From IMG/VR virus record IMGVR_UViG_3300028829_005098, positions 32,001 to 96,000 of that record: a stretch of 64,000 nt of DNA; one strand, 5' to 3'. The DNA comes from a virus. Under the pieces are notes generated by a model. That model saw only the letters and a program-made list of their open reading frames with translations, did no database searches and had not been told where the DNA came from. Positions 1 to 64,000 of this stretch are shown here, one piece after another (positions within the stretch are counted from its first letter, which is position 1; each line of letters starts with the position of its first letter). The translations under genes were made by a program, and so were the position numbers.

Positions 1-408
1 TGCGAGAACACCGATAACTGCTTCGTCACCAACTTGAAGTTCTGATTCTCCAGATCCACTTAATGTGCCACTCAATGTGCCACTGAAATCTGCTACGTCT
101 TGTACGACTGCTTTAACGATAAGAGCATTCTCTTGTTTATATCCACCAAGGTCTCCTACACGAACAATAGTTACAACACCTTGGTGCTTTAAATATTCAC
201 GTGCGGTGAATGGTTGATAATATTTTCCTTCAGGAATACCGAATAAATCTTCTAGTTCTGCAACAGTTCTTATGATTGTTGGTGAGTACGCAGGACCACG
301 ACTAAATGGTCCAATGACTGCACCTCCAATCTCAGAAATGCCCTGAGATAGAAATGTATTATCGATTTCCTTTGTGAATACTGCTGGACTTACAATTCGT
401 TCTGCCAT
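1..408 (-). CDS. gp18: Contractile tail sheath protein, 5' part (runs off the window edge)
   Basis: Not in the ORF track; manual translation from ATG at 408 gives MAERIVSPAVFTKEIDNTFLSQGISEIGGAVIGPFSRGPAYSPTIIRTVAELEDLFG, a typical sheath N-terminus (SPxVxxxE.D, GPxxxGP, xFG). AAGGAG Shine-Dalgarno upstream. Confidence 0.9.
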   Translation of the reverse strand, partial: MAERIVSPAVFTKEIDNTFLSQGISEIGGAVIGPFSRGPAYSPTIIRTVAELEDLFGIPEGKYYQPFTAREYLKHQGVVTIVRVGDLGGYKQENALIVKAVVQDVADFSGTLSGTLSGSGESELQVGDEAVIGVLA

Positions 409-469
409 CTGTTATGTCTCCTTTTTGGGTTATGGGTTGAAATTATGGATTTTTTATTAAACTTTATTG

Positions 470-477
470 ATAAATAT
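470..477 (-). promoter_or_regulatory. Candidate late promoter ATATTTAT upstream of tail sheath
   Basis: Same motif recurs in most intergenic gaps upstream of structural genes. Confidence 0.6.
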
Positions 478-516
478 GTTCTGAAAATTTGAAAAACATT
501 ATATTTATCAAATAAA

Positions 517-792
517 TTAACTTCTGATATAGAATCCAGACTCTAAGTCTATTTCCCCATCTCCGTATTTACGTACTATTCTTTCTTTGAAGTTCTTTTC
601 TTTCTTTTCAACCTCTTCATATAACAGAGTATATTCTTGTTCAAAGTTTTCTATTTTTTTACGTTCTTGTTCAAGACGTTTTTTTTCTAAAGAAAGTTGT
701 CCAAATTTTATTAAAACTTCTTGATACTCAGTATTAATCATTAGTATCTCAGATAGTTCATCTTTGGTTAATTTAGTTTCATTTTTTTTCAT
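517..792 (-). CDS. Small coiled-coil hypothetical protein
   Basis: Coiled coil ending KYGDGEIDLESG. Second ATG (792) preferred over 798 because it lies 7 nt after a TATTCT -10 box. Confidence 0.75.
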   Translation of the reverse strand: MKKNETKLTKDELSEILMINTEYQEVLIKFGQLSLEKKRLEQERKKIENFEQEYTLLYEEVEKKEKNFKERIVRKYGDGEIDLESGFYIRS

Positions 793-799
793 TACCATT

Positions 800-828
800 A
801 GAATATCTTATATGGTAAAAAAAATCAA
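800..828 (-). promoter_or_regulatory. Sigma70-like promoter TTGATT-N17-TATTCT
   Basis: -35 at 823-828, -10 at 800-805, 17-nt spacer. Confidence 0.5.
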
Positions 829-841
829 GAAATATATTTTA

Positions 842-2080
842 TTAAATATATTTTATTGTTATTATTTCTACTGATGATTCGTGTGTTGATATTCTTATAT
901 TTTTATCATTTAGTGAGAGTGTATGTGATTCATCTGTTTTCATATAAACCTCAGTTTCACTTTCATAATCAAATATAAAATAATCCTCTTCATCTACTGC
1001 ATCAACCACAACTTTATATTCATTATCTTCTATTACTAATGTATATGAATCTTCGTCATTCCAAATTCTGATTTCAAATTCGTCACCAACATCACCGACC
1101 AAATATAATTCAGTATTTTTTCTATTGAAAATTAAATTCTTTTTAAAACCTGCATTTCTTATAGATTGAGGTCGTGATGACATACTCGGTGTATCGGAAA
1201 TAACTTCTGTTCCAAATAAAACCTTTCGGTTGGTTAGTTTTCTTTTGGTAGTTTTTGCGTTATCAAACATTTCAGGGATCAAATAAGCATTAACCGTAAG
1301 TGAAAATGTTGTATTCACGACTCTATCATCGTCCGATGGAACTTCTACACTATTTGAAAATGTATCTACACCTACACGGAATTTTAATCTTTCAGGGTCT
1401 CCCCAATAATCATTACTTGCCCAATTAATTGCCTCAACAAGTGTATTCATTTGTTGTACATATTCCGTTGTCATTGTAAAATCGTAATTCAATACTACAT
1501 GATCCGGAAAAGTTACATTATGAACTTCCATAACAGGTTTGCTTTGAGTTAATGCAGAAAATTTATCATACATATTCTTTTTATCAAACTTTTTTACAAA
1601 CGGAACACTTAAATGACGATTAAATGTAACAAACGAATCGTCCTTAGAAACACTTGTTCTTGTAAAAATAATCATGGGTTTTTGCACCTGTCCTTTAGAA
1701 TCACGGTAAACTCCATCCGCTTGAATTGCCCCCCATCGTTCAGGAGATGCATGGCGAACTGGAACCTGCAATAACTCACCATTTGCAGAATCAACTTGTG
1801 GATTAATAACATTTACAAAATATTCATATAGAATATTGTCAATATCCATAAGTGTTATTGAATATTTTTCAAACGAAGTATCTTCGGCAGTATCCATTCT
1901 AAGTTTATCAGAACGATTATCCGAGTATTCTGATTTATTTGACTTCTTTAAGTTAGACATATATTTGTTGTTACTTAAAGTTGGTGGACTTGTATTTAGT
2001 TTTGCTTTAAATGTTTTCTCGTCGGATCCAGAAAGTTTTCTTAAAGTAATAAATGGATTATTTACATTATCGTAATTCAT
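842..2080 (-). CDS. Tail terminator / sheath stabilizer (T4 gp15-like)
   Basis: VPVRHASPERW, P-M-I-I-F and HVVLNYDFTMTT-EYVQQMNTLVEAI resemble gp15; position between neck genes and sheath. Confidence 0.6.
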   Translation of the reverse strand: MNYDNVNNPFITLRKLSGSDEKTFKAKLNTSPPTLSNNKYMSNLKKSNKSEYSDNRSDKLRMDTAEDTSFEKYSITLMDIDNILYEYFVNVINPQVDSANGELLQVPVRHASPERWGAIQADGVYRDSKGQVQKPMIIFTRTSVSKDDSFVTFNRHLSVPFVKKFDKKNMYDKFSALTQSKPVMEVHNVTFPDHVVLNYDFTMTTEYVQQMNTLVEAINWASNDYWGDPERLKFRVGVDTFSNSVEVPSDDDRVVNTTFSLTVNAYLIPEMFDNAKTTKRKLTNRKVLFGTEVISDTPSMSSRPQSIRNAGFKKNLIFNRKNTELYLVGDVGDEFEIRIWNDEDSYTLVIEDNEYKVVVDAVDEEDYFIFDYESETEVYMKTDESHTLSLNDKNIRISTHESSVEIITIKYI

Positions 2081-2541
2081 TATATGTTTCTCTCGGTAAG
2101 ATTTATACGACTTTGTCTAGTTAAGTGTGCATTGCATACTAAACTATAATTCTTTTCTGGTTGACCACCTAAAAATTGATTTTCTATTACATTAGAAATT
2201 TCAAAATAAGCATTTTCCCACTCTACAATATCACCAACTTGTGGATAAATGTTTTTAAGTTCACATAATTTTTGATGGAATTTAAATATAGTTCCTTTTT
2301 TAACATCAGGACCAAATCCCTCGTATATTGTTGATTCAGGATCAGTTTCTACCAAACATCCTGTTTCTACACCAGGAAAATATATTTTATCAATTGCTTC
2401 TCCGTATACATTTGCTTGAGTTTCTTGAGCATTTATTTTAAATATTACAACAACTTGTTCTATTATATCACCTAACAATTCACCGTTCAGACTATTCATA
2501 AACCGAACATCACGTCTTGAAAAATACCTACCTCTTGACAT
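2080..2541 (-). CDS. Head closure / neck protein (T4 gp14-like)
   Basis: NVYGEA and PQVGDIVEWENAYFEI motifs; follows the gp13-like gene. Confidence 0.65.
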   Translation of the reverse strand: MSRGRYFSRRDVRFMNSLNGELLGDIIEQVVVIFKINAQETQANVYGEAIDKIYFPGVETGCLVETDPESTIYEGFGPDVKKGTIFKFHQKLCELKNIYPQVGDIVEWENAYFEISNVIENQFLGGQPEKNYSLVCNAHLTRQSRINLTERNI

Positions 2542-2545
2542 CTCA

Positions 2546-3886
2546 TTATCCTATATATAAAAAGTTTGGGACCTTTCTTAAATTTTCTTGTAGATTATCT
2601 GATACTTGATTTAGTTGCTCACTCGTTGTACTGCGACTTGTTACTTCTAAATCCTCCCGTAACTCAGTTATCAATTGTTCTTTTTCTTGTTGTGCTTCTG
2701 CTCTTAATGCATCTCCGTCTAGAGATGTTTCACCACCTGGAATTGGAATGCTTTGATATTTTGCACGAATTGCTCCCAATAATTCTTTGCACAAAGATAA
2801 ATAGTATTTCATTATCCATCGTTTTCCTACATCGTTTATTCCAGAAAAAGTATGAAATTGATAAGGAACATTACTAAAGTCGGTAATTGTACTATCTTCT
2901 GTTGTATTTGATGAAGTAGATGTAGTTGTAGAAGATCCTGAATCTACACCTGTTTGTGTGTTATCAATTACAACGTGTTGGGTCGTTTCTTCAGTAACAC
3001 TTGTTTGTGTCTTTGGCATTGTATTAAACTCGTCTGCATCAACATAGTTTTGAACTGCAGCTATATCTCTTTCTCGTTTATAAACATAATCAAACCACAA
3101 TGTAAAATCTTTTTCAGGTACAGGAAATAACGTAAGTTTATTATTTACTATTTCAAATCCGTATGCACTTCTACGTATTTGTTCGTTAAACTCGATTGCC
3201 TGTAAACGCATTAAGTCTTCGTTTAGAGGACGAAGCAGAAATTGTGTTCCAACAGGAGACATTCCAGCCCAATTAAACTCACTTAACAGATTACTATGAC
3301 TCATACCAGAATTAGACATAGGATCATAGATTTTATTCAATGCAGGTGGTGGGTTATGAAATATTCTTTTTACCTCAATTTTTTCAGGTCTTTTTTCACC
3401 TGTTTTTGCATCTATATAATACTTGTCAAATAATCCTTGTAGGTCATAGGTTTGTACACCTTTTTTAACATTTAGTTTTTGCTTTCTCCAATCTACATTA
3501 CCACCAACACCCACTTCCGCACCATATGCTTCTGATAATTTTAAATAAAACGGAAGTGGTTGTGTGTTCATAACCGTAGTAGTTAAATTTACACTAGACG
3601 AAGTACCCTTTAAACTATATAAGTTTTGCTTAATAGAGAATTGATTGATTTGTCCTGAATATTCTGTTACTGCTTCTTCGTAACAAGCATAAAATTGCAT
3701 ATCAATCATTTCAACATCAACCACAGGGTACCCAAGTCTTCTAGCTGCCCAGTCGGCAGCCCTTGGTGCAAATGCTACAAAGTCCACATCATCATCAAAG
3801 AATCCAAATGGTGTTTTACCTACGGGTGATGTTACAACACCTTCCCATCTTATTCGTTCTAGTTCAGGGTTTTCGTTATTCTCCAT
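2546..3886 (-). CDS. Neck / head-tail adaptor protein (T4 gp13-like)
   Basis: RRLGYPVVDVEM near the N-terminus and KYQSIPIPGGETSLDGDALRAEAQQE near the C-terminus; immediately downstream of MCP. Confidence 0.8.
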   Translation of the reverse strand: MENNENPELERIRWEGVVTSPVGKTPFGFFDDDVDFVAFAPRAADWAARRLGYPVVDVEMIDMQFYACYEEAVTEYSGQINQFSIKQNLYSLKGTSSSVNLTTTVMNTQPLPFYLKLSEAYGAEVGVGGNVDWRKQKLNVKKGVQTYDLQGLFDKYYIDAKTGEKRPEKIEVKRIFHNPPPALNKIYDPMSNSGMSHSNLLSEFNWAGMSPVGTQFLLRPLNEDLMRLQAIEFNEQIRRSAYGFEIVNNKLTLFPVPEKDFTLWFDYVYKRERDIAAVQNYVDADEFNTMPKTQTSVTEETTQHVVIDNTQTGVDSGSSTTTSTSSNTTEDSTITDFSNVPYQFHTFSGINDVGKRWIMKYYLSLCKELLGAIRAKYQSIPIPGGETSLDGDALRAEAQQEKEQLITELREDLEVTSRSTTSEQLNQVSDNLQENLRKVPNFLYIG

Positions 3887-3890
3887 GTGT

Positions 3891-3898
3891 ATAAATAT
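3891..3898 (-). promoter_or_regulatory. Candidate late promoter ATATTTAT, 4 nt before neck gene ATG
   Basis: ATATTTAT-ACAC-ATG, no SD, just downstream of the MCP terminator. Confidence 0.65.
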
Positions 3899-3921
3899 TA
3901 TGCTATATTCATAATCGTTAT

Positions 3922-3954
3922 AAAATAAAAGAGGGGTTCAAAAGAACCCCTCTT
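3922..3954 (-). terminator. Intrinsic terminator after major capsid gene
   Basis: 11-bp stem AAGAGGGGTTC / GAACCCCTCTT, 4-nt loop, followed by a T-rich run on the minus strand. Confidence 0.9.
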
Positions 3955-3979
3955 AAATTTTGTGTTATCCTTAACAGAA

Positions 3980-5485
3980 TTACAGAGAATCTGTACCTGT
4001 AACGGAGAGTTTTCCGTAGAATTCTGGACGAACCATCTTCTTAGCATAACGAGTCATTACTCCACGACGTGGTGTGAAGTTAACTGGATCGTATACCAAA
4101 GGAGTTTGGATCAACGGAATGTACGGAGCATAAACTGCACCTGTTTCAAGGAAGTTTGTTCCACGGAATCCAACAAGAACGTCACCACTTGTCATGTATG
4201 GGTTCTTGTAGACTTGGAAACGATTGTTCAATGCACCAACCTTGGTAACACCCATTGCGAACTGAGACTGATTTCCGTCTGTGTCAGCTGCATATCCTGG
4301 GATACTTTCAAGAACGGTAGCAACTTGTGGAGAACAAACCAAGAAGTTTGCACCACCACGAAGAGTCAATTGATGAATTGTGTTACTCACCTTTTGAATC
4401 TTTGTACCGAGTTTCTGAAAGAATGTTCCCTGGGTTTCACCACCAGTAAGAGCACCGTTTGCCTCAAATGTTCCACCGTCTGTGTGTGCGTTCACGATAA
4501 GCATATCAAGAATTTCCAAATCAATTTCCATTGAAACGTACTCAGAAAGAAGAGAAGTCAATTCTGCTTCTGCGTCAATACTATGATATGCGTTAAGGTC
4601 TTGTGCCAACTCAGGTGTCCAAACTGCTTTCAACTTACGTGTCTTTGCAACGATTGGTTCACTTTTGAGTTCCAAGTTTACTTCAGGAATACCGATGTCT
4701 TTTTGAAGACCTGTATCAGCTGCGTCAGTAGAGTTACCGAGATTATCTTCAAAGTCACCACGTGTGATGTCGGTTGTTTGTGCATGATAGTCAATATTTG
4801 TATTTCCTGTTGCGTCTGCAGCGACAGAAAGATTCACGGTTACATCACCACTTGCTTCGACATTAATTCCTGTGATGCTACCAACTGAAGATTTCCATGC
4901 TCTCCAACCATCAACATCAGCATTCAATGCTTTACCTAGAGTTGTGGTAGCAGTTGTTGTTGCTTCCCCTTCTCCTGCACTTTCAACTGTCATTGCTACA
5001 GTTGCTTGTTTGTCATTGATTGAGTAACCATGACGTCCTGCTCCGTAAAGACCACCTGTTGCTTGGTCGGTTGAACCGAGTTTTGCGTCTGATGTTCCAC
5101 CGAAAAGACTCTCACTTGATCCTTGAAGTGACTGATTTGTTCCATACTTAAAGTCTAAGTAGAAAATCAATCCGGATGGAAGATTCATTGGTTGAACGGA
5201 AACGAATTCCTTTGATGCGATTTCTGCGAATACACGACGAACGAGAGGAAGTGCTACTCCACTCCATTCTTCTGATCCAGAAGATGTTCCTGTGCGTGAT
5301 GCTTCATCGATCAACTGCTTTGCTTGGTTTTCTAAAAGAATGGACATACCACTCTTTTCTGTGTCTGTTGTAATACCTTCAAGAAGTCCTGTTTTTTCCC
5401 ATTTTGTTACCAAACCACGGGTTTCTGCCATAAGACGTGCTTGAGGATTACTACTTTCTTTTAATAATTTACTGATTTCACTCAT
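3980..5485 (-). CDS. gp23: Major capsid protein (T4 gp23-like)
   Basis: LPLVRR, VSVQPMNLPSGLIF, AKTRKLKAVWTPELAQDLNAYHSIDAEAELT, YAPYIPL, FTPRRGVMTRY; AGAGGA SD. Confidence 0.97.
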   Translation of the reverse strand: MSEISKLLKESSNPQARLMAETRGLVTKWEKTGLLEGITTDTEKSGMSILLENQAKQLIDEASRTGTSSGSEEWSGVALPLVRRVFAEIASKEFVSVQPMNLPSGLIFYLDFKYGTNQSLQGSSESLFGGTSDAKLGSTDQATGGLYGAGRHGYSINDKQATVAMTVESAGEGEATTTATTTLGKALNADVDGWRAWKSSVGSITGINVEASGDVTVNLSVAADATGNTNIDYHAQTTDITRGDFEDNLGNSTDAADTGLQKDIGIPEVNLELKSEPIVAKTRKLKAVWTPELAQDLNAYHSIDAEAELTSLLSEYVSMEIDLEILDMLIVNAHTDGGTFEANGALTGGETQGTFFQKLGTKIQKVSNTIHQLTLRGGANFLVCSPQVATVLESIPGYAADTDGNQSQFAMGVTKVGALNNRFQVYKNPYMTSGDVLVGFRGTNFLETGAVYAPYIPLIQTPLVYDPVNFTPRRGVMTRYAKKMVRPEFYGKLSVTGTDSL

Positions 5486-5515
5486 TTTGAGATTTCCTCT
5501 TTTTAGATTGTTTTA

Positions 5516-6829
5516 TTATGATTTAATACCTGCAAGTTTCTTGAATCTGTTAGCCATTTCATCGCCTTCAGATAAAATTCTCTTGGAGGGTTTTGTTGAT
5601 TTTATTGCCTTGGATGCAATTCCTTCGGTCAAAGGATTCTTTTCAGTTTTTTCCTTTTTAACTGTGTGTGTGTTTTTAACAGACTCAGTACGAGAACCGA
5701 ATGATTCACCCAATGTTGCATATACTAATTTTGCTTCACGAACATTCTTTGTGAGATCAAAACTTTCTACAACTTTTATTTTTTGTTCTTCATTTAATCC
5801 AAATTTCTTAAACAACTTATTTGTATAAAGCAATTTTGCATTAAGAAGATTTACTTCATTTAACTTACCTCGCAAAAATTTATAAACCTTGCGGTATTCA
5901 TCATTTTCTTTTTGAAGCTTTTCGTTTTCAGTTTTAAGTTCAGAAATTTCTGAATCACCTTCTGCTTCTTCAATTTTGGTTTCTTCTTCAAGTTCCTTGA
6001 GGATTTCTTCAAGATTGATTTCTTCATCGTCTGATTCATCGGATTCTTCTTCTGCATCTTCTTCTTCGGATTCTTCTTCAGATTCTTCAGATTCTTCTAC
6101 AATTTCTAAATCTATTTCTTCATCAATTTCAGCAACTTTTTCGCAGTTGTCATCTTCGTTTCCAACTTCAGCACTCTGTTTCTTGGTTTCTGGTGGTAAT
6201 TCTTCATCGTCACTATCTGCGATATTTACGTGTTCGTCTCCACCTTTGCCAAGTTCACTTGAACTTGATTGTTCTTCGATTTCTTCTGCTTCTTCTTCTT
6301 CTGACTCATCGTCTTCGGAACATGATGATTCTTCAATTGTCTCTTCCTCTTCTTCAGACTCTTCGTCTGCATCTGCGGATTCTTCAATTGCTTCTTCTTC
6401 TTCTTCGTCTTCTACATCAAGTTCTTGTTCAAGTTCTTTGATGATAGATTCCAAATCAAATGAATCTTCTTCAATATCTTCCTCTTCTTCTTCGTCAGAA
6501 AGATCAAGTTCTGGTTCTTCAGATGCTACTTCTTCTTCATCGGCAACTTCTACTTCATCAGATACTTCAACTTCATCTTCTGCTGGAATTTCTTCCTCTG
6601 CTTCACCTTCGTCGTCTTCGGAGTATGAACCCTCTTCAACTTCATCAGAAACTTCTACTTCTTCTGATTCTTCGTCTTCAAGATCAAGTTCTTCTTCTTT
6701 CAACTTCTTGGTAAGCATACTCTGTAAACGTGGTGCGAAAGCTTCTTCAAGAGCAAGTCTTGCATTTGCAAGAGCTGTCTCACGAACTGCCTTAGCGTCC
6801 ACCATAGCTTCTTTAAGTAATTTACTCAT
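5516..6829 (-). CDS. Prohead core scaffolding protein (gp22-like), highly acidic
   Basis: Directly upstream of MCP; Glu/Asp-rich centre, coiled coil, C-terminal RFKKLAGI; many [LI]xE sites. Confidence 0.85.
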   Translation of the reverse strand: MSKLLKEAMVDAKAVRETALANARLALEEAFAPRLQSMLTKKLKEEELDLEDEESEEVEVSDEVEEGSYSEDDEGEAEEEIPAEDEVEVSDEVEVADEEEVASEEPELDLSDEEEEEDIEEDSFDLESIIKELEQELDVEDEEEEEAIEESADADEESEEEEETIEESSCSEDDESEEEEAEEIEEQSSSSELGKGGDEHVNIADSDDEELPPETKKQSAEVGNEDDNCEKVAEIDEEIDLEIVEESEESEEESEEEDAEEESDESDDEEINLEEILKELEEETKIEEAEGDSEISELKTENEKLQKENDEYRKVYKFLRGKLNEVNLLNAKLLYTNKLFKKFGLNEEQKIKVVESFDLTKNVREAKLVYATLGESFGSRTESVKNTHTVKKEKTEKNPLTEGIASKAIKSTKPSKRILSEGDEMANRFKKLAGIKS

Positions 6830-6932
6830 GGTTAATTATCCTTAATATTGTGTGTTGGTAAAGTCATTTTATGGGACTTCAAATAATTAAAACCTTTATA
6901 TTGTGTTTTTAATGGGTAAAAACATTTTAAAA

Positions 6933-6940
6933 ATAAATAT
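6933..6940 (-). promoter_or_regulatory. Candidate late promoter ATATTTAT upstream of scaffold/MCP
   Basis: Recurrent motif in the intergenic gap. Confidence 0.55.
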
Positions 6941-6981
6941 ATACTTATATTCGAAAATATCTAAAAATATATAAAAATATT

Positions 6982-7012
6982 AAAAAAAGGGAAGATTACT
7001 TCTTTTTTTTTT
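6982..7012. terminator. Possible (bidirectional) intrinsic terminator
   Basis: A7-GGGAAG-ATTA-CTTC-T run; short stem, pairs better on the plus strand through G-U pairs. Confidence 0.4.
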
Positions 7013-7039
7013 GTTAATTAAGTGTTTTTGTGTGAAAAT

Positions 7040-7642
7040 TTAAAGAATTTTCTTATTTCCAAGCATTCTATTGAGTTTCTCTGCCAAAGTAATCTTTGTC
7101 CAATTCTCACGAACCTTGTAAGTTTTTCCGTCAACTTCAAATTCAGTATCACCATCTTCACGTGCTTTTTTAACAGCCGCACCAAATGCGTTACCTTCTT
7201 CTACATCGTCTTCGTCTTCGTCTTCACCAGTAAATTCTTCAGTATCTTCTACATCTTCATTTACTTCTTTCTTTTCTTTTAATTTATATTTCTTTCCACC
7301 TACTTCAAATTCCTTTTCTCCGTTCTCACGGGCTGCTTTTACAGCTGCACCAAAAGCATTTCCTTCGTCTATTTTTTCGTCTTCGTCGGAATCATCTGAT
7401 TTTCCTTGTTTTTTAAGAATTGCTTTCTTAAGTGGTTCAGGAAGTTTTTCTTGTGCCTTTGTAAGACCTTCTTCAACATCTTCCTTATCGTCGGAGTCTT
7501 CGGAATTACCTTGCTTTTTAAGAATTGCCTTCTTAAGTGGTTCAGGAAGTTTTTCTTGTGCCTTTGTAAGACCTTCTAAAAGACCCATTTCGTTTGCTAC
7601 TTCTTCTACTAATTCTTTAAGTTCTTTTCTTGTAATTTTCAT
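7040..7642 (-). CDS. Putative head-internal polyprotein with duplicated peptide modules
   Basis: N-terminal MKITRKELKELVEEV helix; two copies of EGLTKAQEKLPEPLKKAILKKQG and two of EGNAFGAAVKxARExGxxEFEVxGKxYK, separated by acidic spacers. Confidence 0.7.
   Translation of the reverse strand: MKITRKELKELVEEVANEMGLLEGLTKAQEKLPEPLKKAILKKQGNSEDSDDKEDVEEGLTKAQEKLPEPLKKAILKKQGKSDDSDEDEKIDEGNAFGAAVKAARENGEKEFEVGGKKYKLKEKKEVNEDVEDTEEFTGEDEDEDDVEEGNAFGAAVKKAREDGDTEFEVDGKTYKVRENWTKITLAEKLNRMLGNKKIL
7404..7577. repeat. 69-bp direct repeat (7404-7472 and 7509-7577)
   Basis: Two synonymous mismatches; encodes the duplicated GLTKAQEKLPEPLKKAILKKQG module. Confidence 0.9.
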
Positions 7643-7655
7643 AATCGGTGTTTCC

Positions 7656-8366
7656 TCATAAGAACATATTGTGTCCTGTTGAAATTCTTTTCATATTTTC
7701 AAATGCAGTTCCTGATGTAAAGGATTTCTTACCGCAGTTTGTTTGTGGTTTTATAGTTGTTTCTTCTTTTACTACATTATCAAAAAATCTTTTTGATAAT
7801 AATCGTGTTGTGTAATTTAAATCTATGTCGTTCTCAGAAAGAATACTTGCTTGTTTTACAAGATATTCAAATAATCCACTGAAAGATGTTTTATCATATA
7901 ACTTGTTTTCAACAATATTGTTAATATGCTCAAAAACCAATTCACTAAAATTCTCTTTAAAGTCCTGATCTTCATAGATATAATCTATCAATTTCTCGGA
8001 ATTATGTGCATCTACTTCTGTTAAAATATGACTTCCATCTCCACATATTCTAGAAAGTTGTTCACGGGTAGACATATTTGCTTCCATTAACTCACCATAA
8101 AAATCAGGATCTGCATGAAATTCATATGAAGTCATTTCATTTGTATAATGACCACCAAAATAAGAATCACTTTCATGTTTATATTCTAATTTGTTTTCAA
8201 TCGCAAATGTATTCGCATTTTCAATTGTACCTTCACAAACTACATCACGTGCAATACCACTAAAACTAATTGTCTTTTTTACTAACTTACCTGTAATTCT
8301 AGGTGATTCGTTTAATCTTTCAAGTAAAACTTTACGTACAAACTTTTTTAATTCATTTTTATTCAT
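7656..8366 (-). CDS. Hypothetical head-cluster protein
   Basis: Likely start MNKNELKKFVRKVLLERLNE at 8366, overlapping the upstream stop. Confidence 0.7.
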   Translation of the reverse strand: MNKNELKKFVRKVLLERLNESPRITGKLVKKTISFSGIARDVVCEGTIENANTFAIENKLEYKHESDSYFGGHYTNEMTSYEFHADPDFYGELMEANMSTREQLSRICGDGSHILTEVDAHNSEKLIDYIYEDQDFKENFSELVFEHINNIVENKLYDKTSFSGLFEYLVKQASILSENDIDLNYTTRLLSKRFFDNVVKEETTIKPQTNCGKKSFTSGTAFENMKRISTGHNMFL

Positions 8367-8817
8367 GTGGTTCTTCTCCGTGAATTTCAAAATATCTATT
8401 TAATATGTTTCCCATATCTTCGTATAAACTCTGCATTCTTTGTGTATAAACTTGTCGTTCTTTTGCAGTTCTATAAAAATCTTTTGCAAGTGTTTTTATT
8501 TCTTTTAAATTTCTTTTTACACTTATTCCATCGAACCAATCTTCCGTTTCGTTTAAAATACAGGTAGACGCATTTTCTACTATATTACATATATCCTCGG
8601 CAACATCCATGTCTTTTGCCTCAAGTGCTATGTATCTTTGATATTTTCCAAATTTAGAAATCTTCTCAGATGCTAATTTTTTTTGTTCATGTGAAAGACC
8701 CTCATCGGAAAATCTTTCTGTTTTTGGATCATATTCATTGAGTTGTTGCTTTTCTTGTTCTTCTTTAAGAACTTCAAGAATTGTACTTTTTATTAACGAT
8801 ACGGTTTCTTTGTTCAT
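8359..8817 (-). CDS. Hypothetical head-cluster protein
   Basis: Helical ORF directly after the protease; LIKSTILEVLKEE...QLNE leader. Confidence 0.75.
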   Translation of the reverse strand: MNKETVSLIKSTILEVLKEEQEKQQLNEYDPKTERFSDEGLSHEQKKLASEKISKFGKYQRYIALEAKDMDVAEDICNIVENASTCILNETEDWFDGISVKRNLKEIKTLAKDFYRTAKERQVYTQRMQSLYEDMGNILNRYFEIHGEEPHE

Positions 8818-8819
8818 TA

Positions 8820-9449
8820 TTATTCTCCAAATTCTCCAAGAATATCGTGAATGATTGATTCCACCTTACAATATTTTGTACAAACACGTCCATCTGTTAC
8901 TACTTTACTTTCATTTATATTAACCGACTCACTAAGGTTAACAGGTTCCAAGAAAGCACCACGTGTAGATGGATTGCTTACAAAATCAAATGCTACTAAT
9001 TCAAAATCATCATTTACAATTGTTTTACCTTCAGACTCACGAGTTGTTCCCATACCACGTGAACTTATACCAAGTGTAATACCTGATTTAAACAATTCTT
9101 TTAGAATATTTCCAGACGGAGTGCTAAGAACTTCCACTTCACCGACTAGGTTATTGTCTTCCCACCACATCTTAGTTACATTGTGACTTACATTTTGTAG
9201 ATTAACAACACTACTCTCTGGGTGATCTAATTCCCCAAGTGCACGTCTATCATCGATAAGTTCCTTGTATTTTGATGATTCTCTTTCAAGAAGACTGCGT
9301 GAATATACACGACCATTCTGATTCTGTTCAGATGCTTTTTGTAAAATCCCCCGCACCAATAGTCTACCAGAGTTTTTTTCTATACTTTCACTTATTTGTT
9401 CACGTGTGAACTCAAAGGGCATTGTGGATACTATTATATTCTTTGCCAT
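8820..9449 (-). CDS. gp21: Prohead core protease (T4 gp21-like)
   Basis: NQNGRVY, ALGELDHP, GISSRGMG, DFVSNPST catalytic motifs. Confidence 0.95.
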   Translation of the reverse strand: MAKNIIVSTMPFEFTREQISESIEKNSGRLLVRGILQKASEQNQNGRVYSRSLLERESSKYKELIDDRRALGELDHPESSVVNLQNVSHNVTKMWWEDNNLVGEVEVLSTPSGNILKELFKSGITLGISSRGMGTTRESEGKTIVNDDFELVAFDFVSNPSTRGAFLEPVNLSESVNINESKVVTDGRVCTKYCKVESIIHDILGEFGE

Positions 9450-9453
9450 ATCA

Positions 9454-9460
9454 ATAAATA
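9454..9460 (-). promoter_or_regulatory. Candidate late promoter core TATTTAT, 4 nt before protease ATG
   Basis: TATTTAT-TGAT-ATG, no SD. Confidence 0.55.
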
Positions 9461-9523
9461 AGTATATACATATCCATATTTATTTACTTTTTTTAACAAA
9501 GAATTTTATATACTATTTTATAG

Positions 9524-10393
9524 TTAAGAATTTCTTATTCTAAAAAAGGTATTAACGACTTCATATAAATCGTTAGTATTTCCTAGTAATTCACCTTTAT
9601 TATTTTTTACTAAATAAAAATTATCACTATATAAAATCTCATTTAAACGCACGTCGTTTTTGGTAATTTCAAATTTATATGTATTATTTTCAGTCAATGT
9701 ATAAGTAAAGTTACACTCGTTTTCTTGTAATAAAATTCTAAAATGATTTAAAGTATCCTCACTCAAACTTTCACTTGGAACTTTTTCTGGTAAATCATCA
9801 TGTTTTGTTTTTGCCATTTTCTTTGCGTCATCGTCACCGATATCATTAGCAAGTTTTTTAATCTTAGAATATAAATCAGCATCTATATCAGATTTTTTTA
9901 ATTCACCTGAATTATATGCGTGAACCATTCCAAATAATCTTTGTTGTGATTTAGAGACGGACTTTTCTGAGATACTTTCATTTGCTTCATCTTTCTCTTC
10001 GTCTTCATCTTCCTCTTCTTCGTCTGAGTCGGGATCGTCTGTTGGTGGTTCTTCAGTTTTTGATGCTCCATCTCTAGGACCACCCTCTCCTTTCTCACCT
10101 GCGGGGGTGGGTTTTACTTTGTCAATTTCTGAATCGTGTGTATCATGAATTTCATTTTCATCATCAATACCAAGTTCCATCATGGCAACACCTAGTTTTA
10201 CTTTCTTTAGTAATTTTACTACATCTCTCCAATAATCACCGGATAGTTTTTTTCCTTCCTCTGTTTTATGAACAGACGAAATTGACTGACTGAGTTTTTT
10301 AAGCAGGTGTTTGTATTCTTCTATATATGGATCAGCAGACTCTTTAATTTCAGAGTCTGTCGTATCGCAGGTGCCACATCCACATTCGCACAT
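9524..10393 (-). CDS. Modular hypothetical head-cluster protein
   Basis: Cys-rich N-terminus (CECGCGTC), acidic linker, then ISE followed by the basic module KSVSKSQQRLFGMVHA...KTKHDDLPEKVP that I recognise from T4-like phage head regions. Confidence 0.7.
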   Translation of the reverse strand: MCECGCGTCDTTDSEIKESADPYIEEYKHLLKKLSQSISSVHKTEEGKKLSGDYWRDVVKLLKKVKLGVAMMELGIDDENEIHDTHDSEIDKVKPTPAGEKGEGGPRDGASKTEEPPTDDPDSDEEEEDEDEEKDEANESISEKSVSKSQQRLFGMVHAYNSGELKKSDIDADLYSKIKKLANDIGDDDAKKMAKTKHDDLPEKVPSESLSEDTLNHFRILLQENECNFTYTLTENNTYKFEITKNDVRLNEILYSDNFYLVKNNKGELLGNTNDLYEVVNTFFRIRNS

Positions 10394-10395
10394 AA

Positions 10396-10782
10396 TTAGT
10401 TGCTCAGTTTATTACCCAAATCTGCTACACTTTTTACAATAGATACAAGATGGTCACTTATATTTTGCTTTGTTATATGTACATCGTTGTTTGTATTTTT
10501 TGCACAAGCACTTGTATTAAAATTAAAATTATAGGAATACTCGTGTGTCTTTTCATTTTTTTGAACTTTTACTGACACTTCAATATCATCAACTTTAGTT
10601 GATAACGAAATAGAATTACCCGTTGCAGTCCAATTATCACCAAACTTTTTTTGTAAAGCATTTCCCTTTCCGGCAGAAACTATTTTTTTCTGTTTGCTTT
10701 TTCTTGCTCTTGCAGCCTCCATTGCTTCTGAGATTTTAATTGAATTTCCAGATACTACATCTAATTTTACACAATCTTTCAT
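10396..10782 (-). CDS. Hypothetical protein
   Basis: Tightly packed 128-aa ORF in the head cluster. Confidence 0.65.
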   Translation of the reverse strand: MKDCVKLDVVSGNSIKISEAMEAARARKSKQKKIVSAGKGNALQKKFGDNWTATGNSISLSTKVDDIEVSVKVQKNEKTHEYSYNFNFNTSACAKNTNNDVHITKQNISDHLVSIVKSVADLGNKLSN

Positions 10783-10789
10783 AATTTTT

Positions 10790-11269
10790 TTACCTTAGTT
10801 CTTTTATTTTTCTTGAGATGTTTTTTAATTTTTCATCAATCTTTAGCAAATGCTTACTTGTTGTTTTCCACATTTTACTAGTATGTACTTTTGATTCACC
10901 TTTATACCTAGACGATACATTCAAAAGTTTATCTATTTCAGATACTAATTTTCTAATTTCTCGCACTGCAACACCAACCTTTTGCTCGGGTAGTAAATCA
11001 GGATGATCACGAAATATATGATATAAACTTTTTCCTTCGTTTAATTTTATAGTATTTGATTTTTCATTTTCAGTTGTTTTATAGTCAAATACTTCTGCTC
11101 TTTTTTTCTCTCTATCTTTATGAGATTTGTTCTTTTTACTAAAAGCATGAGGTGTTGAATAACCTTGAACGTTTGCAGTTACATTTATCTCTGAAATTTC
11201 GTCTTCATCAAGACACTCTTCGAATATAGACTTTATTAAATCTTTTAACTCACTTTTCTTTATTTGCAT
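10790..11269 (-). CDS. Hypothetical head-cluster protein
   Basis: MQIKKSELKDLIKSIFEE leader, ISE, GYSTPHAF motif, LNE. Confidence 0.75.
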   Translation of the reverse strand: MQIKKSELKDLIKSIFEECLDEDEISEINVTANVQGYSTPHAFSKKNKSHKDREKKRAEVFDYKTTENEKSNTIKLNEGKSLYHIFRDHPDLLPEQKVGVAVREIRKLVSEIDKLLNVSSRYKGESKVHTSKMWKTTSKHLLKIDEKLKNISRKIKELR

Positions 11270-12119
11270 GACTCTTTAACTCCTTCAACAATTCATAACT
11301 CATTAGCAAGGTTGTTACTTGTGAATCTCTTACAACTTTTCCTTCAGTTGTTTTATCAAGTTGTGTTATTACTTCTTTCAACTTAATTTTTACCACATCG
11401 TCACTTACTATTTCTATGAACTTTTCGATTTCTTCTTTTATCAAAGGAACTTGTTTATTAACATATTCACGCAAACTATTTGTATTTGAAATATTATTTA
11501 TATAATTCTTTAAAAGTGTTTGTTGAGCATCGTCTAAATTACTATACTTTTTATTAAAAGAGTCTACCAACAAACGATATGTAATTAATCTTAAATCTTC
11601 GTTTTGCTTTTCATACTCATTTACCGCAACCACTTCATTTTTATCATTAGAGTGAGAAACTAAATTTTGAATTATTGTATTTTTTGACTCGTATATTTCT
11701 TTTGGATCGCAATATACCAAAGGATTGCGACTTTCAAATAACTTAAAAATACTAGCATAAGTTTTATAGTTTTTAATTTTTGCACGAAACAAATCGTTAA
11801 TTGAATAAGTTTCTTTTATATCTTTTACTAAATCATACCGTGCCTCGGCAAGTTTCTTAGCAGATAATTTTTGATGGTTTGTTTTTACAACATCAAGTAA
11901 TGACTCTGCTTTAGTTGAATCTGTTACTGATTCTTCAATCAACAACTGATATAATCTTTGTTCTTTGCCAAGACAAGTGTTTTCACAAAAATGCTTTTTT
12001 AGAAGTTTGTTTGCAGGTGTATCTTGTTTACCATCAAGTACATCAGCAGTAATCTGCCTAACCAGCAACTCGAATAATATTCCAGTATTTTTGTATTTTG
12101 TGTGTTTTAGTTTTTTCAC
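11250..12119 (-). CDS. Portal-adjacent hypothetical head protein
   Basis: GTG start, KHTKYKNTGILFELLVRQIT; helical; preceded by tandem ATATTTAT motifs. Confidence 0.8.
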   Translation of the reverse strand: MKKLKHTKYKNTGILFELLVRQITADVLDGKQDTPANKLLKKHFCENTCLGKEQRLYQLLIEESVTDSTKAESLLDVVKTNHQKLSAKKLAEARYDLVKDIKETYSINDLFRAKIKNYKTYASIFKLFESRNPLVYCDPKEIYESKNTIIQNLVSHSNDKNEVVAVNEYEKQNEDLRLITYRLLVDSFNKKYSNLDDAQQTLLKNYINNISNTNSLREYVNKQVPLIKEEIEKFIEIVSDDVVKIKLKEVITQLDKTTEGKVVRDSQVTTLLMSYELLKELKSHANKEK

Positions 12120-12149
12120 ATCGATGCCTAAATTATCATATATATGAGT

Positions 12150-12163
12150 ATAAATATAAATAT
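12150..12163 (-). promoter_or_regulatory. Two overlapping ATATTTAT candidate late promoters
   Basis: 12150-12157 and 12156-12163. Confidence 0.55.
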
Positions 12164-12186
12164 AAAAGAGATTTTAATAAAATATT

Positions 12187-14025
12187 TTAATTTTGTTTGT
12201 TATTGGTTGTAGATTCCGTTATATGTTTCTCATCAGAATCTTTGTTTTCTTCACACAATAACTTTGACATTTCATTATCAGTTTTGCGTTTTTTTCCAAG
12301 AAAATCATCTAGTTTCTTTAAATCAGATTCTAATTTTAATGGAGAATCACCCCAATCACGACCATCAACTCTTCTTTCGTCTGCACCTAGTCTATCACGA
12401 CCCATTGGTTTTTCATCAGGATGATCGTACTTTTTATTCGCATTTTTTCGTTTCTTTTCTTCTTTTTTTCTATCTTTGATTCTTTGTTGATGCTCTTCAT
12501 CTGTTTCGTTTTCAAACTTACCAAATCCCCAACTTTCATCATCACCTAGTTCTTCACCATCTTCCTGTGAGGGATTTGCGGGATCATTTCCTTCGTTTTG
12601 AATACTTTCTAATCTAAAGAACTCTTTGGCATCATCTACAAAGTTATTTCGTATTTCATTAACTTCATCTTCAGGTAATCCAAATATTTTATCATAAACC
12701 CATTCTTTAGAGAACATTTTAGCATCTATCATATCACGTGCAGTATTTAATTTTTCGGAAAGAATTCTAACTCGTTCTTCTTCAAATATAGTAGATGGAT
12801 TTGTTAATTGTAAACTAAAATCAACCAACTTAGCATCAGTATAACCTTGTGAATATAAATGAACAACTGCGATCTTGGTTAATTCACTTATCATTATTCT
12901 TTGTAATCTTTCAATAGTTCTAGCAAATCTAATATCTTCGGCTGCGAGTGTTGCTTTACCTGTTATACTTTCATCATATCCAAGAAATGCTTTAGGAACT
13001 TTAAGTGCGGCCATCATTTTGTTTTTAACATACTCAATATCCTCAGTTCCATCGTAAGTCATTGCACCAAGATTTTCAATACGAGTACCACTATCTCCAC
13101 CACGAACAGGCATGAAGAAATCTTCAGTCATGTTTTGTAGATTGAATTTAAGATTATAGTCCCCTGTTTTTTCATCTACAAACGGAACTTTTTTCATTTT
13201 AGTCATAACTTTTTGCATAAAGTTATCAACCTCATTCGGTGGAATATTACCAATATCAATATAAAACATTCTTTTTTCAGGTGCTCGCATGATTCTGTGA
13301 ATAAGCATAGCATCTTCCATCAGTTGAAGTTGTTTCCATGTTCTGCGGGCAGGTTCTATCATACTTTTCCCATATGGAAGATAATTGGTATCACCAAGCA
13401 TTCTAAAGTGAGCAATTTCATAGTTTTCGTATTGTGCTTTAGTAGAACCTTCTTGTTTGAATACAACTAGATTAGGATTTGCAGGATCCATATCTTCTAT
13501 ACGAATCATTTCGTATGTCGAAACGGGTTTTACATTTAATACACCGTACTCTGGTTCAATTTCTAAATGTAAATAGAAATCTCCATATTTACACATATTG
13601 CGAGTCCATCCCCACAAATTAAACTCTACATTTAATATATCGTAAAATAAATTCTCTAGTATTTTTTTTACATTTGAATCTTTACTTTTAATTTGTAGTA
13701 TTTCTCCAAATTCACTTCGTGTAGTAGATTCATCGGCATAAATATCTAATGCACTTGATATAATTGGATCAGTATCCATTATTTCATAGTCACTAAATAA
13801 TTCAAGTCGTGCAGTTTGAAATCCTAAATTATTAAATCCACTTGCATAATCACTAAATAGTGTATGCATTCTGTCGTATTTATCTCTTGTTTTCTTAGAG
13901 TATTGTAAACGATCTGTATCTACTACTTTAGACTTTTTTCCACCAATATTTCTAACAACTACACCTGTTGAAAATAGTTTCTTTAAACCACTAAATAGTT
14001 TTTGTGTTCTGTTTTGTTCTGCCAT
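12187..14025 (-). CDS. gp20: Portal protein (T4 gp20-like)
   Basis: LQLMEDAMLIHRIMRAPEKRMFYIDIGNIP, EDFFMPVRGG, ALKVPKAFL, EDIRFARTIERLQ. Confidence 0.96.
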   Translation of the reverse strand: MAEQNRTQKLFSGLKKLFSTGVVVRNIGGKKSKVVDTDRLQYSKKTRDKYDRMHTLFSDYASGFNNLGFQTARLELFSDYEIMDTDPIISSALDIYADESTTRSEFGEILQIKSKDSNVKKILENLFYDILNVEFNLWGWTRNMCKYGDFYLHLEIEPEYGVLNVKPVSTYEMIRIEDMDPANPNLVVFKQEGSTKAQYENYEIAHFRMLGDTNYLPYGKSMIEPARRTWKQLQLMEDAMLIHRIMRAPEKRMFYIDIGNIPPNEVDNFMQKVMTKMKKVPFVDEKTGDYNLKFNLQNMTEDFFMPVRGGDSGTRIENLGAMTYDGTEDIEYVKNKMMAALKVPKAFLGYDESITGKATLAAEDIRFARTIERLQRIMISELTKIAVVHLYSQGYTDAKLVDFSLQLTNPSTIFEEERVRILSEKLNTARDMIDAKMFSKEWVYDKIFGLPEDEVNEIRNNFVDDAKEFFRLESIQNEGNDPANPSQEDGEELGDDESWGFGKFENETDEEHQQRIKDRKKEEKKRKNANKKYDHPDEKPMGRDRLGADERRVDGRDWGDSPLKLESDLKKLDDFLGKKRKTDNEMSKLLCEENKDSDEKHITESTTNNKQN

Positions 14026-14054
14026 TGTTTAACCTTTTTAATATGCCAATTTAC

Positions 14055-14083
14055 ATTAAATAATATTTAGTAATATATGTCAA
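14055..14083 (-). promoter_or_regulatory. Sigma70-like promoter TTGACA-N17-TTTAAT
   Basis: Perfect -35 at 14078-14083, TTTAAT at 14055-14060; same pairing recurs at 16988-17016. Confidence 0.45.
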
Positions 14084-14689
14084 TTAAAAATCCGCATCAC
14101 TGGCAGCATTAATTAAATCACCCCCATCAAAGCTTTGAAGGGGTCCTAATGGATTTCTTTGCTTTTCTAATTTATCTATATTTTTTTCACCTGAATATAA
14201 AACATACTCCACCACATCATCTACAATCATAATTAAGCACGAAAACTTCCATCCTGTGATGTGTGTATCTTTTCTGAAATTTAATGCATCTAATAGATAA
14301 CTTCCCTCTCGTTGTTTTACAATTCTTTCAAGATTAACTTCATATGCTTTTAACTTTTCACGTGCAGCCAAACTTGTTATAACTCCCTCAGGTAAATCAA
14401 TATTATTAAATAATGTGTATCGTGAGGGACTATCTAATTTAAACTTTGACATAATATCAAGATAAGTTAATTTTTTTACATTTGCCATATTTTCTAAATC
14501 TATCCCCATATCCAATAAATCTTTATTTGTAGTTTTTCCTAGTTCAATTTTACCTATATCGTTTTCTATTGTATCAAAACTCATATATTTTGATTCAGTA
14601 TAAGTCACAGAACTTGGAAGTAATCTTTTATTATTACATCCACATAAAAGTAAAGCACACAAACAAATTGTTATATTTAATATTTTCAT
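14084..14689 (-). CDS. Lipoprotein of unknown function
   Basis: MK + hydrophobic stretch + lipobox-like LLCGC. Confidence 0.75.
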   Translation of the reverse strand: MKILNITICLCALLLCGCNNKRLLPSSVTYTESKYMSFDTIENDIGKIELGKTTNKDLLDMGIDLENMANVKKLTYLDIMSKFKLDSPSRYTLFNNIDLPEGVITSLAAREKLKAYEVNLERIVKQREGSYLLDALNFRKDTHITGWKFSCLIMIVDDVVEYVLYSGEKNIDKLEKQRNPLGPLQSFDGGDLINAASDADF

Positions 14690-14699
14690 TTTTAATCTC

Positions 14700-16295
14700 C
14701 TATTGTAATAACCAATCTAAACTCTCAGTTCCTCCGTGTGGATTTCTCATTTCATATGGATTACTTGCTAAACCAGAGTTGTGATAGTTTTTTCCTACGT
14801 TCATGTTTGTTGTACTTCCCATATAATCAAATAAACTTTTTTGAGTTTGGACATTTTCATTTCTAAATCTAAGTGCAGTATCACGAACCCACAGAGATAT
14901 ACACAAACTCATTACCAAATCATCATTATATCCTTGCATTGCTTCTGCTCGTTGTCCGTTCCATATAAAAGTAAATAATTCATCCGTTGTTCGTTCTGAT
15001 AAAATGTTAACTTCCTTTTCACGAATATATTGTTCCATTTTACTAATAATAAGTGGACGTGTTTTAATAGATGTTGTGAAACCAGGAACTTGTTTCTTTT
15101 CCATACGATTTAGTTTATTGGTATGTTGTGAAAATTCATCTATATACTGATAATCACGTTGTGTATAATATAAATTGTTGTATCCTTTATCTATAATTTG
15201 TTGCAATACTGCCCAACCTATATTGGCATTTTCCACAACTAATAATGCTCCGTTGAATTCACTTGCCACCGCAACCAAAAGGTTTCCAAAGTCTTTAGTT
15301 TCAATTTCACCTTTAAATTCAGCAACTTGCTTTACATTTTCTACATCAAATACATGAAATGCACTTTTGTCACGTCCATCTCCACGTGCAACATCGGCTG
15401 CTACTACATAATCTTTGTTATGATTGGGATATTCCCATATCCAATATTCTTTATTTGCACCTCGTTTTTCAACAGGTTCTTGTACCATATTTTCTTTATA
15501 CCATTCTAACAAACTTGCATCTACAACAGAACGACCACTGCTAATAAAGTCACAATCACATTCTTGCGCCGCATCTTTTTCACCAAGAACTTTTGTTTGT
15601 AAATCTCTCCACTTTTGATCTCTATCAGGATGCAATGACCAATGCAAATTGATTGGATTAAAGTCATTTGATCCGTCCATAGTACCAACCCAAGTTTTGT
15701 GGAAAAAATTACCGATACCATTTGGAGTAGATAATAGAATAGAACGACCACCCGTTGTAATTGTAGATTGCGATGCAGTCCATATGTCTTCCATGTTTGT
15801 AATAAACGCACACTCGTCCACGATAAGTAAACTCAATGATGACGAACGAGAAGCATCTACACTACTTGAAGCCGCACGAATATTACTTCCGTTTTTAAAA
15901 CGCATACTAAGTTTGTTTTTTTCTGTACACTCATTTCTCAACCAACTTGGTAAATGTTCGGACATATGGGTTACTTTAGTAACAATATTTTTTGCAGTTT
16001 CTTGGTTAATAGCAATACACAAAATAGATTTATCTGTAAAAAAGGTCATTAACCACAATGCATAACCAGATACAAGTGTAGATATACCCATTTGTCTTGC
16101 TTTTAATACAATATTAAATTGTTCGTCACGAAAACTTTCAAGGGTTTTTGATTGAAAATCGTATAATGCAAATGGAATAGTACCCAGTGTAGGGTGTTGA
16201 ATTTTGCAGTATTTTTTCATAAAGTATGAAGGTGACTTCAAACACTCAGCATACTCTTCTTTGATTATTTCTCTTAATGGTTTATTAGTTGCCAT
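14700..16295 (-). CDS. terL: Terminase large subunit (T4 gp17-like)
   Basis: LKARQMGIST Walker A, LLIVDECAFI Walker B, STPNG, nuclease ADVARGDG and NDDLVMS. Confidence 0.96.
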   Translation of the reverse strand: MATNKPLREIIKEEYAECLKSPSYFMKKYCKIQHPTLGTIPFALYDFQSKTLESFRDEQFNIVLKARQMGISTLVSGYALWLMTFFTDKSILCIAINQETAKNIVTKVTHMSEHLPSWLRNECTEKNKLSMRFKNGSNIRAASSSVDASRSSSLSLLIVDECAFITNMEDIWTASQSTITTGGRSILLSTPNGIGNFFHKTWVGTMDGSNDFNPINLHWSLHPDRDQKWRDLQTKVLGEKDAAQECDCDFISSGRSVVDASLLEWYKENMVQEPVEKRGANKEYWIWEYPNHNKDYVVAADVARGDGRDKSAFHVFDVENVKQVAEFKGEIETKDFGNLLVAVASEFNGALLVVENANIGWAVLQQIIDKGYNNLYYTQRDYQYIDEFSQHTNKLNRMEKKQVPGFTTSIKTRPLIISKMEQYIREKEVNILSERTTDELFTFIWNGQRAEAMQGYNDDLVMSLCISLWVRDTALRFRNENVQTQKSLFDYMGSTTNMNVGKNYHNSGLASNPYEMRNPHGGTESLDWLLQ

Positions 16296-16300
16296 CGAGA

Positions 16301-16308
16301 ATAAATAT
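16301..16308 (-). promoter_or_regulatory. Candidate late promoter ATATTTAT, 5 nt before terL ATG
   Basis: ATATTTAT-TCTCG-ATG, no SD. Confidence 0.6.
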
Positions 16309-16354
16309 ATATGTATTTAATTTTCTATAATATAAAAAAGTTTAGAGGTATCGT

Positions 16355-16981
16355 CTAAAATTTTATATTTTCATACTCTAGTAGATCAGTTTCTACTTCA
16401 CGTAATCTTTTTTCAAGTTCTTCTAAATCATTCTCTAGGTCATTTATGACTTTAGATTTATCAGGAAGAGTCCATTGTTCTAATGTACCATTTTCATTTA
16501 AGAACTCAGGATCATCGTTTATATACTTTTTAGATTCGACAAGTTTTGTACGTGTTTCAAATAAAAAACTTCGTTCGTTTTCAAGCATAGTCTTTTTTTC
16601 ATATGCTTCGTATTTACCTTCATCTTTTAATTTTTGTTCATATTCATAAACACAATCAAAACACATACCTTTTTTTGCAAGCATTTTTTTATCAAGATAT
16701 TTGCTTGGGTCACAGGTACAAACCTCTTTAGGACAATTTGGTGCTTCTCGTAGACTTTTACGAACTTTATCAAAAAGAGTTTCAGTTCTTACTTTTGTAT
16801 TATCTCCGATTTGCTTCCACTCTTTACCATCGGAGTCTGTCCAAATTTCACCGATTTCTTTTTTTTCGTATTTATTGTTTTCTCCTTCGTATCCATGTAC
16901 TTTAGGAATTTCTTCACCTTTAAATAATTTACGAGAACGTTTAATAACGTACTTCAGATCGTCTTTATCCATTTTTGCCAT
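16355..16981 (-). CDS. Hypothetical protein with Cys clusters and C-terminal coiled coil
   Basis: GEIWTDSDGKEWKQ, CPKEVCTC, CFDC. Confidence 0.75.
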   Translation of the reverse strand: MAKMDKDDLKYVIKRSRKLFKGEEIPKVHGYEGENNKYEKKEIGEIWTDSDGKEWKQIGDNTKVRTETLFDKVRKSLREAPNCPKEVCTCDPSKYLDKKMLAKKGMCFDCVYEYEQKLKDEGKYEAYEKKTMLENERSFLFETRTKLVESKKYINDDPEFLNENGTLEQWTLPDKSKVINDLENDLEELEKRLREVETDLLEYENIKF

Positions 16982-16987
16982 GAGTTT

Positions 16988-17016
16988 ATTAAAACACTAT
17001 TATACTATTTTGTCAA
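16988..17016 (-). promoter_or_regulatory. Sigma70-like promoter TTGACA-N17-TTTAAT, 6 nt before ATG
   Basis: -35 at 17011-17016, -10 at 16988-16993; an alternative TATAAT lies at 16999-17004. Confidence 0.5.
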
Positions 17017-17412
17017 AAGGAAATTAAACTTTTTTATGGATTCTTTTAAAAAACAATTTATCAAAAAGTTATGATATTGTTTTCTGTATTTTTCTTTTTG
17101 TTTTTCTGTAATATCTCTTTTTAAAAATGATAGTTCGTTTGAGCATATTTCTTCATCGTAAATATCATATTCTAATATTGAAAATATTTGTTTCAACGAC
17201 AGATGAGTTTCGTAGTAGTTATATGAATTTCGTATTATTAACTGAATATACTTTGAACGTTCTCGTATTTCTTCTATAAATTCTCTGTCAAGATAGGGAA
17301 TTTTTTGTGGAAGAGTTGCACGATGTGATGTATTAAATAATACAATAACTTCATTTAATACGTCATAAACTTCTTGTGCAGTTAAATAAAGATTTCCATT
17401 TAATTTAATCAT
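17005..17412 (-). CDS. Hypothetical protein
   Basis: 135-aa ORF overlapping the upstream stop. Confidence 0.6.
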   Translation of the reverse strand: MIKLNGNLYLTAQEVYDVLNEVIVLFNTSHRATLPQKIPYLDREFIEEIRERSKYIQLIIRNSYNYYETHLSLKQIFSILEYDIYDEEICSNELSFLKRDITEKQKEKYRKQYHNFLINCFLKESIKKFNFLLTK

Positions 17413-18649
17413 TATTGTTTTTAAACTTTTTTCTATCGTAGACTTTTTTACTTTTCATAGGTCTACTACTAGGAAGTGTAGGTTTGCGAATCTTTTTATA
17501 TGCATCCATTTTTGATATAAGTTTATTTCTTTTAGATTCCGACAATTTTTTAATTTTGTGAACAAGCATTTTTATATACTCCTTTTTGCTTCCTCTTCCT
17601 TTGAAGTATGAACTTTTATCACTTAACATTTTTGCAATATCAAGCATTCCTTGTAAGTCTTTTAAATTATCTTCTTTTTCTTTATCTTCCATTTTTAAAT
17701 CCTCGTCAATAGGTCCGTCTATTTTGGTAAATTCTACATAATAATTTCCATCACTATCTTGTATTATTTTACCACCAACTTCTTTTGAATGCTTTTTAGC
17801 ATCTTCTTTATTTTTAAATTTCAAAGGTTCTATATTACCATTTTTATTTGTACCAGATAAATTTGCTTCACCACCACCTACATTATGTTTACTTATATTA
17901 AACTCTTCGGTAAAAAATCTATTTTTATTTAGTGGTGATAAAGCCGCACTCGTTCCAATAGTAACTAAACGATTATATCTTATAAGTTGATCTATAATAG
18001 AAACAATGTTATTCATAAAAGGTTTTTTTTCAAGTTCAGGTATTTCTTTTTCTATATTACGAATTGTTTGTTGTAAATGACCTTTACCGAATTTTTCGTC
18101 TTTTATCATTTTTAGTATACCCGGATACTTTCGCTTTATTAGTTCGTATGTTTTCTTGACATTAAATTTTGTTTCACGTGAGTTAAACTTATCATGTACC
18201 ACTTTTGCAAGAGTTGTAGTTATCCCCACCACACCACCAACTGCAGCCACAATAGACGCAATCGTTAATGGATCAACCGATTCATTTATATTTACTTCTT
18301 TATCCGAACTGTTTCTTATTTTTGCTACCCTTGCTTTTTCCTTCTTCTTAACTGCGGGTAGCATTCGTTTTGCTAATTTAGCAACTAAACCTTTTTTATT
18401 TGCAAGTTTCTTATCGATCAATTCTTTCTGACCTACACTTAAATCTTTATAGGACTTTCCACCTGCCATCTTTTTTACTATTAGTGTTTTGGCAGCCTTC
18501 TCAGCAGATGCTTTTAACTTTGCAGGACTTTTCATTCTTTTGGCAAATAACTTTTTCTTGGCTGCTCGTTTTTTTGCAGTTCTTCTTGCGGCCTGAGAAA
18601 GTTTGCGTCTTGCGATTCTTGATAATTTTCTTTCTGCTTGGTCTTCCAT
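17405..18649 (-). CDS. Modular basic protein, probably head-internal
   Basis: Very Lys/Arg/Ala-rich N-terminal module, then INE, a hydrophobic segment, and further modules after FTE, IDE and LSE. Confidence 0.7.
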   Translation of the reverse strand: MEDQAERKLSRIARRKLSQAARRTAKKRAAKKKLFAKRMKSPAKLKASAEKAAKTLIVKKMAGGKSYKDLSVGQKELIDKKLANKKGLVAKLAKRMLPAVKKKEKARVAKIRNSSDKEVNINESVDPLTIASIVAAVGGVVGITTTLAKVVHDKFNSRETKFNVKKTYELIKRKYPGILKMIKDEKFGKGHLQQTIRNIEKEIPELEKKPFMNNIVSIIDQLIRYNRLVTIGTSAALSPLNKNRFFTEEFNISKHNVGGGEANLSGTNKNGNIEPLKFKNKEDAKKHSKEVGGKIIQDSDGNYYVEFTKIDGPIDEDLKMEDKEKEDNLKDLQGMLDIAKMLSDKSSYFKGRGSKKEYIKMLVHKIKKLSESKRNKLISKMDAYKKIRKPTLPSSRPMKSKKVYDRKKFKNNND

Positions 18650-18650
18650 A

Positions 18651-21158
18651 TCAGAATCTCATTATACCCATGATTTGGTTAATGGGAGCAAATGTTCCTG
18701 TAAGTTTATATGTTCCACCTTTGTATTGAAATACAACACCTTCTGTTGGTGCGATTGACTTGCTTCCTCCGATAGCATTTAAACGAGCAAGATTTTTATT
18801 TAGTTTCTCCATGTCTTTTTTAAACTTATCAGGAGATTCCACCGAACTTAGTTTCTTGCCTTCAAGTGTTTTAACATGAGCATCAAGTGCTTTTGCTATA
18901 TCATCACTTCCACCAGCCGCAACGAATCCTTTTACGTTCTGAAGAACTTCCGCACCTAATTTCAAAAAGATAAATTGAAATGGCCACATATTTTCTTCAA
19001 ATTGTTTTACTAAATCTTCTTTATCAAATTTATTAACCCATGCTTTTAATTTAGGTTGTTTTTCTAAATCCATACGAATTGTGGTAATTTTATTTGATTT
19101 GTCATTATATGCCCAACGACCTATCAATGCTTCAAATACTTTTGGTGGAAACGTTTCTTTTGATTTATTTTGTTGTTTATTTAATAAATCTCTCCACCAA
19201 GCATCGTGATACTTCATCACTTTATCGTTGTCTTTTAATTTAAATTTCTTTTTTAGTTTATCAAGCATTGCAGAATATTTTGAAAACGAATCACCAAAAC
19301 TTTTACTTTTAGGAAGTTCCACCACAATCGGTGCATTTAATGAATATCTTTTTTGAACATCTGCATTTACTTGCTTTAACATACCTTTAAGCATTCTAGC
19401 AGAGTCTTTTAATTCTGCGGTAATATCGTTTCCATCGGAATCTTCACTTACTGCTTTTCCTGCGGAATTGTATGCCTGTGTTCCGTGAAATACCAACATA
19501 TCTACATTCTGAGGAATAACATTTTGAGTTGCGGGTGTCATTACCTCTATATTCATAAAACGTTCACCTTCTTTGAATACCTTACTTCGTTGTTTTTCAC
19601 TCAACTTGGATATAGCAGATTCTAAATCAGTAACTGCACTCACGAACGCATCACGAATGTTTTCGGGACGATCAGCAAATATACTTTCAAATTCTTTTAC
19701 ATTAGGAGCGGCTGCACCTGCGTTTTTTAAATGCCCTTGATTTCTTGCAGCCACTAATTGTCCATCTTTCCAAGAAAACATTAAATTTTGACCATCTAGT
19801 TTTTCAGTTACTTCTTTTTCAACATTTAATTCACCAGACAACGACCTGCGAATCATTTCTTTTAAATCAGCAAATGTTAAATCCCGATCATCGAAAGGAT
19901 GACTCATATGACCAGCCGCACCTCCTTCTGTTAATAATACTTCGTTGATAGCATGACCTTCTACACCTTTATCTATTTCTTCATCATCTTCTGCTTTGTC
20001 GGTATCTATGGTATTTGTTCCTGATCTTAGATCTTCATCTCCTTGTTCATCTTTCTTACGAATTGATTTTTCAGAACCAAGAAAATCTACAAGTTTATAT
20101 CCTGCAGTTTCTGCAACACCATTTATGAAATTGACCCACTGAGTGTGTGCTGATTGTGATTTCTCAAAATCTATTTGATTCATTGGAGTATTTGCATCTA
20201 TATCTCCTGCAGGATAAAAACTTACCGCAGGAACTGGTCCTGCATATTTTCCCCATTCACGATAATCTGCATTACGACCTAATCCATGTTTTCCTACTAC
20301 ATAGTCAAGTAAATCATAACCTAATTGTTGTGCTCGTTTACTTGTATTTCCTTCGTATGATTGTCCAGGGTAAAACATACTTGGTCCATCGTCAACCATT
20401 GTTTTTCCAAGAGCAGAAATTGAACTTATTTCATTAAGAAGTGTCGGTATACTATTCACGAACTTCTTAAATTTTGGATATTCTTTTAAAAATCCTTCAA
20501 ATATTTCTTCATTTTCAAATAAAGTTGCAAACTTTTTTGTTAGATAGTCATAGATCTTTTCATCATACCAACCAAATAATTCTTTGAATGCTTGTTTTCT
20601 TTGTTCATCGGAATACTTTGGACTTCCAAGCAAGTCACGAATTCTTGTTCCACTTACTTCCCCACCGAGAACTTTAATGCTTACATGAGGAGCAACGATA
20701 AAGTATCCATGTTCTGCATATGGTTTTAATTTACCTTTATTTTTAACATATGACTGATAATAAGCAGGTGAACCATCTGCTTTCGTGGTTTTTAATCTAC
20801 CTGCATCTTTTTCTCCAAATATATAAATAACCGCAGTTGTGTTTGGATCATATTTTTTAAGTATCTCTTCACATACATATGGGTTTTTTACTTGAACTAC
20901 ATTTTTTACTTTGTGCTTTGTCCATATCATTTTCTTTTCTTTAAAGTTCAATGGACTTTTAGAAGAGTCGGTTTTATTGCTAGTTGCTACATATGCTTTA
21001 TCAAATTTTCCGTCCAACCATTTATAGGTTTTATAGTGATGCACACCCGCGGGTTGAAATCTACCTGGATAAATTCCAATTATTTTTCGTATTTTACCTT
21101 CGTTTAGTAGATTGTCTACAAGAAACTCAGATAATTTATCTGTGAAATCATCATTCAT
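18651..21158 (-). CDS. Fusion: HIGH-family (cytidylyltransferase-like) nucleotidyltransferase + DDGP module + RNA-ligase-like domain
   Basis: IIGIYPGRFQPAGVHH and SGTRIR for the NTase; EKLDG (motif I), NIEVM, LVFHG, EGVVF (IV) and YKLTG (V) for the ATP-dependent ligase superfamily. Confidence 0.8.
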   Translation of the reverse strand: MNDDFTDKLSEFLVDNLLNEGKIRKIIGIYPGRFQPAGVHHYKTYKWLDGKFDKAYVATSNKTDSSKSPLNFKEKKMIWTKHKVKNVVQVKNPYVCEEILKKYDPNTTAVIYIFGEKDAGRLKTTKADGSPAYYQSYVKNKGKLKPYAEHGYFIVAPHVSIKVLGGEVSGTRIRDLLGSPKYSDEQRKQAFKELFGWYDEKIYDYLTKKFATLFENEEIFEGFLKEYPKFKKFVNSIPTLLNEISSISALGKTMVDDGPSMFYPGQSYEGNTSKRAQQLGYDLLDYVVGKHGLGRNADYREWGKYAGPVPAVSFYPAGDIDANTPMNQIDFEKSQSAHTQWVNFINGVAETAGYKLVDFLGSEKSIRKKDEQGDEDLRSGTNTIDTDKAEDDEEIDKGVEGHAINEVLLTEGGAAGHMSHPFDDRDLTFADLKEMIRRSLSGELNVEKEVTEKLDGQNLMFSWKDGQLVAARNQGHLKNAGAAAPNVKEFESIFADRPENIRDAFVSAVTDLESAISKLSEKQRSKVFKEGERFMNIEVMTPATQNVIPQNVDMLVFHGTQAYNSAGKAVSEDSDGNDITAELKDSARMLKGMLKQVNADVQKRYSLNAPIVVELPKSKSFGDSFSKYSAMLDKLKKKFKLKDNDKVMKYHDAWWRDLLNKQQNKSKETFPPKVFEALIGRWAYNDKSNKITTIRMDLEKQPKLKAWVNKFDKEDLVKQFEENMWPFQFIFLKLGAEVLQNVKGFVAAGGSDDIAKALDAHVKTLEGKKLSSVESPDKFKKDMEKLNKNLARLNAIGGSKSIAPTEGVVFQYKGGTYKLTGTFAPINQIMGIMRF

Positions 21159-21694
21159 TTAGATTTCAAAACTTCAGATAAAATTGTTCTTATTTGTACT
21201 CGTAGCTTTTCTTCGTAAACTTTTCTTTCTACAAACTTATTGAATTCACCCTTTGACATATCAGATACATAATCTGCCATATCCTCAAATCCTTTTCGTT
21301 CTAACCAAGAAATAACTTTATCTTTTGCTTTTAATACACTTGAATGTAATCCTGACATAAAACTTATTGCTTTTTTATATTCTGGACTCGTTAACTTTAT
21401 TTCATTTACTTCTTTCATTTTTGTTTCCTCATATAGTGACATATAAAAATCTTCGTCAGAACTTGCGGATTGAAAATCACGATATGCTTGTTCTGCTTCT
21501 TTTCCCACGAGTATTACTTTGCCCCTTGGGAAGTATAATATTTCATCTCCTTTTTTAAATTTCACTCCTCCTTTTCTTAGTCTTCTTTGTACAGGTAATC
21601 TTTGTTCACCAGAAACTCCGTCATATTTTGACTTCATCCAAACTGGATCATCTTTATATCTTGCTTCGTTCATATCAGTCTTCAAAGTATTCAA
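21155..21694 (-). CDS. Modular hypothetical protein
   Basis: MNE followed by module YKDDPVWMKSKY...KKGDEILYFP; C-terminal EEKLRVQIRTILSEVL helix. Confidence 0.7.
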   Translation of the reverse strand: MNTLKTDMNEARYKDDPVWMKSKYDGVSGEQRLPVQRRLRKGGVKFKKGDEILYFPRGKVILVGKEAEQAYRDFQSASSDEDFYMSLYEETKMKEVNEIKLTSPEYKKAISFMSGLHSSVLKAKDKVISWLERKGFEDMADYVSDMSKGEFNKFVERKVYEEKLRVQIRTILSEVLKSK

Positions 21695-22028
21695 TTACTT
21701 TTCCTGTTTTAATATTATTTTTGCAGGCTTTTCGTTTATCACGATGTAGATGTGGTGCTTTATCAAGATACTCTGTGGTACAATGAAATATATAACCATC
21801 CACCACAGGACCTTCTGTTGTTTCTCCTTCACTATATACTCCGATAAATTTAAAGTCATCTTTTTCTTTTTTAACAAATTTGCTTGCAAGAGACTTTGCC
21901 CAATTTTCATTTCCTGCTTTTTTTGAAGAATAACTATATCTAGAATGATTTGGTGCTAGTTCAAGTCTCCAAGTTTCTCCAAGTTTTTCTTCTTGAATTA
22001 ATTCATCTAATATTTTTTCAAAATTCAT
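21675..22028 (-). CDS. Hypothetical protein
   Basis: Coupled ORF with MNFEKILDELIQEEKLGE leader. Confidence 0.65.
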   Translation of the reverse strand: MNFEKILDELIQEEKLGETWRLELAPNHSRYSYSSKKAGNENWAKSLASKFVKKEKDDFKFIGVYSEGETTEGPVVDGYIFHCTTEYLDKAPHLHRDKRKACKNNIKTGKVIEYFED

Positions 22029-23068
22029 TTTTCACCCTTAAACTTTAATGAACGAATTTGGTGAAAGTATTTTACGATCTGATTCCTTGATAAATTCAGA
22101 CTTTCTACCAATCTCGATAATACCGCAAGATTTCTTCGTTCGTTTAATTTAAATTTTCTAATTACATAAATAGACCTACTCAAATGTCTTTCTAAATCCA
22201 TAGGAAGAACGACATCTTCCATAGAAACTATATCTAATTCCTCATTCACACGATTTCGTTTATCACCACTCTTAGTCATTTTATCATGTGCCATCATCAT
22301 TTGTATCCACTTTTTACCAATTGGATTTCGTATGGGTTTTGCAACAAATCGTGCAGTTGCTTTTAAAACGTGTGGAACTAAATCTAGTCTTCCTGGTTTC
22401 TTTTTACTACGAGTATCTTCAGAGTTATCTACAATAACAAAGTTTTTTCCAAATGAACCTTGAAACTTACCAAGATTTTTTTGTACATCGGTCCAAATAT
22501 CTTTTACTATTTTTCTTGGAAGTTTTCTTTTACGCATTGCGTTTCTTTGTTGTGCAACTTCAAGTGTTGTGTTAACAAACACCATATAACAATCGTATCC
22601 AAGTTTTTCTAGTTCTTTCTTTTGCTTAGATATTTTGTTATAGTTATCACCAGTTCCATCAACAATAACACCAAGACGATTATTTTTAAACATTTCAAAT
22701 TGTCTTAACATAATTTTCTTTGCACGGGAACGAATACTATTTGGATCACCACTTGTCACTTTGCTAAATGTTTCATCGTCCATTTTGGATAAATTTAAAT
22801 CGTATCCTGCTTTCTTTAGAAGTATTTCAAACGCAGGATCACTATTAACTATCTTTAACCCACTTGGAGACAAATTAGTTGCTTCGGGTGGAAAATCAAA
22901 TATTGTATCAACGGTAGCAGATTTACCAGATCCAGGACCTCCCGCTAAAAATACTGCTTTTAGAATACCAGGATCATACACACCCTCTACAAGTGTAAAA
23001 TATCCTTTACGCAATCCTGCTTTAATCAGGGTTTCTTTGACTTCTTGGTTTTTTTCGGAATCTTCCAT
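22025..23068 (-). CDS. P-loop kinase (polynucleotide kinase / Zeta-toxin-like)
   Basis: FLAGGPGSGKS Walker A, VNSD, VIVDGTG, RNAMR lid motif. Confidence 0.85.
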   Translation of the reverse strand: MEDSEKNQEVKETLIKAGLRKGYFTLVEGVYDPGILKAVFLAGGPGSGKSATVDTIFDFPPEATNLSPSGLKIVNSDPAFEILLKKAGYDLNLSKMDDETFSKVTSGDPNSIRSRAKKIMLRQFEMFKNNRLGVIVDGTGDNYNKISKQKKELEKLGYDCYMVFVNTTLEVAQQRNAMRKRKLPRKIVKDIWTDVQKNLGKFQGSFGKNFVIVDNSEDTRSKKKPGRLDLVPHVLKATARFVAKPIRNPIGKKWIQMMMAHDKMTKSGDKRNRVNEELDIVSMEDVVLPMDLERHLSRSIYVIRKFKLNERRNLAVLSRLVESLNLSRNQIVKYFHQIRSLKFKGEK

Positions 23069-23088
23069 AAATACAATTCAGGTACATA

Positions 23089-23096
23089 ATAAATAT
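23089..23096 (-). promoter_or_regulatory. Candidate late promoter ATATTTAT heading the kinase-ligase operon
   Basis: Recurrent motif, 20 nt upstream of the kinase ATG. Confidence 0.55.
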
Positions 23097-23111
23097 ATAT
23101 CTAAATATGTT

Positions 23112-25712
23112 TTATACTCCGTATTTTATCTTACTAAAAGAACCTTCTTTTTGAATTTCTATAATCTCGTCCACCATATCTCTCATTACATCCAAATGAC
23201 TGATGACCATTATGAACTCAAACTGCCCCTTTAAATAGGTAAACAGATTAAATACACTACTTATGTTGTCTCCATCCAAAGAACCCCACCCTTCGTCAAT
23301 AACAAGGAAATTAGAACGTGGCAAACTACTTACATTAATAAGTGCTACTCGCATTGCGATACTGCTAATGAAACGTTCCATGCCACTACACATTTCAAGT
23401 GGCCAATGACGATCTTCATATGTAATCTTTGAGTAAATATGCTTTCCGTCCATCTCAAGTTGCATACCAAAGTCAACAATTTGAGAAAGAATATTATTAA
23501 CTTCACTTTCAATGCTTGGAATTGTTTTGGAAATAAGTTCATATGAAATACCATCTCGTTTTACTGCATCAAGATATAGTTCGTATCCTCGTTTCTTTCT
23601 TTCATACCCCTTTGCCTCTTCAATAGATTCTAAAACATCTTTATGTTCTTTTTCTACAATTTTAACTTCACCAAACAAACCTTGTAATTTCATTGTTTCG
23701 TTTGATACTATTTCGTCTACTTTTTTTAATTTTTCTTTTACTAAATCTGCATCTACTTGTAGTTTTTTATTGAATAGAATAATATCTTTACACTCATAAT
23801 ATTCTTCAATGCTTTTATCGTTTAATAGTATATCTTTTTCAAGTGACTCAAGTATACTTGAAAGTGCAAGAATTTTAGAATCTACGTCACTTATTTCATA
23901 CGACATTTGATTTAGTTTGGTTCTATCTTCAATTAGTTTTTTATGTTGTTCTTCTATATCACCAAATTTATCTAATGTTTTAGTAAGTTCAGTTTTAGTC
24001 TTAACTAGTTCATCGGCATCTGCTTTATCTTTATCAAGTTCTTTTTTAGTAATAGCCGCACTATCAATCAAATTCTTGGAATTCTTTACACAAAACTCAC
24101 ACTTAGGATCATATTCATGACTATCATAGTGTTTAAGTTTATCTAATTTAGCATTAACAGATGTTCTTAAAACTGCTAAGTCTTTATCTACTGACATTAG
24201 TTCTTCTTTTATTTTTAATGACTCGATAAAATTATCTTCTATATGTTTTCTTTTGCCCAACGACTTGGTTAGTTCAGACTTTTCGTTTGCTAATTGTTTT
24301 TTTCTGTCGGATTCTTTTTTTCTATTATCGTTTGCTATTTCAAGTCTATCTCTTAAATTTCTTTTATTATACTCAAGTTTATCTATATCTACATTTTCTT
24401 CATCAAACGAACAATTTTTAAATTGAGAATTAATTTCAGCAAGACTATTATTTAATATTTTTTGTTCAGCAAGTGCTATATCAGTTTTTTCGTTTTGTTC
24501 GTTATATCTTAAATTAACATCGTTAAGTTTTTCTTGTACATTCAATAAAAGTTCATCGAAGTTTTCACGATTAAATCTTTTAAGTAAAGCATTTATTTCT
24601 TTTATATCTTCAGATGCAGTTGAATGCAAATTATCAAATACATCAATACCCATAAATTGTGCAAGTAAATCTTTACGTTCACTTTGACTTTTATCTATAA
24701 AGATTGCATTGTTGTTTTGCAAACTTAATGCAGTTAAAACAAAATCTTCATACGAACCCACATGATCACGAATATTTGCATTTGTACCTGTTCGTTGTTC
24801 TCCGTTCAAAGATACTTTTTGTCCAGTAGAATCGTTTTTCCAAAAATCTACTACCACAGTAACATCTCCATTCTTTTTAGTAGAAGCATTTCTTTCAATA
24901 AAGTAATCTACACCAGAAATCTCAAAGTTTAACTTACAATAAAAACTATCAGTCTGTGTATTTAGTACATGGGCAGCCTTGAATGCTCTGTCACACTTAT
25001 CATATAAACAAAAACTTAATGCACTCATTACACTACTTTTACCACTTGCATTTGAGGCAAATAAACCCATAACACTTTTCATATTTGAAAAGTCTACAAT
25101 GTTTGAGTCTCCGTAACTAAACATATTGCCGAATTCAAACTTTTTAGGTTTCCATATGCAATTTCTAAGAATTTCCTTTACAACAAGTTTATCATTTATT
25201 TCTTTGTTGATATCGAGTGCAGTTTTGATTTGTTCATCATCTACTACGAAATTTCTTCTAAGATAATCTTCTATTAAATCATTTTGAACATGAACCTTTG
25301 TAATATCACCAAAGTCAAATTTATTATCACGATCAAACTTTTTTGCTTCAGAAATAGCATCACACCTTGTTACATTTAAATCAGATATACTAGTTTTCTT
25401 ACGAATCTCCGCAAGAATTTCTTTAGTTTCAGTTGCAGTTGTGTTATATACTTTTACACGAAGTCTTGCCTTTTTTGGCAATTGACTTAAATCACTTACA
25501 CATTTACCATCACGAACCTCTACCGTATAATAACCATAATCGTTATGCACTTCGTGGTGTGTGTGTTTTCTATTTTTAATATCCCAAAAAACATAACCAT
25601 GACCCTTTGGTTTTTCTCCATGATTTTGTTGAATCATGCTACCCGAGTATACCACAACAGGTTTCTCACCGTTGTGTCTTTTTATTTTTACATATGTTTT
25701 TGGTTCATCCAT
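23112..25712 (-). CDS. sbcC: Rad50/SbcC-like ATPase (gp46-like) carrying the C-terminal part of the Mre11/SbcD nuclease
   Basis: N-terminal YSGSMIQQNHGE..HGY (SbcD C-part); ASNASGKSS Walker A, CEFC zinc hook, CSGME signature, VIDEGWGSLD Walker B, ISH. Confidence 0.92.
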   Translation of the reverse strand: MDEPKTYVKIKRHNGEKPVVVYSGSMIQQNHGEKPKGHGYVFWDIKNRKHTHHEVHNDYGYYTVEVRDGKCVSDLSQLPKKARLRVKVYNTTATETKEILAEIRKKTSISDLNVTRCDAISEAKKFDRDNKFDFGDITKVHVQNDLIEDYLRRNFVVDDEQIKTALDINKEINDKLVVKEILRNCIWKPKKFEFGNMFSYGDSNIVDFSNMKSVMGLFASNASGKSSVMSALSFCLYDKCDRAFKAAHVLNTQTDSFYCKLNFEISGVDYFIERNASTKKNGDVTVVVDFWKNDSTGQKVSLNGEQRTGTNANIRDHVGSYEDFVLTALSLQNNNAIFIDKSQSERKDLLAQFMGIDVFDNLHSTASEDIKEINALLKRFNRENFDELLLNVQEKLNDVNLRYNEQNEKTDIALAEQKILNNSLAEINSQFKNCSFDEENVDIDKLEYNKRNLRDRLEIANDNRKKESDRKKQLANEKSELTKSLGKRKHIEDNFIESLKIKEELMSVDKDLAVLRTSVNAKLDKLKHYDSHEYDPKCEFCVKNSKNLIDSAAITKKELDKDKADADELVKTKTELTKTLDKFGDIEEQHKKLIEDRTKLNQMSYEISDVDSKILALSSILESLEKDILLNDKSIEEYYECKDIILFNKKLQVDADLVKEKLKKVDEIVSNETMKLQGLFGEVKIVEKEHKDVLESIEEAKGYERKKRGYELYLDAVKRDGISYELISKTIPSIESEVNNILSQIVDFGMQLEMDGKHIYSKITYEDRHWPLEMCSGMERFISSIAMRVALINVSSLPRSNFLVIDEGWGSLDGDNISSVFNLFTYLKGQFEFIMVISHLDVMRDMVDEIIEIQKEGSFSKIKYGV

Positions 25713-26634
25713 TGGTTATAATATTTAAAATTTCTTCTCCTAATTCTGAATCAGTTAAGTAAGGACTTAAGTGATGGTGACCTTGGAGTGGGAAATAGCA
25801 ACATGGTCCTAAAAAAGGAGAACGATTCTCAGTTACATCGACGTTCTTACGATGTTGTTGCCAATGAATACCTTTTGGTCCGAACATTTGGTGTATGTAA
25901 TCAGTAGATATAATAGTTGGTACTCTAAGTGCAGATGATATATTTGTAATACATCCCTCTGCACCAATTACATAATTGCAATTTTTAATCAACGATGCAG
26001 TGAATGTAAATTTGCTTGTGGAATTTATTGTAGGAAATCGTTTAGATATTTTATCTTCAAGACCAAGTGCAAATAAAATTATCTTAGGGTGCGTTTCCAA
26101 ACAATTAATTATTTCAAATGTATCTCTTTTTCCAGAACCATATCCATTTCCTGTTTCACCACCCTCCGCACGATTATATTCTTCTTCTGTAAAAAGAAAA
26201 CTTTTATTGTGCCAATCCATTTGGTATCCAACTTTGATAACATCAGTTTGCCAATGATTTATAGCAACAAGCTCTTCCATACTTTTACTTACACCATAAT
26301 CAAGTGCAGAAGAAGTAAAAATTTCAAAGGTATCGTCGAAAGCTTTTATATCACACATTCGTTGAAACTGAGATACTGCCGATTCGTATGGATTTAAGGT
26401 AGCACCATCTTCTATTAAATTGTATACATGAGAATAATCGTTTCTTGAATCTTTGAAATGTACTCTATTGATATAAGGATTATTATTTAGCAATTCTATT
26501 GGTTGTAGATAATCAATATCATAATCAACTTCACAATCTATATGTTCTTCTTTTAATTTTTTTGCTACACTACTTGCAAACAGAATATCACCAATATGAA
26601 TGTTTCTACACTTAATTAAAAATCTTTTAATCAT
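25705..26634 (-). CDS. Glycosyltransferase, GT9 / heptosyltransferase-like
   Basis: HIGDILFASSVAKKLK, ELLNNNPYI, TASLIKNCNYVIGAEGCITNISSALRVPTI; likely start MIKRFL at 26634. Confidence 0.75.
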   Translation of the reverse strand: MIKRFLIKCRNIHIGDILFASSVAKKLKEEHIDCEVDYDIDYLQPIELLNNNPYINRVHFKDSRNDYSHVYNLIEDGATLNPYESAVSQFQRMCDIKAFDDTFEIFTSSALDYGVSKSMEELVAINHWQTDVIKVGYQMDWHNKSFLFTEEEYNRAEGGETGNGYGSGKRDTFEIINCLETHPKIILFALGLEDKISKRFPTINSTSKFTFTASLIKNCNYVIGAEGCITNISSALRVPTIISTDYIHQMFGPKGIHWQQHRKNVDVTENRSPFLGPCCYFPLQGHHHLSPYLTDSELGEEILNIITNG

Positions 26635-27331
26635 TACAAACCTCCCATCCATCGAGTTTATATTTCTCTAGTGTGTTTTCCGACACAAATCTATGCTCAG
26701 TTTTGTATTCCTGTAATACTTGGTATTTGTGAATATCTCCGAGCATTACAATATCATATCCATTGAATTGTGGTAATTCAACATCACCACCCATAACAAC
26801 ATACCCAACATCAGTCATACTTCGTTTTACTGCTCCGTGGTAAACTGCTATTTTAGTTGTTATACTCTCATCTGTAATATCAGAACCCACTATATAATTT
26901 TGTGGATCATCAAATATTCCAAATACACTAATTGCTATATCACCGATTTTATATACACCTGTATCTCTTAAATAATACAGATTAGGTTGGTCCATCATTC
27001 CAACTATGGGTGATAGAACATCCAACCTATCTGGATTATTTAGATTGCAATCATGATTGCCTGCTATAACTACAGTGGGGTGTAGTTTAGCACATTCTGA
27101 TAAAAAAGTTGCTATTTGTTTTATGAGTTCTGGACTCATTTCTGTTTTAGCATGAGCAATATCTCCACCAATAAAAATTAAGCAGTTATCGTAATTGTCT
27201 TCTTTAACTTGATTGTAAAAGTTTTCAAATACACCTGTATACTCGGAATGCCTTTTGATATTTCTAATATGAATATCTGCTAAATGGTAAACTTTATCAA
27301 TATTTTTTATCTGTGAATCTAACTCAAGCAT
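26627..27331 (-). CDS. sbcD: Mre11/SbcD-like metallophosphoesterase, N-terminal part (gp47-like)
   Basis: ADIH, GGDIAH, AGNHD, YHG, LGDIH motifs; the following YSGS motif is absent and sits in the Rad50 ORF. Confidence 0.9.
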   Translation of the reverse strand: MLELDSQIKNIDKVYHLADIHIRNIKRHSEYTGVFENFYNQVKEDNYDNCLIFIGGDIAHAKTEMSPELIKQIATFLSECAKLHPTVVIAGNHDCNLNNPDRLDVLSPIVGMMDQPNLYYLRDTGVYKIGDIAISVFGIFDDPQNYIVGSDITDESITTKIAVYHGAVKRSMTDVGYVVMGGDVELPQFNGYDIVMLGDIHKYQVLQEYKTEHRFVSENTLEKYKLDGWEVCND

Positions 27332-28248
27332 AACCTCTGTTTCATTAATTCAGAAAAGTCTAGTTGTCCGCAACTTTTTATTTTCTTTGTAATTTGTTCA
27401 AACCCCAAATCGGCTGCATCTTGTTCTTCCACTTTAACTAACTTAACCGAAATCCCCTTGTTTAACAATTGCTCGGATATTTTAAGTGCATTTTTATATG
27501 CATCTTTATCAAGAACTATTGTTACATTATTAACATGATGCTCAACCAATTTCATTTTAAGTTTATCAGGAATGTTTTTACCTAACATCGGTATAGCATT
27601 TCTACGAATTGCGATTGCATCAAAAACTCCTTCGCACAATATAATTGGTTCAGAAAAATCAACTTGATTTTCAAACACAACCACATCTTTACTAACTTTT
27701 GGATTTTTATATCTTAAATAAGCATTTCCTATAAAATCACGAGCAATAAAGTAATTTAATTGATTATCCGAATCGTAAGACGGAACAATGATTCTATTTT
27801 CATATTCCCCTTCCTCACAATATCCTATATTATATCGTTCTATATCATAAGAAAATATATTTCTTTTTTTTAGATAATTTATAGCAATATTATGATTACG
27901 AGATTTGGTGGAAGAATGTAATAAAGATTTAAACTCAAACGGAAGATGAATTTTGTTTTCTACTTCTTTTTCAAGTTTTATATTCTTTGGTAATTTTACT
28001 ATTGTAGATAATTCTTGAAAATAATCAGGAGACACTTGCATTTTCTTGAATAAACTAAATATGCTTCTTCCTTTAGAATTGGTGTCAATCCAACTCTGCC
28101 ATCTTTGAGTTGTTAAGTTAACTGCAAGTTTTGGTTTTCTGTGGTTGGAGAACGGGCACATAAACATAGCTTCGTCTTTGGAAACTATTTTACCAGTTCC
28201 CAAAACTTTTTGAAGTAAATTCAAAAGTTTTTGTTCAAATATGCCCAC
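27319..28248 (-). CDS. DNA primase (DnaG/TOPRIM type)
   Basis: RIIVPSYD, YFIAR, RYKNP, LCEGVFDA, VLDKDA. Confidence 0.9.
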   Translation of the reverse strand: MGIFEQKLLNLLQKVLGTGKIVSKDEAMFMCPFSNHRKPKLAVNLTTQRWQSWIDTNSKGRSIFSLFKKMQVSPDYFQELSTIVKLPKNIKLEKEVENKIHLPFEFKSLLHSSTKSRNHNIAINYLKKRNIFSYDIERYNIGYCEEGEYENRIIVPSYDSDNQLNYFIARDFIGNAYLRYKNPKVSKDVVVFENQVDFSEPIILCEGVFDAIAIRRNAIPMLGKNIPDKLKMKLVEHHVNNVTIVLDKDAYKNALKISEQLLNKGISVKLVKVEEQDAADLGFEQITKKIKSCGQLDFSELMKQRLCLS

Positions 28249-28252
28249 TATA

Positions 28253-28777
28253 CTATTCAGAATACCAATGATACAATGATGCTACTACCGCATCAAGCAT
28301 ATCATAATTTTTTTTATCATAATTTTTCTTAGTATTATAGTGAGTAAATTCAGATAAATCAAGCATATTATCTAAGTTGTTCTTAACAAATGTTTTGCTA
28401 TCTACACCAGATTCTCTTGATTTTCCAAAAACTGCTTTTCGCATTGTAGACACATTAATATGCTCTACTTCTATATTATACATCTCTTCTACTACATAAC
28501 TTATTATAGCATTACACTTTGCTAACTTTACAATAGTTTGTTGACTAGTTCTTCCTCCACCAAAACCACTTAACGAGTCTTCTACAATTATAAAGCAAGG
28601 TTGCAGTCGAGTATTTTTTAACTCATCTGCAACCTTGTGTGCTTTTTTCTTTATGGAGTTTTCTTTATTAACAGAAACAAATCCTGCGTGGATTATGTTT
28701 TCTTGGGAAGATGAAAAACAATAGCCTATTGTAGTTGAACTTATATCAAGTCCGAGAGATATTGGGTTATTTGACAT
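28253..28777 (-). CDS. RuvC-like Holliday junction resolvase
   Basis: LGLDISSTTIG, IIVED, DMLDAV RNase H-fold acidic residues. Confidence 0.8.
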   Translation of the reverse strand: MSNNPISLGLDISSTTIGYCFSSSQENIIHAGFVSVNKENSIKKKAHKVADELKNTRLQPCFIIVEDSLSGFGGGRTSQQTIVKLAKCNAIISYVVEEMYNIEVEHINVSTMRKAVFGKSRESGVDSKTFVKNNLDNMLDLSEFTHYNTKKNYDKKNYDMLDAVVASLYHWYSE

Positions 28778-28782
28778 ACCAA

Positions 28783-28811
28783 ATGATATGTCAAAAATTT
28801 TTAAAGGTCAA
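28783..28811 (-). promoter_or_regulatory. Sigma70-like promoter TTGACC-N17-TATCAT, 5 nt before ATG
   Basis: -35 at 28806-28811, -10 at 28783-28788; heads the resolvase-primase-Mre11/Rad50 operon. Confidence 0.65.
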
Positions 28812-28813
28812 TG

Positions 28814-29404
28814 TTATTCAACACCTGAACGTGAGTTTCCGAGAACACTTGATCCGGATGACATTGCACCTGAACCTTGAGTTGCTACAAGTGACGTCAT
28901 CCATTCTTGGTATCTTTCGGTATCAAAACTTGTTCCACCACCTGAACGATAAAAACTACCTTTAGCAGCTGCTTCAGGACTACCTCCTCCGTAATCACTA
29001 TAAGTTGACATACCACGACTTATTTTGGTTGTGAATCCTGATATTGTTGATGATCCACCAAAACTATCGTTCATAGCTGCATCTACATCAGAGTTACCTC
29101 TATAAATGCCCTGTTCAGATGATTTAATTGCCTGTCCATAACCAAAGAAGTTAACACCTTGACCACGACCTGTTGCATTTGCAAATGAATTAAGTTGTGG
29201 TGCAGCCCCCGCTATTGGTGATGGCATAGATTCTCTGTAAAATGTTCCTTTGAGTTTTCCAGGTACTCCGTTTCCTCCGAAACGACCTTCAATACCACCA
29301 CGACGTCTTGAAAATCCACTTTGAAAGTCAACAAGACCTTTCCCACTGTCTAAACTATTTGCTTTAGTTGCTCCAGTTCCCATTCTTTTATCTTCGCCTG
29401 CCAT
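28814..29404 (-). CDS. Gly/Ser-rich hypothetical protein, probably virion-associated
   Basis: Own ATATTTAT motif (29448-29455) and strong AAAGGAG SD. Confidence 0.75.
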   Translation of the reverse strand: MAGEDKRMGTGATKANSLDSGKGLVDFQSGFSRRRGGIEGRFGGNGVPGKLKGTFYRESMPSPIAGAAPQLNSFANATGRGQGVNFFGYGQAIKSSEQGIYRGNSDVDAAMNDSFGGSSTISGFTTKISRGMSTYSDYGGGSPEAAAKGSFYRSGGGTSFDTERYQEWMTSLVATQGSGAMSSGSSVLGNSRSGVE

Positions 29405-29467
29405 AATATTTGTCTCCTTTTTTATTTTTTAGTTAAATAAGTTTAATATAAATATACCACTATAATC

Positions 29468-32400
29468 TCAAACGTCATATTTTATCAAAAAATTTATTGG
29501 GTAATTTGGAATAATTTTCACAGGTTTAGCAAGTTTAGCAGTCATAACTAAATCAGGACCATCATATAAACCTACGGTTGTAGCATATGGTGCTAAATAA
29601 CTACCCTTTTTATCCTGCTTGTTTTTCTCTTCATAATCCAAGAAATTGTTTAATATTTTACGACCATTGTATTTTCCTGTTTTTTGATCTAAATATTCTA
29701 TAATTTGATAAGCATTGGGTCTTTTTATATTTCTATAAAACGGACTTACTAATCCATCGGTGAGTGCTTTTCCTGTTCTTCCGACAAAATATCTTGCAAG
29801 AAGTTTTGCGTCCGATGCACCAACCACACCGTCACCGTCAATATCAAGACCATTCATACCTAAAAGTCTTAATGCATCTAGTCTATCTAGTATTTTTAAA
29901 TCTTCTTCTTTTGAATTATTATTATTTACAGTAAGGTTATTTAAAATATTCATAATAATAACATCATCTGCTTCACTAATAATAACATCATCATTTGGCC
30001 ATTTGGCATCTTGCTCAAGCACTAAACTATTATCCACTTCAGCTGATGTGTCTTCTGTTTCACTTACTCGTTTAAATGAACCTAGAATATAACGATATAT
30101 ATAAGATAAATCAACTATATCAAATTTTCCGTCATCTGTTACATCAAAGTCAATATCTTCAATTTCTACCGAACTTGGATTTGTACTAACATTAAACTCA
30201 TGTGGATTGACTTTACATACCACTTCATTTTCATATATAGAATTTATTCCATCAAATGAAATTTCATATCCACGCCTACCACCGAGTGAAAGCATATTGC
30301 TAAAATACTCAGTAAGTTCAGTAATAACTGCGATACCATTTTTATAAAATACATTTCCAACATAAACTCTATCTCCGTCACGAATAGTTTTTACGTCATA
30401 TGATATAACCGATCCTTCAACTTGTAATTCGTTATGTTCTAAATTTCCCCAAATAATATCACCACGTTGAGAAAATACATGAGAACAATTATCAAACGAC
30501 ACAATGTTATCATCACCGAAACTTGATATTTGATCTATTGGCCAATCACCAAGAACGGGATTTCCAACATAAATTCGTGTTGAACTTAAAGAAACACTTT
30601 CTCCATATTGAGTTTTGACATTGTTTTTTTCTTTAACACTAACAATTTCTTTTATTGTATAAAGATTATCAGCATCGTCTATTCTATAATATTTTGCACA
30701 ACCTTGTATACTATTTCGTTTAATATTATATATAAATTCTATTTCCTCGGTTGGATCAAACAAATGTCCAATCGTTTTTACAAAGAAACAAATCTTACTA
30801 TTTTCAAATTTGGTTTTATCACGATATACACCACGTGTAAGTGTTCCGTTTCCGTCTGTATCTATATAGTTTTTTTCGGAATAAATAAATGATGCTCGTA
30901 TTTCAAAGTCAGAGATAGTTTCTAAGTCAATATCTGTAATTGATTTTGTATCAATGCATATCATCATGTCTACTTGATTCAAACCTAGATATTCATATTC
31001 AAAAGATGTAAATAAACTTTGGACAACTGTATAAAATTCTTCCGAATTATTTTCTACTCCAAGTTTATAATCAGGAATTTTAAATTCTTTGCCTTCGTTT
31101 AATATCTGTATTCTACTTTGGTCTGTACATGGTGATCCAATTAATAAATCATTTCCTATTAACGATACATCACAACCGAATTTATTATTGTATCTCCGTT
31201 CAACATCATCGTCTTCGTATATCTTTCTTATATAATTTAATGTATTATCTTCAATCTTATACATCCACACAGATCCTGCTGAGAAAGAAATTCCCTGCGT
31301 TAACTCTACATCCGTGTCTACATATTTCCTATCATTTGAATCTCCGATGAATATATACTTTCCATTAGTTTCAAGTGATGTACCAAAGTTACTATATTTA
31401 TTTTCAAAATATTTATATGGATATTTTACCATATCTTTTCTAGATTCTACATTTACTATCTTTGGATTTATTGAAAAACTAATTACAGATGGTGTTCCCA
31501 CTAAAAATGATCCCAAATATCTGCCTATATATATATTATGGTCTCCTGCGTCAATATCATCAAATTTAATTGTAAATTTGTTTGAACTATCTATAACATT
31601 TCCATTGTGTAAAATTCTACTATTATACTTATCCGTTCCTTCACCGAATAGTTTATCTATTCTATATATAAATCCTTTACCGGTGGATTCTGCAACCTGC
31701 TTTGTTTCCACTTCAATAGTTATTGAATCATCATTAACTTCATACTTTATTTTATTAAAATAGTCTTGAGATAAAATTAACTTACTTGAATCGTAGTTGT
31801 AAATTTCATTCTTATAAAATGACTGAATATGTTTCCAAATATCGCAACTTCCTGTTTCAGATGGTCTTTTTCTAAATAAATATGCTTTTTTGTCATCGGT
31901 GTCAGGTGTAGTAGATAATAAAACATCACCAAACAGTTTTACCTTTTGTCCGAGTTTCTGTGACCCACTTGCTCTTACAATTGAAACAAGTTCCCATGTA
32001 ACATCACCTATTCCATATTTTGGTGTTTTGTTACCATTCTGAAATTCATGGTATTCAGGTATAGGAAAGTTTGTTTCAAACCCGAATGATGCTATATCTT
32101 CTTCCGAATCAAATTTTGATATTGTGTTTTCCTCACATTCATCAGGTTCACTTCCGAAATAAGTTAATTCATATTCAGACGGAGATGCATTTGTTATTTT
32201 CCAACGATGTGTATTTTCATTTAGTTCTTTTAACTTATCGCAGACAGGATAACCTTTGTATATATTTTCTATATCATTAAAACAATATCCACTATACGAA
32301 TCATTTATTCTATACCAAGGTGTATTTTCATCTCTTAGTTTCTTTTCAAAAATATATATAGCACCTTCATCATTATACATACCAGGTGCCCCGATTGCCA

Positions 32401-33595
32401 TAAAGTTACCATATATTGAAATAGACGAACCAAATAATGAACCAGGATCACCTTCTAGTATATTGGTCATTCCCCAGTTTTCCGAACCACCCTTGTCTAT
32501 GTCATATAAAAAAACATGACCCTGTCTTGATTCATTACAATCACCGTGAATGTGAGATCGAGGTGAACCAATTGCACAAGTCCCATTTTTTAATTCAACC
32601 GCACTTCCAAATTCATCGTTTATTGAATAGTTTTTTCCACCGAGTATTTTACCAAGTTCTGTAACAAGAAATCCACTTGAGTTTAATTCCGATTCTTCAA
32701 TTAACCCCTGTTGTGTAAATGGACACTTAAATTCACGAACACTTCTAAATTCCTTTGTGTTTTCATCGTATCTAAATAAACTAGCTGTTCCTGTTAAATA
32801 GTCACTTGGAGAATCTTGATACATAGGTGCTCCTGATAAAACATAATCTCCATCCGATGCCATCACACTCCCAACACTCATATCAGACGAATTAAAATTT
32901 TCATCTGTGTATTTAAAGTTTAATCTGTCAGAGTTGCTTCTAGTTATTTTTTTAATTTCATTGAATGAGTTACCACTTATTACCAAGTTGGTTGACCCAT
33001 CATCCACGATTTCAATAACACCATATGGTGAAGAATAGTCTGTAATTCTAAAGTTGTTTGGTTTTATTTTTTCACCAAACTGATTTTTGGAAAACTCAAT
33101 AACTAAAATATCATCTTTAATAATACGTCTTTCGTATTTATCTTTTATGTTACCAAACGCATCACTCTCACTATCATCTACTTTGTATTGTCCTGTTTCC
33201 GAACCAAATACCATCAATGGATTTTTGACGTCGGTTTCGTTTTCATAAATACCATAGTTGTTATAGAATAAATGTTTTACAGAATTATATACATTTCTAT
33301 AATATGTTCCGTCTATATTTATTGGTTCTTTTGTTTCATCATAAAAAATATGATTATGCGGATAAAAAGTACCATCTATTCGTTTTCCCCTACGAATTTT
33401 TACTTTAGTATTATTTGCATTTTGTTCGGTTGCGAGACTTTGTGCTTCGTTTAGAACTAAAGGTATTCTATCACCATCAAGGTTAGTTTGTTCAAGAGAA
33501 ATTCCACCAAGAGAATTTATTGTTGAATACTTCCAAGATTTATTAGATTTGAATTTCCTAACTACCTTGTCAGAAACCTTTAGATTTTTAATCAT
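29468..33595 (-). CDS. Baseplate/tail-tip protein with FG-GAP-like propeller repeats and dockerin/EF-hand-like loops
   Basis: Repeats such as FGSAVEL..AIGSP, FGSSISI..AIGAPG..GAIYIF, FGCDVSL..LIGSP; DVTDDGKFDIVDL and DIDGDGVVGASDA; C-terminal PYATTVGLY..MTAKLAKP. Confidence 0.75.
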   Translation of the reverse strand: MIKNLKVSDKVVRKFKSNKSWKYSTINSLGGISLEQTNLDGDRIPLVLNEAQSLATEQNANNTKVKIRRGKRIDGTFYPHNHIFYDETKEPINIDGTYYRNVYNSVKHLFYNNYGIYENETDVKNPLMVFGSETGQYKVDDSESDAFGNIKDKYERRIIKDDILVIEFSKNQFGEKIKPNNFRITDYSSPYGVIEIVDDGSTNLVISGNSFNEIKKITRSNSDRLNFKYTDENFNSSDMSVGSVMASDGDYVLSGAPMYQDSPSDYLTGTASLFRYDENTKEFRSVREFKCPFTQQGLIEESELNSSGFLVTELGKILGGKNYSINDEFGSAVELKNGTCAIGSPRSHIHGDCNESRQGHVFLYDIDKGGSENWGMTNILEGDPGSLFGSSISIYGNFMAIGAPGMYNDEGAIYIFEKKLRDENTPWYRINDSYSGYCFNDIENIYKGYPVCDKLKELNENTHRWKITNASPSEYELTYFGSEPDECEENTISKFDSEEDIASFGFETNFPIPEYHEFQNGNKTPKYGIGDVTWELVSIVRASGSQKLGQKVKLFGDVLLSTTPDTDDKKAYLFRKRPSETGSCDIWKHIQSFYKNEIYNYDSSKLILSQDYFNKIKYEVNDDSITIEVETKQVAESTGKGFIYRIDKLFGEGTDKYNSRILHNGNVIDSSNKFTIKFDDIDAGDHNIYIGRYLGSFLVGTPSVISFSINPKIVNVESRKDMVKYPYKYFENKYSNFGTSLETNGKYIFIGDSNDRKYVDTDVELTQGISFSAGSVWMYKIEDNTLNYIRKIYEDDDVERRYNNKFGCDVSLIGNDLLIGSPCTDQSRIQILNEGKEFKIPDYKLGVENNSEEFYTVVQSLFTSFEYEYLGLNQVDMMICIDTKSITDIDLETISDFEIRASFIYSEKNYIDTDGNGTLTRGVYRDKTKFENSKICFFVKTIGHLFDPTEEIEFIYNIKRNSIQGCAKYYRIDDADNLYTIKEIVSVKEKNNVKTQYGESVSLSSTRIYVGNPVLGDWPIDQISSFGDDNIVSFDNCSHVFSQRGDIIWGNLEHNELQVEGSVISYDVKTIRDGDRVYVGNVFYKNGIAVITELTEYFSNMLSLGGRRGYEISFDGINSIYENEVVCKVNPHEFNVSTNPSSVEIEDIDFDVTDDGKFDIVDLSYIYRYILGSFKRVSETEDTSAEVDNSLVLEQDAKWPNDDVIISEADDVIIMNILNNLTVNNNNSKEEDLKILDRLDALRLLGMNGLDIDGDGVVGASDAKLLARYFVGRTGKALTDGLVSPFYRNIKRPNAYQIIEYLDQKTGKYNGRKILNNFLDYEEKNKQDKKGSYLAPYATTVGLYDGPDLVMTAKLAKPVKIIPNYPINFLIKYDV

Positions 33596-33599
33596 AAAT

Positions 33600-33607
33600 A
33601 TAAATAT
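33600..33607 (-). promoter_or_regulatory. Candidate late promoter ATATTTAT, 4 nt before ATG
   Basis: ATATTTAT-ATTT-ATG, no SD. Confidence 0.6.
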
Positions 33608-33627
33608 ATTTATATTTAATTATTCAG

Positions 33628-35124
33628 TTAGAAATCTAGTTTGACTTTAATTAATGTCTCAGTATCAAAACTTTTTAAAACAGGAACACTTAATTTAGCA
33701 ACTGCAACTAACTCATTATTTTCAGTATATAGTCCTATTGTAGTAATATATGTTTTTGGATCATTTGCAAATGCGTCAAATCTAAGTCTTCCGGTAAAAT
33801 ACTCAAGAGGCAATCCGTTGGATGTTGCTAATTCTCTTGCTTCTTTATTTTGGAATATATAAGTTGGATTATTACTATAATTAAAATCAGAATTTCTTAC
33901 ACGAATAAAATAATGCTTTGATGGAATTAGTTCGCTGCTTCTACTTTTAAAGTCACCACCCAATTTGAACATATAAAATAGTTTCATAAAGTTTTGGTGA
34001 TTTCTTTCAATACCGAACTTTACGTCATCAGAGTAATCAGAACTAGAAGAATCCTGATCAACTGATCCATACCATGAAATAACCCTTCCACAATTTTCTT
34101 CTCGTTTTGGAAATATATTACTCTTGGTTGGTGTAAACCATTCATCATACCATTGCTCAATTCGTGAACCGAATTCGCATGAAAGAGCATATGGATTTAA
34201 AATAACAAGACCGAGGTCAGGATATAATAGTCCGAAACCTTCACCAGAACCTTCACCTGTTCCAACCGCATACTTATCAGACTCCTGTGGATTTCCGTCT
34301 GCAAGTGTTCCTTTTATTATGTTAAAAGATTTTTCTACTTTTTTCTCTCCCGTAGTTGATAGTAGTGTTTGTTCATATCGTGAATCATCACGGAATGTCT
34401 GTGTGAATGTCTTTTCAATAAACTCACTGTTTCCATTTTCCTCATACGAAAATCTTGCAGTTAATGCAAGAGTGAATTCTAAATTTCCTTCATCAATTTT
34501 TTCTTTTAATGCAGAAGATGCAAAATTTAATACAAAAATAGAATCTCTATTTTTACCCGAAAGACTTGCATTATCGGATGTGAATGTAAATTGATCATCA
34601 CCTGGTCCTAATAATATGTTTCTATATTGAGAATAAATTGCTTTTGTTACAGATGCGGTTTTTGTGCCTCTACGACTTCCGTATCCATTTTTATTTCCAT
34701 AAGAAATGGAGAATTGTAGTTCAGAGTTTTCATTTTCAAGTTCACCGATAGTCGGTTCTTCATTATATACATTTACATAGTAGTCACCGTATCTAATCTG
34801 ATGCCAAAATCCTTCATGGTAATTACTTGTAACATCTGTGGTTGGGTTGTAGTCCTGTATTAGAAACTTAGAATCAAAATTTGTATAATCTGGACTTGCA
34901 ACATAATTACCTTCGGTGAGTTCATCTGAACCAAGACTTATTAAATCAGAGTTATCTTCTTCTGTGCCTGCACCTGATTTTACATATTTAGTTAATTCTG
35001 AACTTACTTCTCTTTCGTCAAAATACATTCCAATAAGTTGAAATCCTTCCGAGAAACTTCCTGTGGAAATTTTTTGTGACCTACCGAATACTTTATCGGC
35101 ATCTTCTATTTGTTTATAGATCAT
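33628..35124 (-). CDS. Baseplate/tail structural protein
   Basis: FNYSNNP and TYITTIGLYTENNELVAVAKLSVP C-terminus paralogous to that of the downstream gene. Confidence 0.75.
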   Translation of the reverse strand: MIYKQIEDADKVFGRSQKISTGSFSEGFQLIGMYFDEREVSSELTKYVKSGAGTEEDNSDLISLGSDELTEGNYVASPDYTNFDSKFLIQDYNPTTDVTSNYHEGFWHQIRYGDYYVNVYNEEPTIGELENENSELQFSISYGNKNGYGSRRGTKTASVTKAIYSQYRNILLGPGDDQFTFTSDNASLSGKNRDSIFVLNFASSALKEKIDEGNLEFTLALTARFSYEENGNSEFIEKTFTQTFRDDSRYEQTLLSTTGEKKVEKSFNIIKGTLADGNPQESDKYAVGTGEGSGEGFGLLYPDLGLVILNPYALSCEFGSRIEQWYDEWFTPTKSNIFPKREENCGRVISWYGSVDQDSSSSDYSDDVKFGIERNHQNFMKLFYMFKLGGDFKSRSSELIPSKHYFIRVRNSDFNYSNNPTYIFQNKEARELATSNGLPLEYFTGRLRFDAFANDPKTYITTIGLYTENNELVAVAKLSVPVLKSFDTETLIKVKLDF

Positions 35125-35780
35125 AGTGAGTCAGATACTCCACTTTCTGCGATTGAATCAGTAAGAACTCTTACTGGAATTGTTACTGAACCACCACTTT
35201 CGTTTCCAATTATTGTAAGTGTTGCGGTTCTATCTTTGTCAATAGATGCATTGGGTCTAAATGTAAAATTTAATCCAACAACCGTTTGTGCTTGTTCACT
35301 TGAAGTATCACCCAAAAATAATGCCGAAGATGATGCAACGGTTCCCTCTACACCTTCACCTGTTAAAGTTCCTACTCGTCTATCACTTAAAACCGCAGTA
35401 TAACCAAGAGTTGTATTATACACCGGATCAGTTGTCGGAGAAATAGTAACCGTACCGTTATAGTTTTTATCAAGTGTGATGCTTTGTTGTCCAAGTTTGA
35501 TAAGAGGAATATATTGAGTTCCAGGTGGTAGTGTTACAAGTTTATATTTCAATGCTTGTGTTTCATCAGTAAGTGGTTCAAATACTGGTAGACTTCTTAT
35601 AGCCGCATCATAATATTGTGTTCCTGCAGGGTGGTTTGGATCATACAATGTATAATCTATTTCATCGTCTGCTAGAGCAAAGCTTGTAATATTGAGGCCA
35701 GATTCAGATGCAAGTAATTCTCTTCCCCTTTTTGTTAAAGTTGCTTCAACCGTAATTGTCTCGTTATTTAAGTAACCCAT
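35121..35780 (-). CDS. Baseplate/tail-fibre attachment-like protein
   Basis: LTKRGRELLA..ITSFALADDEIDY N-terminus; beta-rich C-terminus. Confidence 0.7.
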   Translation of the reverse strand: MGYLNNETITVEATLTKRGRELLASESGLNITSFALADDEIDYTLYDPNHPAGTQYYDAAIRSLPVFEPLTDETQALKYKLVTLPPGTQYIPLIKLGQQSITLDKNYNGTVTISPTTDPVYNTTLGYTAVLSDRRVGTLTGEGVEGTVASSSALFLGDTSSEQAQTVVGLNFTFRPNASIDKDRTATLTIIGNESGGSVTIPVRVLTDSIAESGVSDSL

Positions 35781-35813
35781 ATTAAATATATATATTCAGT
35801 TAGTTCTAATTTA

Positions 35814-35825
35814 ATAAATATTTAT
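35814..35825. promoter_or_regulatory. Palindrome ATAAATATTTAT containing the candidate late motif on both strands
   Basis: Intergenic, upstream of the 219-aa structural gene. Confidence 0.45.
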
Positions 35826-35858
35826 ATATCTATATTTTAATCGATAAAATAAGAAATG

Positions 35859-37523
35859 TCATTCCATTTCTCGCATTTCACCAGAAAAAGTCATAAATTT
35901 ACTATCTGCGAACGTTCTTGTTCCATCGTTTACACCACCCTTTATTGTAAATTTCTGCTCATTTAGTGATTCTTGTGTTTGTGATAACAATACCTGTTGT
36001 AGCATTTGTCCTGAATCTAATTGTTGTTGTGTTCTTGTATTATAGAAATTACTTGATTCAATATATTCTTCATCTTGCATATAATAAAAATTTAATCCAT
36101 CGTATTGATTTGGTTTTACAGAAGGAATAGTTTTTCTAATTGGTTCAAATGGTTTAGTACGACTTGTGTTATACAAATAAGATAATTCTGATTTTGCTTC
36201 TTGTCCTATTTCTACATCTCCATAATCAAGTATTTCCGAAAAAACAAATACACTATCAACATCACCACTAAATCTTCCAACTTCTAAATTCTTTAAGTTT
36301 GCTAAATCACGTTCGTGTCCTTCGTCAATTGATGCTCTATAAATATTATCTACAAATAATCTTGCTATTCCAGACGGATATAACATTAACACCAACCAAG
36401 TCCATTTATTTTTTTCAATTGTTACATCCTCAAATGTATTATCCATATACGACCATGTGCTAGTTCCATCTGTTAAATCTTTTTTTGTATTTTTCCATGT
36501 ATAACCAATTGTTCCTGTTATTGTTTCATCTCCTTCTTCTCCATTTGTATTTACAATCAACGCACATCTAGTATTTTGTTCTGGTGTATTTTTGAGCATA
36601 GAAGTTTTTGTGGATGTGTAAGATGAAGTCGATGTAGGAGTTGGTGAGGGTGTGGGTGTGGGTGTTGGTGTGGGTGTTGTTATTGTAGGGTTAGTTCCGA
36701 TAATTGTAGATGAAGGTTTTGATTCACCTACAAATTTTACCCATAGTGCGAATGTTAAAGCATTTGTTTCTATTGATGAACCACTTTTTTGTTCAATATA
36801 CTCACTTGGATTATATAGTTCAACATCTTCAACATTTGTAATATCATTTCCAAGTGATGCAAATGTTGATAATCCACGATTTTCTCCAGAATCTTTTATA
36901 TGACCATGTAAATGACCTGTTCTACCGTGGGTTGATAAATCTTTAACTCTGTAATGATTCCTAAAATCTGCATGAATTGCTGTTTTAGTAGGTGTGGGTG
37001 TTCTTGTGGGTGACGGAGTTGGTGTATTTGTGGGTGTGGGTGTTCTTGTGGGTGACGGAGTTGGTGTATTTGTGGGTGTGGGTGTTCTCGTGTGACTTGG
37101 AGTAAAAGTAGGAGTTTTACTTGGACTTGGTGTTGGTGTTTGTTGTGTAATTTCTGCACTCTGCGTTGTTAGATCTGCAATACCAATCCAACAGGTGTTA
37201 TCAAGTGGTAAACTATCATCACCATCGTCTATTAATGATAATTTTAAAGTAACTTCAGACGTATCACTTACATCGTTTCTTTCTACTTTTAATCCGTCGA
37301 AACTTAATATAACCGATTTATCTTGTTCTAATTTTATATTAAAGGACGAACCAAATTCAGTAAGTAATCTTACATTTTTTGAAAACCCAATCTTAAATAA
37401 GGCATCTACAAACAAACCGGATACAGTTGCAAGATCATCACCAAACTTCAAATACTTAATTTCATCGTCTCCGATTGTTGATTCAAATACATTAAAATTT
37501 TCAGAATTTATACATTCACCCAT
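35859..37523 (-). CDS. LamG/ConA-like domain protein with Pro-Thr repeats
   Basis: TFALWVK, KNKWTWLVL, ARLFVDN, FSGDVDSVFVFSEIL; two PT tracts. Confidence 0.7.
   Translation of the reverse strand: MGECINSENFNVFESTIGDDEIKYLKFGDDLATVSGLFVDALFKIGFSKNVRLLTEFGSSFNIKLEQDKSVILSFDGLKVERNDVSDTSEVTLKLSLIDDGDDSLPLDNTCWIGIADLTTQSAEITQQTPTPSPSKTPTFTPSHTRTPTPTNTPTPSPTRTPTPTNTPTPSPTRTPTPTKTAIHADFRNHYRVKDLSTHGRTGHLHGHIKDSGENRGLSTFASLGNDITNVEDVELYNPSEYIEQKSGSSIETNALTFALWVKFVGESKPSSTIIGTNPTITTPTPTPTPTPSPTPTSTSSYTSTKTSMLKNTPEQNTRCALIVNTNGEEGDETITGTIGYTWKNTKKDLTDGTSTWSYMDNTFEDVTIEKNKWTWLVLMLYPSGIARLFVDNIYRASIDEGHERDLANLKNLEVGRFSGDVDSVFVFSEILDYGDVEIGQEAKSELSYLYNTSRTKPFEPIRKTIPSVKPNQYDGLNFYYMQDEEYIESSNFYNTRTQQQLDSGQMLQQVLLSQTQESLNEQKFTIKGGVNDGTRTFADSKFMTFSGEMREME
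36991..37088. repeat. 42-bp tandem repeat, about 2.3 copies
   Basis: Identical units at 36991-37032 and 37033-37074, encoding a 14-aa [14 protein letters not shown] unit. Confidence 0.9.
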
Positions 37524-37524
37524 T

Positions 37525-40500
37525 TTACATATCCTTTTTAATCACCGAAATTCTTGTCTCAAATACATTAATCATCTCACCAACACAAATTGAAGTATCT
37601 TCAGGTATATGTGATAAATTTTGATTGTTTAGTGTAATTGTTATGGTGTTATTTTCACTACTTTTAATTACACTTTCTACAATATAAAACTTTTCACTAA
37701 ATTGATTGATTAACGTTCCACTTTCACACGATGAATTGTCAAAGTTTAAGTTATCAATATAAATAAGGTCACCTACATAAATATCATCAGATTTTGTGGT
37801 TGAACCTTTAAGTGGTTCAACTACAAGTGTCAATTCATCTTTTGTAAATTCGTTGGATGTGGAATCTACTAGTGCAAATGTTTTGGATTTTATATCATCA
37901 CAAAAATATCTTTCAACATTCATGGTATTTTTAAAATCCTCAATATTTTTAGGTGTCCACAGATTTATATCACATGGATGTATTTTATTTCTGTCACTTT
38001 CGATTGTTTCTCCTTCTGCATCAGTTATTTCACCCAATTTTCCATTAGAGTATGCTTCTGTAAAGTTGATGTGTTCAAATGTGGTATTTTCTCCAATTTT
38101 GTACATGAGTTTCCACCATTTAGTTTCATCCCAATATATGTATGCCGATATATTTCCACCCAAAAGTTTATATAAAGGTTTATTGTTGTATTTTCCGTTT
38201 AGATAATAAGTTCCACTTAAATTTTTAGTATCATCATTTGATACTGCACCATTTACACACAATGCAGTTGGAATATCGTCACTTGCATCTTTTAAATCAT
38301 TTTCATTTAGTGGTGTTACATCCCAAGGAGTTGGTGTAAATGTTGGTGTAAACGATGGTGTTGGTGTAAACGATGGTGTTGGTGTAAATGTAGGAGTTTG
38401 CGTTGGGGTTTCTGTTGGAGTTTTTGTAGGAGTTTTAGTTTTGGTTGGAGTTGGAGTTTCTGTTGGAGTTTCTGTTGGAGTTGGTGTTTTGGTGGGTGTA
38501 GGTGTAGGCGTAGTTGTTTTTGTAGGTGTGGGAGTTGGTGATGGAGTTGGTGTATTTGTCGGAGTTGGTGTTTCTGGCCAATTTATCATAGAAGCTTCAT
38601 TAAAAGCATAATAAATTTCCAATTTACTTTTTACCTCAGAACTTAAATCTGTATATGATTTGATATTTTGTGTTGGTTCTACTATTGCATCGGTTGATGT
38701 AACAGGTTCGTCTTTTATGAACCAGAACGAATCTAAGTAATCTGTTACTCCGTCTCTACTCATTACATTTCGTGTTCTTACTATCGGTGGTGTTCTGTCT
38801 CTTTCACCTGCACGATTGGTTGTTGTAAAAACACTATTGATTGTATTTCGTCTGAACATTCTTCTTTTAGAACCAATATGCTCTCGTAGTTTTCCTCTTT
38901 GTATAAGTTCTCCATTTACTTTAATTTTGTTTACATCACATAGTCTGTAATCTATTTCATTGTTATATACATTATTCTCAATTGATGTTACAATTATGTC
39001 TCGTTCATCTTCGTCCGATGAATCTTCAAATGCTTCAATTATATTTTTGTCTTCGTTTACTTCAAAATCATTTTCAATTATTAATGTTCTATCACGAGAT
39101 GTAGTTGTGTTTAAGTCAATGCTAACACTTACTTTATTAATTGTTGGAATACTACGATACTTTGATATTGTGGTGTCATATTCATATACAAATTTATTGT
39201 CTCTATAATTTAGAATTCTATTGTAAGTGTCTTGTTCTCTTATTATTATTTCTTCATGCTCTACATCACCAAAAAATTCAAAATCAAAATTTATTTTATT
39301 TTTATTATCTGTTAATTTTCCATCTGTGTTTAATTTTATTTTTAATTTATTATAGTTGAAATCTTTTTCAAAGATGTTTGAATCATAATTAAAATCAAGT
39401 GGAATAATACTAGTTGTTCTATTTGATGTACTTGATAATACTTTGTTAATTTTAAATGCATTTGATTCTTGAAATTCACCGACTTTTGTTTTTACCTCAT
39501 AGGTAAAAGTTTTTGGATCATATTCATTTACTTCATTGGTAGTTTTATCATCAAAATCAAAGTTTATTTTTCTATTTGCAACAATTGCTTTATTTTCATT
39601 GGAAATCAGTTCACCATTTTTGACCATATAATAAACACCAAACATTTCATCCAAATCACGATTAAATTCATCTAGTCTAATATATTCTTTATATTTAATT
39701 TGCTTATCTGATAATATATCAGTAATACACCAATATTCATTTCCTGTGTATTCTTCTATGTTATAGAAAACAAACCAATTATATTCACTTGCCCATACAT
39801 ATCTGTTATTTTTTTCTAAAGTGGTTTTACTAAATTTTACATTATTAAGTTTTTCATTATCAGATTGTGTATACAAATTTATTACATCGTATTCATCTTT
39901 TTCAAAATACAAATAAACATTACTTCCGTTATCAGAAATGTATCTTCCGTATTTAGGAAATTCTAACAATGGATTGGTGTTTTTAATTGTAACAGATTTG
40001 CTTGATAAAAATCTAATAGGTATTGTTCCTACAATTGTCCGTGGATACACTTCCCACCCGATATCGTTATAGCCGAGTACATAATTCCAGTTCAATAAAT
40101 TTTCGTAAATTGGAAACTCAGGTAACGAAAATGAAGATGGTGGTGAGCCTTCATCTGAAACATCTGCAATGCCATATTCTCCGTAGAAATTTATTATTTC
40201 ATCATCACATATTAGTTTAGTACACTTTACCTCCATATACACAGAACCATTAATATCATTTAGATTTCCTCTTTGTCCTATATACATAGACGAAGCATCT
40301 TGTGGTGTTATAGATATATCAAATGTTGATGTTGCATTATCAACACATGAATTACAAGCATCATCATTTCGTGTACTTCCCCAATCTATTGTAGTGTTTC
40401 CACTTTCTGACAAAAGTGTAGCATTTATGAATGCTTGTTCTATTGTTAAATTTCTATTTTGAAATGAATAAACATTTGGAGTTATATCGTATGCAATTCT

Positions 40501-43500
40501 AAAGTTAAAATTATCAGTAATACACGCACCTTCTGATGATATAAAAGTAATTCTATCTTTGTTTATTAGATTGCTTGTTTTGGTCATTAGTGGTTGTAAA
40601 TCCGCAGAAACAACCCAAACAGATATACTTCCCTCTTTTGTTACATAGTTATCTTTCCATATATAATAATCGTGGAGATTTCTATAAACCGGATAATTAT
40701 TTCGTGTTGTATTAACAAGAAAGTATTCACCTTCAACTTTGTTGTCTTTGTTTGAAGTTGTGTTGTTTCCTAATAGTCTTACATTTGGTTTTAAGTCACC
40801 AAACTCATTAGTGTAAAATACCTCTATGGACAAATTAGAATCTCGTGTTGGTTGAATTTTTTCGTATATCCCACGGGTTGGAAGTTTTGTTTCAACCGAA
40901 TTGATTGATATTGCCCATGCTAGTATATTGTTTCTAGCACCAATATAATTTACCGCAAATTCATCGGCAAATTCGAATGTATCGTGTATTGGTATAAATG
41001 TAAAAGAATTATCAATTACATCTTCGTTTCTAAGTTGTGCTTGTTGCTTTACAAACTCTTGGTCTTTGCAACTCTCGCAATACATTTTAATACTAGCAGA
41101 GTATTCTTCATCGTACTGAATTGGACCAATTCCTATATTTGAATCAAAATTATTTACATTTATTTCAAGTGGTTTCGTTGAATCGTAAATTTGTGTGTTA
41201 TTGCCATATATCCATAAAGCATTCTCATCGTCAAATAATTCGGTTTCGTCTATGTTAAATAATGTTGTTGTATTGATTTTGATACAAACCCAAGCACCTT
41301 CAACATTGGTATCTATTAGATTTCTTTTATTCAGACTATAAAATACTAACCAATCTCCGTTTTGGTGGATGTATGCAGTTTTTCCATTCTTTCTCTGTGC
41401 AGTTGTACGATATTGTCCATTTGCCGATATAAATCTTCCAACGAATCCACTAATTATAAATCCATTGTATTCTGATGTACCGAGTATTAAAAAATATCCA
41501 GAAGATGAACTTTCTTGCGGAATATATGCTTGATTGTATATAGGATTTAATTTACAACGATACGATAGAAATTTATCTTTTACATTTATAGTAGTTATTG
41601 CGTTTAATGTGTCAGATGTATACACGATTGCTTCTGCATCATCACTTCTATTTGTATTAAGTTCACGATTTACCCCTAAGAAATATTTAACTTTTTTATT
41701 AGCAGTAAGTCGGAGATAAACATCATCTCCTAATTTTAATGATTCATCTATCGGAAAACTTAAATTCTGTTTTATCTCAATTTCGTCTTTTTTTATTTCA
41801 TCTTCACCTGATTCTATGTTTAGATAATTCACACCACCTCGTATAGATTCTTCATAAGAGTTTTTTACAAAATCATAACTATGAACATTTATATAGTTGC
41901 TTTTTTCTTCATCAAGATATCCAAGTAAATAAACATATTCATCACTCAACTCACTGACATTATATTTTAATATGCAACAACGATTATTCTCAAGTTCAGC
42001 AATAAGTTCTTCCTTTGAAATTCTATTAGTTTGATATTCACTTTCATAAATTTCATCAAATATTAAATTAGAATAATCAATCAATTCATCATTATTACTT
42101 AATTTTGTAGTTGTTTGCTCACCTATAAAACTATTAGATCCAGAGTATAAATGATTCTGTTTTAAATCATAACCTTTTGCATAAGTTTGTATATCACCAA
42201 CAAATTCTTGTATTTTTTTATTATATACAAACTTCAATAACAAATCTATTTCATATTCTTTTCTACTAGCACTTTGCTTATATTTTATATTATATTCTAA
42301 GTTTGGATTATTTTCTCGTTGAATTAAATCTATATAATAAGAAATTAATTTTACATTTCTTAATTCAGATGTTTCTATTTTAATATTCGTATTTAATTTT
42401 ATATTTGATAAAAGTGGTGGTTGAATTATGTCTTGAGTTTTGTGATGATATATGTTGTCGTATTTTGCCAATGTATTTCTTTTTGCAACACCATCTTCAT
42501 AGAAAATTACATTATTTAAATTTCTTTGAATTTTTACTTTTCGTGTTGCTTCAAGACGATTCTGAAATTTATATTTTATTTTAGTTGGTGTAGGAACAAG
42601 TTTTATTTTTTCAAAACTTTTAGTATTTTTTTCTATTTTGCTTGAGTCGTATAGTCCTAGATCAACAAGAACATAGTTGGGATCATTTTCTACGATTTCA
42701 TTAATATTGCCATGCATTTGCTTGTTATTAAAATTACACCCACCGAATCGTTTATTGTTATAAAATCCATTTCTTAGAATAAAATCACTTCCTGTTTTTT
42801 TATTACCAACATACCCTCTTTTAAGTACACCGGAAAAGAAACCATTTAGTCTGAGTTTTTTATGTGAACCTTGAAATCTTGTGTATCCATTTCGTTTTAC
42901 AACTACTTCATTGCCATTTGAATCTAATGTTATTTCATTATATTCACCATTAAACGACCCCTTGATTTGGCAATCTACTACTCCAAATACATCTCCTTCA
43001 AGTCTCATTATTTTGTCACCACCCACAGAAATTTTGGTAGAAAATGAATAAAACTTATAGTAAGTAATCGGTCCTGTTTTTCTAACATTTAAGAAAAAAT
43101 CACTCCATGTTGTATATGCCCCACTTAGTTTTGAAATCTCTTGTGATACATTAATAGAGAAATCAGACGGAAAGTACCCATCCTCATCTACACTTGCGTA
43201 GAATCTTATTTTATTTCCATTAGATAATATTTTTTCTGTGTTTCTATATTTAAATGGGTCTTCGTTTACAAGCACCCATGCACTTACATATGGTTCGTAA
43301 TATATAAACCAAGTAGATGCAGAGTTTTTAAATACTCGTTTCTTGTTTTTATTACGTGTTGAAGTGTATCTTCCTTCAGCAGATACTATATTATTTTTCT
43401 CAGATACACTCAATCTATCTTTGTCGTTTATTACAATATCAATTGTATATTTAGTAGAAATAGTATAATCAACTAGACCTGATTTGAATTGTGAATTTGA

Positions 43501-46500
43501 AAATAATTCTATGTTAGTTTTTTCTACTCGGTGTAGTTGTCCGTCATGATAATAATGACCGAACATTGTTGTGCTTCCAATTGAATCGTGTGAAATTGAA
43601 TAGTCATAAAAGTTTGTATGATAGTTGTCTTTGTAAGATATACCACTTACTTTATTGTAATTAAAGTTACTGCTTAGACATATTATATTTTCAGAGGAAG
43701 GTTTATCTTTAAAATGCTGATTGTTTGCGAATGAAACAATATCTTTATTTTTATGTGATGCTTTTAATCGTATATTTTTAAGTGGTTTAATTTTATCAGA
43801 TGATTCAATTACAGTTACATTATCTGTATTTACCTGTATTTCATTATCAACCCCAATTCCCTTTAACTTGCTTCTTTCTAATAATGTTGGTTCTACGACT
43901 AGTCCAGATATAACACGGGAACGTGCTGGTAGTAATTTTTCAAAATTAGAAAATAATGATTCATCGAGATATGCTTTTATCGTATTTAAATAAACTCCCC
44001 AGTCGGTTCTTGAAAAGCCCTCACGAAAAAATAATTTTCTAAAGTTTTCAAGTTCTTTGTATTTCTTTTTAGAATAGTCTTCAGGGTTTCCGATATAATC
44101 ACCAAGTTTAAATTCTCCAAAAAATTTAACTATCTCCTCGTTTAAGGGAATACTAGGACCAAAGAATAAACCTATTGTATTTGAATCCTTTCCGACTCTA
44201 TCAAGTGACTTTTTAGTTGATCTATTATACGGAGATAACGGAGCAATTATTTCTTGTTTTTCTTGTCGTATTTTATTGTTGTTAAATACGTGCATACCAA
44301 AACTTGGTAATTTTGCAAATTCTCTTTTGAACTTTCCTATAAAATCAAACGGAAATGTATTATTATTAAAATTAAAACACTTTGCATCCTTGGGTGCGGA
44401 GTCTGAAAATGAACTATTTGGTATGATGCCATAACCTCTTCTATAATTACTTGCATCTGAAATGTCATGTGGTGAATCAAAATTAGATTTAAATACAAGT
44501 ATCTTTTTTAGCCTAGTTGGATTTTCTATATCATAAGACTGAGAAAAAAGAATGTGGTTTTCGAATCTTTTCTCTGATATTGTTCCTGTGTATATTCTTA
44601 CTCTATCAAGAATTCCTTTAAATTTATGTTCCGTGTTGTTTCCTATGAACAATGATTTACTTTCAGAAAAGTTATTAAAAACTCGTTCATCAACAATCGC
44701 ATCAGATTTGGAAGAGAATACTATTTTACTATCAAGTTTTCTTTTGACTACAATAGTAATTGTTTTTCTTTTAAGTTTATCAAATTGTTCACTTTTCTGT
44801 ATTAATATATCGTAACCACCTTCAAACCAAGCATATATAGGTTTTTCGGTTTCGAGTGGACACATTTTTTCGTATTCGTGGGATTTAAAATAAAATCTAC
44901 CAAATTGTCTGTCATTATCTGGTAATAGTCTTACTCCAAATTCCCAATCACCACATTCAATGATTCTAATTTGTGTACCAAGTTCTTTAGCACTCTCGTT
45001 CAATGCGACATTAAACTCTATTGTCGTTGGTTTGTTATTATTTTCATTCCAAGGAAATTCTACATACTGATTTTCCTGTTGTATTGAGAGTCCATAATCG
45101 TATGAATCAAACACAAATGCTGGGTTGTTCGTTGTTGTATCTGAGTATTCCGTTGCTCCACCGTACTCTCTTATTGAAAATAAATTATCAGGTACGTCGT
45201 AGCATCTTAGTAAGGCATTTATCGAAGCAAGTGTTCCTTTAGTTTTTAACAAATATGGTAAATTATTTAATACACGTCTCCATACTTGATTTCTTCTATA
45301 TTCAACCGAGTTTTCGTTTTTAATTCCTACTTTTGATAAATCATCAGATGAAGAATCTTGTCCATCAAAATTCATTCCGAGTGAATTTAAAAAGTAATAA
45401 ACAAGTTGATCAGGTATTCCTTTATTTGGAGAGTTTCTTACTTTCCTTGAATTTCCCATATTTTCGATATATCCGTGAACAGTATCGAAGTGTAGGCCTA
45501 TGATGTTTAGAAAGTTAACAAAGTCTTCATTCGAGTCATCTCGTATCAAAAATTCAGGTATACTATTCACAAGGGACTCATCGTTACCTCTGTCAAAATA
45601 CATTGCTTCTTTTAATTTCGCCGAATACCATTGATATGCGTGTGTTTTTCTCCACTCACCTGATTCACTTGGCATATAAGAGGGAGCAAGTTTTCCTGTT
45701 TCTGGTCCTAGGTCTATTAATTCTCTGGCACTTTTTAATTTATCATCTAAATTAAATCCCTCTGAGTCTAAAACTGATATTGTGTATTCAAAATAATAAC
45801 TATCTTCTTTTATCTTAATCCAATTTGACAAAGTAAAATATTCTGTGTCTGATAATACCCAAGCACTATCTTCATTTGACCACCACAAAAACCAATTTGC
45901 TTGTTCGTGTTTATATTTGTATTTTTTATTTAAAAAACCATTTCTTACATATCTACCATTTGCAACATCATTTTTTCCATTTATTCCAGAAATAAATAAG
46001 TTATCATTTCTTGGATATGAGTGTTCTGAGTCTTCGTAATATAAAAACTTTTCATAACCACTTAGTGTCATAAGTTCTGTATTTAAGTCTCGTTTTGCTG
46101 AATCTAAATCAATTTTTCTTAAAACTTGAATGGCAGACTGAGAACCTCCAGAAACTGCTAGGTTATTCTCTATGTCTCTTTCTATTTGTATAATGTTATA
46201 TTCAATATCTTTAATTGTTTTAATTAAATTAGATATTTTTTGGAATTTTAAAATAAAAACTTCTAGTTGACGTGTTGCTGAAGAATACTTAATAAAATTC
46301 TTAAAATCTGAATAGTCGTATTCTACATTATTTAAATTTTTATTATAGTAACTTGAAATTGACTTACTGCTTTCATCTAAATTACTTTCTTCCTGTTGCT
46401 CCAAGTCCTCTTGTTTTAATTTTTTTGTACCTGTATTGGATATAATTGCACTTTTATTTGGACCTCTTAATTTAAAAGCATTTGTCTGTGTAGTTTTAAA

Positions 46501-47685
46501 GAAATTTGCTTTTTGCATTATATCATCGGAGTATAATCTTGATGATATGTAGATTTTTTGACTTACCTCAATTTCACTTGGAAGAGGTTCAAGTAATTTA
46601 ATGACTATTGGACGATGTTTTTTCTCATCATCTATATTTTCATTTGTAGGAACTATTGATAAAATTGGAAATGTATTTCCGTTTCCAAAATTAACAACAT
46701 TGTTTAAATAAGTTTCAAATCTATCTTTATAGATTGTGTTTAAATAATCAACATCAAACAAAGAAATATAAATTGTTTTAAATAAATTATCTACATCTTC
46801 ATCTACATTTTCTCCACCAAGTCTCGGATGTGAAGATATAATGTAATTTACAGAATTTAGGTATTCAATATAAAAATCCGACAACGTAAATGTATTGTTG
46901 TATACACTTTTTAATCTGCTTTTATACAAATTAAAAATATTATTTTTTAAAATATCTGCACTAATAAATACATCCTTTTCAGTTCCACCACCAAGCAATG
47001 TTATTGCTTTGTTTATTATCTCGTCATACCCCTCCATTAATTCACGAAGTTCAGATTGATAATTTTCAGAACGAATTTCTACGTCTCTTAATAGTTTATC
47101 CGTGATATTGTATACCGATGAAACCGGAAGTTTTTTATTTAACAAGTTTTCATACTCATATGAAAGTGAAATATCTTCAGGTTTATTTGATATTTTTAAA
47201 CACTGAGGTATTACTTTTATTTCCGTTCGGGTGGTGGAGATTTCTTTGACAACTAATTTACTAGAATTTTCAAACGAACCACATAGATCATTCAAGAAAC
47301 TATATCGTATATAGTAACTACCTCTATCTAAGTTAAGTTCTTTTGCATCATTTACAGGTGATACAAGTACATTATTATTTACACTTGTATAGTTGCTTTT
47401 GAATATTTGAACATCACCAGTTATCTTTTCTCCAAAATAATTGGTATACTCAAGTTGTTCTCGTTCAAAGTGTGGGTTATCATCAACGACTCTCCACCCA
47501 ATAATCTCTTTGTTTAAATTGTATACCGAAAATTCAACAACATCTTTTGGACTTAGTCCAAATTCATAAACATCAGGTTCTTCTTGAAATGATATACCAA
47601 GTGTAGATTTATCTACATAATAACCTCGTGTAAGTTTACCTTCACTTTCTTCGTAGGTTTGAATATACTCTAGATTTACTGACAT
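37525..47685 (-). CDS. Giant 3386-aa baseplate wedge / adhesin-like protein
   Basis: [10 protein letters not shown]...[16 protein letters not shown] wedge-like motif; LamG-like [15 protein letters not shown]; repeated aromatic beta modules; PT tract near the C-terminus. Confidence 0.75.
38326..38577 (-). repeat. 84-codon Pro-Thr low-complexity tract
   Basis: [20 protein letters not shown]...FTPTP in frame in the giant protein. Confidence 0.9.
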
Positions 47686-47689
47686 TTAA

Positions 47690-48280
47690 TTAAGTACCCA
47701 TAAAAGGAAAAGACTCAATTTTCTCTGCTTGCTTTTCTTTTTCTACCGATGTCTTTGGTAAGAATGGAAATACATCATGAAAATCATTTGTGGAGTTGCC
47801 TTCACCTGCGTTAATTCTTTGTGTAATGATTGTGTCCCGTGCGGCCAAATACATTTCGGCAGAATCTTCTCTAAACTTAACATTCTTTGCCATTTCTTCG
47901 TCAAGTTTCATTCCAAGTTCATCTATCTGTGTCTGCATTAATTGTTCATTTGAAATTGCTTCTGAGATTTCATCTTCTATTGATAGTAATTCTTCATCAG
48001 TTTCTATATCCACTTCTTCAATTACCTCAACATCAGCTGCGTATTCAATAACTTCAGTTGCGGTGTATGTTTCTACTTGTTCTTCTATTATGTTCAACTT
48101 CTCCATAGGAACATAAAGAAAATGTTCACCCATTTTAGTTTCTGAGTTTGCATCATTTAAATTAAAACTCATTGTACCGAGGTTATCTATGTTTCTGTTT
48201 ATCTCTCCCGACAAAAGTTCTTGTAGTTTAGTCTGACTATAATTTGATTCTTGTATGAATGTTGGCAATGAATTTTTCAT
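47690..48280 (-). CDS. Acidic hypothetical protein in baseplate block
   Basis: Tightly packed 196-aa ORF with coiled coil. Confidence 0.7.
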   Translation of the reverse strand: MKNSLPTFIQESNYSQTKLQELLSGEINRNIDNLGTMSFNLNDANSETKMGEHFLYVPMEKLNIIEEQVETYTATEVIEYAADVEVIEEVDIETDEELLSIEDEISEAISNEQLMQTQIDELGMKLDEEMAKNVKFREDSAEMYLAARDTIITQRINAGEGNSTNDFHDVFPFLPKTSVEKEKQAEKIESFPFMGT

Positions 48281-49549
48281 TTATACTTCCACAGTAAAAG
48301 TTCTAGTATCTTCGTGAATAGATTCACCATACTCGTTTTTAATTAGAATTGAGAATCTAAAATATCTACCAACATTTAAACAACCAAAGTTAAAATTAAA
48401 AAAGTGACCAGTTTCATCGGTACTTATTTTACTATATTTGTTGAACTCAATTATTGTTTCGTTAGTTTCTGCATCTTTTATTGAATAAAACATATCATAA
48501 TCAGTATAATGACTTCCACCATAAACTGCTTTCTTTAAAATTGTCTTCATTGGATTTTTGCTACGAACACCTACGTCAATTCTTAATATTTCAGAATTTT
48601 TATATTTTTTGTTTATGGTTTTTATTTTAGAAATTATGTTTCCTGATATTTTTTGTAAATTGGTAGTTTGTTGAGTAAAGTTTTTGTGTTCAACGACTTC
48701 ACACGAAGAATCTATAAGTTTTGTTGTATCAAAGTTACTATTTAGTATAGTTTCAAGTGAAACAATATCATAATCTAATAAGTCTGTGTTTGGTTTTTCA
48801 TACCCAATAGAGCCTGATAATGTTCCTGATATAGTGTTTATCGTGGATTCGTCTGTTTGTTGTGGTTCTAACAGGTTTACCGAATCTACATAACTAAATC
48901 TAAGAAAAGGTGAGTAAATAGTATTGGTATCTTTGGAATAAAACTTGATCGAACCCACCTCAGGTGCGTTTGTAGATTCTTCTTTTAACTTAATAACCAA
49001 TCCATTGTTAGGAATGTCACCCAAAATCCATCTCATTGCAATTGGAGTTATATCAACCGATACATCGGAGGTTTTGTGTGAAAATATAAAATTAGAATCA
49101 ATACTATGAATTGTTTCACTACTACACTCTTTTATTGTTTCATAGTTGCTAGGTCCACCGTTTGTAACAGAATTTGTCCAAGTCTCTTCGTGGTTTCTGT
49201 ATATCCAGTTTGCAGGACCATATACAGGATCTACATCAAAACCACGACCAATTCCTTCCAACCAAGATTCCGTCAAAGGAAATACTTGAAGTTGTATATC
49301 TGACGATACATCTTCACTCTCTGTTATTTTTAATTCAAGAAATATTTTTAAATCTTTATTATATTTTACATAGTTATCCTTGTTTAATGGCATATCAAAT
49401 TCCATTAAAATTCTACTTAGAGAATGCCCACCCCCTTCACTAAATGAGTTTTTAATTTCAAGTATTTCGGAAGTACCAAACGAAAGTTCTCGTTCGTTTA
49501 TATTCTTACTAATAGTTGTATCTTTACTTGGATATACAAAAAAATTCAT
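48281..49549 (-). CDS. Virion structural protein with DNRLRE-like domain
   Basis: PSKDTTI, SRILMEFD, DVSVDITP..W, NNGLVIK, FYSKDT..P.L pattern. Confidence 0.6.
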   Translation of the reverse strand: MNFFVYPSKDTTISKNINERELSFGTSEILEIKNSFSEGGGHSLSRILMEFDMPLNKDNYVKYNKDLKIFLELKITESEDVSSDIQLQVFPLTESWLEGIGRGFDVDPVYGPANWIYRNHEETWTNSVTNGGPSNYETIKECSSETIHSIDSNFIFSHKTSDVSVDITPIAMRWILGDIPNNGLVIKLKEESTNAPEVGSIKFYSKDTNTIYSPFLRFSYVDSVNLLEPQQTDESTINTISGTLSGSIGYEKPNTDLLDYDIVSLETILNSNFDTTKLIDSSCEVVEHKNFTQQTTNLQKISGNIISKIKTINKKYKNSEILRIDVGVRSKNPMKTILKKAVYGGSHYTDYDMFYSIKDAETNETIIEFNKYSKISTDETGHFFNFNFGCLNVGRYFRFSILIKNEYGESIHEDTRTFTVEV

Positions 49550-51522
49550 TATATTACTCTTCCTACTATGTCTCGTGATGGAAATTTGACTTCAAATATC
49601 GATGGGTCCATTGATGGATATATTATTTTATTAATAGTCGCACCTCCGATGTCATATTCGTTTTCTGAGTAGTCTCCATCGTTGATTGTTAGATTTACAA
49701 ATTCTAAATTGGATACAGATTTTACACCTTTTATTTGAGATACCAATAATTCTACATTTCCGATTTCAATTGGTTGAGAGATCTGCCATTTGCCTATATC
49801 AAAATACTCTGTGACTTTATTTATGCAATTTAACAAAACCTCTTTTTTATTAAAATTCTGAAAAACTGAGATTTCAAAATATACACCCACATTTATTATG
49901 AAAGCATTTGTTATATTTATTCCATCTGTTAGCATTCTGAATTGTGTCATGTATGTTGTTAGATTATGTAATACAAGTTCGTTTGGTGCAGTTAGTTTTT
50001 TTGTTTCATCGTAACTAAGTATATACATATTTACTGCAAATGGATTGTTTATTTCACCATAAACTGTATTCAGACCGTTGGGTTGAACATCCGTATCAGA
50101 CATAGTCGATGATTTAACCAAGTCAATTTGAGACTTTGTATCTAGTATACCATCTTTTGTTACGAATGCTTTGGCAACACTTCCGTATTTACTAGGCATT
50201 GCATATGCACGAATAACATAATCTTCTTTGGTGACTGCCCGCATTTGAGAAGATAAATTTGACAAACCTCTCATTCGAATCTCTTCGTCATCCTCTGCAC
50301 CACGACCTCCTCTCGCAGGATTTGGATTATTTACCATTAAACTGTTTTTTACACTTTCAAGTACAAGTTGCTCAGATGCAGATAGATATTCATTTGAGTC
50401 GGCATAACTTACACTTGTTATTCGTGTTAATACATTTGATTTAACATTCGATTCATCACCCCCACCTATATAATATTCTACATTTAAGGTTGTGTTGCTG
50501 GGTGATTCTCCATACGAATCACTCTTTAAAAAATTACTTGGATCATACGACATATCAAGTGTACTTTTTGTTATATTAGTATTTCTGCCAACATTATTCA
50601 TTGAGGGTGTAATAATTTCTTCGTCCAGTTTATCCGCACCCTTACCAAATTCAATAGTAACAGAATTATCTGAATTTGTGTGTGTTATATATCGCTTGGA
50701 TGTCTTAATATATCTTAATATATAAGGAACTGTTGTTGCGTATTGATAAAATAGAGGATTATTTTTTTGTGTATTCTGTTCTTCAATCAAAACCAAATCT
50801 TGTGCCATATAAGGCACTTCGTGCCAAATTGCACCTGTTGTATCTTTTACAGATACGATTTCCAAAACATTGGTTTCAGGTAGTTCTATTTCAAAAAATT
50901 CTTGAGCATCACCAACACTTACATTTTTTTTGATTAGTGTACCACTTGTTACATGGGCACTCTTTTTTAATAAATAAAAAGTTGGTTGTCCACCTGAGTC
51001 TCTTTCAAACACACTTATTTCAAGTGGAGATGAAACATTATTTTCTGCGAATTGTATACTATTAGTTGTTCTAAATATTACATCAGGATCATCTGCTGAT
51101 CTAATTTCCACACCTGATTGAATGTTTAAAGCATATCTCATGTCAGGTATATTTTTTCCATCACCATCTAACCTTGAAGGAACAAGTTGCATTATGTCAA
51201 TCATAGTTGAACTCGGTTTTGCTGGTTTTGGTTTGTATCCCAAATAATTTGCAAGTGCTAATATATTCTTTCTTTCACTTGCATATTGTAAGAATCCTTC
51301 TTTAAATTGGTAGTCTACGTAATACGATAATACATCACCAACATACGATGCGAGTTCTATGAACATCATACCTGTTGAGTTTTCCGAAAAATCTGTATAT
51401 GTACCAGGAAAATAAGACTTTGTATACTGAATTAAATTCTGTTTAAAACTATCAAAGTCACGACTAAGATAATTTATGTCTTTTGATTTTATATTAGAAT
51501 ATATTTGAAAGTCGTCTGCCAT
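49549..51522 (-). CDS. gp6: Baseplate wedge subunit (T4 gp6 / baseplate J-like)
   Basis: RDFDSFKQNL, GMMFIELASYVGDVLSYY, LGYKP, GG..E..EEIR, QMRAVTKEDY. Confidence 0.92.
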   Translation of the reverse strand: MADDFQIYSNIKSKDINYLSRDFDSFKQNLIQYTKSYFPGTYTDFSENSTGMMFIELASYVGDVLSYYVDYQFKEGFLQYASERKNILALANYLGYKPKPAKPSSTMIDIMQLVPSRLDGDGKNIPDMRYALNIQSGVEIRSADDPDVIFRTTNSIQFAENNVSSPLEISVFERDSGGQPTFYLLKKSAHVTSGTLIKKNVSVGDAQEFFEIELPETNVLEIVSVKDTTGAIWHEVPYMAQDLVLIEEQNTQKNNPLFYQYATTVPYILRYIKTSKRYITHTNSDNSVTIEFGKGADKLDEEIITPSMNNVGRNTNITKSTLDMSYDPSNFLKSDSYGESPSNTTLNVEYYIGGGDESNVKSNVLTRITSVSYADSNEYLSASEQLVLESVKNSLMVNNPNPARGGRGAEDDEEIRMRGLSNLSSQMRAVTKEDYVIRAYAMPSKYGSVAKAFVTKDGILDTKSQIDLVKSSTMSDTDVQPNGLNTVYGEINNPFAVNMYILSYDETKKLTAPNELVLHNLTTYMTQFRMLTDGINITNAFIINVGVYFEISVFQNFNKKEVLLNCINKVTEYFDIGKWQISQPIEIGNVELLVSQIKGVKSVSNLEFVNLTINDGDYSENEYDIGGATINKIIYPSMDPSIFEVKFPSRDIVGRVI

Positions 51523-51523
51523 A

Positions 51524-51982
51524 TTATACGTCCACTGTTAAATTAAGTTCTTGTGTTGAATTTGGAATGTTAATAACTGAAAAGACTAATTCTACTTCTA
51601 CAGTATATGGATTATTTCTATCCTCTTCTGTATATGCTTCGGGTCGTTTTATATTTACTTCGTCTATTACTATTTCAGGCATCCACATTTCTGTTGTTTC
51701 TATTATTGTATCTTCAAGTGCAACATCAGATAATTCAGTTGTACTTGGTTCAAATAAAACTGCTTTTAAATCACTTCCGTAGGTTGGCATCATGGGTCGT
51801 TCACCCTTTGCGGTTAACAACAACATTTTTAAGTTTGTTTTTACCTTTTCCAAATCTGTGTATATCTGCGAAAAATATCCATACTCATTATCACGACCAT
51901 ACGGAATCCTAATCCCCAAAGGAACTTTTTTCCCTTGGACTATACTATCCGTTGACGGTCGTGGTGGTATTCTATTTTTCAC
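51524..51982 (-). CDS. gp25: Baseplate wedge subunit (gp25/GPW-like)
   Basis: NLKMLLLTAKGERPMMPTYGSDLKAVLFEP, WMPEI. Confidence 0.93.
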   Translation of the reverse strand: MKNRIPPRPSTDSIVQGKKVPLGIRIPYGRDNEYGYFSQIYTDLEKVKTNLKMLLLTAKGERPMMPTYGSDLKAVLFEPSTTELSDVALEDTIIETTEMWMPEIVIDEVNIKRPEAYTEEDRNNPYTVEVELVFSVINIPNSTQELNLTVDV

Positions 51983-51984
51983 TT

Positions 51985-52383
51985 TTACGCATTACCCTTT
52001 TTCTTATCTACCGCAGTTAATAATTCTGAATAATCACGTGTTAATGCTCGTGATAGTGATTCCGGTAATTCAGATGTTGATACTTCATTTCCGTTGAAAT
52101 CCTTTATTGTATTTGGATCGTGTTTTTCGTGAGGTACACCTCCTGTTGTTTCATTAAGTATTTTATTAAATACTTCGTTTTTTGAGTATCTTTTTTGAGG
52201 TTTGTTTGTTTTACTTGCGGTTAATACCTTTTTAGTAATTTCAATTGGATCGTCAGTTTTTGATTCCACAATATTACTCTTTGAAGGTTTTACATTAAGT
52301 TCACTAAGAATGTTTGGCAATGTTGCTTTCAATTCTAACTTAACTGCTTCTCGTATTATTTTAATTAACTCTTGCTTTTTCAT
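51985..52383 (-). CDS. Hypothetical protein
   Basis: MKKQELIKIIREAVKLE leader; ILNET; ALTRDYSELL. Confidence 0.75.
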   Translation of the reverse strand: MKKQELIKIIREAVKLELKATLPNILSELNVKPSKSNIVESKTDDPIEITKKVLTASKTNKPQKRYSKNEVFNKILNETTGGVPHEKHDPNTIKDFNGNEVSTSELPESLSRALTRDYSELLTAVDKKKGNA

Positions 52384-52408
52384 TTTAATTTCTTTCTACA
52401 TATATATA

Positions 52409-55400
52409 TTATCCATCTATAAATACTCTGCTACTTAATAATGTTGGTAGTCTTGCTCGTAATCCTGATAATTGTCCTTGTTGAGCAGGTGATGAGGTTG
52501 TAATATAAGGGTCGTTATGAACATGACCCGATAACCACCCACACAATCCACTTAACCACCCAACTGCTACATCTCCTTTTAAAACAGGATGTCTTGTTGT
52601 AACATAAGCACCTAAGTGTATAGTGGGTGATATAACCGATGTATGTACCTGTGTTTGTGTTACTATTCTCTGCAAGGCATCAAGTGTTATTTCATCATCT
52701 GTTGCTATTCCATATTTACCTTTTGCGAATGTTACAAATTCTCCTGACTTGGATGAAATAATAACTCTTTCTGAATTTATTATTATTTGATTTCCGTCTA
52801 GTTTTGGAAGTTGTTTACCGAACATTAGACCTCCTGCACTTCCAATGACTTCTTCCTCAACTGCATCCATTTCATTGTTGAATGTAGTTTTCTTAACATT
52901 TTTTGCTTCAGCAAGTGAATCTTCAACTGCCTTTGCATCTTTTAACATTTCTAAATCAACTGGTGCCAAACAAGCAACCGCATTTAAGTCTGCTCCTGCA
53001 ATTGGTGTTCCTGCTAATGATGCGGCTGTTATTTCTGCTCCGTTGTGTATTGATTTAACAGAACTTGGATTTTGGGGTGCAGCCCGTGTATTGTCCGATG
53101 CACTTGGTCTTATGTTTGAAGAACTTGATTTAATGTTACTAGAAGCAGATGCTGGTGGAGGATTATTTGTGTTATTTGGTTGCGTTCCACTTGATGATGA
53201 ACCACCTCCACTTGTTGGTGTAGAGTTGGATGGTGTACTACTACTTGTCGTTGATGCACTTGGTTGTGAGGAAGAAAAACTTGGCATTGAACCACTTCCC
53301 CCACTTGAAGAAGTAATACTTGCATTTGCACTTGCGTTCGCACTTGCACCACTTGAAGTAGAACCAACGGATGTAGAACCACCAATTCTACCAACAGTAG
53401 ATGCCGCCGCAGTTCCTCCTGCAGTAGCACTTGATGCTCCTGAGTTGAATTGGACACCTTTATTGAAAGAGTTATATTTTATGTCACCTAAGTCACGTGA
53501 TGTGGTAACCGATGCAACACTTGCACCACCAAAATTGAATCCCGATGCAAATGGACTTGCATCTTTGTTTCTAAATAATCCAGTGAGTGGATCAAATCCC
53601 ATTGTTGCAACTTCATCATTTCCTTTTTTAAGAGAAAGTCCCATAGAACCAAAAGAAGCACCCGCAGCCTTAAGTTGTGCTTTTTCTTCTTCCGTAATAA
53701 TAGATGTGTATTGCTGGTCAAAGTCTTTATCGTTTTTGGTAAATGCTCCGAGTATTCCTTTTTCCGAAAAATTATCACCTATTGCTTTTACTTGATCTTT
53801 TGCAGAAGATGCAGATGGATCAAGAAATTTAGTTGCTTCACCTTTAAGTGTATCAGTTAATGTTGATCCATACTCTACTTGATTCACCCAATCACACAAA
53901 TCAAAAGTAAGTTTATCAAGATTGAAAGCAAACATAGCACCAAAATCAAATCCAAAATCAAATTTTAAATTTCTAAGTCTTTCAAATATTGCCATTAGTA
54001 AAGCAAGTAACTCAAGATTTATTCCAAACGAAAGCATCCAACCAAGTTGCTCTTCGGTATCTGAGCCAAATTCTTTTTTCTTTTTTGCCGTGGCACAAAT
54101 ACTTTTTACACCAAATGATGCAAGTTTAAATAACTTAAACATTGAACTATCTTCAGAGTTTATTCCCAAGTCATCAAATCCATCTACACCAATTCCAAGT
54201 GAATTAGCTGCCGACAATGCTCGTCCTGCTTTTGTTTTTTTGAATAAATGATTCTTACCAGCACTTTTTCCTTTTTTAAGTGCTTTCGTTAAACCACTTT
54301 CATATACAGAGTTTAATGAAAAATTACCTGTACCGACCCCCTTTAAAAATTTACTTTTTCCAGTTTGTGAGTTTATAGAAGAACCTACTGCAGCCGCACC
54401 TGTTACTCCCGCACCACCCGACATACCTGCTCCACCACCCGTGGAAACCCCCTCCACGTTTACAATTTTTGAAGTATTTGCCATTCCCATTTTGCCAAAA
54501 CGATTACCCACCTCCATACCGTCACTCGGACCTATTGCAGTTCCAAAACTTGCTCCTAGTGATCCGGCATAGTCTCCTTTGGATGCGTGTTTTGCGGCTG
54601 CTCCTGGTCCTGGTTGGTATATGCCTCCACCTGCACCCCCACTTGACGCAGAAATTCCTCCGGCTACTGATGATGCAGCTCCTGCTACTGCCATTCCTGT
54701 TTGAGCTGCGTTGTAGGCAGCCATGGGTCCTGCTAATTGACTTTGAACATATGCTTTTCCAGCTGACTCTGCTACTTTCATGCCTGCCTTTGCTACTGCA
54801 CCTGTCGTATTTGCAGCTGCACTAACACTATCTGTTATTTGACCCCCGGCAGATTGTGCTACTTTACTTAACCCTTTAAAGTTTTTTGGTGCTTTCTTTT
54901 TCGGAGCACCACCCCCTCCACCTGTTCCACCTAATGTTGGAACAAATTTAGATACAGTTTTTCCACTTGTGATGTGAATGGATGAACCGTCTAAATTAAT
55001 ATCTTCCAAGACGGTGTGGGAATATATGCGTTCGTTTCCTTTTTTTGGACACGGACGATTTCTAATTAAAATCATTGGATTACCCAAGTTACCACTATAA
55101 TCCTCTCCGTTTCCTTTGCTTGTTCCTGCGTCTATGGATGGATTATCTTCATAGCAACTAAAACGTATACTATTTCCAATTCTACTTTCTATTATTGTAT
55201 CACCCTCAAAATGACGAAGTGGTCTGATTTTATTGTTTGCTTTAAAATACTTTCCAAGGTATTGACCAAACTCGTTTGATGCAGGACTTATTACAGATGG
55301 ATTTTTAGCACCTTTTAAATTTGGGCAGTTTTTAGGAGATAGTTTATTTCCAGCACCATATCTTGGTTCTGTTCTAAAATCTGCGGAGTTATTTAAAAAG

Positions 55401-55828
55401 TTTCTTGAATTTATTCTCCGAGTATAATAAATGTTATTAATGTATTTAACAATTACTACATTTTCATTTACCAATGGATATTCTTTAATTCCTGTTTCAA
55501 GTGGAAGAATCCATGATAGTTCAAGCATAGGAGATTTGTTTTGACTAAATATACCTCTTGCCTTGATTCTTCCAATCCAAGAATAATCTATGTCACCTTC
55601 ATTATTGTACCCTTCAGGCCACTCATCAGATTTTACTTTAGGACAAAGTTCTTTATCTGAAAATATTGGATGTTTTTCATCACGAATAACATCAAGAACC
55701 ACCGCAGGTTCTAGTTCATAGAATTGTACAGTATCAGGTGTAGAAGAAAAAAGTTTTCTTTGTGTAACTAGTTGGTTTGTGCCGAGTTCTTTAGTTACGG
55801 ATTTTTTTGTAAACTTGGTATATGCCAT
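52409..55828 (-). CDS. Baseplate central spike (gp5/gpV-like) with a large low-complexity insertion
   Basis: OB-fold-like start (IGRIK, YPLVNENV), EGDTIIESRIGNSIRF, GNQIIINSERVIISSK, IHLG and terminal HVH; two genes upstream of gp25. Confidence 0.65.
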   Translation of the reverse strand: MAYTKFTKKSVTKELGTNQLVTQRKLFSSTPDTVQFYELEPAVVLDVIRDEKHPIFSDKELCPKVKSDEWPEGYNNEGDIDYSWIGRIKARGIFSQNKSPMLELSWILPLETGIKEYPLVNENVVIVKYINNIYYTRRINSRNFLNNSADFRTEPRYGAGNKLSPKNCPNLKGAKNPSVISPASNEFGQYLGKYFKANNKIRPLRHFEGDTIIESRIGNSIRFSCYEDNPSIDAGTSKGNGEDYSGNLGNPMILIRNRPCPKKGNERIYSHTVLEDINLDGSSIHITSGKTVSKFVPTLGGTGGGGGAPKKKAPKNFKGLSKVAQSAGGQITDSVSAAANTTGAVAKAGMKVAESAGKAYVQSQLAGPMAAYNAAQTGMAVAGAASSVAGGISASSGGAGGGIYQPGPGAAAKHASKGDYAGSLGASFGTAIGPSDGMEVGNRFGKMGMANTSKIVNVEGVSTGGGAGMSGGAGVTGAAAVGSSINSQTGKSKFLKGVGTGNFSLNSVYESGLTKALKKGKSAGKNHLFKKTKAGRALSAANSLGIGVDGFDDLGINSEDSSMFKLFKLASFGVKSICATAKKKKEFGSDTEEQLGWMLSFGINLELLALLMAIFERLRNLKFDFGFDFGAMFAFNLDKLTFDLCDWVNQVEYGSTLTDTLKGEATKFLDPSASSAKDQVKAIGDNFSEKGILGAFTKNDKDFDQQYTSIITEEEKAQLKAAGASFGSMGLSLKKGNDEVATMGFDPLTGLFRNKDASPFASGFNFGGASVASVTTSRDLGDIKYNSFNKGVQFNSGASSATAGGTAAASTVGRIGGSTSVGSTSSGASANASANASITSSSGGSGSMPSFSSSQPSASTTSSSTPSNSTPTSGGGSSSSGTQPNNTNNPPPASASSNIKSSSSNIRPSASDNTRAAPQNPSSVKSIHNGAEITAASLAGTPIAGADLNAVACLAPVDLEMLKDAKAVEDSLAEAKNVKKTTFNNEMDAVEEEVIGSAGGLMFGKQLPKLDGNQIIINSERVIISSKSGEFVTFAKGKYGIATDDEITLDALQRIVTQTQVHTSVISPTIHLGAYVTTRHPVLKGDVAVGWLSGLCGWLSGHVHNDPYITTSSPAQQGQLSGLRARLPTLLSSRVFIDG

Positions 55829-55830
55829 TA

Positions 55831-56232
55831 TTACTTCTCATCAATTTTTTCACTTAGTTGCTTATCTATTGCATTATTTTGAACTTCAATATCATTAAGT
55901 TCTTTTTTTACATTATTAAGCAATTCTTCTTTTTCGGCATCAGTTAGTCCATAGCCACCACCTGAGTCTTCCGATGAATTTGAAGTACCTGCTATAAATC
56001 TTTGTAGCACCGCAGACAATTTAACAAGTTGATCGTCATTTTTTACTCCTACATCAATATAGTCTTTTATCATAGGTGCAATAACAGTTGCAGAACCTAC
56101 ATCCTTAACCATTTCTCTCAAATCCTTAATAAGTTGATTAATTTGGTCTTTCTTGTGATTAGAATTAAAATAAATATCTTTTATAAGAGACGAGAATGTT
56201 TTTCCCTTGAAAATTTCTGTATCATTTTCCAT
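55831..56232 (-). CDS. Hypothetical helical protein
   Basis: 133-aa ORF preceded by ATATTTAT-N4-ATG (motif at 56237-56244). Confidence 0.75.
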   Translation of the reverse strand: MENDTEIFKGKTFSSLIKDIYFNSNHKKDQINQLIKDLREMVKDVGSATVIAPMIKDYIDVGVKNDDQLVKLSAVLQRFIAGTSNSSEDSGGGYGLTDAEKEELLNNVKKELNDIEVQNNAIDKQLSEKIDEK

Positions 56233-56274
56233 AAATATAAATATAAATGTATATATTTTTTATAGAATAATAGT

Positions 56275-57054
56275 TTAATCTGCTTTAATATATCCTGTAG
56301 TTAAGTAGTCTTTTGTAATTTGACTCTGTATATCTTTCATTTTGTTTACTACTTTCGTAATACTCTGTGTCTTACAACTAGTCATTTCACGAATATATAG
56401 GTACAATGCTTTTTTATTAAAGTTTTCAATACTATCACATCTACGAAATATTTCAACTACCGCAGCTGCGATTTGTAATTCTTGTGGTTTTTTGAATATC
56501 TTTTCTAGATTATTATCATAATAGTTAATCATCAATCTTACAAACTCACTTAATTCTTTTTTCTGATTTTCGTTTTTCGGATTAACTGTTAATTCTTTTT
56601 TCTCGTATATAATTTCGTCATCATCAACACTTGTATGTCGTTTGAATTTCTTATAATTTCCGTTGTTATATAAAATTAAAAAGTTCTTTGCAATAATACT
56701 AAAGTATGAAAATGCCTTTCCGTTGCCCTGTCGATATTTGTGTATATTGCTAACTAAATTACTAACTACTTCTTGTTGAACTTCTTCGTGACTACATTGA
56801 AAATAAGAAAACTTAAATGTATTTAGAATGTTTTCCGCAAGTTTATCAAACGGATAACTTATTCTTTCATTGTAGATATTGTTCCTGAAATGAACATCTT
56901 CGGAATTGTTATATTCGACAATTGCATCTTCTGTGTCCTGTGAAAAATAAATTTTATCACTACTAGTTTTTTTCTTACGACGTCTACGTTTTATTACCTT
57001 TTTTTCAGTTTTTTCAACAACTCCCCTTTTTTTTTCTTTTTTTTCATTAGTCAT
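56275..57054 (-). CDS. gp55: Phage late-transcription sigma factor (T4 gp55-like)
   Basis: YF..DTEDAIVEYN, LAENI, KAFSYFSIIAKN resembles the gp55/sigma region 2 (xAFxYFT). Confidence 0.7.
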   Translation of the reverse strand: MTNEKKEKKRGVVEKTEKKVIKRRRRKKKTSSDKIYFSQDTEDAIVEYNNSEDVHFRNNIYNERISYPFDKLAENILNTFKFSYFQCSHEEVQQEVVSNLVSNIHKYRQGNGKAFSYFSIIAKNFLILYNNGNYKKFKRHTSVDDDEIIYEKKELTVNPKNENQKKELSEFVRLMINYYDNNLEKIFKKPQELQIAAAVVEIFRRCDSIENFNKKALYLYIREMTSCKTQSITKVVNKMKDIQSQITKDYLTTGYIKAD

Positions 57055-57307
57055 CCGATTGTTCTACCTTTTCATTTAATTCTGTGATTAACTCTGTTAT
57101 TTCTTCAAATGTCGTACCAACTTCATCATCTTTTTCAAACATTTGTTTAGAGTCTATATCTTTCCACCCATTTCGTATTCTATTTAATGAATATAATATA
57201 TCAGATATCCATGCTTCATAATTTGAAAGTTTTGTGAATAAATTCCAAATAATAAAAGAGCAAACACATAGCAATGTGCCTAAAAAAATACTTATATACA
57301 TATACAT
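57047..57307 (-). CDS. Small single-pass membrane protein
   Basis: N-terminal hydrophobic helix then coiled coil; TTGACA at 57340-57345 upstream. Confidence 0.7.
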   Translation of the reverse strand: MYMYISIFLGTLLCVCSFIIWNLFTKLSNYEAWISDILYSLNRIRNGWKDIDSKQMFEKDDEVGTTFEEITELITELNEKVEQSDD

Positions 57308-57358
57308 ATTCCCTCTAAGTAAACATTAAATTTAAAAAATGTCAATAATTTAATATTT

Positions 57359-57990
57359 TTAATTACTTTTTTCGTCTTTGTTTGTGGGTATATTACCAAG
57401 TGTACTGTTTGGGATATATCCGTTTGAGTTTTTGTATATTTTATTTACAAAATATTTATTATGAGCATCCATTGAACTTTTTTTCCAAGGAACATAATAA
57501 GGTCCTTTTGGTTCAAATATAGGGTCATCATCTTCACTATGCAATGGTGTTGAAATAACATTATCGTCCTCCAAGTTTCTTTTTACAGTTTTTGGAGTCG
57601 GGTTTGGTGTGGGGGTCGGTGTTGGAGTTTCCTCGGGTGTAGGAGTCGGTGTAGGTGCGGGGGTCGGTGTTGGAGTTTCCTCGGGTGTAGGAGTTGGAGT
57701 AGGAGTTGGGGTTGGAGTTTCCTCGGGTGTAGGAGTCGGTGTGGGGGTTGGGGTTTCTTCAGGTGTTGGGGTTGGAGTTTCCTCGGGTGTAGGAGTCGGT
57801 GTAGGAGTTGGGGGGGTGTAGGAGTCGGTGTAGGAGTTGGGGTTGGAGTTTCCTCGGGTGTAGGAGTTGGGGTAGGTGTTGGGGTTGGAGTTTCCCCGGG
57901 TGTTGGAGTTGGGGTGGGAGTTTTTATATCGTCTATAAAGTCACCCTCTCTTTGAAATCTATCGGCAAACGGAAGGTCGTCTATCCAGTT
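57359..57990 (-). CDS. Frameshifted Pro-Thr-rich C-terminal extension of the upstream membrane protein
   Basis: No own ATG; [27 protein letters not shown]... follows A10 in the -1 frame, and a second -1 at C7 (57810-57816) restores the PT frame that runs into the 57359-57574 ORF. Confidence 0.6.
57592..57921 (-). repeat. GC-rich (TP)n-EE tandem repeats
   Basis: Recurring CCCGAGGAAACTCCAAC units encoding PEETPTPTP. Confidence 0.9.
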
Positions 57991-59072
57991 TTTTTTTTCG
58001 GCATCTCGTAGTCCCTTGTGATTTTTCCACCTATCATAATATTATATGCAAGTACAAGTGCAACTGCAACCGGATCAAAAACAAGAACAATTACAATAAT
58101 AAACCACTTAACTACCGTATCTACTTCTGAGTTAAATGACTTTGCTATAAATTTAAAACTGCCAATATCAGTTGCACGAATAGATTCTTTTTCTTCTAGA
58201 ATTTTGGATTGATTTTCTTTTATTTTGTTATAATGTTTTTCTATAATTGGTCCTGTATTTACTTCTTTTGTTGTATCTCGCAATCCATTTACTTTTTCTA
58301 CAAAAATGTCGTATTCTTTTTGTATTTCAGTATCAAGTCTTGTAATAGTTTCTTTATATGACTTGGATGCAGTTTCTTCTTCTTCCGTCAGAGTTTTTAA
58401 TGATGATGTAATCGAGTCTCTTTCAGTTTTTTGCAATTCAAGTAATTCTGCTACTTTCTTTTTTGTGTCAACAAAGAAACTATTCTTTGCTTCAAGGTCA
58501 CTTTTTGCTTTATCTAAAACTTCCAATCTATTTAACAATTGTTGACGTCTGTTCATCATATTTTCTGTGTCAGACTTTCGTCTTTCCGATAAACTTTCCT
58601 GTCTCTTTCTTCTATCGTCAACAAAATCATCGTATATTTTTTGAAATCCTGCTATTGTATCTTCTTTTCTATTATCAACTTTGTCGGAAGTATTTTTAAG
58701 TGTAGAAATTTCTTCTTCTATTATTACTATCTCTTTGTTAAGTTGGTCTATACTTGCCTCGTGCATTTCTACCCGTGAACGAGTATCATCATACGCATCA
58801 CTTAAAAAACCATAAATACCAAGTGATGTAATTCCCACTAAAACTATAACAGATATAGTAGAATACCATTTTAGCATTCTTGGAATTCTGTCCCAATATC
58901 TATATAAGAAGGATGTCATTGCAAGTTTACCTGCCTCAAGTACACCTGCCATTACCATAGCAGCGATTGATGCACCTGCAAACAATAAACCTATACCTCT
59001 TACAGAGAAGAAAGCAGCTGTTCCTGCTACTGCTAATGCGAGTCCACCTATTATCGCAGTAAATAACTTCAT
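57981..59072 (-). CDS. Multi-pass membrane protein with long coiled coil
   Basis: Three N-terminal hydrophobic helices (LEAGKL, TSLGIYGFLS), coiled coil, C-terminal helix IVLVFDPVAVALVLA; GAGGAG SD. Confidence 0.85.
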   Translation of the reverse strand: MKLFTAIIGGLALAVAGTAAFFSVRGIGLLFAGASIAAMVMAGVLEAGKLAMTSFLYRYWDRIPRMLKWYSTISVIVLVGITSLGIYGFLSDAYDDTRSRVEMHEASIDQLNKEIVIIEEEISTLKNTSDKVDNRKEDTIAGFQKIYDDFVDDRRKRQESLSERRKSDTENMMNRRQQLLNRLEVLDKAKSDLEAKNSFFVDTKKKVAELLELQKTERDSITSSLKTLTEEEETASKSYKETITRLDTEIQKEYDIFVEKVNGLRDTTKEVNTGPIIEKHYNKIKENQSKILEEKESIRATDIGSFKFIAKSFNSEVDTVVKWFIIVIVLVFDPVAVALVLAYNIMIGGKITRDYEMPKKKTG

Positions 59073-59114
59073 ATCTATATATATCTCCTCAAAATTTATT
59101 TAGTATTTCATTAT

Positions 59115-59122
59115 ATAAATAT
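59115..59122 (-). promoter_or_regulatory. Candidate late promoter ATATTTAT
   Basis: Directly after the hsp20 terminator. Confidence 0.55.
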
Positions 59123-59132
59123 ATTATAATAC

Positions 59133-59157
59133 AAAAAAGGGAGCATTTCTGCTCCCT
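59133..59157 (-). terminator. Intrinsic terminator after hsp20
   Basis: AGGGAGCA-GAAA-TGCTCCCT hairpin followed by a T run on the minus strand. Confidence 0.9.
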
Positions 59158-59187
59158 AATTGATTTTTAAAAGAAATATATATACAC

Positions 59188-59682
59188 TTAGAGTATCTTA
59201 ACTTTCTTTGCCTTTGTTTCTATCACTTCTCGTTTTGGAATTGTAACATTAAGAATTCCGTTATCGAATTTTGCGGAAATATTATTTACATCTAGGGTAG
59301 AATCATCCACTCTAAATGATCGTTTAAATGAAGATCTTTTAAGTTCCTTGTAAACATACTTTACACCAGGTTCTTCAATATCAAACTTTTTATCTCCTGA
59401 AATCGTAAGCATTCCATCTTCATATTCAACCGATACATCTTCTTTTCCAAGTCCAGCAATTTCCGCCTCAATTCTAACATCATTTTTAGTATCTGCAACA
59501 TTTACTCTTGGATATGAACTATTTCCGAAGAAGTTTACTCCAAATTCTTGACTAAAACTTGGAAATGCTTGATTTACTACTTTGTCAAACAGAGAATCGA
59601 ATGGTACTAAGAATTCGTCTCTAAGATTTGGAACGTGTTTATTTAGTCCTGTTCCGTTGGACTTATAATTATATTTTTTCAT
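59188..59682 (-). CDS. hsp20: Small heat shock protein Hsp20
   Basis: YPRVNV, AEIAGLGKEDVSV, SFKRSF, AKFDNGILNVTIPK; start moved to 59682 (AAAGGA SD). Confidence 0.95.
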   Translation of the reverse strand: MKKYNYKSNGTGLNKHVPNLRDEFLVPFDSLFDKVVNQAFPSFSQEFGVNFFGNSSYPRVNVADTKNDVRIEAEIAGLGKEDVSVEYEDGMLTISGDKKFDIEEPGVKYVYKELKRSSFKRSFRVDDSTLDVNNISAKFDNGILNVTIPKREVIETKAKKVKIL

Positions 59683-59704
59683 TGTATTTTCCTTTGTTTT
59701 GGTT

Positions 59705-59751
59705 ACGAACCCCGATTGGGCATTCGTGAGTGACCCGATAGGCATCACTCA
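59705..59751 (-). promoter_or_regulatory. Structured 5' leader of hsp20: two tandem bulged hairpins
   Basis: TGAGTGA-TG-CC-TATC-GG-G-TCACTCA and ACGAA-TG-CCC-AATC-GGG-G-TTCGT. Confidence 0.75.
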
Positions 59752-59755
59752 TATT

Positions 59756-59763
59756 ATAAATAT
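59756..59763 (-). promoter_or_regulatory. Candidate late promoter ATATTTAT, 4 nt before the first leader hairpin
   Basis: Same spacing as the motif-to-ATG distance at the apparently leaderless genes. Confidence 0.65.
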
Positions 59764-59783
59764 AATTGAATATGTAAATATTA

Positions 59784-60449
59784 CTAAATTAAATCTTTTG
59801 TTTTTAGAAATTCAGTATATTCAAGTGTAGTTGCCATGTGGTCTGCCCAATGAACTATTTTTGGGAGAAGTGTTTTTAACTCACCCCCCAATCTAAATGA
59901 CTTTAGATAAAACTCATTTGACTCATCATACATTCCATCCGACAACTTGATTCCTAAGAATTCTTTTTGAGTAATTTTTACATCAAAGTCTTGTAGTAGA
60001 AATAATGCTCTATCCGTTACCGTCATGCTTTGAATTTCAGGATTTATTTTAAACATTGATCCTTGGTTCTTTCTATGCCAGTCAGACTCTTCTACATTAT
60101 AGTATTCACCATCTAAATCACCTAGTTTGCCTAAGTCATGGTTTAATGCACAAAATAATAACTCATCTTCTGTGAAGTCTACTTCACCTCCGAGTTTGTT
60201 GAATAAAAGAACCATTCCCTTTGCAGTACGACATACATTCATAACATGGTCAATATACCCACCTGAGTAAGCATTGTGGTATTGGACTTTTCCACTTGCA
60301 GGTGCAACTAATGCTCTTAGACCTAGACACCCATCGTCTGTTCCGTACATATGGAGAAGTTTCTCCTTTCGTTCTCCTGAGAACGTATTTTCAATAAATT
60401 CTAAAAATCTAGTATAATTTTCTTCTAATTGGGACTCTGTATAATTCAT
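59784..60449 (-). CDS. HD-domain phosphohydrolase
   Basis: APAS..YHNAYSGGYIDH, ALNHDLGKLG, HWAD; TTGACT-N16-TAAAAT upstream. Confidence 0.88.
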   Translation of the reverse strand: MNYTESQLEENYTRFLEFIENTFSGERKEKLLHMYGTDDGCLGLRALVAPASGKVQYHNAYSGGYIDHVMNVCRTAKGMVLLFNKLGGEVDFTEDELLFCALNHDLGKLGDLDGEYYNVEESDWHRKNQGSMFKINPEIQSMTVTDRALFLLQDFDVKITQKEFLGIKLSDGMYDESNEFYLKSFRLGGELKTLLPKIVHWADHMATTLEYTEFLKTKDLI

Positions 60450-60477
60450 AATCCCTTATTTTATATATAATATATTT

Positions 60478-61839
60478 TTAGTCAATAAAATTTTTCTTCA
60501 CCACAGGAAGATACTCATTGAATTTTTCAGGTGTCCAATTTTGCATCTTCTGAAAAACTTCGTTATAGTGTTCGTATGTCCTTTTTAAAATATTATTAGA
60601 ATTTACAAGAAAGCAACAAGTCATAGAATAACTTTCTTTAAGAGAGGTTCTTTGAATCTCTTTATGTAATGATGTATATCCAATTTCTTCCTTATTGATA
60701 TACTCTCCACTATTTACATTATTAAATGTAGATACAAGTTCTTTTATTTGCAAGGAATTCTTGCAATATGAATCATTTGCAAACAATACTGTTGTGTTTT
60801 CTTCAAGCAATTCATATATGTGACATATATATTCAAAATAATAATACAGGAAATGCTTTTTTTCAGGAACTTTGGTGAATCTACCATTTATGTTTTTTAA
60901 TTTAAACGAATTAGTATCACGCACCGTGATTACATCTATTCCTGGAAAAAATACTTTTTTATTTGAAGAGTATACAATTCCAAACTTAGGTACTTTCCAC
61001 TTTGCCAATACACGTTTTTTAACAATTGGTTTATTGGGTTCGTTGTTTTCTGTACGAACTTCTCTAAGTTTTTTGTTAAGGTATATGTTTTTCTTAGTTG
61101 CGTTTGCTTTACCTGTATATTCTTTTAATTTCTTTTTTACTAAATCGTTTACCTGTGCTTTTGTATAATTGACATATAATTGACGATTTATGTTTACATT
61201 TTCAGTTGACGCTGGTTCGTGGTACATATGATACCCCATTAAACTTACACTCGTATACGAAACCGAATCACTTAGTCTATTTTCCACAAAGTCTAGATCT
61301 TGGAAACCCCACCCCTCGAAGTCTTCATTCATCCCACCAACTCTTGCAAATTCGGATGATTTTATTATGAATGAAAACTTTCCGTTTTGGGAGTTGGTTT
61401 TGTAGTCTACTCCGTGATCTAAATGTAATTGTTCTGTTGCTTGCAGGTTATATGATTCTTGTTTGCTTAAAAATACAACTTCACTGAAAGGACGGATAAA
61501 GTCATAATCAGTATCTGCGTTATTTAAAACTTCATTGAAGTCAGTATAAAAATCTGCATCGACCATCCATATGAATTCAGTAAATGAGTGCTTGCTTGCA
61601 TGATTTATTAGTTTTGATTTGTTTATCTTATCAATCTTTAAATCAATTACATGGTGTTTTAGATTTTCAAATGTTACAAGATATTGCTCTATCATTGGTG
61701 TAGAATCTGATCTTTGTTCACATACTATAACATCACACCCAATTTCATTTAATTTTTTTGCCAAGAAACAGAAATTATTGAATCTCAGAGATTTTAAATT
61801 AAATATAGGTAATATAATTGTTATCTCAGTGGTGTTCAT
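60478..61839 (-). CDS. Glycosyltransferase (GT-A fold, GT2/GT7C-like)
   Basis: IILP, NKSKLIN, VDAD (DxD), GGMNEDFEGWGFQDLDF, YHMYH. Confidence 0.88.
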   Translation of the reverse strand: MNTTEITIILPIFNLKSLRFNNFCFLAKKLNEIGCDVIVCEQRSDSTPMIEQYLVTFENLKHHVIDLKIDKINKSKLINHASKHSFTEFIWMVDADFYTDFNEVLNNADTDYDFIRPFSEVVFLSKQESYNLQATEQLHLDHGVDYKTNSQNGKFSFIIKSSEFARVGGMNEDFEGWGFQDLDFVENRLSDSVSYTSVSLMGYHMYHEPASTENVNINRQLYVNYTKAQVNDLVKKKLKEYTGKANATKKNIYLNKKLREVRTENNEPNKPIVKKRVLAKWKVPKFGIVYSSNKKVFFPGIDVITVRDTNSFKLKNINGRFTKVPEKKHFLYYYFEYICHIYELLEENTTVLFANDSYCKNSLQIKELVSTFNNVNSGEYINKEEIGYTSLHKEIQRTSLKESYSMTCCFLVNSNNILKRTYEHYNEVFQKMQNWTPEKFNEYLPVVKKNFID

Positions 61840-61840
61840 T

Positions 61841-63985
61841 TTAGTCAGTTTTTTCTATACCAAGTAGTAAATCAGAATTAGTTGAACGTTTGATTATTAG
61901 TCCTGCTTCATATAACTCACGGAATGTGTAATGCTTACCTTCTACACTACCGTCAAATTTAAAGTCAATACAACATTCGTTTTCTTTTCCTACATTTAAT
62001 GTAATAGTTACCACTTCATTATCAAGTGTATCTTGACCTCCAATTTCCATTGCAACATAACGTGGGTCGTAGTCTTTTGCTCCACGAATTCCAAGAACGT
62101 CTTGCCTTGCTTCGTTGAAGTATAATGCCATAAATGATGGTTGTGTTCCATATTCAACATTCTTTGGATAGCAGAAATGAGTTCTTTCACGTGCGTTTTT
62201 ATATGTAACTCGCAAAGCATTCTCACTTGCACCACCTGGCATTGCAATTTCAAAATCTTCTTTAAGTGTATATAACTTTGGATTGGTTTCAAGTACCTTA
62301 TTGTTTTGTCCAGTTGTCATAAACTTACTATCTCCATCAGAACTTAATAGATCTGCTAGTTTTGCTTGTGCAGGTGTTGAACCACCTTCCATTACGTCTA
62401 TAAGTATCTTATCGTCAGAGCAACAACGTTCACTGTCACATATAAATGTAGAAGGTTGTATAATTTGTGCCCAGTGTCTTATATCAAGTGGAGTTCCGTC
62501 TTTATTTAAAATACTCAATGTTACGTTTTCTTGTGTGATACCTTCACCTTGCTCGTTCACAGGAATAATTTCAACAGCAGTTTGATTTGAGTCCAAGAAG
62601 AATTTGTTTATAATTGGTTCAGGTAAACTTGCACTTTCTACTTTAAAGTACAACTCATCTGCCATAGGAACTCTTATATCTTCATTTAGTGGGTCTGTTT
62701 CCAAACTAATTTCAAAAATAACTCCTTCAAAACTATATGCAGTTGATGCTCCACCAGGTGAAACAACTTTATCAGGAATATCAAGGTCATTGTTTGTTAT
62801 AGTAGTAAGATTGTCACCTCCAGAACCATCATCCTGACTTGCGTATCCACATTCACCTTTAATTCTAATATTTGGAAATCTTGATAGTGTGTTTGCGGTT
62901 TGAAATGGAATTAGTGATTTAAGAATACTTGCACTTTGTGAGTTTGCGGTATTTGATTTAAGTGTTACGGTTAAATCTCCTACTCCGTTTATTCCACTAT
63001 CTAAGTTATCGGACACACCTCCTTTGATTCCAAATTCTGATTCTACGGTGACAAGAAATTCAGTCTTATATTCTAATGTGTCACTTTGTGTTACATCTGC
63101 TACAAATTTATTGCTCAATATTCCGATATTTTTAAACATTGTGTGAACTTCACCACCATTCAAAGACTCCTGTGGTCCTGTTCTTCTTGTGTAATCTATT
63201 TGTGCTATGATTGGGTGTCTTGAAGTAATTCCACCGATATTCTCAATAGTTATTTTCCAACCACCACCACCCAGTGCAGTTTTCTCTACTTTAATGTCAT
63301 ATCGTTCGGATTGAGGTCTTCCTCCTGTTGGTGATCCTGTTAATGGACGATAATTTAAAACTACTGCGGTGTTTGTTCCTGTTGCTACGAATAGGGGTTT
63401 ACTAATTACGGGTTCGTGAATATCATGCGTTACATTGTTTCCGAGTTTAACTTGTGAAGGGTGGGTTCTGTCCCATAGATAGTATACCTTACCTGCTTCT
63501 AGATTGGATTCTGTTGGTATTGTATCAAAAGATATTTTACCAGATAATACCACAACTGCATTAGTTTCAATACCATCCTCAGTTTGTTCACTTCCACTTC
63601 CGTCACAAGTTACGGATACACTCTCTACTATACCAATTACTTCGGTTAAATGTTCTTGGTCTTCTGGATTATTTGTATCAAACATTGCATATGATAAATT
63701 GAATCCTTTTATTTTTGGGTCCCACCTCACCGCATCTCCAACCTTCGGACAATTATATGTAAGTTTTGTTCTAAGTAGGGTTCTTTCGGATTCCCATTTG
63801 TAATCAGATGCAGCCTGTTTTACTTGCTCGTATATATTTTCCAATACACTCTCATCACATTGACTTTTTACTGGTTCTAATGCTTGACCACCTATTGGTT
63901 GACATCCTCTTAAATTAAATGCTGATCTATGTTGTAACGTTGCCATTTTATGATTGGGTTGTTTGTTCAGGTTTACTTGATTCAT
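61841..63985 (-). CDS. Hypothetical beta-rich protein, possibly virion accessory/fibre
   Basis: 714-aa ORF; GDAVR..EVIGIVESV..VVLSGKI..GKVYYL..ISKPL segment resembles modules of phage fibre/cement-type proteins. Confidence 0.6.
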   Translation of the reverse strand: MNQVNLNKQPNHKMATLQHRSAFNLRGCQPIGGQALEPVKSQCDESVLENIYEQVKQAASDYKWESERTLLRTKLTYNCPKVGDAVRWDPKIKGFNLSYAMFDTNNPEDQEHLTEVIGIVESVSVTCDGSGSEQTEDGIETNAVVVLSGKISFDTIPTESNLEAGKVYYLWDRTHPSQVKLGNNVTHDIHEPVISKPLFVATGTNTAVVLNYRPLTGSPTGGRPQSERYDIKVEKTALGGGGWKITIENIGGITSRHPIIAQIDYTRRTGPQESLNGGEVHTMFKNIGILSNKFVADVTQSDTLEYKTEFLVTVESEFGIKGGVSDNLDSGINGVGDLTVTLKSNTANSQSASILKSLIPFQTANTLSRFPNIRIKGECGYASQDDGSGGDNLTTITNNDLDIPDKVVSPGGASTAYSFEGVIFEISLETDPLNEDIRVPMADELYFKVESASLPEPIINKFFLDSNQTAVEIIPVNEQGEGITQENVTLSILNKDGTPLDIRHWAQIIQPSTFICDSERCCSDDKILIDVMEGGSTPAQAKLADLLSSDGDSKFMTTGQNNKVLETNPKLYTLKEDFEIAMPGGASENALRVTYKNARERTHFCYPKNVEYGTQPSFMALYFNEARQDVLGIRGAKDYDPRYVAMEIGGQDTLDNEVVTITLNVGKENECCIDFKFDGSVEGKHYTFRELYEAGLIIKRSTNSDLLLGIEKTD

Positions 63986-64000
63986 TTATTTGTGCCAAGG

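Follow-up and report, generated by a model that had tools for sequence, protein, structure and literature searches.

What do a P-loop kinase and a multidomain nucleotidyltransferase do at the head of the capsid-gene block of a marine T4-like phage, and do they act only in the infected cell or also enter it with the phage DNA? We addressed this in a window of 64,000 nt (positions 32,001-96,000 of IMG/VR record IMGVR_UViG_3300028829_005098), to which all coordinates refer. The reading that we favour, at about even confidence, is that a conserved enzyme set heals and seals RNA ends and plausibly enters the prohead, to be trimmed there and injected together with the phage DNA. RNA repair as the role is likely on sequence and structural models, and delivery in the capsid is the more conditional part.

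Locus and proposed transcription unit

The promoter-like motif TATATTTAT has 12 gene-strand copies in the window, and all 12 fall inside intergenic stretches or on their boundary, such DNA making up 3.5% of the window. The initial annotation had placed a candidate late motif at the head of an operon between Rad50 and terminase, had seen no 3'-phosphatase in that operon, and had quoted a series of protein motifs; the motif and the borders are as it described (Table 1), every quoted motif is present in P0001 and P0004, and no 3'-end healing enzyme (3'-phosphatase or CPDase) was recognised in the operon, P0002 and P0003 being without family match. A second relevant copy of TATATTTAT, at 16301-16309, precedes TerL. 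Scanning the region between kinase and TerL found zero copies besides those heading the operon and TerL, and 16355..18649 was therefore assigned to the kinase transcription unit. The best explanation, from sequence, is that P0001 and P0004 are transcribed as one unit, with TATATTTAT also preceding TerL and other genes. The smaller genes have some conservation of their own: the P0002 counterpart is joined to the kinase C-terminus in one homologue (P0316), P0003 is kept between P0002 and P0004 in close relatives, and the Cys-rich ORF keeps its position between the adenylyltransferase-ligase gene and TerL in many of the distant relatives, though not in every one.

Table 1. Features of the locus and of the head-gene block, in window coordinates
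Feature	Coordinates	Strand	Description
SbcC/Rad50	23112-25712		operon border
Promoter-like motif TATATTTAT	23089..23097	-	21 nt upstream of P0001 start
P0001, 347 aa	22025..23068	-	leader aa 1-28, P-loop kinase aa 29-255, C-terminal extension aa 256-347
L26-V27-E28 of P0001	22985..22993	-	directly precedes GVYDPG...GPGSGKS block
P0002, 117 aa	21675..22028	-	no family match
P0003, 179 aa	21155..21694	-	no family match
P0004, 835 aa	18651..21158	-	leader, adenylyltransferase, DDGP linker module, ligase-like domain
P0004 N-terminal leader, 20 aa	21099..21158	-	helical, ends L18-N19-E20
P0004 HIGH-superfamily adenylyltransferase, aa 21-215	20514..21098	-	NadM/archaeal-NMNAT-like; GRFQPAGVHH, SGTRIR
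P0004 low-confidence linker with DDGP module, aa 216-411	19926..20513	-	bounded by L241-N242-E243 and L409-T410-E411
P0004 ligase-like covalent nucleotidyltransferase, aa 412-835	18654..19925	-	KxDG fold
414-aa very basic protein	17405-18649	-	matched by phrog_23027; same transcription unit
135-aa ORF	17005-17412	-	same transcription unit as kinase/P0004
208-aa Cys-rich ORF	16355-16981	-	same transcription unit as kinase/P0004
TerL	14700-16295		operon's other border
Prohead protease, Peptidase_S77, T4 gp21 type	8820..9449	-	PF03420 E 1.9e-27, 96.5 bits, cut-off 27
Major capsid protein	3980..5485	-	phrog_138 E 4.3e-75; gp23-like N-terminal propeptide, I59-D60-E61 then A

Kinase, adenylyltransferase, and ligase-like domain

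Sequence profiles and predicted structures indicate that the kinase, adenylyltransferase, and ligase-fold enzymes are real, and the three assignments of the initial annotation (a PNK/Zeta-like kinase, a HIGH-family nucleotidyltransferase with AGVHH replacing HxGH, and an RNA-ligase-like domain) agree with the evidence gathered here. P0001 matches Pfam Zeta_toxin (E 1.4e-11; 44.6 bits, with the cut-off at 22.3), AAA_33 (E 1e-5; 26.3 bits, just under the cut-off of 27), and phrog_12810 (E 1.5e-37); it carries a Walker A motif, GPGSGKS, at aa 44-50 and belongs to the AAA_33/Zeta kinase clan. D77, an invariant Asp, and the arginines R175, R179, and R181 are conserved in the family, in which kinase-only homologues are about 250 aa long and the C-terminal extension of P0001 is clade-specific. 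Its profile matches PSTK (E 0.008) and the CthPnkp kinase (E 0.025) in the PDB, both weakly. Its sequence places P0001 among P-loop kinases of the PNK/PSTK/Zeta type, with 5'-OH nucleic acid as candidate acceptor.

The adenylyltransferase domain of P0004, modelled at pLDDT 85-91 with a Rossmann-like fold, finds NadM (2qjo and 2r5w, E 3.4e-4) ahead of NadD and PPAT in Foldseek, where the latter two score nearly as high, and its profile matches the MJ0541 NMNAT (1f9a, E 1.1e-5). Eight residues are invariant in 28 homologues (G32, R33, F34, P36, H41, G170, T171, and R174), among them H41, the last His of GRFQPAGVHH; Gly takes the place of the first His, an extra His stands one position before the last, and relatives carry either HxGH or GxHH. 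The second ATP-binding motif, of the ISxTxxR type, reads S169-G-T-R-I-R174. Model and sequence together say that this is a HIGH adenylyltransferase of NadM/NMNAT fold, for which NMN is a candidate substrate. The DDGP module that follows is, in the model, a disordered linker (pLDDT mostly 27-59 over aa 216-411).

The C-terminal domain yields a confident AF2 model (pLDDT 94.2, pTM 0.90) whose best Foldseek matches are the Trl1 ligase and T4 Rnl1. In a VIA search the best 10 rows are all ligases, with Z 7.4-8.7 over 160-209 residues (NgrRnl/Rnl5 8.7, REL1 8.0, Rnl2 7.9, Trl1 7.7, Rnl1 7.5); these values are modest, and the assignment therefore holds at the level of the fold only. The motifs of covalent nucleotidyltransferases are present in order: after the distinctive N-terminal GGAxGHxxHPFD motif, which here begins GGAAGHMSHPFDD, come EK453LDG, E538, F557-H558, EGVVF (806-810), and YK818LTG. 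K453, D455, and G456 do not vary among 28 full-length and 66 domain sequences, and E538, F557-H558, E806-G807, and K818 (motifs III, IIIa, IV, and V) are conserved in the 28 homologues. An all-helical internal insertion of about 190 aa precedes motif IV, and an OB domain, which was sought in the model, is absent, a single helix (aa 823-834) following motif V. Searches of Pfam, PHROG, and NCBIfam gave no match to any RNA ligase family; aa 429-493 weakly match the Pfam adenylation domain of NAD-dependent ligases (E 0.004). By its predicted structure the domain is closest to KxDG RNA ligases, a resemblance of structure only, and we regard it as an RNA-ligase-like enzyme of a new kind.

A virus-only family with tRNA-related fusion partners

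The adenylyltransferase-ligase pair defines a new, large, unnamed, virus-only family of 3,273 clusters at 50% identity. Architectures and sites were counted in about 150 representatives, each less than 50% identical to the others. The order is adenylyltransferase-ligase in 65 of the 150, adenylyltransferase-DDGP-ligase in 44, so that the DDGP module is optional, and ligase-adenylyltransferase in 11; the DDGP module also occurs between two kinase domains in P0328. A P-loop kinase is joined in frame in four of the 150. One relative of 1,930 aa (P0244) combines the adenylyltransferase with an AAA_33/KTI12 kinase, an HD domain, a CCA-adding PolyA_pol with RNA-binding domain, and the ligase, and others carry a PolyA_pol, HD, or ADP-ribosyltransferase domain. 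Fusions to kinase, HD, and CCA-adding enzyme point to tRNA repair and strengthen the RNA-repair idea of the initial annotation.

The same fusions bear on two other roles. The first is NadR-type NAD+ salvage against NAD+-depleting defences, with P0001 as nicotinamide-riboside kinase, the adenylyltransferase as NMNAT, and a ligase-like domain that uses NAD+ or has another purpose. The nearest matches of the adenylyltransferase are indeed NadM and archaeal NMNAT, whose fold and GRFQPxxxxH and SGTxxR motifs it shares, the weak match of aa 429-493 to NAD-dependent ligases fits as well, and NadR likewise brings together enzymes of these two classes, an NMNAT and a ribosylnicotinamide kinase. Phages also carry NadM or NadR together with NadV (PMC9503650). 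However, the universal partner of the adenylyltransferase among the 150 representatives is the ligase, not the kinase; the fused partners (CCA-adding enzyme, HD, KTI12-like kinase) are tRNA-related; the nearest solved relatives of the kinase are PSTK and CthPnkp; and a search of the record, which is 58% complete, found neither Nampt nor Tpt1. We consider NAD+ salvage unlikely as the role.

The second is work on DNA: the ligase would serve the phage as its DNA ligase, the kinase would be a DNA 5'-kinase, and the two would close nicks in replicated DNA just before packaging. The gene does lie between recombination genes (RuvC, SbcCD) and terminase, a search of the record, of three partial relatives, and of the complete genome of Mel-JY01 found neither PF01068 nor PF01653, and the fold search places DNA ligases only a little behind (Z 7.6 for the ASFV ligase). 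To our knowledge, though, a DNA ligase is missing from many marine T4-like phages, and all known DNA ligases have the OB domain that the P0004 model is without; the best fold matches are RNA ligases, the fusions seen in the family are to CCA-adding and HD domains, and a true LigA is encoded nearby on the contig of one relative. A role in sealing DNA is thus highly unlikely in our assessment.

Among known RNA-repair systems, Trl1 of fungi and plants combines ligase, kinase, and CPDase. T4 Pnk with Rnl1 and Trl1 both pair a P-loop kinase with a KxDG RNA-ligase fold, as P0001 and P0004 do, and their ligases likewise have a helical accessory region in place of an OB domain. They differ from the locus described here in that its operon has no recognisable 3'-phosphatase or CPDase, the helical region precedes motif IV rather than forming a C-terminal domain, the ligase bears the additional N-terminal GGAxGHxxHPFD and nearly always shares its chain with a HIGH adenylyltransferase, and sequence similarity to the Rnl families is undetectable. 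With NadR, P0004 shares the partnership of an NMNAT-like domain and a P-loop kinase; in contrast to NadM and NadR, HxGH reads GxHH in P0004 and part of its family (other members keep HxGH), P0004 lacks a Nudix domain and has a ligase as partner, and the kinase is of the Zeta/PNK type and only possibly an RNK.

Protease-type sites and possible delivery in the capsid

The initial annotation had further proposed that each domain begins right after a prohead-protease-type site, and that the proteins are packaged zymogens. P0004 contains 17 [LIV]xE motifs, so that a lone one means little, but four of the 17, and no others, persist in 28 homologues whose identity falls as low as 38%, and three of these four are the domain borders: LLNE20 followed by GKIRKIIGIYPGRFQPAGVHH, LLNE243 followed by ISSISALGKTMVDDGP, and LLTE411 followed by GGAAGHMSHPFDD; the fourth, VTE452, stands beside the catalytic KxDG. 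At the first border, [LI]xE occupies the E20 column in 25 of the 28 homologues, in a leader that is otherwise variable, and the leader is modelled at pLDDT below 60 (below 50 for aa 15-20). Across the 150 or so representatives, the enrichment of [LIVM]xE ahead of the modules, in linkers of low pLDDT, is 6- to 80-fold: 91% upstream of DDGP (background 12%), 79% upstream of the ligase module (1%), and 79% upstream of the adenylyltransferase (61% when internal; 14%). The distance from site to module varies (9-18 aa for the adenylyltransferase, 7-14 aa for DDGP).

The kinase is a different case. P0001 reads YFTLVE followed by GVYDPGILKAVFLAGGPGSGKS, the Glu being E28, and each of 113 kinase homologues has [LIVM]xE-G, E28 and G29 being invariant although leaders range from 3 to 37 aa and some consist merely of 'MNE' or 'MINE'. 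A Glu that persists with leaders of three or four residues looks like an element of the fold, and from the alignment LVE28 is probably such an element and no more than a candidate for cleavage. The proposal of a site before every domain thus stands for the three borders of P0004 and falters for the kinase.

It is quite possible, if short of an even chance, that the same enzymes work in the cytoplasm only, nothing being packaged and [LI]xE being structural (a capping strand, a helix end, or a linker feature). The kinase Glu fits this, as does the ligase border, where E411 abuts the nearly invariant GGAxGH and is replaced in phages of the same clade: Met takes its place (KELLLM then GGA) in 25 of the 81 related loci, those of the 25 on long contigs also encoding an S77 homologue, and Cys or Ala does so in further representatives. 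Cleavage at this border therefore cannot be obligatory. The linkers of the ligase-adenylyltransferase clade, checked for [LIVM]xE, are P/E/T/K-rich and without the motif, and possibly related gene sets of cyanophages and HTVC008M sit among replication genes. Against a purely cytoplasmic role, the variable spacing of the adenylyltransferase and DDGP sites in unconserved low-pLDDT sequence is typical of a short linear motif, the genes are syntenic with the head module and share a promoter-like motif with TerL, and a HIGH-type nucleotidyltransferase is listed in two cyanophage virion proteomes. The order kinase, adenylyltransferase-ligase, TerL, portal, S77 is conserved in the long related contigs fetched, to 36-45% identity, with the kinase missing from some; S77 is syntenic in those whose fetched stretch extends far enough downstream.

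The two cyanophage proteins are annotated as 'cytidylyltransferase': S-SZBM1_140 in S-SZBM1 (PMC9146016) and ORF154 in S-CREM2 (PMC10665884). The first begins MRFRQFIIE followed by A, and its gene adjoins a DUF6267 gene. The S-SZBM1 proteome also includes TerL and TerS (PMC9146016), so that carry-over is possible, and orthology with the P0004 domain was not demonstrable (BLASTP E about 0.8). These virion proteins lend capsid delivery no more than indirect support. In T4-like cyanophages and pelagiphage HTVC008M, DUF6267 and the 'cytidylyltransferase' form an adjacent pair reminiscent of the P0004 fusion: DUF6267 has HxxHxxDD, KWDG, and EG...K motifs co-linear with those of the P0004 ligase, some members of the pair have a leader ending in [LI]xE, and HTVC008M also has the kinase family of P0001, at 44% identity. 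Unlike P0004, the pair consists of separate genes in the replication module, its nucleotidyltransferases belong to a different subfamily, and the profile-profile comparison is not significant (E about 0.1).

T4 offers a precedent for packaging: it packages gpAlt and internal proteins, from which gp21 removes short N-terminal peptides (PMC9958956; PMC5694885). The gp21-processed IPI-III and gpAlt have a short leader ending in [LI]xE, as does P0004, whose genome encodes an S77 protease and a capsid protein with relatives in T4-like phages. P0004 also resembles Aravind's 'polyvalent' head-packaged effectors in carrying several enzyme domains per chain beside head genes (PMC9503650), and the ADP-ribosyltransferase domain of one relative recalls both gpAlt and the polyvalent proteins; no MuF or zincin domain was seen here, and the P0004 family is known from genes alone. 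The leaders and inter-domain [LI]xE motifs fit the phage's own gp21-type protease and make prohead loading plausible, and delivery of P0001 and P0004 in the capsid is likewise plausible from sequence features and by analogy. For the packaged zymogens of the initial annotation, the premises hold (S77 protease, gp23-like propeptide, P0004 sites, motif shared with TerL), and the Met substitution and the fold-like kinase Glu speak against them. We know of no RNA-repair or NAD enzyme among capsid cargo. That this clade packages a tRNA-repair/NAD kit, which the protease splits into separate enzymes and which is injected to counter anticodon-nuclease or NAD-depleting defences before phage gene expression, appears somewhat unlikely.

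Proposed role and implications

In the RNA-repair reading that we favour, the main target would be tRNA cut by host defence nucleases. The P0001 kinase would add phosphate to 5'-OH ends, which the ligase would then join through a lysyl-AMP at K453, while the adenylyltransferase may supply NAD+ or an adenylylated cofactor, or pre-activate the phosphate end. P0001 and P0004 would enter the prohead, be trimmed at [LI]xE by the gp21-type protease, and be injected with the DNA; here we infer their substrates, expression timing, packaging, and cleavage.

That the adenylyltransferase has no evident part in RNA repair counts against this reading.

If the reading as a packaged kit is true, the ligase would represent a new RNA-ligase family and the kit would be organised in the style of a polyprotein. 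The P0004 ligase might even be the first RNA ligase to depend on NAD+, which the NAD+ synthetase fused to it would supply.

Domain composition of the enzyme set

The domain identifications of the initial annotation proved sound, by family match for the kinase (P0001, 347 aa) and by predicted fold for the adenylyltransferase (NTase) and ligase-like domains of P0004 (835 aa), and every motif it had quoted is found in these two sequences. Because a Foldseek search with the full-length model of P0004 reported the NTase domain alone, the C-terminal domain was folded separately (66 sequences; pLDDT 94, pTM 0.90). Foldseek ranks the ligase domain of Trl1 and T4 Rnl1 as its closest matches, and the top ten hits in an independent all-against-all structural search are all ligases, with NgrRnl (Z 8.7), REL1 (8.0), Rnl2 (7.9), Trl1 (7.7), and Rnl1 (7.5) as the top neighbours. 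Homologue alignments show K453-x-D-G, E538, E806-G807, and K818 to be invariant or nearly so, and a GGAxGHxxHPFD motif at the start of the domain is strongly conserved. The model contains no OB domain, with an all-helical insertion before motif IV in its place, and the domain has no named model in Pfam, PHROG, or NCBIfam. The enzyme set could instead seal DNA, and searches of this record and of the complete Mel-JY01 genome turned up no other DNA ligase; next to structural neighbours such as Trl1 and Rnl1, we regard this function as quite improbable.

Residues 21-215 of P0004 have a confident predicted fold that Foldseek matches to NadM, NadD, and PPAT, and the N-terminal domain has a profile match to the archaeal NMNAT 1f9a (E 1e-5); a sequence search of whole P0004 against the PDB gave no matches. 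Both nucleotide-binding signatures are present, and the HxGH position reads GxHH in some family members and HxGH in others. With such matches NAD+ salvage has to be weighed as the function of the set, and we consider it unlikely. Residues 216-411 are predicted at low confidence by AlphaFold, and the DDGP module, which is optional within the family and of low pLDDT, gave no usable match in the ESM Atlas.

P0001 scores above the Pfam cut-off for Zeta_toxin and at it for AAA_33, and the solved sequences nearest to its family profile, both weak, are PSTK and the CthPnkp kinase. Kinase homologues occur in pelagiphage HTVC008M, Methylophilales phage Melnitz, and the jumbo phages Atu_ph07 and RsoM2USA. 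One homologue (P0316) has the kinase fused to a domain like P0002, the 117-aa ORF that follows P0001, with LAE/G at the junction; another (P0328) runs kinase, DDGP module, second kinase, with junctions IIE/S and LTE/G.

A large viral family with candidate tRNA-repair partners

An exhaustive HMMER search recovered 3,273 clusters of the family at 50% identity. Among 150 representatives, the architectures include NTase-ligase (65), NTase-DDGP-ligase (44), ligase-NTase (11), ligase alone (9), and P-loop-NTase-(DDGP)-ligase (4), an arrangement of sequences which indicates that the adenylyltransferase and ligase act jointly and that the kinase belongs with them. Further partners fused in relatives are PolyA_pol (CCA-adding) with its RNA-binding domain, HD, a KTI12-like kinase, DUF5661, and an ADP-ribosyltransferase, and a single 1,930-aa relative combines NTase, kinase, HD, CCA-adding enzyme, and ligase. 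Judged by domain content, this set matches what is used to mend tRNA ends. Of the functions considered, repair of RNA (tRNA) has the best support, and we hold it with about even confidence. The record, only 58% complete, yielded no Nampt (PF04095), Tpt1 (PF01885), or CCA-adding (PF01743) gene, an absence that carries no information at this completeness.

In the long related viral contigs fetched, with identity down to 36-45%, the genes run kinase, NTase-ligase, TerL, portal, two ORFs, and T4 gp21-type S77 protease, and some contigs lack the kinase. Microcystis phage Mel-JY01, a cultured clade member, has a homologue upstream of TerL and encodes a prohead protease. A scan of 185,579 species genomes (GTDB) returned only nine loci, all in MAGs, and no clear cellular homologue; six are well matched (36-42% identity) and have phage genes or synteny in common; the other three are weak (22-28%), with a partial NTase-ligase match only. 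Loci L083-L088, in MAGs named Pelagibacter, Pelagibacteraceae, Methanobacteriota, Bacteroidales, and Neomarinimicrobiota, have genes homologous to those of this phage and are probably phage contigs assigned to the wrong bins; L083, L086, and L087, which are longer, retain the kinase, NTase-ligase, TerL, portal order. One of these contigs, NHHP01000001.1, also encodes a true NAD-dependent LigA, ~2.4 kb past S77 and ~1 kb outside the phage stretch that was fetched.

Genome setting and head module

The window belongs to a 115-kb viral record in IMG/VR that is ~58% complete, and all its genes are on the minus strand (see table). The capsid protein is closest to those of Flavobacterium phage immuto, Microcystis phage Mel-JY01, and Rhodothermus phage RM378, with T4-like phages more distant. 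Its N-terminus carries IDE61/A about 24 residues ahead of the conserved core and resembles the gp23 propeptide of T4; together with the S77 protease, this implies a T4-type head maturation system. In the head module, a 200-aa ORF contains repeated peptide units, each starting after xxE-G (LLE/G, VEE/G), which recall the core proteins that T4 breaks down into peptides. The 414-aa ORF (phrog_23027) has an extremely K/R/A-rich N-terminus and looks like a basic internal head protein associated with DNA. Family searches gave no significant match for P0002, P0003, or the 414-, 135-, and 208-aa ORFs, nor did a PDB search for P0002 and P0003.

All 12 gene-strand copies of TATATTTAT in the window are intergenic, and intergenic DNA makes up 3.5% of it. 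One copy precedes the kinase and one TerL, with none between the two, and this distribution marks the motif as a possible promoter class of the structural genes. As such, the T4 late promoter TATAAATA is not enriched (16 copies vs 11.7 expected). A TTGAC-type sequence instead stands ahead of the RuvC/primase block.

Features of the window and their positions
Feature	Position	Strand	Remarks
Primase, RuvC-like resolvase, SbcD/SbcC		-	First of this series in transcription order
TTGAC-type sequence	28778-28813		Ahead of RuvC/primase block
P0001 (kinase)	22025-23068	-	Then P0002 (117 aa), P0003 (179 aa)
P0004 (NTase, DDGP, ligase-like)	18651-21158	-	After P0003, then three ORFs without family assignment
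414-aa ORF	17405-18649	-	Directly after P0004
TerL	14700-16295	-	After those three ORFs
Portal	12187-14025	-	After TerL
Peptidase_S77 prohead protease	8820-9449	-	E 1.9e-27; downstream of portal
200-aa repeat ORF	7040-7642	-	Head module
Major capsid protein	3980-5485	-	Last of this series
3,386-aa single ORF	37525-47685	-	Amid tail/baseplate-region genes
TATATTTAT copies	59756, 59115, 56237, 56231, 33600, 33594, 29448, 23089, 16301, 12156, 12150, 6933	Gene strand	Intergenic

Candidate cleavage sites and possible capsid delivery

The initial annotation proposed that these enzymes are zymogens packaged in the head, cut there after [LI]xE, and injected against RNA-cleaving or NAD-depleting defences. 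P0004 contains 17 [LIV]xE triplets, so any one of them is uninformative, and only four are conserved in 28 full-length homologues (to 38% identity): E20, E243, and E411, before the NTase, DDGP, and ligase modules, and VTE452, which sits beside the catalytic lysine. Among ~150 representatives, each <50% identical to the others, [LIVM]xE occurs 7-14 residues upstream of the DDGP module in 91% (background 12%), directly before the ligase motif in 79% (background 1%), and 9-18 residues upstream of the NTase motif GRFQP in 79%, or 61% when internal (background 14%). E20, E243, and E411 all lie in low-confidence segments of the AlphaFold model. In four close homologues (P0075 and P0080-P0082; 1,152-1,156 aa, 78% identity), an insertion of ~317 aa falls exactly between leader and NTase with L-C-E before it and I-F-E after, so that an extra module appears slotted between two [LI]xE sites.

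What favours packaging and cleavage is the S77 protease, the gp23-like site, the 20-residue leader of P0004, the conserved and variably spaced sites in disordered linkers, and the operon position and promoter class. T4 offers a precedent in gpAlt and the internal proteins, which are packaged and trimmed by gp21 (PMC9958956), and S77 proteases act on capsid-targeting sequences of 10-20 residues, cut after Glu (PMC5694885). Against it stand three features of the relatives. The ligase-border Glu is Met in 25/81 related loci, which makes obligatory cleavage there unlikely; co-variation of this residue with protease type was rejected, because the Met variants come from the same clade and their long contigs also encode an S77 homologue. 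The kinase Glu (E28 of P0001) is invariant in 113/113 homologues, even those with 'MNE' or 'MINE' leaders, and is therefore probably part of the kinase fold, which leaves the packaging case for the kinase weak. The ligase-NTase clade has low-complexity linkers without [LIVM]xE. These sequence patterns make capsid delivery, with cuts at the borders of the NTase and the DDGP module, a plausible but still tentative proposal.

A lead in cultured phages

In HTVC008M, the kinase is flanked by a DUF6267 protein on one side and a HIGH NTase on the other (locus L096, 104818-109011). DUF6267 proteins there and in cyanophage loci L097 and L099 carry HxxHxxDD, KWDG, and EG...K motifs co-linear with the ligase domain, some members have a leader ending in [LI]xE, and on these motifs DUF6267 may be an unrecognised ligase family. 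Profile comparison did not demonstrate homology to our ligase domain (hhalign E 0.14 and 0.098, not significant), the resemblance being one of motif order only, and this record has no PF19782 match. Phage records contain DUF6267 in 469 cases and 'cytidylyltransferase' in 563, both widespread in T4-like cyanophages; in those examined, DUF6267 adjoins a HIGH NTase annotated 'cytidylyltransferase' or, in one case, 'NadR-like', and the pair lies within the replication module. The S-SZBM1 virion proteome lists the cytidylyltransferase S-SZBM1_140 (N-terminus MRFRQFIIE/A) and its neighbours _139 and _136, along with TerL and TerS, and DUF6267 is absent from the list (PMC9146016); that of S-CREM2 lists ORF154 under the name cytidylyltransferase (PMC10665884). 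These proteomes are experimental evidence of an indirect kind, and orthology of the S-SZBM1 enzyme to the P0004 NTase is not demonstrable.

Implications

The ligase family is abundant and virus-only; its motif set is unusual and its HIGH-adenylyltransferase partner obligate, and these last two features predict new RNA-ligation chemistry or cofactor supply. A function is also suggested for the cyanophage pair of DUF6267 and 'cytidylyltransferase', at present classed among auxiliary metabolic genes. The effectors that phages are known to package in the head comprise ADP-ribosyltransferases, anti-restriction proteins, and RNA polymerases; we know of no packaged RNA-repair or NAD enzyme, and the reviews consulted describe none. 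If packaged, such a ready-made repair kit would give the phage a new kind of counter-defence for the first minute of infection.
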